Below, piece by piece: positions 1 to 40,138 of a stretch of DNA of 40,138 nt. The notes beneath the pieces are model-generated. The model was not told the DNA's origin, ran no database searches, and saw nothing but the letters and a program-made list of their open reading frames with translations. Source of the DNA: a virus. Its lineage: Duplodnaviria > Caudoviricetes. The first letter of the stretch is position 1, and every line of letters begins with the position of its first letter. Location of the stretch: positions 1-40,138 of IMG/VR virus record IMGVR_UViG_3300017780_001365. One strand, given 5' to 3'. Both the position numbers and the translations under genes were made by a program.

Positions 1-2
1 AG

Positions 3-3000
3 AGGAAAAAACCACTTGCAAACAGGGTAGCAATTACCGCACAAAAGAGAATGGCAAAGATTGCCGCTCAAGACTTGGCCATTGCTGAGGCTCAAACAGC
101 AGTGGAGGCGGCTAATGCCGTTCTAAAGAAAGAAGGCGCAACGGTAAATGTTGCGAATCGTCTAGCCGCTGATATCTCAACACGTGCAGGAGCCAACCCA
201 GAATTGGTTGCTAGGGCAAATCAAGCATCGCAAGTTGCAAGCCGTATTACTGAAAGCGCAAATCAAATTAGATCAACACTTCCAACAATAACCGCTGAAC
301 TTGATGGTTTGATTGCGAAGCGCAATAGCTTGGCAACCAGAATTCCAGAAGCCTACTCACAGAAGGTTCTTCAGACGATGGAACTTGGAAGGCAGGTGCG
401 CGCCATGCCAGCAAAGGCAGTTGGCGCAACCTTGGAACGTGTTGGTGACACTATTTCGAAGACTGATACGGCAGTCACAAACTTCCTTCAAGAACGTGGT
501 CTTGATCAAATGTACACCGCAGCCGTTGGTGCGGCTGGGGTCGTAGGTTTGGCAGGTAGTCCAGTTATCGGGGCTATCGGTGCAGGGGCAGCTGCACTCA
601 AGACTGGCAAGGTTCTATCCAATTATGGAAAGCTTTTCCGTTATGTTGGCAAGGAGATGGAGAATGTGCGTGGTCAGATTCCATTCTGGAAGCGTGTGGC
701 GGCACACACTACACCGGGTTCTTTCGGTCGTGGTGTAGCTCACACGTTTAACATGCTGGACCTTGGTGGTGTCACATCTGACACAATCCGCAGGGCGGGT
801 CGTGGTGTGGCCGCAGCCGCACCAACCGACTTGATGTTTGAGTACCTTTCTGATGGTGCTGACATGCGTCCAGAAACCCTGTATCAAGCGGGTGCTGAGT
901 CATTCTTTATTGGTGGATCATTTGCTGCCGCTGGTGGTGCGTTCATGGGAACCAAGAAGCGCATGCGTGAGCTTTCGATTGGTGATGAGCTTAACTTTAG
1001 ACGAGACCTTACGGACCCTCGTCAAAAAGCGTTGTTTGAGGCTATACCAGCAGGAACACGTAGGGCTATTGCTACATACTCAATTGCCAACCCAACACTA
1101 AACTACATCTTCAAGGACTCTGGTGCTAGTAGGTATGACCCTAATACCAATACTGCAATCATCAACGTAAAGTCAACCAACCCAATCAAGGCACTGGTTG
1201 CACACGAAACGCTTCACCATACAATCATCAAGAACAACATGGAAAATGGCATTTCTGCCCTGTTCCTTGGTGATACAAAAAATAATACGGTTGGTGGATT
1301 GTTCCGTTCTAGGGATGGAAAGCTAGACCCGAATTTCGAGGCATTCCGCGATGGATACTACAAGCGTCTTGGTGTCGAGGGTATGTCCAACGCAGAGAGG
1401 GATGCCATCTACCCACTCGACAAGATCGCGGTTGAATACTTCATCGAAAAGCATGCGGACCAGTATGCTGCTATGGCAGAATCTGGTGAGCTTGGAGCGG
1501 TCGCAGCCAGCGGTGCTGCTAGGCGCAAGCTTGGGTCGATACTTGAGACCGTCCTGCCTCGCATCCCAGTCCTCAAAGACCTCCACTTCAAGAGCGGTGG
1601 CATGATCGACGCGAATGGCGTATGGGTGACTGGAAACGGCATCCTAGACGCTGAGGGTGTCAAGCGTGACCCAATCACCAGCAAGATGTTCCGCGACATG
1701 AACAGGCGCAGTGCAGGGCTTGTACCGGGTCAGTTTGATCCGCTTATGAGCGATAAACCAGACTCTGGTGCGCCAATTATCCTTAACCCCGCTGACGGCA
1801 TCGATGCCGAGCTTCTTCACCCACTTGTCAAGGTTGACGACACTGGCAAGCCCATCATGCGGGACGGTAAACCTGTGGCACTAGACAGGGCTACAGAGCT
1901 TGAGCGTGCGCTTGCAGGGCTTACTGCCAAGGAAGTCCTACAGAGGAAGCGTGATGAGAACTACGCCCCAGAAAAGGGTGAGGCGCACATCGATGACGAG
2001 GGGCAATTCCAACCCGGATGGTTGTCCAACGATGTTCTCACCGAAATGTTCGCCAAGAACAAGTACAACCCAGAGCAGAAGCGCATCATACGCGAGATGA
2101 ACAAGCTAATCCGCAAGGGTGCTGGAGATCGCGTGGTGATGATTAACTTCCCAGCCACCACCCGCAACAAGGCTGGTAAGGTGGTTTATAAGCCGCAGGC
2201 TGCAACTCTCCGCGACACGGTTCCAGTCGCAGTTACAATCTCCAAGGACGGAAACCTGTTGTTTGGCTTGATGTCTGTCACCAAGCTTCATGAGAACATC
2301 CAGAAACGCTCACAGAGCAAGCGTGGTAAGAAACTTTATGGTGGCAACGTGGATTTGATCCTGCGCGACACGCAGGCAATGATGGACTACCACAAGCAAG
2401 GCGTGGATAGTCTTGAGTACTTCAGTCAGAAGTATGGTGCTGTCGAGGCAGACGAGCGCAAGAAGTTCATCAACACAATGTTTGGTCTGCTCAACCAAAA
2501 GGAACAGGCAGTTCTCAACCCAATGCTGTTGGAAGATGGGGTAAAAAGCCGTGATAACGTCTATCGCACCTACCGCGCAGATCGCGTCAGCAAGGCAATC
2601 CCGATGGCCCCAGAAGAGTACGCTGCAATGCCATTCAGCTACGAGGCAGTGAGTGCGGTGAGGATGCCAGAGCAACGCAAGATGCCAGAGGTATCCCCCG
2701 AAGACCTCAACCCCGTAGCTAACAAGCAGGAAGCACAGGGTCTGTGGGCAGACGGCAAGCAGATGTTTGCGATCAACGAAATGGATGAGAAGCTGACACC
2801 AATCACCTCCAAGGCGATGCTGGACTCTTATCCAGCAGATGCTATTGGTTGGATGGAGCCAGATACGGAACCGACTGGTCAGATGCGGTTCATGCCAGAG
2901 AAGCTAGATGCCGACTACATGAAAGCTGTGGAGTCTGGTGATGTGGAGACGCAGCAGAGGATGGTGGATGAGGCGGCGAAGAGGGCTGGGTATAGACAAG

Positions 3001-4916
3001 GAGTTTTATGGCATGGATCAAGAGGTAAAAAATTTACGGTTTTTGATGAAACTAAAGGAGATAGACTGCCTTGGATGGAAGGTCATGTAGGTCATTATTT
3101 CTCACCAGATAAAAACATTGCTAGTGCAATGGGTAGTAATGTTTTAGGTGCTTATCTTAAAATGGATAATCCATTGATTCTTGATGCTGGTGATTATTCT
3201 TATTCCGCAATTACACCAGCACGCAAAAAAGAGATTCAAAAACAAGGGTATGATTCAGTAATTGGAACTCCGCAAACTAATGCGGGGAAACAAGAATTTA
3301 TTGTATTTGATTCCAACCAAATCAAATCCGCAGACCCCATCACCTACGACAACTCTGGCAATGTCATCCCGTTGAGCAAGCGGTTTGATGTGGGGAGTAG
3401 GGATATTCGGTATATGCCGGAGGTTAATATCACCACACCAAATGATCGTGTTCAAAAAGGTTATGATTACACATACTTGGATAGTCTTTCTAGAGATCCA
3501 AATACAAACGCTATTCAACTGACGAGACCAATTGGAAAAAAAGAAGCCTTGCCGCTAATATCAGAAAAACAAAAAATAATCAACGAGGCCGATATTGACT
3601 CATTTCAGTTTACAGATTCAGCTAATGTTAGTCTTTATTTGAACAACGGCAAAAAGGTTAGATTTCGATTTGATCCAGCATTGCTAGAAAAGCCAGAAGT
3701 TAAAGATTTTGCAACAGAACACGCTGGAAAACGCATTCAAATAGCAATGGCTGATAGGCACACCGCAACAGGTGGTGATATGGGTGGAGTTTTGTACCCT
3801 TGGCTAAAGTCAAATCAAGTTACAATTCTTGGTGATGACGGAATAGAATACAAAGCTGTATGGGCAAACAATGCTTGGAAGCCAGTATTGAGCATGCGAA
3901 AGAAAGCATTTGATCAAGGAATATTTGATTTGGCGGTTTATATAATGGGGCCGGATGCTCATGGTTCTAATTTGCGTACAGTAAGAACTGTATCTAACGA
4001 AATTGAACACGCTAATATATCTTCAGCATACAAAGATGTTTTGCTTTATGCAGCCAATTATGGTGTAACACGATTTAATATATCGCATTACACTACGGAA
4101 ATAGCAAAGAAAAACAAAATATTGTCTGAGTTGAATTCTCAAATTGACAAATCAAATAATCAAAATGAGATCACAAAACTAGGCAAACAAAAGTCAAAAC
4201 TTGAAAAAGAAATAAAAACAGCAGAGAAGAAGCTGGAATCTTACAAGATTTCAGAAGAGGAAACACAGCTTGCCGCAATTCTTAAAAACTACAAAGCTGC
4301 TACTACCAGACTTAAAAATAATACTGGCACAGAAAAAGGGGTCAAAACGCACAAACAAGCTTTAGATAAATTTATTAAATCTGCCAAGTTCAAGAAAATT
4401 CAAAAAGGAATTCATGGAAAGCAAATGATCAATCTTGGTAGTTCATTTGATGAAAGAAAAGCAGCAGTCAATGCCACATATGGAATTGATGCAGAAGGAT
4501 TTGATACGCAGTCAGTAATGAACGAGCTTGCTGATTTTGATGGAGCTGATATTAACCAAATTGTTGCCAGCGTTGAATTGTCAAGAAATCCAGATTTATT
4601 TGCCGTTTATCTTGGTGACGATCCAAAACAAGCCAAGTTTATGACCCCACAGGAAACCAAGGCGGCACAGCAACTCAAAGCTGATCCAAATTTTGTCCCT
4701 CATGAATCTTATGAGTGGGTCATGCTTGGGCCTAAAAATGGTAACAACTTTTTGAATTCTAACCCAAAAAGAGCTGTGGAATATTTCCCAAATTTTGCTA
4801 GACAATACAGCGAAAAAACAGGAAAGTTAACAGGTGTTCCGCAGGAGACATCCATCATGGGTGCGATGCGTGATAGCGGAGCTGTGATCCTTGAACTTCC
4901 ATCTAAAGCACAATGA
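3..4916 (+). CDS. C-terminal part of a large polyvalent / internal virion (ejection) protein with an HExxH metallopeptidase-like region and an ART-PolyVal-like ADP-ribosyltransferase domain
   Basis: Frame is open from base 3 (RKKPLANRVAITAQKRM...), so it is 5'-truncated. Ala/Gly-rich N-part; AHETLHH at 1200-1220; WHGS...GHYFS...YLKMDNPL...GYDSVI...QEFIVFDSNQIKSA at ~3009-3330; repeated R/K-(F/Y)-MPE linkers. Confidence 0.75.
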   Translation, partial: RKKPLANRVAITAQKRMAKIAAQDLAIAEAQTAVEAANAVLKKEGATVNVANRLAADISTRAGANPELVARANQASQVASRITESANQIRSTLPTITAELDGLIAKRNSLATRIPEAYSQKVLQTMELGRQVRAMPAKAVGATLERVGDTISKTDTAVTNFLQERGLDQMYTAAVGAAGVVGLAGSPVIGAIGAGAAALKTGKVLSNYGKLFRYVGKEMENVRGQIPFWKRVAAHTTPGSFGRGVAHTFNMLDLGGVTSDTIRRAGRGVAAAAPTDLMFEYLSDGADMRPETLYQAGAESFFIGGSFAAAGGAFMGTKKRMRELSIGDELNFRRDLTDPRQKALFEAIPAGTRRAIATYSIANPTLNYIFKDSGASRYDPNTNTAIINVKSTNPIKALVAHETLHHTIIKNNMENGISALFLGDTKNNTVGGLFRSRDGKLDPNFEAFRDGYYKRLGVEGMSNAERDAIYPLDKIAVEYFIEKHADQYAAMAESGELGAVAASGAARRKLGSILETVLPRIPVLKDLHFKSGGMIDANGVWVTGNGILDAEGVKRDPITSKMFRDMNRRSAGLVPGQFDPLMSDKPDSGAPIILNPADGIDAELLHPLVKVDDTGKPIMRDGKPVALDRATELERALAGLTAKEVLQRKRDENYAPEKGEAHIDDEGQFQPGWLSNDVLTEMFAKNKYNPEQKRIIREMNKLIRKGAGDRVVMINFPATTRNKAGKVVYKPQAATLRDTVPVAVTISKDGNLLFGLMSVTKLHENIQKRSQSKRGKKLYGGNVDLILRDTQAMMDYHKQGVDSLEYFSQKYGAVEADERKKFINTMFGLLNQKEQAVLNPMLLEDGVKSRDNVYRTYRADRVSKAIPMAPEEYAAMPFSYEAVSAVRMPEQRKMPEVSPEDLNPVANKQEAQGLWADGKQMFAINEMDEKLTPITSKAMLDSYPADAIGWMEPDTEPTGQMRFMPEKLDADYMKAVESGDVETQQRMVDEAAKRAGYRQGVLWHGSRGKKFTVFDETKGDRLPWMEGHVGHYFSPDKNIASAMGSNVLGAYLKMDNPLILDAGDYSYSAITPARKKEIQKQGYDSVIGTPQTNAGKQEFIVFDSNQIKSADPITYDNSGNVIPLSKRFDVGSRDIRYMPEVNITTPNDRVQKGYDYTYLDSLSRDPNTNAIQLTRPIGKKEALPLISEKQKIINEADIDSFQFTDSANVSLYLNNGKKVRFRFDPALLEKPEVKDFATEHAGKRIQIAMADRHTATGGDMGGVLYPWLKSNQVTILGDDGIEYKAVWANNAWKPVLSMRKKAFDQGIFDLAVYIMGPDAHGSNLRTVRTVSNEIEHANISSAYKDVLLYAANYGVTRFNISHYTTEIAKKNKILSELNSQIDKSNNQNEITKLGKQKSKLEKEIKTAEKKLESYKISEEETQLAAILKNYKAATTRLKNNTGTEKGVKTHKQALDKFIKSAKFKKIQKGIHGKQMINLGSSFDERKAAVNATYGIDAEGFDTQSVMNELADFDGADINQIVASVELSRNPDLFAVYLGDDPKQAKFMTPQETKAAQQLKADPNFVPHESYEWVMLGPKNGNNFLNSNPKRAVEYFPNFARQYSEKTGKLTGVPQETSIMGAMRDSGAVILELPSKAQ

Positions 4917-5119
4917 AAGACATCATCAAGTACATCAACTACTCAAGACATGAGGACACATCGACCGAACTTCTAGAGGAGATGGGGTTTAGGATTTACG
5001 ATACTGGACAAGGATCATTTTATTATGTTGACCCTAAAGCACCAGAAGAAGCCGACTTCCTCGCAAGTTCGGCTGCGCAAGGAGATCCAGATGTCGAAAA
5101 GGCTATCTTGAAGTACTAA
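4913..5119 (+). CDS. Small acidic hypothetical protein (68 aa)
   Basis: ATGA overlap with the upstream stop; fills the gap before the terminase genes. Confidence 0.7.
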   Translation: MKDIIKYINYSRHEDTSTELLEEMGFRIYDTGQGSFYYVDPKAPEEADFLASSAAQGDPDVEKAILKY

Positions 5120-5127
5120 AACTCACC

Positions 5128-5667
5128 ATGAGCGAGAAACTAACCGCAGAACCAGATCAAGAATGGTTCGCAGAGGTCATGCGCCGAGCCGAGGAACACG
5201 GCAACAGGCAGCGTGTGGAGTTCTGGAACCCAGAAGCAGCCGCAAAAGCCCTCTGGCTCCTAGCGCAGGGTAAGAGCATCAAAAGCACCTCCGAGGTCAC
5301 AGGGCTTGCTAGGGACACCGTGCGGTCTCTCATGTGGCGGCATAGCGACACGCTGGAGACGAAGCGCAAGGAGTTCAGCCAGAAGTACGCGATGGCGGCA
5401 GAGACCTACACCGACCTGCTATTTGCCAAGGCCGACCAGTTGGCAGATGACCCCGACCAACTCAAGAACATCTCCCCCGACCGACTTGCCATCACCGTGG
5501 GTGTCCTCACGGACAAGAGCATGCAGCTATCTGGCATGGCTACAGCAGTCGTGGAACACAGGCAGGGTGCTAGTATCGACGATGCCGCGAAGATGATCGC
5601 TGAGGCACGTTCTAGGCTTGCCAACAAGGTCAAGGAGCGTGCTATCGAGGCCGAGGTTGTCGCATGA
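5128..5667 (+). CDS. Probable terminase small subunit (HTH protein)
   Basis: HTH-like segment LLAQGKSIKSTSEVTGLARDTVRSL; helical; C-terminal IEAEVV; located just upstream of TerL. Confidence 0.6.
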   Translation: MSEKLTAEPDQEWFAEVMRRAEEHGNRQRVEFWNPEAAAKALWLLAQGKSIKSTSEVTGLARDTVRSLMWRHSDTLETKRKEFSQKYAMAAETYTDLLFAKADQLADDPDQLKNISPDRLAITVGVLTDKSMQLSGMATAVVEHRQGASIDDAAKMIAEARSRLANKVKERAIEAEVVA

Positions 5668-6002
5668 TCAAGGAACCAGAATCAAGGTTTGATGGACTCA
5701 ACTTCTACCATTATGTGGTGGAGCATGACGGAAAAGCGCACCAGTGCAACACTCTGGCTTATGCCTCGTACTTGGCTGAAAAGTTTGACGCAAAAATATG
5801 GAGCGTAGTGCTTCAGAAGCACATTGAACCTCACATTGGCCTTTGCGGATACTGCGAAAAGTACAGCAAGTTGCATTTTGTGGATGGCAATCGAGGTTCA
5901 TTTCCTCCAAAAGATGACGAATTTGGATGCCATGAATGTGGTAGCGTGTACAGGATAATTGACATTCTGATGGAAACTGGCGCATACAAGGAAAAGGAAT
6001 GA
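5664..6002 (+). CDS. Hypothetical protein with Zn-ribbon-like CxxC pairs
   Basis: CGYC...CHEC; ATGA overlaps at both ends; AT-richer than its neighbours. Confidence 0.7.
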   Translation: MIKEPESRFDGLNFYHYVVEHDGKAHQCNTLAYASYLAEKFDAKIWSVVLQKHIEPHIGLCGYCEKYSKLHFVDGNRGSFPPKDDEFGCHECGSVYRIIDILMETGAYKEKE

Positions 6003-7597
6003 ACTGGAAACACCACCAGATCCTATCCCCGCCCACCGACGAGGAGATTGCGCTCATGGAGCCTGCGGAGCTTGTAGAGCTTCACAGGGTGTACCACGAG
6101 GCAATTGCCAACGCAGAACGCGACCCGTACCGCTATGGGTTCCGACTCCCGCACTGGGCAAAGGCTGAGGAACAACTCAAGGAGGTAAACGAGATTGTAG
6201 CCCTAGGAGGCAACCGCAGTGGCAAGACGCAGTGGGGTGCATTCTCCGTGGTTCGGGCGGCAATCGAGAACCCCAACTCCGAGATCATGTGCTTTGCACA
6301 GACATCCGAGGTCAGCATCCGACAGCAGCAGAGTGCCGTGTGGGACTGGTTGCCTGCGGAACTGCGGACCAAGCAGACATCCTCTGGGACATACATCAGT
6401 TACACCAAGAAGAATGGATTCACCGACTCATCGCTCATCCTACCAAATGGCTCACAGATCATCTTCAAGACATACTCCCAGTACCAGAACAACCCGACCA
6501 TCCTTGAGGGAGCGGAGTTGGGTTCCCGGTCTCCTGTGTGGCATAATGTGGGCTGTTGGTTGGACGAGTATCTTCTTGGCCCAGAGCTAATCAATACCCT
6601 GCGGTTCCGACTCGCAACCCGCGATGCCAAACTACTGCTGACCTTCACCCCGATTGACGGGTACACAGAGGTCATCAAGGAGTACCTAGACGGTGCTGCT
6701 AGCGTCGAGCGCAGGGAGGCAGAACTACTTAACGGAGAGCTAGTGCCATACGTCCAGCGCAGTAAGAAGCGCAACGCGAGCGTCCACTACTTCCACTCCC
6801 AAGACAACCCTTTCGGTGGCTACGAGCGAATCAAGGAGACATTGGTGGGTAGGCCTAGGGAGGAGATCCTAATTCGTGCGTATGGGGTTCCAGTCAAGTC
6901 CCACGCCACCAAGTTTCCGAAGTTCAACAAGGAGGTTAATATTGTTAGCCCAGACAAGATTCCAACCCGCAATGTCACGCGCTACCACATCATTGACCCT
7001 GCTGGGGCCAAGAACTGGTTCATGGCATGGATTGCTGTGGATGAGACTGGAACGTACTGGGTGTACCGCGAGTGGCCGGGTGTTGACGTGGGTGACTGGG
7101 CAGAGTGGCGCGGAGGCAAGTGGCAACCGGGTCAAGGGTGCAAGGGCATGGGCTATGGAATCACCGACTATGTGGAACTAATCCACGACCTTGAGGGTGA
7201 TGAGGAAATCGCGGAACGACTGATTGACCCACGACTAGGCGCGGCCAAGTACCAAGCATCTGACGGGGCATCTAGCATCATTGAGGATCTCAACGACCAA
7301 GACATTGTGTGCATCCCCGCCCCCGGTCTGGAGATCGATGACGGATTGCAGGCTTTGATCGGGAAAATGGCATACAATACAACTATCCCGCAAGATTCGG
7401 TCAACCGACCGCATTTCTATGTCAGTTCCGACTGCGAGAACATCATCCAAGCCCTGTCCGAGTACACGGGCGAGGGTGGACTCAAGGAGGCATGGAAAGA
7501 CCCTATCGACGTGTTACGCTATGCTGCCGTGGCAGGTATTGACCATGTCGATGGAAGTGTTATATCTGTAACCAGACAAGGAACTGGAGGGTACTAA
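5999..7597 (+). CDS. terL: Terminase large subunit
   Basis: Walker A GGNRSGKT, Walker B CWLDE, motif III LTFTP, RNase H-like nuclease residues IIDPAG...DPR...KDPIDVLRY. Confidence 0.93.
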   Translation: MNWKHHQILSPPTDEEIALMEPAELVELHRVYHEAIANAERDPYRYGFRLPHWAKAEEQLKEVNEIVALGGNRSGKTQWGAFSVVRAAIENPNSEIMCFAQTSEVSIRQQQSAVWDWLPAELRTKQTSSGTYISYTKKNGFTDSSLILPNGSQIIFKTYSQYQNNPTILEGAELGSRSPVWHNVGCWLDEYLLGPELINTLRFRLATRDAKLLLTFTPIDGYTEVIKEYLDGAASVERREAELLNGELVPYVQRSKKRNASVHYFHSQDNPFGGYERIKETLVGRPREEILIRAYGVPVKSHATKFPKFNKEVNIVSPDKIPTRNVTRYHIIDPAGAKNWFMAWIAVDETGTYWVYREWPGVDVGDWAEWRGGKWQPGQGCKGMGYGITDYVELIHDLEGDEEIAERLIDPRLGAAKYQASDGASSIIEDLNDQDIVCIPAPGLEIDDGLQALIGKMAYNTTIPQDSVNRPHFYVSSDCENIIQALSEYTGEGGLKEAWKDPIDVLRYAAVAGIDHVDGSVISVTRQGTGGY

Positions 7598-7815
7598 TGA
7601 AAAACGAAGCACAACTCACCGCAGAGTCTCTGATCATTGCCTGCCTCAAGGAGGCATACTTCCGCAGGGTCAAGCAGGAGAAGCTAGGGAAGACCCCTAA
7701 GCTCACGCAGGAAATCGACCTGCTGGAGATGGCAATCCAAGACTTTCAAGACGTAATGAATTATGAAGAAAGCAACGAAAACAGCAAAGGCCAAGAAGTC
7801 CCCCAAGGCTACTAA
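7597..7815 (+). CDS. Hypothetical protein
   Basis: TAATG coupling to the terL stop. Confidence 0.6.
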   Translation: MKNEAQLTAESLIIACLKEAYFRRVKQEKLGKTPKLTQEIDLLEMAIQDFQDVMNYEESNENSKGQEVPQGY

Positions 7816-8050
7816 GCCAATTGAGCCAGAAATTGTCCAAGATGACCCGCAACCTGTCCAAATTGTGGATGAGGTGTTGGTAATTAGACTCGCTAACAAT
7901 CCCAGATATGTATATGCCTCAAAAGATGGGGAGCGCATTTCGGTCGAAGTCCCGATGTGGATGTCACCTAGGCTGCCCGGCAAGACCATCAAGGTCGTCA
8001 AGAACCCAGATTCCGAACACTACTCACTAGCACCCGCAGATGGAAATTGA
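7763..8050 (+). CDS. Hypothetical protein with Lys-rich N-terminus
   Basis: ORF bridging to the portal gene; plausible globular C-terminal half. Confidence 0.65.
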   Translation: MKKATKTAKAKKSPKATKPIEPEIVQDDPQPVQIVDEVLVIRLANNPRYVYASKDGERISVEVPMWMSPRLPGKTIKVVKNPDSEHYSLAPADGN

Positions 8051-10115
8051 ACGCGAAACAGAATCCCTTGAGGGGGAGGAAATGATCTATGTTGACAAGG
8101 AGCCAGATATTGGTGCGTTGTCCAACGCCTACGATACCTGTCTGATCGACCTTGACTACTATTTTGAATCGTGCCTGCGCTCGTACGAGGATCGACGCAA
8201 CATCTGGGACGGGAAGTCTGATGACCTGCGGAAGAATGGTGCAAACGCCTTCCCTTGGCAGGGTGCGTCCGACCAAGAGGTTAATGTCATTGGTGAGCGG
8301 ATTGACACCTATGTGGCCCTGTTCGACCAAGCCCTCCAGCGTTCCCACATCAAGGCATTCCCGACCAGCATGGCATCGATGCCACGGGCGGCAATGGTCT
8401 CTGGTTTCCTTAAGTGGATGCGCTCGACGTACATCCCCAATTTCCGCGAACACATGGAGTTGGGAGCCAACTACCTGCTAGAAAAGGGTCTCATGATCAC
8501 CTACGTGGGTTGGCAGCGTGAGTCCCGCACCTACCTCCAGACGTTGACGCTGGACGAGGTGGCGCAGGCAGCCCCAGAGATCGTGGATATGCTCCTAGAC
8601 GAGAATGCCTCAGAAATGGCTCTAGGATTGATTTCTCAAGCTTACCCAGCACTTTCGTCTAAGAGAGCCAAAAAGGCACTCAAAGACCTCAGAACGAAGG
8701 GAGAGGCCCAAATGCCGATTCCTCGTATTTCGGTGGATCGTCCCGTGGTTCACTCCTGCGCCCCAGATGGTGAGGTGCTGTTCCCACCCTACGTCTCCGA
8801 CCCGCAACGCAGCCCCTACATTTTCTGGCGCACCTTCCTCACGGCTCAAGAGTTGGAGAAGAAGGTCGTCACCGAAGGTTGGGATTCCGATTGGGTGGAC
8901 AAGGCAATCGACACCCTGCGCGGCAAGGACTCGATGTACTACGATGGCGAGAAGCTCAAGACCGACACCCGCCTGCCCATCACCGACGACAACGACCTTG
9001 TGATGGTCATCTATGCCTATCAACGCCTTATCGACGAGGAGGATGGTTCCGAGGGCATCTACTGCACCGTGTTCCACCCCGCAACCGAGGGCTATGCCAA
9101 GCACGAACTTCTTAATGGTTATGACGACTATCCTTTTGTCGTAACCCGTTTGAGCAATAACCAGAAACGAATGTATGAGGTACAGACCTTTAGCGACATA
9201 CTCCGAGGTCCGCAGATGCAGATCAAGACCGAGCGTGATAGCAGGATTGATCGTGCTTCTCTCGCTACTCTGCCTCCTCTCATGCACCCCGCAGGCAAGC
9301 CCCCGTCCGACTGGGGTCCGGGTCGCAGGGTTCCATACCGTAGACTTGGGGAGATCCAGTTCGGTCCAATTCCACCCGTGGACAATGGTTCCATTGAGGT
9401 CGAAGTCTCGATGATCGGTCAAGCCGACCGTGCCGTGGGACTGGACATGGCAAACCCGCTCGCGTCTATGCGCCAGCAGTACTTTGTCAGCAAGTTCCTT
9501 GACCACGTCCGTGATGTGCTTGGACTGGCATGGAAGCTATTCCAGCGCATGGGACCAGACGAGGTGTTCTTCCAAGTCACAGGCAATCCAAACCCGCAGG
9601 TGATGACCAAGGGAAGCCCCGACGAGAACTTCTCCATCGTGGTGAACTTCGACTCGCAGTCGAACGACCCAGAGACCGCAGAGACGCAGTTGAAGAACAT
9701 GGTGTCGCTCGTCCAACTCGACCGCAACGGCATCATGGATGTGAACAAGTTGCTGGAGTTCACCGCATCCTCGATCAACCCGATCTTTGCCGACTATGTC
9801 CTGCAACCCGCCGAGGAAGCTCAGCAGAAGGTCATGAAGAACGTCACCGACGACCTTGCTAAAATCTTTGCAGGCATCGAAGTGCCGGCGCAACCCAACG
9901 GGGCGCAGATCGCAATGCAGTTGGTGCAGGCGTATGTCCAGCAACCAGACGTTGCACAACGCGCACAGACGGACGAGGCATTCGCGGCACGACTTCAGAA
10001 GTACGCCGAGCAGTACCAGTTCCAACTCCAGCAAGCCCAGAACGCAGAGATCGGTCGAATCGGCACGGCTCCCGCGCAGATGGGTGGAACGCAAACGCAA
10101 GGAATGCAGCAGTAA
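8040..10115 (+). CDS. Portal protein (podovirus/P22-like)
   Basis: 691 aa after TerL; helical; YPFVV motif; Gln-rich C-terminal region typical of long podoviral portals. Confidence 0.8.
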   Translation: MEIERETESLEGEEMIYVDKEPDIGALSNAYDTCLIDLDYYFESCLRSYEDRRNIWDGKSDDLRKNGANAFPWQGASDQEVNVIGERIDTYVALFDQALQRSHIKAFPTSMASMPRAAMVSGFLKWMRSTYIPNFREHMELGANYLLEKGLMITYVGWQRESRTYLQTLTLDEVAQAAPEIVDMLLDENASEMALGLISQAYPALSSKRAKKALKDLRTKGEAQMPIPRISVDRPVVHSCAPDGEVLFPPYVSDPQRSPYIFWRTFLTAQELEKKVVTEGWDSDWVDKAIDTLRGKDSMYYDGEKLKTDTRLPITDDNDLVMVIYAYQRLIDEEDGSEGIYCTVFHPATEGYAKHELLNGYDDYPFVVTRLSNNQKRMYEVQTFSDILRGPQMQIKTERDSRIDRASLATLPPLMHPAGKPPSDWGPGRRVPYRRLGEIQFGPIPPVDNGSIEVEVSMIGQADRAVGLDMANPLASMRQQYFVSKFLDHVRDVLGLAWKLFQRMGPDEVFFQVTGNPNPQVMTKGSPDENFSIVVNFDSQSNDPETAETQLKNMVSLVQLDRNGIMDVNKLLEFTASSINPIFADYVLQPAEEAQQKVMKNVTDDLAKIFAGIEVPAQPNGAQIAMQLVQAYVQQPDVAQRAQTDEAFAARLQKYAEQYQFQLQQAQNAEIGRIGTAPAQMGGTQTQGMQQ

Positions 10116-10131
10116 TCACCAACTAAATATT

Positions 10132-10392
10132 ATGGAATACAAACCTAAAACATCGTGGCTTAAACAGCAGATTGCACGGAAGACTAGAGGAGTGCGCGAT
10201 TACAACATTGCCGAAGCTCAAATGCAGGAAAAGCAAATGAAGTACCTTCAACGCAGCCCTAGATTTGCATCTCTTAGTAGCGCAACCCAAAAGGTTCAAG
10301 AGGACATCCGCGCTGACATCAAGGGCTACATCCACGCCAAAAACAAGGCACGTGGCACGCAAAGTTCCGCTGAACGCAAGGTTGTCAAATGA
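10132..10392 (+). CDS. Small basic hypothetical protein (MEYKPKTSWLKQQ...)
   Basis: ATG at 10132 after an A-rich leader; the ORF-track start at 9856 overlaps the portal. Confidence 0.65.
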   Translation: MEYKPKTSWLKQQIARKTRGVRDYNIAEAQMQEKQMKYLQRSPRFASLSSATQKVQEDIRADIKGYIHAKNKARGTQSSAERKVVK

Positions 10393-10538
10393 AGAAGAAG
10401 ACAATGATCAAACGCGCAGATGGTTCCATGTCTCCCCGTGGGATGTGGGACAACATCCGCGCCGCTAAAGGTTCTGGCAAGAAGCCAACCAAGGAAATGC
10501 TAAAGCAGGAGCGTAAGATAAAGCGGAAGGCGAAGTAA
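10389..10538 (+). CDS. Small basic protein, 49 aa (MKKKTMIKRADGSMSPRGMWDNIRAAKGSGKKPTKEMLKQERKIKRKAK)
   Basis: Not in the ORF track (below its cut-off); ATGA overlap upstream and TAATG overlap downstream. Confidence 0.7.
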   Translation: MKKKTMIKRADGSMSPRGMWDNIRAAKGSGKKPTKEMLKQERKIKRKAK

Positions 10539-10792
10539 TGGAAAAGCGTTTCACCAAGGTCGTCAAAAACCCGAAGACTGGTCGCACACGCACCGTCAAG
10601 TACGGACAAGCAGGTAAGGCTGCGGATGGCAAGGATCGCATTCGACCCGGAACGAAGAAGGGCTCAAGTTATTGTGCTAGAAGTTATGGCATTAAAAAAC
10701 GCTTGCCAGAGTCGCAACAAAACGATCCAAATACACCCAACAACTTGAGCAGGAAAAAATGGAAATGTGTGGGGAAAACCAGCAGGAAGTGA
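10538..10792 (+). CDS. Small basic phage protein (SYCARS...DPN...RKKWKC type, DUF6321-like)
   Basis: Motif YCARSxG...NDPNTPNNLSRKKWKC resembles small basic proteins of aquatic phages; translational coupling. Confidence 0.65.
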   Translation: MEKRFTKVVKNPKTGRTRTVKYGQAGKAADGKDRIRPGTKKGSSYCARSYGIKKRLPESQQNDPNTPNNLSRKKWKCVGKTSRK

Positions 10793-11430
10793 AAAATTCT
10801 GGAATCTACAGAATAACCTGTGTTGCTAATAACCATTTTTATTATGGAAGTAGCATCAATCTTAAAAATAGGTTTCGAGACCATATTAGCAAACTTAGAA
10901 GTCAATCACATAGAAATCAAAGACTCCAAAGAATATTTAATAAATATGGTGAAGCTTCTTTGACTTTTGAAGTTGTTCAATATTGTGACCCATCATTTGT
11001 ACTCATATCCGAACAAGAATATCTTGACGAACATCACAAGAATTCAAATTGTATAAATTTCTGTAGAGATGCCAAGTCACCAATGGCTGGATTAAAATTC
11101 TCTGAGGATCACAAAAGAAAAATAGCAGAAGCTCAAGCTAGAAACAAATACACTTTTTATTATAAATGTGGAAAAATAGAATCATTTAATAGCCTTAGTT
11201 TAGCTGGAAAAAGATTCAAAGTTAAACCTGCTATTGTTTCAAAATGGTTCAAAAGAAGAGATCTTGGGCGAAATCACGGAATACTTCAAACATCCGACAT
11301 AATAAAAGCTGAAAAATCTGGAGATGAAGAAATTGTTTTACTTCCATACCAATATAAGACAGAACCATGGATTCTCGCTGGAGCCACAAGCAAAACCGAA
11401 TACTACAGAGAATTAAGAAAAAATAAATAA
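10789..11430 (+). CDS. GIY-YIG homing endonuclease with NUMOD3-like motif
   Basis: SGIYRITCVANNHFYYGSSINLKNRF...EQEYLD...N; SEDHKRKIAEA; strongly AT-rich; probable GTG start overlapping the upstream TGA. Confidence 0.88.
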   Translation: MKNSGIYRITCVANNHFYYGSSINLKNRFRDHISKLRSQSHRNQRLQRIFNKYGEASLTFEVVQYCDPSFVLISEQEYLDEHHKNSNCINFCRDAKSPMAGLKFSEDHKRKIAEAQARNKYTFYYKCGKIESFNSLSLAGKRFKVKPAIVSKWFKRRDLGRNHGILQTSDIIKAEKSGDEEIVLLPYQYKTEPWILAGATSKTEYYRELRKNK

Positions 11431-11434
11431 TCTT

Positions 11435-11620
11435 ATGAAGAAACCAACAACTAAAGCAGGCAAGCAAGCTAAAGTGTCGAAGGTCATGCGGGAATACAAA
11501 GCAGGCACTCTCCACGCTGGTCGTGATCCCAAAGGCCCGAAGAAAGCCCCAGTGGTTAAAAGCCGCAAACAGGCGATTGCAATTGCGCTTTCACAAAGCG
11601 GTCAATCCAAACGCAAATAA
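11435..11620 (+). CDS. Small basic protein (DUF6496-like)
   Basis: KVSKVMREYKAGTLH...VKSRKQAIAIALS signature. Confidence 0.75.
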   Translation: MKKPTTKAGKQAKVSKVMREYKAGTLHAGRDPKGPKKAPVVKSRKQAIAIALSQSGQSKRK

Positions 11621-11624
11621 CTCT

Positions 11625-11762
11625 ATGAAAAAAGGTAAATCATGTGGCTGTGGCCACGAAGGTAAAGAATACGGCAACGGCAAGAAGAACGGCAAGAAAG
11701 GCTATGTTGAGATCGAAATCAAGATGGAGCGTATGCCGAAGAAAAAGGCCAAGAAGAAGTAA
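11625..11762 (+). CDS. Small Lys-rich protein, 45 aa
   Basis: ATG at 11625 (MKKGKSCGCGHEGK...KKKAKKK); fits the gene packing. Confidence 0.6.
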   Translation: MKKGKSCGCGHEGKEYGNGKKNGKKGYVEIEIKMERMPKKKAKKK

Positions 11763-11776
11763 CTAACCAGCAACCA

Positions 11777-11986
11777 ATGACACCACTACCACAACCAACC
11801 GTACAAGAAGCCGTAGCAGCACTATCCGACCGTGACGAGTTCAAGGTCATCGTCCAGTTTGTCCGTGACGAGCGTGAGCGTTTCTTTGGCGACCTGCGCC
11901 AGTGCATCGACGCTAACGAGGTGATGAAGGTCACAGGCAGCATTGCAACGCTAGATGAGCTTCTGGGGATGTTGTCAATGAAGTGA
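11777..11986 (+). CDS. Small helical hypothetical protein of the head module
   Basis: CAACCAATG start context; last gene before the scaffold. Confidence 0.7.
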   Translation: MTPLPQPTVQEAVAALSDRDEFKVIVQFVRDERERFFGDLRQCIDANEVMKVTGSIATLDELLGMLSMK

Positions 11987-11988
11987 TC

Positions 11989-12017
11989 TTGACAAATCGC
12001 TAGTCACATGCTTTACT
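11989..12017 (+). promoter_or_regulatory. Sigma70-type promoter
   Basis: TTGACA-N17-TTTACT with an extended -10 TG at 12009-12010. Confidence 0.65.
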
Positions 12018-12023
12018 AACCAC

Positions 12024-12096
12024 GCCCGTTTTGGGCTTCATTGGTTGTTTTGGGGTCGCAGGTTTTTATTCGTTTTACCTGCGGCCCCTCTACTTT
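12024..12096 (+). ncRNA. Putative ~70-nt sRNA (5' mini-hairpin, single-stranded UUCAUUGGUUGUUUU, terminator-like hairpin)
   Basis: GCCC/GGGC hairpin 12024-12036; 12-bp stem 12052-12063/12077-12088; directly after the promoter; no ORF follows. Confidence 0.5.
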
Positions 12097-12509
12097 ATAT
12101 GGAGTTTAGCGAGTTTACAAAAATTCCATAATATGCCTAATTATACTCAAATCGAGGTATATTGGGGTAAAAGATGAATAATTGGACAGATTCTGTCCTT
12201 ATTTGCTTACGACATAACTCCCGGCATTTGGAGGAAGGCTCGTAGGCATAGTTCGCCTTAAGCGGCGAGACCATGCTTCATACTCCCGTATATTCTTCGG
12301 AAAGGACGACTTACACACCAGCAATGCTGGAACCAATGATAGCAGAGGGTTGAGGCTATAGGACTGCATCAAGCTCATTGGTCGTCACACTCTATTTAGC
12401 TACGCCGCGACTTACTTCAAGCGTAGTACCCTGTGAGACTTTTACCTAGGTTTCGTTCGGTCGTTTGAGCGTTCCTCGATTCCTTGAATATGTCACCAGT
12501 ACAATGGGT

Positions 12510-12613
12510 AAAAACAAAGGGCTGGTCGAGGAGTTGGAGACCCGACCAGCCCTAGATCCAGAACATCTCTGCGCTGGAGGGGTGAATGGTGACGATGTTT
12601 CCAACTCCGTCAA
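12510..12613 (-). ncRNA. Putative ~100-nt kissing-loop RNA / attenuator ending in an intrinsic terminator
   Basis: Three hairpins; 11-bp stem 12518-12528/12543-12553 followed on the minus strand by UUUGUUUUU; loops of the first and last hairpins are complementary. Confidence 0.5.
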
Positions 12614-12617
12614 CGCA

Positions 12618-12646
12618 AATAATGCACACATTTCACGTCTGGTCAA
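12618..12646 (-). promoter_or_regulatory. Sigma70-type promoter (minus strand)
   Basis: Minus-strand TTGACC-N17-ATTATT preceded by TGn. Confidence 0.5.
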
Positions 12647-12698
12647 TACCAAGAGTCATCTATCAATCCACACTCATCCACAACTACCTCTCCACTCG

Positions 12699-12727
12699 TT
12701 GACATATATAGATTCCCCCAACATTCA
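12699..12727 (+). promoter_or_regulatory. Candidate promoter for the scaffold-capsid operon
   Basis: Perfect TTGACA at 12699-12704; weak -10. Confidence 0.4.
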
Positions 12728-12762
12728 TAGGTCATCGCCGCCGCCGGGCGTTAACTGGTGTA

Positions 12763-13806
12763 ATGATTATGAATCAGCAATCCGAGGCTATCGAGGGAGC
12801 CGAAAATACCTCGTCTAACATATCCTTTGATGATTATATCAATCGAAGGGTCAACACTGCCGAACCAGAAGCCGAGGCTACTGAGTCTGCGGAAGATACT
12901 TGGGAAGAGGAAGATGCTCTGGAACCAGAGGAAGTTTCCGAAGAACAAGAGGAAATCGTAGAGGACGAGTCCGAGGACGAAGGCGAGGAAGAACAGGAAA
13001 TCGACTTGTTGTCGTTAAACCCTGCCCAAATTCAAGAACTAGCCAAGAAGAGCCGCAGCCGTCTGCTCCACCGTGTGGGTGAGTTGACCGCTCAGAAGAA
13101 AGCTCTGGAGGAAAAGCTGAATTCGCAGGCTGAAGCGAAACCACTGCCAACCATCCCTCAAGAAAGCAACCCATTCCGCGACATTGATACCGTGGAGGGT
13201 CTGAAAGCTAAATACGAGGAACTGGAGAAGGTCGCGGAGGAGACCGACACGATCCTTGAAGAACACGAAGACTACGGTGCAGAAGACATCATCGTCGTGG
13301 GAGACAAGGAGTTTACCAAGAAAGAGATCCGTCGAGCAAACCGCAATGCGCGTGAGGCAATGGCTAAATACCTGCCCGCACAAAGCGCGGAACTGGCAAA
13401 GCGTGAACAGCGCAAGGTGATGGAGCAGCAATATACCGCTCTCATCCCCCAAGAAGTGCCAGAGCTTGCAGACGAGGAATCCGAGTTAAGTAAACAATAC
13501 AAGGCGTTGCTGTCAGACCCATTGGTTGAACAGGTTAACAAGCTAGTGCCAGATTTGGGACCGCAACTTCCCTACATTCTAGCACACGCTATTCGGTCAA
13601 TTCATCGCAGTCAGAAGTCCAAAGCAGTCGTGAAGGCAGCGGGATCAGCTTCCAAGGCTAAAGTGCCGGGAACCCCGTTTGGTGCTGGAGCGGCAAAGTC
13701 TGGAGTGAAGACCGCGAAGAAGAGTGCCGATCAAGCCTATCAAAGGTTTCAATCCTCGACATCCGTTGAGGACTGGGTTGCCGCCAGAGTTGCTCGCCTA
13801 CAATAA
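12763..13806 (+). CDS. Capsid scaffolding protein
   Basis: Very acidic N-terminus, coiled coil, basic C-terminus; directly before the capsid gene. Start may be 12769. Confidence 0.78.
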   Translation: MIMNQQSEAIEGAENTSSNISFDDYINRRVNTAEPEAEATESAEDTWEEEDALEPEEVSEEQEEIVEDESEDEGEEEQEIDLLSLNPAQIQELAKKSRSRLLHRVGELTAQKKALEEKLNSQAEAKPLPTIPQESNPFRDIDTVEGLKAKYEELEKVAEETDTILEEHEDYGAEDIIVVGDKEFTKKEIRRANRNAREAMAKYLPAQSAELAKREQRKVMEQQYTALIPQEVPELADEESELSKQYKALLSDPLVEQVNKLVPDLGPQLPYILAHAIRSIHRSQKSKAVVKAAGSASKAKVPGTPFGAGAAKSGVKTAKKSADQAYQRFQSSTSVEDWVAARVARLQ

Positions 13807-13825
13807 CTTCTAACTATCTAAAATT

Positions 13826-14821
13826 ATGCCCATTAGTGCTACATATCAACCGAGCGCACCTGCCGCCAAGAGCGGTCAAGGTTCCGCTATCTCCAACCGT
13901 GAGGATCTCAGCAACGAACTTGCTATCCTTGCTCCAGAAGAAACCCCGATCCTTTCGCTCGCGTCAAAGGGTAAGGCATCCTCGACCTACACCGAGTGGA
14001 CCGTCGATAGCCTTGCTTCCCCCGTGACGAGTGGTGTTTCTGAAGGTTCTGATGTGACCTCGTTCAGCGACAAGTTTGCTGATCGCGCTCGCCTTGGTAA
14101 CTACATCCAACTCATGCGCCGCGACTACCTCGTGTCGAACTTGCAACAAGCCGTGACGAGCGTTGGTCCTGCCAACATCGCCCAAGCTGAAGCCAAGTCA
14201 ATGCGTGAACTTAAGCGTGACATCGAAGCTACCCTCGCTTCCGACAACGAAATGACTGTTGAAAACGGTGCTGGTACTCCCTACGGTATGCGCGGCCTTG
14301 GCAAGTGGATTCAGTCTACCGCTCAAGCCACGAACCCGGTTCCTGCTGCTTATCGTACGCCTTCTGGCTCGATCCTTAGCGCAGCTCCTACGGAAACCAC
14401 CTTCAACGATGTTATCGGTTCGATCTTCTCCCGTAATGGCGAGATGAACAGCCTCACGCTCGTTGCTAATGTTGCCCTCCGCAAAGTCGTTTCGGGCTTC
14501 ACCCGTGCTACCGCTTCGGCCAGCAGCCAAACCTACCACGTCAATCAAGATGCGACCAGCAAGGCTATCACCTTCGCTGTTAACCTCTATGACTCTGACT
14601 TCGGTATCGTTAAGATCGTTAACGGCAACCCAAGCTGCATGACCGCTTCGAACGGCCTTGGCTATGTCATCAACCCGAAATACCTCGGCTTCAACACCCT
14701 CATCCCGATGGGTGCTACCCGCCTTGAGAACCAAGGTGGTGGCGAGCGTGGTTACATCGACGTTGCTGGTACGCTTGTTGTCAAACATCCGCAAGCTCAC
14801 GGCAAGATCGCTTATTCCTAA
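13826..14821 (+). CDS. Major capsid protein (SU10-MCP/DUF5309-like)
   Basis: NREDLSN...PEETP...EWTVDSL...NYIQL...ELKRDIE...YDSDFG pattern; strong C/T-ending codon bias. Confidence 0.88.
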   Translation: MPISATYQPSAPAAKSGQGSAISNREDLSNELAILAPEETPILSLASKGKASSTYTEWTVDSLASPVTSGVSEGSDVTSFSDKFADRARLGNYIQLMRRDYLVSNLQQAVTSVGPANIAQAEAKSMRELKRDIEATLASDNEMTVENGAGTPYGMRGLGKWIQSTAQATNPVPAAYRTPSGSILSAAPTETTFNDVIGSIFSRNGEMNSLTLVANVALRKVVSGFTRATASASSQTYHVNQDATSKAITFAVNLYDSDFGIVKIVNGNPSCMTASNGLGYVINPKYLGFNTLIPMGATRLENQGGGERGYIDVAGTLVVKHPQAHGKIAYS

Positions 14822-14857
14822 TCTTAACTCAAACACTAACTAGAAAGACATAAGAAT

Positions 14858-15295
14858 ATGCCTCAACTTGCTAACCAAGAATCGCGTGGTTTCACCCACT
14901 CGTTCCGTATCACTGGTGCTGAACTCGCTTCGTCGGGTTATCTCACCTCATCGCAAAAGACCATTGCCCAACTGCCTGTTGGTGGTATCGTGACGAACGC
15001 TGCCGTGTTCCAACAAACCGCTTCCGCTGGTGCGTCTGACTTGACGCTTTCGGTTGGAACTGTTTCCGGCACTGCAACGAACCTCATCGCTGAGTTCGAT
15101 CTCGACGCCAACACCGACAAGGTCAAGTTCAACACGGGTTCCGCTGTTGACACTGAGCCGGGTCTTGTGAACGCTACCACATCTGCCCTTCCGATCTTTG
15201 CTAAGTTCGGTGGAACCGTTGGTAACGTGACCGCTGGTGAATGGCTCGTCTGCTTGACGATCCTCGATCCCGGTGCGCTTGCCGCTAGTGCCTAA
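14858..15295 (+). CDS. Probable capsid decoration / minor capsid protein
   Basis: Beta-rich 145 aa with the same codon bias as the MCP; lies before the terminator. Confidence 0.6.
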   Translation: MPQLANQESRGFTHSFRITGAELASSGYLTSSQKTIAQLPVGGIVTNAAVFQQTASAGASDLTLSVGTVSGTATNLIAEFDLDANTDKVKFNTGSAVDTEPGLVNATTSALPIFAKFGGTVGNVTAGEWLVCLTILDPGALAASA

Positions 15296-15304
15296 ACCCT
15301 AATT

Positions 15305-15344
15305 GGGGTGGGAGGATATAAAGACCCCTCCCGCCCCTTTTCTT
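15305..15344 (+). terminator. Intrinsic terminator
   Basis: GGGGTGGGAGG...CCTCCCGCCCC stem followed by TTTTCTT. Confidence 0.85.
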
Positions 15345-15351
15345 CCTACCA

Positions 15352-15630
15352 ATGATCTGCGAAGAAGCACTTACTGACGCACTCGTTAAAGAGCTTTGCT
15401 CTGGTCGAATGCTGAAGGAGTCACTACAAAACAAACGAGAAATTGAAGCGGCAGCTGAGGCTCGCGCCATGAAGGATGCCAAATCACCGTTAGGAAAAGC
15501 CATTGGAGCGATTCCTCAACACGAATATTTTCTATTAGCTAACAAGTACGGGACAGAATGCTGGGACGACCGTGAGTTTGTCCGTGACTTTTTCAAATCA
15601 CAATCACATCTAAAAGCAGGAGACATCTAA
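15352..15630 (+). CDS. Hypothetical protein
   Basis: ACCAATG start; tightly packed. Confidence 0.7.
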   Translation: MICEEALTDALVKELCSGRMLKESLQNKREIEAAAEARAMKDAKSPLGKAIGAIPQHEYFLLANKYGTECWDDREFVRDFFKSQSHLKAGDI

Positions 15631-15631
15631 T

Positions 15632-16270
15632 ATGACTACAAAGACCTACACGGAGTTGTTGGACCAAATCAAATCGCTTTGCGGTGTTGAGTTTGCCACA
15701 ATTGAACTTCCACGAATCAATGCCTTGGTTAACCGCCGAGCAAAACGCGCATACCGCGCATCAAACAATTGGCCGAGGTTTATTACGGTTGGTCAAGCTC
15801 GTGCCGTCTCAAGCAAGAATGTTCCCTACACTGAAGGCATTCTTGATACCATTGGAACTTTCTTGAAGATTCAAGCGGTTGCCCCATACACAACTCCTAG
15901 CCCACAAGATTACAATTTCTATGTTGATTCTGGTGGTGCTAAACTAATTACCAGTGCGAACCCAGCATCGGTATTTGTGACTTACAAAAAGGTTTTGAGC
16001 GACACTTATGGTGAAACTACTGGGATGCAACCCGCTGTTCCCTCAGAATGGTTTGATTACATTGCTCACGGAGTTTACGCTGATTACCTTCGTGCTGAAG
16101 GTCAACAAGAAAAATCTCAACTTGCTGATTCTGAAGCGTCCATGATTCTTAACGACGAACTTGTGCAAATTGAACAACAAGGTGCAGGTATGACCTTTGG
16201 AACAAGGTATCTAATGAACACTAACGGCAATGCTGTTGCTAATGTTGTTCCTCGCACCTCACAAGGATAA
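15632..16270 (+). CDS. Putative head-tail adaptor / tail tubular A-like protein, paralog 1
   Basis: Position after the capsid genes; ~210 aa; clear similarity to the next gene. Confidence 0.55.
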   Translation: MTTKTYTELLDQIKSLCGVEFATIELPRINALVNRRAKRAYRASNNWPRFITVGQARAVSSKNVPYTEGILDTIGTFLKIQAVAPYTTPSPQDYNFYVDSGGAKLITSANPASVFVTYKKVLSDTYGETTGMQPAVPSEWFDYIAHGVYADYLRAEGQQEKSQLADSEASMILNDELVQIEQQGAGMTFGTRYLMNTNGNAVANVVPRTSQG

Positions 16271-16998
16271 TGCAAACTCGCCTTTATTCTGATTTGTTTG
16301 GGTTGATCCAAGCTATGCTTGGGATTAACTTCTCCGTAGTGGAGGCAATTAGGGTAAAGGCACTTATTAATCGCCGCGCACAGAGGGCATATCGGGCTAG
16401 CAACTACTGGACGAGGTTCCTTAAGGTAGCCGAGCAACGTGATGTTGTGGATGGACTTGTTCCGTATGAGCAGTTCCAGATGCCTACGATTGACACATTC
16501 CTGCGTATTTACTTGCAACATCCGTACAGGGCAGGTGGTGGACAGGAGTTTGAGTTTACCGTAACATCTCTTGGAGCAACGCTAATTGCTGATAGTTCAT
16601 CGTCTGGTATTGCGTTTGTGACATACAAGGCGGCGATGCCAACCTACTATGGTGACAATGATGGCGAGGACTCCGCAGTACCATACGAGTGGTTCCAGTA
16701 TATTGCACATGGTGTCTACGCAGACTACTTGCGTGCAGAAGGGCAACAGGACAGAGCTGCAATTGCGGAAGTCGAAGCTAACGAGATATTAACAGATGAG
16801 TTAATGCGTCTTGACGAACAGCACACGCAGACTGTAATATCACCACGTATTTTTACCACCTCCAACATGACCAATCGTTATGGATATGGTGCTATTGTTG
16901 GGGGAACTATTGCGGGATCAACAAACCCACCAATCCTAGACGAAGAAGGCGACACAATCGTAACAGAAAACTCACAAACTCTCACAACAGAAGGATAA
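16270..16998 (+). CDS. Putative head-tail adaptor / tail tubular A-like protein, paralog 2
   Basis: Shares NRRAxRAYRASNxWxRF and EWFxYIAHGVYADYLRAEGQQ with the previous gene; has an extra C-terminal tail. Confidence 0.55.
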   Translation: MQTRLYSDLFGLIQAMLGINFSVVEAIRVKALINRRAQRAYRASNYWTRFLKVAEQRDVVDGLVPYEQFQMPTIDTFLRIYLQHPYRAGGGQEFEFTVTSLGATLIADSSSSGIAFVTYKAAMPTYYGDNDGEDSAVPYEWFQYIAHGVYADYLRAEGQQDRAAIAEVEANEILTDELMRLDEQHTQTVISPRIFTTSNMTNRYGYGAIVGGTIAGSTNPPILDEEGDTIVTENSQTLTTEG

Positions 16999-16999
16999 T

Positions 17000-18067
17000 A
17001 TGTCTACCAAGATTTCACAACTTACAAGCGCAGTCGATGTCACCGCAAACGATCTAATTCAAATTGTGGATGTTGAGGATGGGGTAATGGCTCCTAGCGG
17101 CACAAACAAAAAAGCTACGGCTAGTTTACTTGCCAATCAACTCGTTCCTCTAATTAACACTGGTGCAATCGCTGGGAGTAAAATTGCTGACAGCGGAATA
17201 ACCAGCGCAAAAATTGCAGATGGAACAATTGTAAATGCTGACATCAATGCTTCCGCTGCAATTGCAGGCACGAAAATCTCTCCAGATTTCGGGTCGCAAA
17301 ATATTGTTACAACTGGGTCGCTTTCAGCGGGTGTTGGCAGTGTCATTTCTGGATCTAGTTCTGGAGATGCACTTCGCATCACCCAGACCGGAACTGGTAA
17401 TGCTATCGTTGTTGAGGACTCAACAAACCCAGATGCAAGTCCATTTGTCGTAAATCAACATGGCTCGCTTCAAATTGGTTTCAATCAGATTCTTGATATT
17501 ACTGGTTACAATGGATTTGAGGGGCTTCAGCTTTCTAATTCTGGTACTTCCACATCTTCTGCGGCAATCACCATGTCAAGGTGGTCAGCTGATAACGGTG
17601 GGCCAGTAATGACTATTGGAAAAAGCCGTGGTGTTGGTGTTGGTAATAGAGAAGTAATTCAAAATGGAGATATTCTAGGCGCAATTAACTTTGCGGGAGA
17701 CGATGGTGGCACTGGCGACTTCTTAGTTGGTGCCAGGATTCTTGCAGCAGCAGATGGCACAATTGGACTTAATGATCTCCCGTCTCGCTTGCAGTTTTTG
17801 ACAACGCCCGATGGTGCTTCATCCCCAGTCGAGGCGATGCGAATTAACAGTGCTGGAAATGTAGGTATTGGAGCAGCATCCATTGAGTCAAACTGTTTGC
17901 TAAAACTTGAAAGCACAACCAAGGGATTCCGACCTCCATCAATGACTACCACTGAGCGCAATGCTATCTCAACGCCAATTGCTGGGTTGATGATCTATAA
18001 CAACACGACGAATAAGCTCAACTTCTATAATGGTTCTGCTTGGGAAGCTGTGACAAGCTCAGTCTAA
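17000..18067 (+). CDS. Tail fibre / fibre-like virion protein
   Basis: N-terminal KISQL; ITSAKIADG-type repeats; EAMRINSAGNVGIG; C-terminal PPSMTTTERNAI...GLMIYN...W. Confidence 0.8.
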   Translation: MSTKISQLTSAVDVTANDLIQIVDVEDGVMAPSGTNKKATASLLANQLVPLINTGAIAGSKIADSGITSAKIADGTIVNADINASAAIAGTKISPDFGSQNIVTTGSLSAGVGSVISGSSSGDALRITQTGTGNAIVVEDSTNPDASPFVVNQHGSLQIGFNQILDITGYNGFEGLQLSNSGTSTSSAAITMSRWSADNGGPVMTIGKSRGVGVGNREVIQNGDILGAINFAGDDGGTGDFLVGARILAAADGTIGLNDLPSRLQFLTTPDGASSPVEAMRINSAGNVGIGAASIESNCLLKLESTTKGFRPPSMTTTERNAISTPIAGLMIYNNTTNKLNFYNGSAWEAVTSSV

Positions 18068-18079
18068 TATCAGATACTG

Positions 18080-18916
18080 ATGAAATACGCTCTTGCAAAT
18101 ATGCTTAATGGGTATGGTGTCCGAGGACTTGATCCAGATGCTAAGGCGTATATTGATGCGGTAATTGCCGCTGGTGCTACTGTTACATCAACCCAGCGCA
18201 ATGCGATCAACGCATTCGTAAAGGGTGGGAAAACGGATGGTTGGTGGGTATCCATGAAGAGGATTTACCTGCCAATCTGGGCTATTGCTGCGCCAAACGC
18301 AATCGACATTGTTAGCGGAACAAGCGGTACATTTGCTGGAACAGTTACCCATGCCGCAGGATATGTTCAAGGTAACGGAACTACTGGTTTGTTTAGATTC
18401 AACGGGACTCCAAGCAGTCTTGGTTTAACAAACGCAAGTGGTTTCTTGTTTACTCTTTGCAATCAAGCAATGACGGCAACGGGTTCGCACATTGGTGTTT
18501 TACAAGGAACAACAAACCGATGCACCATAGCATCATCTGGAACATTAGCAATAGCTTCTGAATTTATTGTTTCTGGAACTGCCGCTATAACAGGAAACAC
18601 CATTCCTCTTGCCAACCAAAATGGAGTTCTCTGCTTCTCTCGTACATCTACAACAAGTTTGACGATGTATCAGAGAAAGACTGCCTCTGGGTTAGTTACT
18701 CTTGCGACAAGCACTAATACGGAGTCTGGATCTTCACCAACAGAATCTGTTTGCGCTATGGCACGCGGAAGAACATCCACTACTGCCGATAGTTACACCA
18801 ATGGCAGACATGGCGCGTATGGAATTGGACTTGGAATGCCTCAAGCAGATGTAAGCAATATGACGCTTGCCGTTAAAAATCTTTGGGAGACTTGCACTGG
18901 ATTAACATTGCCATGA
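18080..18916 (+). CDS. Virion-associated protein, putative lectin-like / receptor-binding
   Basis: LDPDAKAYIDAV N-terminal motif; Thr/Gly-rich beta domain; in the fibre cluster. Confidence 0.55.
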   Translation: MKYALANMLNGYGVRGLDPDAKAYIDAVIAAGATVTSTQRNAINAFVKGGKTDGWWVSMKRIYLPIWAIAAPNAIDIVSGTSGTFAGTVTHAAGYVQGNGTTGLFRFNGTPSSLGLTNASGFLFTLCNQAMTATGSHIGVLQGTTNRCTIASSGTLAIASEFIVSGTAAITGNTIPLANQNGVLCFSRTSTTSLTMYQRKTASGLVTLATSTNTESGSSPTESVCAMARGRTSTTADSYTNGRHGAYGIGLGMPQADVSNMTLAVKNLWETCTGLTLP

Positions 18917-19206
18917 TAGGGTTTATTACAGATCAATACACCGCAGCGCAGGTTAACGAATCTGTGGCTAACGCTCAAATTGAGCGTGGACTCCCAGTCT
19001 TCTGGATACCGGGAGTTTATGAGGTTTTTCATGGAGAGCATATCGGTATGTACTTCATCCCATGCGATAATGATACATTGGCGACTCCTTTGCGTGGACA
19101 CCCGCCACTCACCCCTGTAGACTTTCCAGAATTTTCAACGATTATCAAGGAGTTAGGTGGACTTGATGCTCGTGTTGACATATCACCTACAGATATTATA
19201 GAATAA
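18913..19206 (+). CDS. Hypothetical protein
   Basis: ATGA overlap with the upstream stop. Confidence 0.65.
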   Translation: MIGFITDQYTAAQVNESVANAQIERGLPVFWIPGVYEVFHGEHIGMYFIPCDNDTLATPLRGHPPLTPVDFPEFSTIIKELGGLDARVDISPTDIIE

Positions 19207-19211
19207 TATAT

Positions 19212-19364
19212 ATGAAAACTACCGCACTTGGAATCCTTACTATCGTTGCCACACTTTCCAACGTTGGCATTCAAATCCTTAAAGGCGGCGCACCAGATTT
19301 TGTTGGCGCGTTTGCAGCTGTCACCGCAGGCATTGGCCTAATCAAAGCGAGGGACAACAAATGA
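19212..19364 (+). CDS. Holin-like small membrane protein (50 aa)
   Basis: Not in the ORF track. MKTTALGILTIVATL...AFAAVTAGIGLIKARDNK has two hydrophobic segments. Confidence 0.65.
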   Translation: MKTTALGILTIVATLSNVGIQILKGGAPDFVGAFAAVTAGIGLIKARDNK

Positions 19365-19537
19365 CCGCAGAACATGGAAGAGACTTGCTGCATGGAGTGG
19401 CAGGCACGGTAGCCCCCGCACTTGGGGTTATTACCTCATTTCAAGAACAACTGGAGTGGGGACTCCGCATGACCTCGCTGACGATTGGTATCGTTGTAGG
19501 CTTGCTTTCCCTGTTCAAACTGCTTAAGAAATTGTAA
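19361..19537 (+). CDS. Second holin-like membrane protein (58 aa)
   Basis: Not in the ORF track. MTAEHGRDLLHGVAGTVAPALGVI...SLTIGIVVGLLSLFKLLKKL; ATGA overlap; basic C-terminus. Confidence 0.6.
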   Translation: MTAEHGRDLLHGVAGTVAPALGVITSFQEQLEWGLRMTSLTIGIVVGLLSLFKLLKKL

Positions 19538-19563
19538 GTTGACATCGCTGTTTCCTATTGGCT

Positions 19564-20322
19564 ATGAAGTACGCACTAGGAAACATCCTTAGCAGTAGTA
19601 GTGTCATTACTGCTGGGACCAATCTGCTTTCTGGCCTAATAGCTTATTGGAAGCTAGAGGAGGCAAGCGGTACTCGTTATGATTCTCACGGAAGTTATGA
19701 TCTAACGGAGAATGTAGGCATTGACAGTGAGGTTGGTGTTAAAGGTGACTGCGCGGTATCCAATAGCACGTACGATGATGGGAGAAGTTTAACAATCTTC
19801 CCTTCTCCATACGATTCCGTGGGTGCGAGTTGGAGCTTGTCATTTTGGATGTCAACAAATGATAGCAATGACGACACATTTCATATGTTTCCAAATGCGT
19901 GGGGCAATTGTGTATTGTTTGAAATATTAACAATTGACGGTAATAAAGTTGTCCAAGGTCGTTTATGGAAAGATGGGGAAAATTCTGAAATTAGCACAGA
20001 TATTAGCAGGTCTGGAATCTATACTGAAGGTTTTATCCATGTCGTGATAACACATGATCTACCAACGAAAACCGTGCGCGTGTATTATGATGGAGTTGAG
20101 GAACATATTGTAACTTACACTACAAGTCTCAATCCAGTTAATGGTACAGAATCTGCCGACGCGAACACTATTCTTTCCATGTTTGCTGGTGACACCGATG
20201 GCACTGACTACGCTGGTCCCGGAAAGCTGGACGAGGTTGGAATCTGGGGCAGGGCTATTACCGCAGCCGAGGTGTCCGCGCTCTATAATAATGGTAGCGG
20301 GATAACCTACGAGGAATTATAA
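19564..20322 (+). CDS. LamG / concanavalin A-like lectin domain protein
   Basis: LIAYWKLEE...WSLSFW...HVVITHD...VYYDG...GKLDEVGIWGRAITAAEVSALYN. Confidence 0.85.
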   Translation: MKYALGNILSSSSVITAGTNLLSGLIAYWKLEEASGTRYDSHGSYDLTENVGIDSEVGVKGDCAVSNSTYDDGRSLTIFPSPYDSVGASWSLSFWMSTNDSNDDTFHMFPNAWGNCVLFEILTIDGNKVVQGRLWKDGENSEISTDISRSGIYTEGFIHVVITHDLPTKTVRVYYDGVEEHIVTYTTSLNPVNGTESADANTILSMFAGDTDGTDYAGPGKLDEVGIWGRAITAAEVSALYNNGSGITYEEL

Positions 20323-20413
20323 TCCTAATAAAGGTTGATTTCTCTATTGGATACGTTTAAAAAGCTCTGAGTAGGTCAACCCATGCTTGACCTACGTGGT
20401 AGAATTCAAGCAT

Positions 20414-20977
20414 ATGACCAGAAACCAGATTATTGAGCTTCAGAGGCGCATAGGGGCGACTCCAGACGGGTTCTGGGGGCCGAAGTCCATAAAGTCTTGC
20501 AAAGCCCACCTACGCGCTCTCATGCCCAAGGAGAACCCTTGGCCTACCACCGACCAAGCAAGCCTCACTGCGTTCTACGGGCGACCCGGCGACGATAAGC
20601 AACTGGTCAACCTCGCGGTGGGTGACCTCGACATTCGCTATGACGGCAAGAATGTGAAGTCCATTCGCTGCCACCACAAGGTAGCACCCAGCCTACGCCG
20701 CATCCTAGAGCAGATTGCCAAGACCCCGCATTCATGGGTGTTGAAGGAGTACGCTGGATGCTTTAACAATCGCCCCATGAGAGGTGGTTCTTTGCCCTCC
20801 CTGCACGCCCGTGGAGCCGCGATAGACCTTGCCCCCAGCACCAACGCCAACCGCGAGCATTGGCCTAGCAGCGCAAACATGCCGCTGGAGGTGATGGAGG
20901 TGTTCGCCAAAGAAGGATGGTTATCTGCCGGGGCTTTCTGGTCGCGGGATTCCATGCACCACCAAGCCACGCGATGA
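20414..20977 (+). CDS. Endolysin: M15-family Zn peptidase with N-terminal peptidoglycan-binding motif
   Basis: LQRRIGATPDGFWGPKS; SLHARGAAID (SxHxxGxAxD); DSMH. Confidence 0.88.
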   Translation: MTRNQIIELQRRIGATPDGFWGPKSIKSCKAHLRALMPKENPWPTTDQASLTAFYGRPGDDKQLVNLAVGDLDIRYDGKNVKSIRCHHKVAPSLRRILEQIAKTPHSWVLKEYAGCFNNRPMRGGSLPSLHARGAAIDLAPSTNANREHWPSSANMPLEVMEVFAKEGWLSAGAFWSRDSMHHQATR

Positions 20978-21270
20978 CAATACCCAAGCATATCCAAGTT
21001 GGCGGCCTGCGGGTGAAGATCAACATTGTTGAAAATCTTGAGGAATATGGCAATTTTTCGCTTGACGACCTTACCATTACCCTGCGCAATGGCGACACCA
21101 AGGTGATGCTTGACACTCTCAGACACGAAATGATGCATGCCGCTTTCGCCATTGGCGGGATAGGACACTGCAAACCATTCGAGGAGGTCGAAGAGGGTGT
21201 TGTGCGTTGTCTTGACCATATCTTCTTCCCAGCGTGGTCGAAGATCCAACAACAACCAAAGAAACAATGA
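20974..21270 (+). CDS. Small HExxH metallopeptidase-like phage protein
   Basis: TLRHEMMHA followed by EEGVV. Confidence 0.7.
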   Translation: MTIPKHIQVGGLRVKINIVENLEEYGNFSLDDLTITLRNGDTKVMLDTLRHEMMHAAFAIGGIGHCKPFEEVEEGVVRCLDHIFFPAWSKIQQQPKKQ

Positions 21271-21848
21271 CATACAAGAAGTTACCACCATTGGACTTCA
21301 TCAAGGAATGCTTTGAATTGTCCAATGAATCACCGTCTGGAATCAAATGGAAAAATGAAAGGCCACAATCGCATTTCAAAACATTGCGTGGTTGGCGTAT
21401 CTGGACAGCCCAGTTTTCTGGAAAGAATGCTGGGAATATCCACTCGCCGGGCAATGGATACAAGCACTGGGAGATTCGTTTGGCGGGTTCGCTTTACAAA
21501 GCGCACCGCATTGTTTACATGCTAGCAAATGGCATTGATCCTAGCGATTTTGAGGTAGACCATATTGACGGAAACGCGACAAACAATGATCCTAAAAATC
21601 TTCGTTTGGCGAACCATGTTGAAAATGGTCATAATAGGAGCAAAAACAGAAACAACAAATCTGGCCATAAGGGTGTTTCTTGGTATAAAAATTTAAGGAA
21701 ATGGGTGGCTGAAATCATGGTTGATGGCAAGCGCAAGCGGCTTGGATGCTTTGATGAGCTTGCAGATGCCGCTAATGCGTACAGGGAGAAATCTTTGTTG
21801 CTTCATAAAACATTCTCACCCTTCGCAACCGCAAACATTAACGCATAA
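21267..21848 (+). CDS. HNH homing endonuclease with C-terminal AP2 domain
   Basis: AHRIVY...VDHIDGNATNNDPKNLR...N; SGHKGVSW...WVAEI...LGCFD...AANAY. Confidence 0.9.
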   Translation: MTYKKLPPLDFIKECFELSNESPSGIKWKNERPQSHFKTLRGWRIWTAQFSGKNAGNIHSPGNGYKHWEIRLAGSLYKAHRIVYMLANGIDPSDFEVDHIDGNATNNDPKNLRLANHVENGHNRSKNRNNKSGHKGVSWYKNLRKWVAEIMVDGKRKRLGCFDELADAANAYREKSLLLHKTFSPFATANINA

Positions 21849-21853
21849 CCAAT

Positions 21854-22588
21854 ATGGCCTCGTACAAGAAATTTATCGTTGTTGCTGATAATCATGGTGT
21901 GCATGGATGCCAAAAGGCAATCAAGAAAGCTCTTGATTTCAATAAAACTTGGGGGGCGCATTACCGCATCCACCTTGGTGATTTCATCGACCTTTCACCA
22001 TTAAGGCGTGGTGCGTCCGCCGAGGAAAAGGCAGATGGAATCTCCGACGATGTGATGATGGGCATGGAGTTCATTCGCCAGTATCAGCCCCATTACCTAA
22101 CAATTGGAAATCATGAGGACAGGCTAGCACTACATTCCACCTCATGCTCTGACGGAATGTTGCGTGAACGATGCACTGAACTATGGTCTGAGATCGAGGA
22201 CGAGTTCCGAAAGATGAAGATCAAGACCTGCCCGTATCATGTGAGCAAGTTTCTCCGCATGCCAGAGGGTGGGCCAAAACTCATCCACGGGTTCCGCGCA
22301 ACCATGTACCCTGCCAAGTCTCACTACGAGAACTGGGGTGCTTGCATCCACGGCCATGTTCACAAGCCCGATGTCTATGTGGCTAGGCATATTGACGGTG
22401 AGGCTAGCTTCAGCGTTGGTTGCCTTGCAGACATCGACCAGTTGACCTATGCCGACCGCACTCCCGCGAAACTAGCGTGGAGGAATGGGTTCCTCTATGG
22501 GCTAATCAACACCAAGACGGGTGCGTGGCAAGCATGGAATGTTGTCAAGGAAGGCGACGACTGGATTTCGCCAATGGGTATTCTCTGA
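21854..22588 (+). CDS. Calcineurin-like metallophosphoesterase
   Basis: DNH, GDFID, GNHE, HG and GHVH motifs. Confidence 0.88.
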   Translation: MASYKKFIVVADNHGVHGCQKAIKKALDFNKTWGAHYRIHLGDFIDLSPLRRGASAEEKADGISDDVMMGMEFIRQYQPHYLTIGNHEDRLALHSTSCSDGMLRERCTELWSEIEDEFRKMKIKTCPYHVSKFLRMPEGGPKLIHGFRATMYPAKSHYENWGACIHGHVHKPDVYVARHIDGEASFSVGCLADIDQLTYADRTPAKLAWRNGFLYGLINTKTGAWQAWNVVKEGDDWISPMGIL

Positions 22589-22634
22589 TCATCCAACTTT
22601 CCATCCAACTTTACAACCAACCACCATCCAACCA

Positions 22635-22910
22635 ATGAGAATAAAAAAAGCAAATGACGCAATGTGTGTGCGCGATGTCACAACCGAAATCGAAAACCTA
22701 ATAATGGAGAATGACTTCGAGTCAGCATTGGATATGTTGACGCAGTTGAGAGATGAATTAAGGTTTTGGGGATGGGATAGGAAATGCAAAGACTACACCC
22801 CGACTGGTAAAAAACAAACCAAACAAAAAAATGAGAACGAAAGCACAAGTAGCACTAACCGCACTAGAACAAGCACTCAAGATCACCGGGGTGCAGGAAC
22901 CAAAGCGTGA
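22635..22910 (+). CDS. Hypothetical protein
   Basis: CAACCAATG start after an A/C-rich leader; 3' end overlaps the next gene. Confidence 0.55.
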   Translation: MRIKKANDAMCVRDVTTEIENLIMENDFESALDMLTQLRDELRFWGWDRKCKDYTPTGKKQTKQKNENESTSSTNRTRTSTQDHRGAGTKA

Positions 22911-23052
22911 CGACGAGTTCACCGCAGGCGAGTATGCCGACAAAGCAGAAATGCACACGGAAAGCGCAAGGCGTTTGCTGAACCGCTATGTGAAGGACGG
23001 TAAACTCGCATTACGCAAAACACCCAAGGGTCAATTCTACTCAATCCTGTGA
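22831..23052 (+). CDS. Small winged-HTH protein
   Basis: FTAGEYADKAEMHTESARRLLNRYVKDGKL. Confidence 0.65.
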   Translation: MRTKAQVALTALEQALKITGVQEPKRDDEFTAGEYADKAEMHTESARRLLNRYVKDGKLALRKTPKGQFYSIL

Positions 23053-23270
23053 CCGACGAGGACTGGGGGTTCGACGAGGCACGCCGCCTCATGCGTAAAT
23101 GCTCCTGCAAAAAACCCACCAACGAGCTGCGTTACGAACCCGGCGTGACCTACATCATTTGCAACTGCGATACGAAAAGTCCACGCTCATTCATGGAGGA
23201 TTGGCATCCAAAGCAAGTCGTAAGACATTGGAACGCAACTGGTTACATTTCTCTGCAAAAAAAGCGTTGA
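23049..23270 (+). CDS. Small Cys-containing hypothetical protein
   Basis: GTGA overlap; CSC...CNC...HWN pattern reminiscent of Lar-type Zn-ribbon proteins. Confidence 0.55.
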   Translation: MTDEDWGFDEARRLMRKCSCKKPTNELRYEPGVTYIICNCDTKSPRSFMEDWHPKQVVRHWNATGYISLQKKR

Positions 23271-23335
23271 CCTAGTTACCATGCTGCTGTCAACTATCCA
23301 CAACTGATCACATTGATCACAACCAATAGAACAAA

Positions 23336-23917
23336 ATGAACCTAGAACATACCACACCCGCCTTGAATAAGGCACTCGCGCAGGCTCAATTTGAAGTTGA
23401 GAATGCAACCAAGAGCAGCATCAACCCGCACTTCAAGAATCGGTATGCCGATCTCGCAGAAGTCCTCAACACAGTTCGACCTGTGTTTGCTGGTCGCGGT
23501 TTGAGCATCGTACAAAGCACCTCCTATGACGGCAGTCTAGTGAGTGTCACCACAACCATTCTCCATATGGATGGGGGTCACATCTCGTCCACGGCATCAT
23601 GCGTCCCAGCTAAAGCTGACGCGCAAGGTGTGGGAGCGTCAACAACCTACCTCCGCAGGTATGCCCTCGCAGCCATGACTGGCATCGCGCAAGAGGACGA
23701 CGATGGTCAGAGTGCCGCCCACAACAAGCCTGCGGCTCCTGCTACTAAGGAGGACATCGGTAAGCTCAAGGAGCGCATGGAAGGTCTTGGGGTGGACGAG
23801 GAAGCGTTCCTCAAGTACTTGGCAGTTAAGTCCCTGTCCGAGCTTACTAAGCCTGCTGTAGCTAAAGCTAACGCATCTCTGGATGCCAAGGCGAAGAAGG
23901 TAGGAGGTGCAGCATGA
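23336..23917 (+). CDS. erf: ERF-family single-strand annealing protein
   Basis: NPHFKNRYADL...QGVGASTTYLRRYALAAMTGIAQEDDDG. Confidence 0.92.
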   Translation: MNLEHTTPALNKALAQAQFEVENATKSSINPHFKNRYADLAEVLNTVRPVFAGRGLSIVQSTSYDGSLVSVTTTILHMDGGHISSTASCVPAKADAQGVGASTTYLRRYALAAMTGIAQEDDDGQSAAHNKPAAPATKEDIGKLKERMEGLGVDEEAFLKYLAVKSLSELTKPAVAKANASLDAKAKKVGGAA

Positions 23918-24093
23918 CCGCTCAAGAACTCTGCCAATGGTTCGCAGAACGCGAACGGCAAGTTAGGTTGGCAAAGCATGACCAACCAAAACCGAAACCA
24001 GTCGATGCCGATCGCCGTAGGGTGATTGGCTACAACGGGTACGGACAAGTCAAACGCAATGGACAAGTATTTAGAACCCACTCTGGACGCTAA
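23914..24093 (+). CDS. Hypothetical protein (59 aa)
   Basis: Not in the ORF track; ATGA overlap with erf; stops 1 nt before the exonuclease ATG. Confidence 0.6.
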   Translation: MTAQELCQWFAERERQVRLAKHDQPKPKPVDADRRRVIGYNGYGQVKRNGQVFRTHSGR

Positions 24094-24094
24094 C

Positions 24095-24898
24095 ATGAAA
24101 ATCATCGAAGGAATGGGGCGTGAATACTACGCACAAACCGCAAGCCCAACCAACCTCCAAGGTCCAGTCAGCAAGTCATTGCTCTGGGACTTCAACCGCA
24201 GTCCGTACAAGTGGTTCAATAACCGCAGGGAGAAGGAATCAACACCCGCCATGCGGACCGGAGTCCTATACCACACTGCCTGCCTTGAGCCTCACAAGCT
24301 TGAGACGGAATACATCGTTTCACCTTACTCCGACTTCCGCACCAAGGAAGCGCGTGAGTGGCGTGACAGCATGACTGGCATACAGGTCATCACTGCTGAC
24401 GAGTACATTAAGGCCGAGAGCGCAGGGTATGCGTTTCGGAAAAATCCAGCAATCGAGCATCTGCCCGGTTATCGTACCGAGCTTGCTGTTTTCGCGGATG
24501 TATTTGGCACACCTTGCAAGTGCCTTATCGACCTCGTTCCGGACTCTGGAGTGTCGCTGATCGACCTCAAGACAACTCAGTCTATTGAGAGCGTCGAGCA
24601 ACTCACATCGCTGATCATCAACCGTGGCTACCACTGGCAGGCAGCACTCTACCTCGACCTGTGGAACATGGCATCTGGCGACAACCGCACAGAGTTCATG
24701 TTCGTGTTCATGGAAGTTGACAGACCCTATGAGATGGCGAACATCCTCCTCGACGAGGACTTCATCAAGCTTGGCCGCGAAGGTTACATGAATGCGCTAG
24801 CCAAGTGGAACCAGTGCGTCCAGACTAATACATTCCCACCTGCCATTGACGGCATCCAAACAATCTCACCTCCAAAGTGGGCAACCAAAACAAAATAA
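24095..24898 (+). CDS. PD-(D/E)xK exonuclease (RecE/ExoVIII, DUF3799-like)
   Basis: SKS...SP...AMRTGVLYHTACLEP...KCLID...IDLKTT...YHWQAALY; adjacent to erf. Confidence 0.88.
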   Translation: MKIIEGMGREYYAQTASPTNLQGPVSKSLLWDFNRSPYKWFNNRREKESTPAMRTGVLYHTACLEPHKLETEYIVSPYSDFRTKEAREWRDSMTGIQVITADEYIKAESAGYAFRKNPAIEHLPGYRTELAVFADVFGTPCKCLIDLVPDSGVSLIDLKTTQSIESVEQLTSLIINRGYHWQAALYLDLWNMASGDNRTEFMFVFMEVDRPYEMANILLDEDFIKLGREGYMNALAKWNQCVQTNTFPPAIDGIQTISPPKWATKTK

Positions 24899-24902
24899 CC
24901 AT

Positions 24903-25127
24903 ATGAGCTACGACAACACAAATACTGGCATCCTGTTCAAGAACGACACAGGTGATAACCCGAAGCGTCCTGCATACAAGGGCAAGATCGATGTCAACGG
25001 AGTTGAATATCAACTCGCAGGTTGGCTGCGTGAAGGCAAGAGCGGGAAGTTCATCTCGCTGAAGATCGACGAGGGTAAGGGTGGCAAGCCTGCGCCGAAA
25101 GAAGAGACCGACGAAATTCCCTTCTGA
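24903..25127 (+). CDS. Small putative ssDNA-binding protein
   Basis: GILFKN...PAYKG...AGW...FISL with an acidic DEIPF SSB-type tail. Confidence 0.7.
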   Translation: MSYDNTNTGILFKNDTGDNPKRPAYKGKIDVNGVEYQLAGWLREGKSGKFISLKIDEGKGGKPAPKEETDEIPF

Positions 25128-25134
25128 TCCATCT

Positions 25135-25192
25135 CCGCAGTGATGAGCGGTCTCATTGTCATTCTCTGGCCCGGAGGTTCATCGCAGGGCAA
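25135..25192 (+). ncRNA. Structured RNA motif, copy 1 (pseudoknot)
   Basis: P1 CCGC/GCGG; loop GTGATGA pairs with TCATCGC; P2 GCCC/GGGC; covaries with copy 2. Confidence 0.6.
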
Positions 25193-25201
25193 CCACTTTC
25201 C

Positions 25202-25456
25202 ATGAGATCACTTAAATTCAAATACAAGACCAAGGTCAAAAACCCAGACATCATTCGCAGGATGAGAACCTCCGAGGGTGATGTCTACAACGACATTCAG
25301 ATCATCGGGGACTTCTACCGGGTCATGCCAGTCAACGCCAAGGAGTGGTGGTATCTCGCCACCCTAGAGCATGGAGTTGACAAGCACGCACCCGCCAAGG
25401 GTGACGGCATCATCGTCATCCAGTCTGCCATCGATTTGGTTTCCAACCACGCATAA
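25202..25456 (+). CDS. Hypothetical protein
   Basis: 84-aa ORF between the two RNA motifs. Confidence 0.7.
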   Translation: MRSLKFKYKTKVKNPDIIRRMRTSEGDVYNDIQIIGDFYRVMPVNAKEWWYLATLEHGVDKHAPAKGDGIIVIQSAIDLVSNHA

Positions 25457-25460
25457 GTTT

Positions 25461-25515
25461 CTGCGAGCGAGGACGCAGTGTTCTGCCCGTGGCCCACGGG
25501 TTCCTCGCAGGGCAA
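25461..25515 (+). ncRNA. Structured RNA motif, copy 2 (pseudoknot)
   Basis: P1 CTGCG/CGCAG; loop GCGAGGA pairs with TCCTCGC; P2 TGCCC/GGGCA. Confidence 0.6.
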
Positions 25516-25523
25516 ATTTTCCA

Positions 25524-25871
25524 ATGAAAGTCACACACGTTTCCGACCTTAAAACCGACGAGCTTTGCAAGGAGTTGTCTCAACGCATGAGCCGCAGCAA
25601 GGCCATGAAGATCATCGAGGTTTGTGCCGAGATTTTCGGCATCCACCCATCGCAGATACTTGCCTATGATCGACAGCTTGCCCCAGTGCAGGCTAGGTCG
25701 CTTGCAATGGCACTGGTTGCCGAGCATCACACGCTAGCCGAGACTGCTCGTATCTTCCAGCGTCACAACCACACCACCGTTATCGCCGCCAAACAACGAG
25801 CAGACCGCTTCACCCGTAACGATGAGGCGTTTCGTGAGAAGGCTATGTTTGTAATTAGACGACTAAAATGA
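25524..25871 (+). CDS. DnaA domain IV-like (Bac_DnaA_C) HTH protein
   Basis: IIEVCAEIFGI...ARSLAMAL...TLAETARIFQRHNHTTVIAA. Confidence 0.8.
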   Translation: MKVTHVSDLKTDELCKELSQRMSRSKAMKIIEVCAEIFGIHPSQILAYDRQLAPVQARSLAMALVAEHHTLAETARIFQRHNHTTVIAAKQRADRFTRNDEAFREKAMFVIRRLK

Positions 25872-26320
25872 AATACGAAATCACCATAGGCATAGACCCC
25901 GGCGCGAACGGAGGCATCGCGTGGATTGACTACAACGGCAAGGCTTGCGTCGAGAAGATCCCAGACACCCTGCAAGACCTCTGGGAGTTGATCTGCGACA
26001 TCACCAGCTACCCGAAGTCGTCCATTGATGGCAGGAGCTACAAGGCGTACATCGAGCAGGTGGCGAGCAGTCCACAGATGGGCGTGGTATCGGCATTTAG
26101 CTTTGGCCGAGGATATGGCAACCTTGAGATGGCGTTAACTGCGGCTGGAATACCTTTCGAGCGTGTGCGCCCACAAGTCTGGCAGAAGGCACTGGGTTGC
26201 ATGACCAAGGGTGATAAGAATGTCAGTAAGAGCAAAGCGCAGGAACTATTCCCAGACCGCAAGATCACACACGCAACAGCTGACGCATTACTCATAGCCT
26301 ACTACGGAACGAAGCAATGA
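25868..26320 (+). CDS. RuvC-like Holliday junction resolvase
   Basis: IGIDPG...YIE...AFSFGRGYG...PQVWQK...ADALLIA. Confidence 0.85.
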   Translation: MKYEITIGIDPGANGGIAWIDYNGKACVEKIPDTLQDLWELICDITSYPKSSIDGRSYKAYIEQVASSPQMGVVSAFSFGRGYGNLEMALTAAGIPFERVRPQVWQKALGCMTKGDKNVSKSKAQELFPDRKITHATADALLIAYYGTKQ

Positions 26321-26562
26321 CCGACCAAGACAGAATCGCCAACCTCATCTCTGCCATCTGGTATCAACATCCATTTTGGCCCTCGACCTTCGGGCCATGC
26401 GCCAATGACGGATGCTCTGGTTCTGCCCGTGGTTGCCGCGAGTGCAAGCAGTGCCTTAAGCAGCAACTTGCAGACTTGACATGCAAAGAATTAGCTGATG
26501 AATTTTTCCATGTACTAGCAATGTGCAGGAACCTTGAACACGAACTAGTAGAAAAACGATGA
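26317..26562 (+). CDS. Cys-rich hypothetical protein
   Basis: ATGA overlaps; CRECKQC. Confidence 0.65.
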   Translation: MTDQDRIANLISAIWYQHPFWPSTFGPCANDGCSGSARGCRECKQCLKQQLADLTCKELADEFFHVLAMCRNLEHELVEKR

Positions 26563-26750
26563 AACCAAACCACTATAAGATACTTAGCGACTGCGTGTAT
26601 GATGGAGCTATCTACGGAGTCATGAGGGCATTCAAGTACAACGAGATGCCGACCGAGGAGCAGATAGCAGACAGGGTGCGCGATGCAGTCATGAATGAGA
26701 TTTGCGAACACTACGACTTCGAACCACATTCATCCGATGAAGATTACTGA
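26559..26750 (+). CDS. Hypothetical protein
   Basis: ATGA overlap. Confidence 0.65.
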   Translation: MKPNHYKILSDCVYDGAIYGVMRAFKYNEMPTEEQIADRVRDAVMNEICEHYDFEPHSSDEDY

Positions 26751-27024
26751 AGAACAACTCCAGACGATCATCAAGCGTTACGAGGCACTGGATGCTGCAA
26801 CGGCAAAGGTTATCGATGTCGGATGCATGGACCCAGACGGGCCATTGTACGATGCCATCTGGCGCATGTTTGATGAGATGCTATTGATGATCGATCCTCA
26901 CTCATGGATTTCGTGGTACATCTTCGACAACGCTATGGGAGCAAATTGCCTTGAGGCAGAGTGCGGATCGAAGATGATCAAGGTTACAAACCTCAAGAAG
27001 CTTTTAAGCGTGATCAACTCATGA
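26737..27024 (+). CDS. Hypothetical protein
   Basis: ATG at 26737 (MKITEEQ...); WISWYIFD motif. Confidence 0.65.
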   Translation: MKITEEQLQTIIKRYEALDAATAKVIDVGCMDPDGPLYDAIWRMFDEMLLMIDPHSWISWYIFDNAMGANCLEAECGSKMIKVTNLKKLLSVINS

Positions 27025-27107
27025 ACATGGAACTTGTTAGCCTATTCGTTATACTGGTGATCATGAGCATCCTGTTCCTATCACCGGGACCAGACGACTT
27101 CATTTGA
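27021..27107 (+). CDS. Very small membrane peptide (28 aa)
   Basis: ATGA overlap; MNMELVSLFVILVIMSILFLSPGPDDFI; fills the gap. Confidence 0.4.
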   Translation: MNMELVSLFVILVIMSILFLSPGPDDFI

Positions 27108-27108
27108 T

Positions 27109-27339
27109 ATGCCACGCTTCGTTCGCAACCCAACACTAGCCGAGGACGGACTCCCGCAGGAAATGTTCCTCGATGTTCGTCGAGCATGTGAAAGGTGGTT
27201 GCTGGCAAACGATCCGTTTTACTGCGACGAGGACAACTATAAAACATGGAAAACCAAAACCAATGAACAAACAAGCACTACTGAAAGTACACACAGAAAC
27301 TTGCCGACAAGCGTTGGCGATAATGGATGTAAAAAATAA
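27109..27339 (+). CDS. Hypothetical protein
   Basis: ORF in a packed operon; overlaps the next gene. Confidence 0.5.
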   Translation: MPRFVRNPTLAEDGLPQEMFLDVRRACERWLLANDPFYCDEDNYKTWKTKTNEQTSTTESTHRNLPTSVGDNGCKK

Positions 27340-27649
27340 CGATTATTCTGGAGGTGAGCATGCACACGATGCGCTTGCTAACTTCAAAGCTAGTGAGTCG
27401 TTAGGCTTACATCCTATCACTGGTCTTCTGCTGCGAATGCAGGACAAGTTGCAGCGTCTCAAATCGTTTGCAAACGATGGGAAGCTTGCTGTGCCGAACG
27501 AGTCTGCCGAGGATGCCTGCCTCGACCTCGTTAACTACGCTATCTTGGCCAAGGCGTTGATCATCGACGAGCGTGGAATCACCACCGCAGATGTCCCAGA
27601 ACCGTCCAAATTGCCCGATTACCCCGGTCTGGACGACGAATTAGAGTAG
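27263..27649 (+). CDS. DUF1599 / nucleotide-modification-associated domain protein (all-alpha NTP-PPase-like)
   Basis: KNNDYS...ANF...RMQDKLQRL...ESAEDACLDLVNYA. Confidence 0.75.
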   Translation: MNKQALLKVHTETCRQALAIMDVKNNDYSGGEHAHDALANFKASESLGLHPITGLLLRMQDKLQRLKSFANDGKLAVPNESAEDACLDLVNYAILAKALIIDERGITTADVPEPSKLPDYPGLDDELE

Positions 27650-27795
27650 GAAAATTCCTAGATTTTAAGCGGGTTGCAGCGGATTCTGAAACTTTTTTCA
27701 GAAATTCTGCATTTTTCTGTTGAGTTTATTCCACTCATGTGGGAGAGTCTTCTCGTTGCCAGCAGGCAGCACCAACAACCAACCAGAACAAACCA

Positions 27796-27945
27796 ATGAA
27801 AAACAAAATTGAAACAATTATCGAAACCCTCTTAACTTACAATCAACGCATGGCAGCTGAGGCAATCTTGGACTTGCTGGTTGAGGGGGCAATTAGTGAG
27901 CGTGAAGCAAAACGCCAACTCGCAGTTAACGGAATCAACATCTAA
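27796..27945 (+). CDS. Small early-type hypothetical protein
   Basis: AAACCAATG start after an A/C-rich leader. Confidence 0.6.
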   Translation: MKNKIETIIETLLTYNQRMAAEAILDLLVEGAISEREAKRQLAVNGINI

Positions 27946-27988
27946 CCATTCCGCTGGGTTCCACCCCCAGCACAACCAACCACACACA

Positions 27989-28198
27989 ATGAACACAGAG
28001 AGACTCGCAGATGATGCACTACAAGCTTGGGTGATCAACCCAATGCGCCGCAACAACGCTCGCTTTGCCTTGTACGGAAACGATGGGCAGTATCACGGCT
28101 CATTCCCAGATGAATCGTCCGCTCACAGCTACGTAGACGAGGTTGCATCAACTCCAGCATGGATTGGAGAAGGATACCAAGTCATCAAATTCCGTTAA
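27989..28198 (+). CDS. Small hypothetical protein
   Basis: ACACAATG start after a GCTGGG/CCCAGC hairpin. Confidence 0.6.
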   Translation: MNTERLADDALQAWVINPMRRNNARFALYGNDGQYHGSFPDESSAHSYVDEVASTPAWIGEGYQVIKFR

Positions 28199-28220
28199 TA
28201 AAAACCAACAAACCACACAC

Positions 28221-28331
28221 ATGAACCTTCCAGAACCACCCACATGGCTTGCAGTCATCCTCTCAGCCCTACTTGGCGCAGCCTTCATCGGCGCGGCAAT
28301 CATCCTCAAAGAATTCGTACACAGCTACTAA
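28221..28331 (+). CDS. Small membrane protein (36 aa)
   Basis: WLAVILSALLGAAFIGAAIIL; TAATG coupling downstream. Confidence 0.6.
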   Translation: MNLPEPPTWLAVILSALLGAAFIGAAIILKEFVHSY

Positions 28332-28504
28332 TGAAAAAACAAAAGTACACCTACAAAATGGCGCGGATGGGCCTGCCAATCATCCACATGAAAAGCCGCA
28401 AACCCACCCGCAGGATATGCTGGTGCAGGGTCATCCCGCTCGCATCATGCGTGGCACTTTGGGTCGCGGTGATCTGGCTCCTTGTGAAGGGAGGTATTGC
28501 ATGA
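28331..28504 (+). CDS. Small basic membrane-anchored protein
   Basis: Coupled start and stop; C-terminal hydrophobic segment. Confidence 0.55.
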   Translation: MKKQKYTYKMARMGLPIIHMKSRKPTRRICWCRVIPLASCVALWVAVIWLLVKGGIA

Positions 28505-28629
28505 GTGCTGGCAAGGGTGACACTCCACGACCAGTAGACGCAAAAGCGTACGGTGAGAATTACGATGCAATCTTCCGCAAGGACAAACCAGAACCGAAAC
28601 CAGAACCAAAAACAGAACATGGAAAGTAA
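28501..28629 (+). CDS. Small phage protein (GKGDxPRPVD...NYDxIF type)
   Basis: MSAGKGDTPRPVDAKAYGENYDAIF; ATGA overlap. Confidence 0.65.
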   Translation: MSAGKGDTPRPVDAKAYGENYDAIFRKDKPEPKPEPKTEHGK

Positions 28630-28912
28630 CCACAACGAATGCCCGTGCTGCCATCAAGACTGGGTGGCAGACACCGACCGAACCTGCCCCACCTGCGACC
28701 TGCCAGTCTCCGAACACGTAAGTGTCGAGGTGCTGTGCAGGAGGGTTTGTGAGGCGCAGAATCGTGAGAGTGCGCTGATCGTGGAGAATAAGCGACTGAA
28801 GGCATTGCTGGAGGAGAAGGAAATATTCATCCAGCGTGTCATCACTTGGCCACATGATGCCGACCCATTCACCTCATCAGACCACGACAACGATTTTAGA
28901 AATTATCTATGA
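28619..28912 (+). CDS. Zn-ribbon + coiled-coil hypothetical protein
   Basis: CPCC...CPTC followed by a heptad pattern. Confidence 0.65.
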   Translation: MESNHNECPCCHQDWVADTDRTCPTCDLPVSEHVSVEVLCRRVCEAQNRESALIVENKRLKALLEEKEIFIQRVITWPHDADPFTSSDHDNDFRNYL

Positions 28913-29151
28913 CAAAAATACATTGGCGCATCTGCGCCTGCTGCGGACTCCCAAAAGCACTGGAGGAGTTCCGCAGTACCACCAACTGCAAAAAGTGCCA
29001 GAACAACAATGAAACGAGGAAGAAAACCACTACCGCAGGGCAAGCATCGCATAGCCCGATCCATAACAATGTCACCAGAATCGTGGGAGATCCTAGCCCA
29101 CCTCCAGAAGCATCACTTCCGAGGAGAGAAGTCACGCAGCCGGGCAATTGA
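28909..29151 (+). CDS. Possible small Zn-finger protein
   Basis: CACC...CKKC; ATGA overlap; the 3' half overlaps the next ORF. Confidence 0.45.
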   Translation: MTKIHWRICACCGLPKALEEFRSTTNCKKCQNNNETRKKTTTAGQASHSPIHNNVTRIVGDPSPPPEASLPRREVTQPGN

Positions 29152-29194
29152 GCATTTCATCCGCTTCATGCAGGACAACATTGAGGAAGAATGA
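29009..29194 (+). CDS. Ribbon-helix-helix-like DNA-binding protein
   Basis: GRKPLP...RSITMSPESWEIL...SRSRAIEHFI; coupled to the initiator gene. Confidence 0.6.
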   Translation: MKRGRKPLPQGKHRIARSITMSPESWEILAHLQKHHFRGEKSRSRAIEHFIRFMQDNIEEE

Positions 29195-29793
29195 GCATTC
29201 ACTACATATCGCAGGCATGGAAGACACCAGTAGCCGATGCCAAGGCCAAGTTGGTCCTGCTCAAGTTGGCCGACAATGCCAATGACGAGGGTGTTGCTTG
29301 GCCCCACATCGAGACCATCGTGGCAGAGACAAGTCTGTGCCGTAGCAGCGTCTTCCGAGCATTGGACAAGCTTGAGGAATCTGGACTGATCACCCGTCAT
29401 CGAGGACGAAACGAGGTGGTTTACAGAATCCAGAAGTGTCTCACGGACACCTCTAGAAGTGTCCCACAGACACCCCAGAAGTGTCTCACAGACACCTCTA
29501 CAGGTGTCTCACAGACACTTACCCTTACTAAAGAAACGTCAAGAGAACATATAGGGGAAGAAACGGAGAAACCCACGAGGTTCAAGAAGCCCACCATTGC
29601 CGAAGTCCACGCCTACGGAATGACCCTCACTCCACGCTTCCTCAAGGCCCAGCAGTTCTGCGATTACTACGAGTCCAAGGGATGGGTAATCGGCAAGTCA
29701 CCAATGAAATCGTGGAAGGCAGCAGTTCGCACTTGGCAGGCCAAGGACAAACCCGTAACCAAGGCACAGACATCCGACCAATTTGGAATATGA
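29191..29793 (+). CDS. Replication initiator (N-terminal HTH_36, lambda-O-like architecture)
   Basis: KLVLLKLADNANDEGVAWP...LCRSSVFRALDKLEESGLI; internal iterons; FxDYYESKGW...MKSWKAAVRTW C-terminal domain; precedes DnaB. Confidence 0.85.
   Translation: MSIHYISQAWKTPVADAKAKLVLLKLADNANDEGVAWPHIETIVAETSLCRSSVFRALDKLEESGLITRHRGRNEVVYRIQKCLTDTSRSVPQTPQKCLTDTSTGVSQTLTLTKETSREHIGEETEKPTRFKKPTIAEVHAYGMTLTPRFLKAQQFCDYYESKGWVIGKSPMKSWKAAVRTWQAKDKPVTKAQTSDQFGI
29436..29518. repeat. Four 15-bp palindromic iterons GTGTC-N5-GACAC (probable replication origin)
   Basis: Copies start at 29436, 29459, 29481 and 29504 (spacing 23/22/23 bp), inside the initiator gene, followed by an A-rich stretch. Confidence 0.85.
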
Positions 29794-31040
29794 CAGAACA
29801 AACCATACCCTCAGCCCATCCATCAGAGAAGGCAGTCATCTCATCCATCCTCAAGGACAGCACCCTGCTCAAGCGTGCTGCCGCAGATGGGTTGTCTGCC
29901 GACTCGTTTCACCATCCAGACACCAAGACCCTGTGGGAAGCTTGCAGGGAAATGCCAGCATCGGACAACAACCAGTTCGACCTCATCGCAGTCGTCCAGC
30001 ATCTGACCGAACGTGGATCAACTTTCGGTTACAATAAGCTCGACCGCATTGGTGGAGCATCGCAGGTGGTTGAAGTTTACAACTACGCCCCGACTCCCGC
30101 AGGATGGAGTCAGTGGGTTGCCACCCTCAAGGAGTACCAAGCACGCAGACTCGCGCAGTCTGCCGCCCGTGAGATCGCTGAGGCAGACGATGCCGCAGGA
30201 GCAATCGCATCATTCCGCACCACCCTCCAAAGCCTCCAGCAGGTGGTGAGCGGTAAGCAACGGAGCATCGACGCAGAGAAGGCATCCAAGCAGTTCATCG
30301 AGAACCTCATGCGCGACTACAACTCTGGAGACCTTCCGGGAGCTTCCACAGGCATCCCAGAGATCGACGCTATTTGCGGCGGAATGAGACCCGGTGAGTT
30401 CTGGGTTGTCGCTGGAAAGCCTTCTAGAGGCAAGTCTGTCCTCATGCTACAGATCGCCGCAAAGTTCATCGCAGATGGCAAGCCCATCGCCATCCACTCG
30501 CTGGAGATGATGAACCACGAAGTCATCGGCAGGCTCATCAGCGTCATGACCCACACGAACTACGGCAGCATCACTCAACCAAGAACCGCAGCCAAGCATG
30601 AGCTTCAGAAGATCCAGCGTGGTGTGGAGCAGATCAGCAACGCTCCCCTCTGGATTGACTCAAGCTCCAACCAGAGCATCGACAGCATCGCGGCAGAAGC
30701 CGAGCGCATCCGCGACCTGCATGGCAGTCTGGACCTCGTCGTGGTGGACTACCTGCAACTGATCCGAGGAGCCAGATCCAGCAGGGAATCACGCGAGGAG
30801 GAAGTGGCTAGGGTATCTGGTGGACTCAAGCAACTAGCCAAGCACCTCAAATGCCCAGTCATCAGCGCAAGCCAACTCAACGACAACAACCAAGTCCGAG
30901 AGTCCAGAGCTATCGAGCAGGACGCAGATGCCTTGCTGTTCATCGCAGAGGACGGAATCAAGGTTGGGAAGCTCCGAAACGGACAGCGTGACGTGGTCCT
31001 GCCACTCAGACTCAACGGTCAGTACCAAGAGTTCGTCTGA
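29790..31040 (+). CDS. dnaB: DnaB-family replicative helicase
   Basis: AGKPSRGKS, SLEM, VVVDYLQLI, SQLN and RESRAIEQDAD motifs; ATGA overlap at 29790. Confidence 0.93.
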   Translation: MTEQTIPSAHPSEKAVISSILKDSTLLKRAAADGLSADSFHHPDTKTLWEACREMPASDNNQFDLIAVVQHLTERGSTFGYNKLDRIGGASQVVEVYNYAPTPAGWSQWVATLKEYQARRLAQSAAREIAEADDAAGAIASFRTTLQSLQQVVSGKQRSIDAEKASKQFIENLMRDYNSGDLPGASTGIPEIDAICGGMRPGEFWVVAGKPSRGKSVLMLQIAAKFIADGKPIAIHSLEMMNHEVIGRLISVMTHTNYGSITQPRTAAKHELQKIQRGVEQISNAPLWIDSSSNQSIDSIAAEAERIRDLHGSLDLVVVDYLQLIRGARSSRESREEEVARVSGGLKQLAKHLKCPVISASQLNDNNQVRESRAIEQDADALLFIAEDGIKVGKLRNGQRDVVLPLRLNGQYQEFV

Positions 31041-31078
31041 TCCTACAGGCAACATCCTCCACCAAACAGCGCTAGATC

Positions 31079-31115
31079 GCTCCAGAATCGCTCACACAGC
31101 GTCTGGAGCTTTCTT
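31079..31115 (+). terminator. Probable intrinsic terminator after dnaB
   Basis: GCTCCAGA...TCTGGAGC stem followed by TTTCTT. Confidence 0.65.
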
Positions 31116-31533
31116 GTGGGTAATGTGTCCATAAATAGGGTCGAGAGCATACAGTGGCATTTCCGTGCGATTACGAGGGTGATGCTCTGGAACGCAGTGG
31201 TGATGGGGATTTAAGATCATGGCGGGAAAGTCACAGAATCAGCAACTTTCTTGCGGGGAACCGCTCCCGCTTTCGCAAAAGATTTCCGAAACACGCACGC
31301 GAGGGTCGAGCCACCCACCACATCTAGTGCTGCACCCACCAACTCACGGGTTGATTACTGATTGGCGACCACCCGATCCCGTGGAACACCGATGAATACT
31401 GGTGATTTCCGTGGAACAGAATTCAGCATTACGCATATTGTTACAAGTACTGGGGGGGAGGGGGTCGAGTTTTGGCGCGGCGAAAAATGACGGGGCGGTT
31501 AAAGTCACCTTTAAAAATTCGTCAATTGGCCCA

Positions 31534-32229
31534 CTATCGGAGAACAATCAGCGATTGCTCCGTTGGTGGGATTTTTGCTCCTTTTTTAAGATTGTCGATT
31601 GCCCATAGTGGGCGAAGGTTGGAGTAGTGATTTAGCCGTACGACATCTTCTGGCGTTTTGGCTGATGCTAATGGCACAATATGGTCGATATGCCACTGGT
31701 TTCTGTTATCCCAACTCATCCCATCAACAAATTGGTTTTCGATATGGGATTTCAATGATTCCCAATCACACCCGATGATTTCTTGGGATTTGGATGTTTT
31801 TGAGTAGCCTCTTTCCCTAAAGGATTTGGAAACCAACGATCTTACGCCAATGCTGAAAGCATAAAGCGTATCGTTTTTGCGCCTGTCCATTCTTCTTTTT
31901 CTTTTGACTTCATTGGCGTGTTTTTTGTTTTTCTGATAATAATCCTTGGCGTTTTGATTGTGCTTATCACGGTTTATTATTCTCCATTGTTTATTCGACA
32001 GATTGTGTTTTTCTGGGTTTTTGAGCCTTAAGCGTTTAGCTGCTCTTTTTACGGACTCGTTTCGTTTAATTGCCGACTCCCAAGTCACCCATACTTCTTC
32101 GGGTTTTCTATTTGGAGTGTATTGCCAAAAGACCTTCCCGTCTGCTCTAACATCCCACCTTTTCCACCGCCAAACAAAAGTGTTGACTTGTACTTCAAAT
32201 TCCAATAATGGTTGTGTAGCTTCTTGCAT
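31534..32229 (-). CDS. HNH-type endonuclease (free-standing; the only convincing minus-strand gene)
   Basis: IGCDWESLKSHIENQF...MSWDNR..WHIDHIVPL...HYSNLRPLWAIDNLKKG; AT-rich. Confidence 0.85.
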   Translation of the reverse strand: MQEATQPLLEFEVQVNTFVWRWKRWDVRADGKVFWQYTPNRKPEEVWVTWESAIKRNESVKRAAKRLRLKNPEKHNLSNKQWRIINRDKHNQNAKDYYQKNKKHANEVKRKRRMDRRKNDTLYAFSIGVRSLVSKSFRERGYSKTSKSQEIIGCDWESLKSHIENQFVDGMSWDNRNQWHIDHIVPLASAKTPEDVVRLNHYSNLRPLWAIDNLKKGAKIPPTEQSLIVLR

Positions 32230-32284
32230 GCTGATCCATGTTTGAGGTTAGCCGACCCTACGACCGTTATCGTAGGATCGGCAT

Positions 32285-32313
32285 AACAATACTCTATTTT
32301 AACACTTAGTCAA
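32285..32313 (-). promoter_or_regulatory. Promoter for the minus-strand HNH gene
   Basis: Minus-strand TTGACT-N16-TATTGT, followed by a leader hairpin (CCTACGA/TCGTAGG, ~32257-32276). Confidence 0.45.
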
Positions 32314-32320
32314 TACATTT

Positions 32321-32578
32321 ATGGCATCACCTGTAAGTTGGGATCTTCAAGGACAGAATGGTAGTACTGTGCTTAATGCTGGCACGTCCTACTCTGGTAA
32401 CATCCGCTGGATTCAAGTTGTGAATGATGCGGTGCTTGGTACTGTTGCTAGTGCGTCTGGCAATGTTGCCAACCCGACCCGCTTGCAGTCCATCACCCTT
32501 CCTGCTGGATTGGGTATTGGTGGCCGATTTTCGTCGGTTGCGGTGACCTCTGGCGTTGTCATTGCCTACTTTGAGTAA
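32321..32578 (+). CDS. Small beta-rich virion-type protein
   Basis: First gene of the tail module; TAATG coupling. Confidence 0.6.
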   Translation: MASPVSWDLQGQNGSTVLNAGTSYSGNIRWIQVVNDAVLGTVASASGNVANPTRLQSITLPAGLGIGGRFSSVAVTSGVVIAYFE

Positions 32579-35040
32579 TGTCCCAATTCCGTTCCATGGG
32601 TGGAATGGACGACTCGATTGCCGAGGATGGTGATCGGGGTTTTATTGGCGTGAACCAGAGGTTGCAGCTTAACCAGTTGCAGCCGGGTGAGGTAAGGGAG
32701 TCATTGAATGGACGCATGGAGGGTTACTGGAGACCTCGTAAGGGGATTGTGGCGATGACTGGTGCGTTTACCACCACTGGCACACCATTACAGTTGCCAT
32801 TTTATTTGATGAATGCGTCTAAGAGCATTTCAAATGTGACAGTACCTACGACTAGTACTATCCGTATTACAGTAACGGCTCATGGATTTGAGGTTGATTC
32901 TACGGGTTGGGCTAGGATTTCTGGATTGGATTCTGCGGTTAATGGGGATTATCTTTTGACCTATGTTGATGCTAACACTCTAGAGTACACTGTAGATGGC
33001 GTTACATCTGTGACTGATACTACTGGCACTTTATCGCAGATGCCGATTAACGATGCGGCTAACGCCAACGTCAGAGCGTCTTGTTTGTTTAGCGATCCAA
33101 ATACCGCCAATAAAGAGTATGTCATTGTGGCATTGGATACGGTTGCTAAAAAAATCGACCTTGATGAAAACAACAAGGATGCCAATGGGCATCTTTCGTC
33201 TGTAAATATTCCATACCCTCCGGGACTAGCACTTGGAGCCGACACCGATATGATACAGGTGTTCGACAAGGTAATGCTCTTCCGAGACGGGCAGCAGGCG
33301 TTTGAGTGGTATCCCAATGGTCGTCCTATTGTTTCTGCATCACAGTCTGGAACTACGACCGTTACCATGAATGTGAGAGAGCATGGTTTGCTTGCTGGGG
33401 CACAGGTTACGATTGCTGGACTTACTGGTGGTACGCCAGCCAACGGAACATTCACGGTGGTTTCCGTGATAGACCAAGACACCTTTACTTACATTTTTAC
33501 TACTAGTCAGACCCAGATTTTTGGCGTTTCTGCTGCCACCATGACCGATGGGTTTACCTTGTCGCCCGGTGGTGCGTACACCCAACCACAGACATTCAAT
33601 ATCCAAGCAAAGGATGTAGATGTGGTTTCTGGTCTTGTGACTGCTACTGTTACCGGCAATGTCACCGTTAAAGCTGGAGACATCATCGTGGTTCGAGAGT
33701 CCGCAACTCCAGAGCTTTCTGGGATGGTTGGTAACGAGTATTATGTGACCGAGGCCACGACCACTACGATTAAGTGGTACGCGCCTATTGGAGACTACAA
33801 TACATCATCATCCGATTCCTTTGAGTTTGGTGGCAGGTTTAGCGTTGGAGGAGGATTTATGCACCAACCGGGTGCACCCTGGGGTGTCTACTTCCAACGC
33901 CGCCTGTGGGTTCCACACTACTACAACCAGTCTGGTCCGTACAATGCGCCAGTCTTTACCAGCACAAAAATCACCGATGAGATCGCGGTTTCCGACATTC
34001 TAGACACAACGACCTTTGACCAGATCGAAAACCAATTCCGCATTAGTGGTGGTACTTCCGATTATGTGGTGGGAATGCACGGGTTCTACGACGATGCGTT
34101 GATTGTTTTTAACCGCAACAGCTTACACCTTATTTCTGGCACGATTGGAAGCCTTCTAGACACCAAGGTTACAGAATTGACCTCCGAGGTTGGGTGTTTA
34201 GCCCGTAAGACCATCGTATCGCGTGGCAACATGGTCATGTTCTTATCTGATGATGGCGTTTATGCCGTAGAGTTCCTTAACGATTACAACCTTCGTGGTG
34301 CGGATGAGCCAATTTCAAAGAACATTCAGCCCTACATTGACCGAATTAACAAGAATTACGCAGACCGATCCGTAGGTGTGCTGTTTGATAACCGCTACTA
34401 CCTCGCTGTTCCACTTGATTCGGTTGCGGGTGTTAACGATGCGCGTGGAAACAACGCAATTTTGGTGTTTAACTTCCTTAACAAGGGCTGGGAGTCTTTG
34501 GACACCTTTGGGGATTCGAGATTTTTAATTGAAAACTTCGTGATCGGCAGTGCAGGAGTCCGCGATAACATTTATGCTGTAACCGCAAATGGTGGATTGC
34601 ATCAACTTGAGGCAGCAGATACCTCAAATGATTTGTTGAGCGTATCCAATACGGCAAATTTAGTTGTGAGCCCTACGATTAACTCTTCTTTAATCACCCG
34701 TGGATATGACCTTGGCACAATGGAACGCAAAAGGTTTACTGACGCTCAACTTATAATGCAAAACTTGGCTGGGCAAAAAGGCGAATACAGCATTTCCTTT
34801 GCTACTGAAGATCCAGATAATGCACTTCCAATTGGTACAACGACCGATTTCCTTGGTGGTGTTGTATTAGAAGCAGACTCTCCAAATGAAGCAGAAACAG
34901 CAAGTATTCGTTGCAGACTTGGTGGTATTCGTGGCTATACAGGCACAATGATCTTGACAAGAACCATAGGCTCCCCCAAGGTAAACTCCATTAAAGTTGC
35001 TGGTTCTGTCACCAACAGACAAATTATCTCACAGAAATAA
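32578..35040 (+). CDS. Tail nozzle / stabilisation protein (tail tubular B / P22 gp10-like) with inserted beta-sandwich domains
   Basis: 820 aa, beta-rich; VGCLARKTI...FLSDDGVY...ISKNIQP...RYYLAVP pattern; AHG/EHG...V.I.G...NG.Y/F repeats. Confidence 0.75.
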   Translation: MSQFRSMGGMDDSIAEDGDRGFIGVNQRLQLNQLQPGEVRESLNGRMEGYWRPRKGIVAMTGAFTTTGTPLQLPFYLMNASKSISNVTVPTTSTIRITVTAHGFEVDSTGWARISGLDSAVNGDYLLTYVDANTLEYTVDGVTSVTDTTGTLSQMPINDAANANVRASCLFSDPNTANKEYVIVALDTVAKKIDLDENNKDANGHLSSVNIPYPPGLALGADTDMIQVFDKVMLFRDGQQAFEWYPNGRPIVSASQSGTTTVTMNVREHGLLAGAQVTIAGLTGGTPANGTFTVVSVIDQDTFTYIFTTSQTQIFGVSAATMTDGFTLSPGGAYTQPQTFNIQAKDVDVVSGLVTATVTGNVTVKAGDIIVVRESATPELSGMVGNEYYVTEATTTTIKWYAPIGDYNTSSSDSFEFGGRFSVGGGFMHQPGAPWGVYFQRRLWVPHYYNQSGPYNAPVFTSTKITDEIAVSDILDTTTFDQIENQFRISGGTSDYVVGMHGFYDDALIVFNRNSLHLISGTIGSLLDTKVTELTSEVGCLARKTIVSRGNMVMFLSDDGVYAVEFLNDYNLRGADEPISKNIQPYIDRINKNYADRSVGVLFDNRYYLAVPLDSVAGVNDARGNNAILVFNFLNKGWESLDTFGDSRFLIENFVIGSAGVRDNIYAVTANGGLHQLEAADTSNDLLSVSNTANLVVSPTINSSLITRGYDLGTMERKRFTDAQLIMQNLAGQKGEYSISFATEDPDNALPIGTTTDFLGGVVLEADSPNEAETASIRCRLGGIRGYTGTMILTRTIGSPKVNSIKVAGSVTNRQIISQK

Positions 35041-35045
35041 CCGCT

Positions 35046-35825
35046 ATGGGCGCAGTTAATACCACCTACACATTTACGGCTACTGACACAATCACTAGCA
35101 CGAAGATGAATAATATCATCGATCAAACAACGATGACTAGTGATGCAGTTTTTACTGGAGGAACTATCGAAGTTGTTTCCGGGAAATTGAGGGTTGCTGC
35201 TGGAAAAATCACATCAAACGAAATTGCTAGTAATTCAGTAAATACGGATGAAATTGTTAATTCAGCAGTAACAACCGCTAAAATTGCAGATGGTGCAATT
35301 ACTACGGCAAAGCTGTCTGCCAATTTGATTGTTGATAGTGTTCCATCAAATTTTCCAATTCAAGTCGTTAGCGCAACAAAAACTGACACTCAAATAGTCA
35401 CAAGTACAACGACAAGTTGGACTGATGTTAGTGGATTATCTATTACTCTTACTAGAGCAAAAGCAAGTGCTTCTGGGAAAATTAGAATTCAAGCGGTTAT
35501 ACCATCTTCAACAAACAATAACGATCACGGCGTAGCTTTTAGAATTATCCGTGGATCTACGGTTATTGGCGTTGGTGACGCGGATGGAAGCAGATTGCGT
35601 GCTACATCCAACAGTGGATATGCGGGGCAGTATGCAAACGTTCCGGGAGTTATTGATTTTATTGACACATCACCGGGTTCGTCAGCAACCGTTACTTACA
35701 AAATACAAGCAAAAGTTTACAATGCGGCAACTGGATACATAAACAGAACTTATTTTGACACGGATGCTGGTGATTACGAGTTTAGGACAATCAGCACAAT
35801 GACGCTTACTGAGCTTTCACCGTGA
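35046..35825 (+). CDS. Short tail fibre / spike protein
   Basis: ITSTKMN; VTTAKIADG repeats; C-terminal QVV...VSGLSITLT...TYKIQ...TLTE beta domain. Confidence 0.7.
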   Translation: MGAVNTTYTFTATDTITSTKMNNIIDQTTMTSDAVFTGGTIEVVSGKLRVAAGKITSNEIASNSVNTDEIVNSAVTTAKIADGAITTAKLSANLIVDSVPSNFPIQVVSATKTDTQIVTSTTTSWTDVSGLSITLTRAKASASGKIRIQAVIPSSTNNNDHGVAFRIIRGSTVIGVGDADGSRLRATSNSGYAGQYANVPGVIDFIDTSPGSSATVTYKIQAKVYNAATGYINRTYFDTDAGDYEFRTISTMTLTELSP

Positions 35826-36145
35826 ACCAGCACCTAGCAAGAGCAATAGAGATTTATGGAGACGACTTACAACAACTACTGGCATGGCACTTGTGCTACG
35901 GCATTGTTGTGTCTAGCGATGAGTATCTTGCTTTTGGGTTCTATTCTGATATTGAAAATCCAGAAAAAGCAGTTGAACCACATTGTTCAAATACCTTGTT
36001 TGTCACATTTTCAACTGGAAACATGCTTAAAGCGTGGGAAAGATTTGTTGACAAGTTTGAATACATTGCTTTTCAAAGATCATTCAAGGGTAACAGTAAA
36101 ATAAGCGTTTACAACATTCAAAACTTTTATTCAAAACTCAAATAA
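35822..36145 (+). CDS. Hypothetical protein
   Basis: GTGA overlap; lies between the tail and internal virion genes. Confidence 0.6.
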   Translation: MNQHLARAIEIYGDDLQQLLAWHLCYGIVVSSDEYLAFGFYSDIENPEKAVEPHCSNTLFVTFSTGNMLKAWERFVDKFEYIAFQRSFKGNSKISVYNIQNFYSKLK

Positions 36146-36154
36146 TATAAAATC

Positions 36155-37012
36155 ATGGGAAGTGCATTCAGTAGTCCAAAAAAAGTAAAAGCACCAGTAT
36201 GGGACCCTGCTGCCGATATTGCAAAATTCGTATCTGCATATGGCAATGCCCTTCCTCAAGTCCTTGGATTTGAGAAGCAATTTCGTCCAGAGTTTCAAGC
36301 ATTAAACTTACAGGACATTTCCAACTTTTTGGGCGGCGTTGGAGGGCAACAAGGATTATTTGGTCTCAGTAGCATGGCTACTCAAGAGGCTGGACAACAA
36401 CTCGCAGCCTCTCGCGCCGCTGAACTTGGTGCAATGACTGGACAAGCACCACTTACCCGTGGCGTAATGGAGGGACTTTCCCCAGAACAGGCGGCAGTTG
36501 TTAGCGGTTTTACGCAAGAGGCAGAACGCGCAAGAGCGGCGGCACAAAATCTCACGCCAGAGCAACAACGAATGTATCAGCAAACGGCCCGCGAAGCTGC
36601 ACAAGCCTCTGGCCGCCTTGGTGGCAATGCTGCTATTGCATCTGAAATCATGGGCCGCGAGCAAATGATGGCGCAAAAACGCGCAGAGGCGGCTGCCGCT
36701 GGTGGTCGCGCATACGAGGCTGCACAAGGTTTCTACACTCAACCCGGACTTGCACTTCTTAGCCAACAACCACTTGCTTACCAGACTGGACAGCAGATGC
36801 TTGGACTTGGGCTTGGCGGAATGAAGCAAGGAACTCCGGGCTTGATTAACCCAGACACGGGACTTAACCTTGGTGCGGCTGAAAGGCAAAATATGCTTCA
36901 AGCACAAATGGCAAACCAACAAGCAAAAGCAGCATGGAGTGCTGGAGTATGGAATGCAGTTGGACAAGTTGCCGGTTCAATTCCAAAAGCCGTTGGAATG
37001 GGTGCGGGCTAA
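36155..37012 (+). CDS. Internal virion / DNA-ejection (pilot) protein
   Basis: Gln/Ala/Gly-rich with a hydrophobic Gly-rich C-terminus; first of three ejection-type genes. Confidence 0.65.
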   Translation: MGSAFSSPKKVKAPVWDPAADIAKFVSAYGNALPQVLGFEKQFRPEFQALNLQDISNFLGGVGGQQGLFGLSSMATQEAGQQLAASRAAELGAMTGQAPLTRGVMEGLSPEQAAVVSGFTQEAERARAAAQNLTPEQQRMYQQTAREAAQASGRLGGNAAIASEIMGREQMMAQKRAEAAAAGGRAYEAAQGFYTQPGLALLSQQPLAYQTGQQMLGLGLGGMKQGTPGLINPDTGLNLGAAERQNMLQAQMANQQAKAAWSAGVWNAVGQVAGSIPKAVGMGAG

Positions 37013-37029
37013 TATAATCAAATAACACT

Positions 37030-39063
37030 ATGGCACTACTAGGATCATCCGTTGACCCGCGCCTGTTTCTACAGGACTATTCTGGGTTCACCCGCGCAGC
37101 TGAGATTCAAGCGCAGGGTATGCAGAACCTTGGAGCTTCTATTGGTGGGGCTATCGAATCTTATGCCGAGGCTAAGGAGAAGCGTAAAAAGATTGATGCT
37201 GCTACTAAGGCTTCAAGAGTTGGAATCGAAAGTGCAATTAAGCTAGGTGAAGCATACGGAATTGATGTGAAGTCAAGTCTTGAGCCGATTCTAGCTAAAA
37301 TGGATGATCCTAATACAACACCAATGGAAGCTGCCATGTATGGTGAGGAGGCGAAAAACAGAATCACCAATGTTTTAAACATGGGTATTACTGCTTCCGA
37401 GCGTGAGAGTGCACAACAACGCGCAATGATGGAGCAGCAGTACAAAGCTGCACAGCTTGGATTACAGGCTGAAAAAGTAGACATCGCAAGACAACAAGCA
37501 GCAAAAGGACCAGCTCCTAAATTTGAAATTCGCAGACCAACAATTACATCTCCTACTGGTGAAGTTTTTGAAGGACCAGAGCTTCCTTACGATGAGAGTC
37601 GTGGAATGTACTTTGACCCTAAAGTTAGAAAATACATTGCTGATCCGAACCTTATCGGCACTGGTAAAGAGTATGCTCCAGATTCTGCGATGCCTACGCC
37701 AACCTCTCAAGTGATGCCAAGCGATGGGAAGTTTGGATTTACTTACAAAACTCGTGATCTTCTTCCAGCTTCGATGCCAAATGCTAGGCAGATTTCACTA
37801 GATTTCAATGCCGCTGCTAACAAAAATGCAAAAGGAATTGAAATCATTATTCCAAATAATGCTTCAGATATTGAAAGAGCATTGGCCTTGGATTATGTAA
37901 ACAAAACAAAAGACTTTTTCGCCAGTAAAGGCGTTGATGTTCCTGTACGTGGCGTTAGAACCGCAGCCGAAAACAAACGTGGATCAGCCAATAGGTTTCA
38001 TACTGAGCCATTTTTTGTTAATGACGCAGCATCTAGAGCTGCTATTGAATCCGATCCAGATGGTTACGCTAAAGTTCTTGCGAGTACTATTGGCAAGATT
38101 CCCGGCGCAATGTTTATCCCACCGCATAAATCAAATGATCCGGGAGCATCAGCAAACGGAATTAACGAGCGCGACTTTGCTAAGAGTGTTTTGATTCCAG
38201 CGTTGGAAAGGTTGTCAAATCAATCTTCAACTGCTGCCATAGGCACACCACAGCAACAAGCTGAAGTCGCTCGCATGATCGAGCAAGGTGCTGGAATGGC
38301 AACAGCTCAGAACATTCCTCAGGGTGCGATTCCAACCGAGCCATCTATGGCTACGCAGCAACCACAGCTGCCACAGCAGACTGCACCACAATGGACTCCT
38401 CCTCCGGGTTTTGCGCCAGTTAGAGAAAAAGGAAAAAAGGTTGACATCGTAACTGGTCCTACTGCTCAAGCATTAAACCTTGATCCTCGCGGAACATATG
38501 AAGTGTCTAGAGAGGATGGAAATATCATTGGTGTCCAAACCATAAAAGCAGCCCCGACAATCAGCGAAACTCTTGCGCTTGAGAAGAAAGAAGAGGAGAA
38601 GGTAGCCAAACAACAAATGGCTGCTGCAACTGCTGAAAAGTCAGCACGCATGATTGAATTGATGACTGGTCTAAAAAATAGTCCGGGATTTGAAAACCTG
38701 TTTGGAGCTAATTGGTATCCAAAGGGAATGCGCGGAACCGCTGGCGCAGATGCCGCTGCATTGTTTAAGCAAATTGAGGCACTTGGATTCATGGAGGCCA
38801 TCAAGGACATGAAGGGCATGGGTGCGCTTTCTGACGCTGAGGGTCAAAAAGCATCTGCGGCATTTTTGGGAATTAACCCAGATATGTCTGAAGAAGCGGC
38901 TAAAAAGAAGATTGACGAAGTCATTGGATATATTACAAAGGGTCAAGAGAGGTTGCAGTCCGGAAAGCTTATTCCAATTCAAACAACCCAACCAACTAGC
39001 CCATCCATTAGTGGGGCAAATTCGTATTTTAATCAGTATCAGAATCAACCCCCAGCAAGGTAA
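37030..39063 (+). CDS. Internal virion protein with an embedded amidase-like domain
   Basis: Helical N-terminus; ISLDFNA...GIE...RGVR...EPFF...PPH..DPGA...NE segment; C-terminal KGMGALSDAEG motif. Confidence 0.7.
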   Translation: MALLGSSVDPRLFLQDYSGFTRAAEIQAQGMQNLGASIGGAIESYAEAKEKRKKIDAATKASRVGIESAIKLGEAYGIDVKSSLEPILAKMDDPNTTPMEAAMYGEEAKNRITNVLNMGITASERESAQQRAMMEQQYKAAQLGLQAEKVDIARQQAAKGPAPKFEIRRPTITSPTGEVFEGPELPYDESRGMYFDPKVRKYIADPNLIGTGKEYAPDSAMPTPTSQVMPSDGKFGFTYKTRDLLPASMPNARQISLDFNAAANKNAKGIEIIIPNNASDIERALALDYVNKTKDFFASKGVDVPVRGVRTAAENKRGSANRFHTEPFFVNDAASRAAIESDPDGYAKVLASTIGKIPGAMFIPPHKSNDPGASANGINERDFAKSVLIPALERLSNQSSTAAIGTPQQQAEVARMIEQGAGMATAQNIPQGAIPTEPSMATQQPQLPQQTAPQWTPPPGFAPVREKGKKVDIVTGPTAQALNLDPRGTYEVSREDGNIIGVQTIKAAPTISETLALEKKEEEKVAKQQMAAATAEKSARMIELMTGLKNSPGFENLFGANWYPKGMRGTAGADAAALFKQIEALGFMEAIKDMKGMGALSDAEGQKASAAFLGINPDMSEEAAKKKIDEVIGYITKGQERLQSGKLIPIQTTQPTSPSISGANSYFNQYQNQPPAR

Positions 39064-40138
39064 TGTCCTACAATGTTCCCGAAGATGAAAAGCCAGCATT
39101 TAACAAGAAAGTTCAAGAAAGTCTTGGAATTTTAGCTGGTGACATTGGAGAGACCCTAGCAAGGGTGAAAAACCTTAAGCCAGAGACTCTGGTTGAGGCT
39201 TATAATCGTCCGATAGATGAGGAAATAACACCTCAGCGTGACATGGTGTCTATCACACCATACGAGCAAGCTGTAACGGACATTGTTGGAGCAGAGATTG
39301 ATTCATTGCGTAATGATGCTGGAGAGATTGCATCTTCTCCGTTGGAGGTGTTTGCCAAACCACTCGATGCCAATAAGATCAAGGCGTTGGGTTTTGTGGA
39401 TGGTGAAGGAAAAGCCACAGAAAAAGGAGAGTTGTTCTTCCACCTTAAAAATTCTGGGGTGTTCAACGAGGATGGAACCATCACTGAAAAGGGACAGGCA
39501 TATCTAACACCAATTGAAGACCTTGGAAAAGAAGAAAATCTTAAAGCGTTCCAGATTCTTTGGGATGACGAGGTGATTCGTCCAAGTGCAACATTTAGTG
39601 AAATTGCCAGCAATACTGGTAAGTTTGTTGTTGATGCTGCTTTAGGTGGGGCGAAACGAATTGGTCAAGAAGCTCAATCGTTTTGGTACAACTCACAAAC
39701 ATGGGATAGCGCACTTGGTCAAACCGACAGAAGACCACAGGAGCTTCGGGACAAAATGACCGCAAGCGGTCTTGGTCTTGTTGAGGGTGCTGTGGAAAAC
39801 CTTGCTGGGTGGGCTGGGATTGCAGACGTTGGTTCGGCGTGGATCGGAAAGAAACTTTACGATATTTTGCCAGCAGGCATGGAAGAAGAGGCAGAGCAGG
39901 CATTGTACGCCGCTCGCCAACGCCAATGGCAAACACAACAAAACATTGCAAATTTAAGCACGGGAGAAATTGCCGAAGCAGTTCTTGGCATTGAGAATGC
40001 CACGGCTGAAGCTGAATCAGCAAAAAGCAGGATCGGAAAAGAAGAGTTTGACAAGCAGTATGGTCAAACAAGCGCATTTGCCCAACTGGCATTGGACCCA
40101 ACTAACGCAGTTCCAGCGTCAATTGCTGTAAAGGCCGC
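39063..40138 (+). CDS. N-terminal part of a large internal virion protein (runs off the window end; probably continuous with 3..4916)
   Basis: Not in the ORF track because it has no stop. TAATG coupling at 39061-39065; 358 codons open to the last base, ending ...LALDPTNAVPASIAVKA. Confidence 0.85.
   Translation, partial: MSYNVPEDEKPAFNKKVQESLGILAGDIGETLARVKNLKPETLVEAYNRPIDEEITPQRDMVSITPYEQAVTDIVGAEIDSLRNDAGEIASSPLEVFAKPLDANKIKALGFVDGEGKATEKGELFFHLKNSGVFNEDGTITEKGQAYLTPIEDLGKEENLKAFQILWDDEVIRPSATFSEIASNTGKFVVDAALGGAKRIGQEAQSFWYNSQTWDSALGQTDRRPQELRDKMTASGLGLVEGAVENLAGWAGIADVGSAWIGKKLYDILPAGMEEEAEQALYAARQRQWQTQQNIANLSTGEIAEAVLGIENATAEAESAKSRIGKEEFDKQYGQTSAFAQLALDPTNAVPASIAVKA

What the first reader, a model, noticed from the sequence alone, without database searches (positions are those of the whole stretch)
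11989..12096. Stand-alone sRNA antisense to the phage's own start-codon context
Seen: a promoter (TTGACA-N17-TTTACT) drives a ~70-nt unit with a 5' mini-hairpin, unpaired UUCAUUGGUUGUUUU (12037-12051) and a strong 3' hairpin. The unpaired part is the reverse complement of AAAACAACCAAUGAA. Matching 10-nt sites span the ATG of genes at 27796 and 27263 (AACCAATGAA) and 11777 and 22635 (CAACCAATGA); 8-nt sites occur at 15352 and 25524. These genes lack Shine-Dalgarno sequences. Inference: a trans-acting anti-AUG sRNA that silences a set of own, competing-phage or host mRNAs, as a timing switch or an RNA-based immunity in a phage with no visible repressor.
Basis: partly seen in the sequence, partly recalled or inferred. 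Interest (0 to 1): 0.75.

Follow-up and report, generated by a model that had tools for sequence, protein, structure and literature searches.

The report
Phage sRNA with tandem anti-AUG seeds
A family of freshwater phages keeps a conserved promoter-to-terminator unit, predicted to make a ~75-base RNA whose exposed strand mirrors the start codons of the phage's own small and early genes but almost never those of its capsid and tail genes, so it likely turns early protein synthesis down; no transcript has been observed.

Summary
The unit (promoter, small hairpin, U/G-rich single strand, long hairpin, U tail) follows the 69-aa gene in 88 distinct copies across this podovirus-like family. The 3' stem shows compensatory changes at 11 of 12 pairs, and GNRA/UUCG tetraloops place the RNA on the + strand. 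The single strand carries UCAU 92 times against 14 in shuffles, often in tandem. Seeds match AUG-spanning contexts at 53/500 early starts, 30/624 late starts and 34/2450 internal ATGs. Capsid, scaffold and three other late genes have none. The minus-strand ORF is not conserved. Against: seed-target covariation holds only between clades (independent-pairs test p=1), three of twelve genomes show no top site at a start, host and timing are unknown, and the absence of SD is genome-wide. Best reading: a trans-acting sRNA that likely damps translation of own early genes, working like Bacteroides FopS/GibS or GcvB but phage-encoded and self-directed. No Rfam match. In passing: a separate ~400-nt structured RNA with a covarying kissing loop lies opposite it (12217-12612, minus).

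The parts
11989..11994 (+). -35 hexamer TTGACA
   Evidence: TTGAC[AT] lies within 40 nt of the 69-aa gene's end in 79 of 90 distinct loci. Of the other 11, 2 have TTGACG and 9 have an extra ORF first.
12009..12017 (+). TG motif and -10-like hexamer TTTACT (family consensus NTWANT, spacer 17-18)
   Evidence: Matrix of 58 units, partly shaped by the search pattern. The same consensus stands at the scaffold and leftward promoters. Promoter activity is inferred.
12022..12096 (+). predicted small RNA, about 73-75 nt (66-112 nt in relatives)
   Evidence: 88 distinct copies; lengths; fold -32.6 kcal/mol, z -5.7. The ends are inferred.
12024..12036 (+). 5' mini-hairpin
   Evidence: Among 88 units, 12 have GNRA and 7 have UUCG tetraloops read on +, and 0 have their reverse complements.
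12037..12051 (+). unpaired U/G-rich seed containing UCAU, antisense to the A/C-rich AUG context
   Evidence: UCAU 92 against 14 +/- 3.8 and UCA 140 against 33 in 300 shuffles; 84 of 88 units have at least one UCA and 42 have two or more.
12052..12088 (+). 12-bp 3' hairpin with a U-rich loop (likely intrinsic terminator; the loop is a possible second seed)
   Evidence: 11 of 12 pairs have two-sided changes in 41 sequences, with many G-U one-sided changes on +. TTCGTT occurs in 42 of 88 units, and AAACGAA lies at 25/554 early starts against 3/2299 internal ATGs.
11777..11986 (+). 69-aa gene that anchors the unit; its start (11769-11780) is the second-best predicted target
   Evidence: A match of 7 nt or more in 10 of 40 orthologs.
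27784..27800 (+). best predicted target: start of the 49-aa early ORF at 27796 (-17.6 kcal/mol with accessibility)
22629..22639 (+). predicted target: start of the 91-aa ORF at 22635 (start added by hand)
27250..27267 (+). predicted target: start of the 128-aa DUF1599-like gene at 27263
   Evidence: weak Pfam hit just under the cut-off. A match of 7 nt or more in 4 of 5 orthologs.
24891..24907 (+). predicted target: start of the SSB gene at 24903
28999..29013 (+). predicted target: start of the 61-aa ORF at 29009 (start added by hand; ribbon-helix-helix-like by eye only, no Pfam hit)
23319..23331 (+). predicted target: A/C-rich stretch upstream of the Erf gene start at 23336
21247..21263 (+). 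predicted target: A/C-rich stretch upstream of the HNH gene start at 21267

Best explanation
The unit is a conserved phage promoter-hairpin-terminator cassette, predicted to make a stable ~75-nt trans-acting small RNA whose exposed U/G-rich, UCAU-containing strand would pair with the A/C-rich, SD-less start regions of many of the phage's own early and small genes and likely block their translation initiation, while capsid, scaffold and tail genes carry no such site. Shown from sequence: conservation, structure, strand, tandem anti-AUG seeds, and enrichment of complementary sites at own starts with early above late. Inferred: (1) transcription from a host-type promoter; (2) pairing in vivo; (3) repression by masking the AUG and the A/C-rich enhancer; (4) timing. 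The RNA would accumulate during infection, and late transcripts ending at the same terminator would carry the same seeds at their 3' end, so early translation would fall as the late phase starts.
For: Conservation: 88 distinct copies; 2 distinct loci failed the filter, and both show the unit on inspection. Structure and strand: 11 of 12 stem pairs are compensatory, and 19 of 88 5' loops are GNRA/UUCG on + with none in reverse. Seeds: UCAU 92 against 14. Perfect matches of 7 nt or more over the AUG: 53/500 early, 30/624 late, 34/2450 internal ATG; early above internal in 19 of 24 genomes; shuffled seeds give 0-0.6 per genome. Duplex energy is better for early than late starts in 21 of 24 genomes. 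Accessibility-weighted scan of the window: 8 of the top 10 sites lie at starts, which cover 6.6% of the genome; 12 shuffles give 0-3 (with 9 of the 59 starts added by hand). With automatic starts only, 39 of 120 top sites in 12 genomes lie at starts, against 32 of 240 for shuffles. No match of 7 nt or more at MCP 0/37, scaffold 0/36 and three other late genes 0/28, 0/31, 0/24. Clade-level fit: CCA-ATG at 17/172 starts in genomes with CAUUGG-type seeds, against 5/320 and 2/495. Precedent in an SD-less host: FopS/GibS bind near start codons and repress (PMC11697453, passages).
Against: No transcript, 5' end or strand data exist; only assembled contigs were available. Covariation is not shown independently of descent: 3 independent pairs, sign test p=1, and some CAUUGG lineages have 0/49 or 0/14 CCA-ATG starts. 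Only about 1 in 10 early starts matches perfectly, and no single ortholog family is matched throughout. Three of 12 genomes (G001, G002, G007) had 0 of 10 top sites at starts. By plain duplex energy, early starts beat internal ATGs in only 14 of 24 genomes. Some late genes are matched often: the 69-aa gene 10/40, terS 10/37, the 92-aa gene 10/34 and the holin-like gene 9/24. 25 of 88 units have no UCAU. The promoter is of the same type as the others, so timing cannot be read from sequence. Gene starts and the early/late labels come from my own gene caller and gene order. Pooled counts are not independent.
Confidence: 0.58

Rival explanations
1. It is the same base-pairing sRNA, but its main job is outward. 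It would silence the early mRNAs of a superinfecting relative (RNA-based exclusion) or host mRNAs.
For: Seeds also match early starts of other clades: class A seeds hit 17% and 14% of class B and C early starts, against 26% of their own. Tandem seeds read like a catalogue of common starts. Self-specific covariation is unproven.
Against: A seed that hits relatives hits the phage's own early genes at least as well. The window's seed shows no enrichment at starts of one Verrucomicrobiota-phylum genome, 1/94 against 9/400; that genome may not be the host. No integrase was found.
Confidence: 0.18
2. The RNA is a protein decoy. Repeated UCAU and U-rich loops would bind a host RNA-binding protein or a tRNA-directed nuclease (UCAU is also the U33-plus-anticodon stretch of tRNA-Met, recalled).
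For: UCAU repeats of variable number and spacing. U-rich loops recur in several positions. No single target is conserved.
Against: The flanks of UCAU extend the complementarity to own starts well beyond internal ATGs, which share the AUG. The UCAU lies in single strand, not in an anticodon stem-loop. 25 of 88 units keep UCA plus the downstream complement but not UCAU, or have neither.
Confidence: 0.1
3. It is only a (bidirectional) terminator for the late operon and the convergent leftward unit. The seed would be the relic start of a minus-strand gene or mini-ORF, which looks like other early starts because early genes lie on that strand in most relatives.
For: Early genes are on the opposite strand in most relatives. 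The hairpin folds on both strands with z about -5.7. Leftward ORFs often end near it.
Against: 23 of 58 units have no minus-strand ATG, the ORFs run 2-79 codons with no shared peptide, and indels of +5 and +2 separate the closest relatives. The promoter is kept at a fixed distance even when the unit follows another ORF. Tetraloops and G-U pairs read on +. Tandem CAU repeats are not expected of one decayed start.
Confidence: 0.08
4. It is an attenuator or leader that gates read-through into the scaffold and capsid genes.
For: It lies upstream of the scaffold and MCP genes in every copy, with a promoter followed by a terminator.
Against: The scaffold gene has its own promoter (TTGACA at 12699). 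Leftward genes or a leftward RNA lie in between. No alternative antiterminator fold appeared in the consensus.
Confidence: 0.06

Closest known systems
FopS and GibS sRNAs of Bacteroides thetaiotaomicron (PMC11697453, passages read)
   Same: [quoted passage not shown] That Bacteroides largely lacks SD-led initiation is recalled.
   Different: Those are chromosomal, multicopy, target host glycan genes and associate with RbpB. This one is phage-encoded, single-copy, has a 5' hairpin and tandem CAU seeds, is predicted to target own genes, and has no Rfam match.
GcvB (PMC3879156, abstract read)
   Same: A multi-target sRNA that masks A/C-rich (ACA) translation enhancers. ACACA is at 104/554 early, 26/872 late and 49/2299 internal windows here. 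The G/U-rich seed of GcvB is recalled.
   Different: GcvB is larger, enterobacterial and binds upstream of an SD. Here the seed covers the AUG itself in SD-less genes. No Rfam match.
c4 antisense RNA of P1/P7 (PMC12197685, passages read); P4 CI RNA (recalled)
   Same: A phage-encoded RNA acting in trans on the phage's own translation start through exposed complementary stretches.
   Different: c4 targets one antirepressor mRNA in a temperate immunity circuit. Here many starts are matched, no antirepressor or integrase was found, and there is no Rfam C4 match.
PreS/LPR1 of lambda and VpdS of VP882 (10.1101/2024.10.31.621285 and PMC12197685, passages)
   Same: Trans-acting phage sRNAs with a seed and many targets.
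   Different: Those are Hfq-dependent sRNAs of temperate phages and act largely on host mRNAs. No self-directed anti-AUG tandem seed was described in the passages read.

Membership tests
Trans-acting base-pairing sRNA (kind) | Own promoter and terminator bounding a short non-coding unit | tested here: met
   Sequence level only.
Trans-acting base-pairing sRNA (kind) | Accessible seed complementary to translation starts encoded elsewhere, above chance | tested here: met
Trans-acting base-pairing sRNA (kind) | Seed and target change together independently of descent | tested here: inconclusive
   Clade-level fit, but 3 independent pairs give p=1.
Trans-acting base-pairing sRNA (kind) | Discrete transcript and measured regulation | not testable with these tools
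   Only Logan contigs were available.
c4 / C4 antisense RNA | Match to the Rfam covariance model | tested here: not met
   No match at E<=1 in the window or at E<=10 in 11950-12800, apart from a sub-threshold plasmid antisense hit at 12517-12593.
c4 / C4 antisense RNA | Targets an antirepressor mRNA in a temperate immunity region | tested here: not met
   No antirepressor, CI or integrase among the proteins scanned; many small ORFs remain unnamed.
FopS/GibS | R1 seed homology and Rfam match, Bacteroidaceae chromosome | tested here: not met
   No Rfam match; the unit is in a phage.
FopS/GibS | Bound by an RNA chaperone (RbpB) | not testable with these tools
   The host is unknown.
GcvB | Match to the Rfam model; about 200 nt (size recalled) | tested here: not met
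   length 66-112 nt.
Type I toxin-antitoxin antitoxin | Overlaps or pairs extensively with one small toxin mRNA | tested here: not met
   The longest perfect complement in the window is 10 nt, and the convergent minus-strand region has no conserved ATG.

The most novel reading that the evidence does not exclude
These phages regulate translation with a generic anti-initiation RNA. It would be an array of anti-AUG seeds that reads the start-codon context of a whole gene class in an SD-less host and replaces a protein repressor, timing the early-to-late switch and excluding superinfecting relatives with the same molecule. In one clade it sits face to face with an undescribed ~400-nt kissing-loop RNA.
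Probability: 0.3. Interest if true: 0.85.

Novelty: new variant of a known kind. Interest (0 to 1): 0.68.

Why it matters
Few phage trans-acting sRNAs have been described, and those in the papers read belong to temperate phages and act mainly on host mRNAs or on one antirepressor. An RNA that shuts off a phage's own early regulon through the AUG context would be a protein-free timing device. It would also show which bases matter for initiation where there is no Shine-Dalgarno sequence. It is directly testable in vitro, and 88 natural variants give ready compensatory pairs. The neighbouring ~400-nt RNA is a second, independent candidate for a new structured RNA class.

Tried and rejected
Rfam, whole window and local: no family. 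ARAGORN: no tRNA or tmRNA. Consensus promoter/terminator scan missed the unit.

Host search: the first genome scan found nothing. The second gave 6 distant capsid relatives in MAGs of mixed phyla, likely mis-binned. Both Atlas look-ups gave only viruses, and cluster members carried no organism. An exonuclease search in 401 genomes of one phylum gave only 24-34% identity hits. The endolysin had a 51% match in a prophage-like module, but no other phylum was searched as control, so Verrucomicrobiota is only a lead.

RNA model: in 151 genomes of that phylum it gave 1 hit, which reads as a plain terminator-like stretch. It found the unit in 27 of 30 genomes, missed 6 of 10 more divergent genomes that carry it, and so is not sensitive. 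Distant relatives (C75C1 and 6 MAG contigs, 44-58% capsid identity) show neither the 69-aa gene nor the unit.

RNA evidence: 4 of 14 runs were laid; contigs cover the region in 2 of them, which cannot show transcription.

Statistics that were weak or null: plain duplex energy of starts against internal ATGs, 14 of 24; independent-pairs test. The G-U count is biased by the search and was not used. A column-pair scan of the large RNA was too noisy to use. A by-eye likeness of the large RNA to RNase P or group I motifs (recalled) was dropped, since Rfam gives no hit.

Literature: 9 full-text searches listed no paper on this RNA. The alignments of the 10,006-candidate viral RNA catalogue could not be read, so prior listing there is not excluded.

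Full report
Setting. The window is a 40,138-base virus record. It is podovirus-like, with terminase, major head, tail and lysis genes and an Erf/exonuclease/RuvC/O-like/DnaB block at about 21-31 kb. No integrase or CI repressor was found among 64 proteins scanned against PHROGs or 35 against Pfam. The closest annotated phage, C75C1, has 56% capsid identity and no host on record. The host is unknown; Verrucomicrobiota is a weak lead.

Observation. The target word is over-represented, 9 against 1.19 expected. Lack of SD is general: 9.3% of 1376 called starts in 30 genomes have an SD-like word, and positions -20 to +14 are A/C-rich (my own gene caller).

Conservation. I fetched 160 loci by the 69-aa gene and the capsid gene, 37 more by a neighbouring motif, and 39 records whole or nearly whole. 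TTGAC[AT] stands within 40 nt of the 69-aa gene's end in 79 of 90 distinct loci. A search that asked only for TTGACN, a hairpin and a T-rich tail found 88 distinct units among 222 loci with the gene. Of these, 75 start within 45 nt and 13 lie further on, mostly after an extra ORF; 2 loci were too short, and 2 failed the filter although the unit is visible in them. One copy, L071, looks degenerate, with no seed. The -10 consensus is NTWANT at 17-18 nt, mostly with TG before it (partly by construction). The same form occurs at the scaffold and leftward promoters, so the non-canonical -10 is a trait of the family. A model found one copy per genome in 27 of 30 genomes and none in 7 distant loci.

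Structure and strand. In 41 aligned copies, 11 of 12 pairs of the 3' stem have two-sided changes, and many one-sided changes give G-U on the + strand. Of 88 5' hairpins, 12 close a GNRA and 7 a UUCG loop on +, and none shows the reverse complement. Folding energy alone does not tell the strand. Most relatives have a longer U tail than the window's copy.

Not a coding relic. 23 of 58 units have no minus-strand ATG in the seed region. The others open 2-79 codons with no common peptide, and the closest relatives differ by +5 and +2 nt.

The seed. The unpaired 5' part is about 81% U+G. UCAU occurs 92 times against 14 +/- 3.8, and UCA 140 against 33, in 300 shuffles; 42 of 88 units carry two or three UCA, 4 have none and 25 have no UCAU. 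Read backwards, the strand is a string of start contexts. A second recurring motif, UUCGUU (42 of 88), has its complement at 25/554 early and 16/872 late starts against 3/2299 internal ATGs.

Targets. Perfect complements of 7 nt or more across the AUG occur at 53/500 early starts, 30/624 late starts and 34/2450 internal ATGs in 24 genomes; 6 genomes with fewer than 10 early genes were left out. With accessibility, 8 of the top 10 sites in the window lie at starts: 27796, 11777, 22635, 24903, 29009, 21267, 27263 and 23336; shuffles give 0-3 (9 of the 59 starts were added by hand). With automatic starts only, the count is 6 of 10 in the window and 39 of 120 over 12 genomes, against 32 of 240 for shuffles. 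The seed beat both shuffles in 8 of 12 genomes and scored 0 in three. By ortholog family, capsid 0/37, scaffold 0/36 and three other late genes 0/28, 0/31 and 0/24 never match. Small early genes and four late genes (69-aa 10/40, 92-aa 10/34, terS 10/37, holin-like 9/24) match in part, and no family matches everywhere. In one 94-aa early family, three genomes match their own seed through three different sequences (3 of 7).

Covariation. CAUUGG-type seeds go with CCA-ATG starts at 17/172, against 5/320 and 2/495, and the self-against-cross permutation gives p=0.014, but kin are not independent. On a capsid tree of 37 rows there are only 3 independent pairs, with p=1, and lineages G010 (0/49) and G451 (0/14) break the pattern. 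Covariation is suggestive, not shown.

Host targets. About 0.49 Mb of one Verrucomicrobiota-phylum genome is also SD-less but C-rich at starts. The window's seed is not enriched there (1/94 against 9/400); other seeds gave 0-9 of 94 against 0-34 of 400. This argues mildly against host shut-off, but the genome may not be the host.

Mechanism. Most likely (0.58) a stable sRNA, protected by hairpins at both ends, pairs with the unstructured A/C-rich initiation regions and masks the AUG. Late transcripts ending at the same terminator would add more seed late in infection. Transcription, pairing, repression and timing are all inferred. Rivals: action on superinfecting relatives or the host (0.18), protein decoy (0.10), terminator plus gene relic (0.08), attenuator (0.06).

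Comparison. It works like FopS/GibS (PMC11697453, passages) and GcvB (PMC3879156, abstract), and like c4 in being self-directed (PMC12197685, passages). It is a member of none. PreS and VpdS act largely on host mRNAs (10.1101/2024.10.31.621285, passages). PAK_P3/P4 antisense RNAs are cis-encoded (PMC5563952, passages), and ONT-cappable-seq ncRNA candidates have no assigned mechanism (PMC10914365, passages). Nine searches (listings only) showed no paper on this RNA. For PMC10690425 I saw the abstract and supplement legends and searched the readable supplement text with 0 hits; its main table and alignments were not readable, so an unnamed entry there is possible. Earlier AI notes of this scan describe similar anti-start RNAs in other phage genomes and nothing similar in sequence. 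They are unchecked and are not counted as support.

Neighbour. On the minus strand, behind a promoter at 12646-12618, lies a ~400-nt non-coding element (about 12612-12217). In 32 aligned copies 93.8% of cells pair, and 28 of 94 pairs have two-sided changes against 18.6 in shuffles, with slid controls at 35-43% paired (the structure was derived from the same alignment). The loops of its first and third hairpins are complementary over 7-12 nt in all 32 copies, with 18 different words, against a mean of 4.4 nt for mismatched pairs. No ATG is conserved. It was found only beside this family's genes: 37 of 37 viral hits, and 23 of 29 true metagenome hits, the other 6 having short flanks. It does not overlap the sRNA and is missing from most clades that have it, so I treat it as separate.

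Verdict. A real, conserved and well-structured candidate sRNA with a plausible self-directed anti-AUG mechanism. New variant of a known kind; interest 0.68.

Noticed in passing
window 12217-12612, minus strand; promoter 12646-12618: A candidate ~400-nt multi-helix non-coding RNA with a covarying 7-12-nt kissing loop (about 12608-12600 with 12538-12530) and a long-range closing helix. No Rfam match and no conserved ORF; found only in part of this phage family, between the sRNA and the scaffold gene. It may be the more novel element.
   Followed up: partly
L306 minus-relative unit at + 7441 (G004); L323 - 15701 (G021); L117, L141: A second promoter-hairpin unit with a UUUUCAUA seed, on the strand opposite to the late genes, in some relatives; a possible second anti-AUG sRNA.
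   Followed up: no
L009 about 4374 (G020): The kissing-loop 5' module of the large RNA also appears in a relative that gave no hit to the rest of that RNA and has what looks like an HNH gene end beside the sRNA (by eye), which suggests a modular leader.
   Followed up: no
window 20974-31040: Early and replication genes are co-oriented with the late genes here and in G016, G017, G446, G449 and G450, but lie on the opposite strand in most relatives: a clade-level inversion or module swap.
   Followed up: partly
window 12699-12762: The scaffold gene has its own promoter and a short GC-rich leader motif that recurs in relatives; a possible cis element.
   Followed up: no
L016, L021, L027, L126, L373, L394 (5' hairpin of the sRNA): A similar ~24-nt insertion in the 5' hairpin is shared by copies with different terminators, so the RNA's modules look mosaic.
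   Followed up: no
window 51-4916: A 1621-aa protein with an ART-PolyVal ADP-ribosyltransferase domain at residues 985-1095; its length varies from about 980 to 2550 aa among relatives.
   Followed up: no
window 10132-11762: A run of very small Lys-rich ORFs (DUF6496, weak DUF6321) and a GIY-YIG-type homing endonuclease gene lie between the 691-aa gene and the 69-aa gene; the set varies among relatives.
   Followed up: no
window 15632-16998: Two tandem paralogous genes (212 and 242 aa) stand where most relatives have one of about 204 aa.
   Followed up: no
L404 (G397:C25 about 125-128.5 kb): A prophage-like lysis module in a Verrucomicrobiota-phylum genome with an endolysin 51% identical to window 20414-20977; the best host lead found.
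   Followed up: partly
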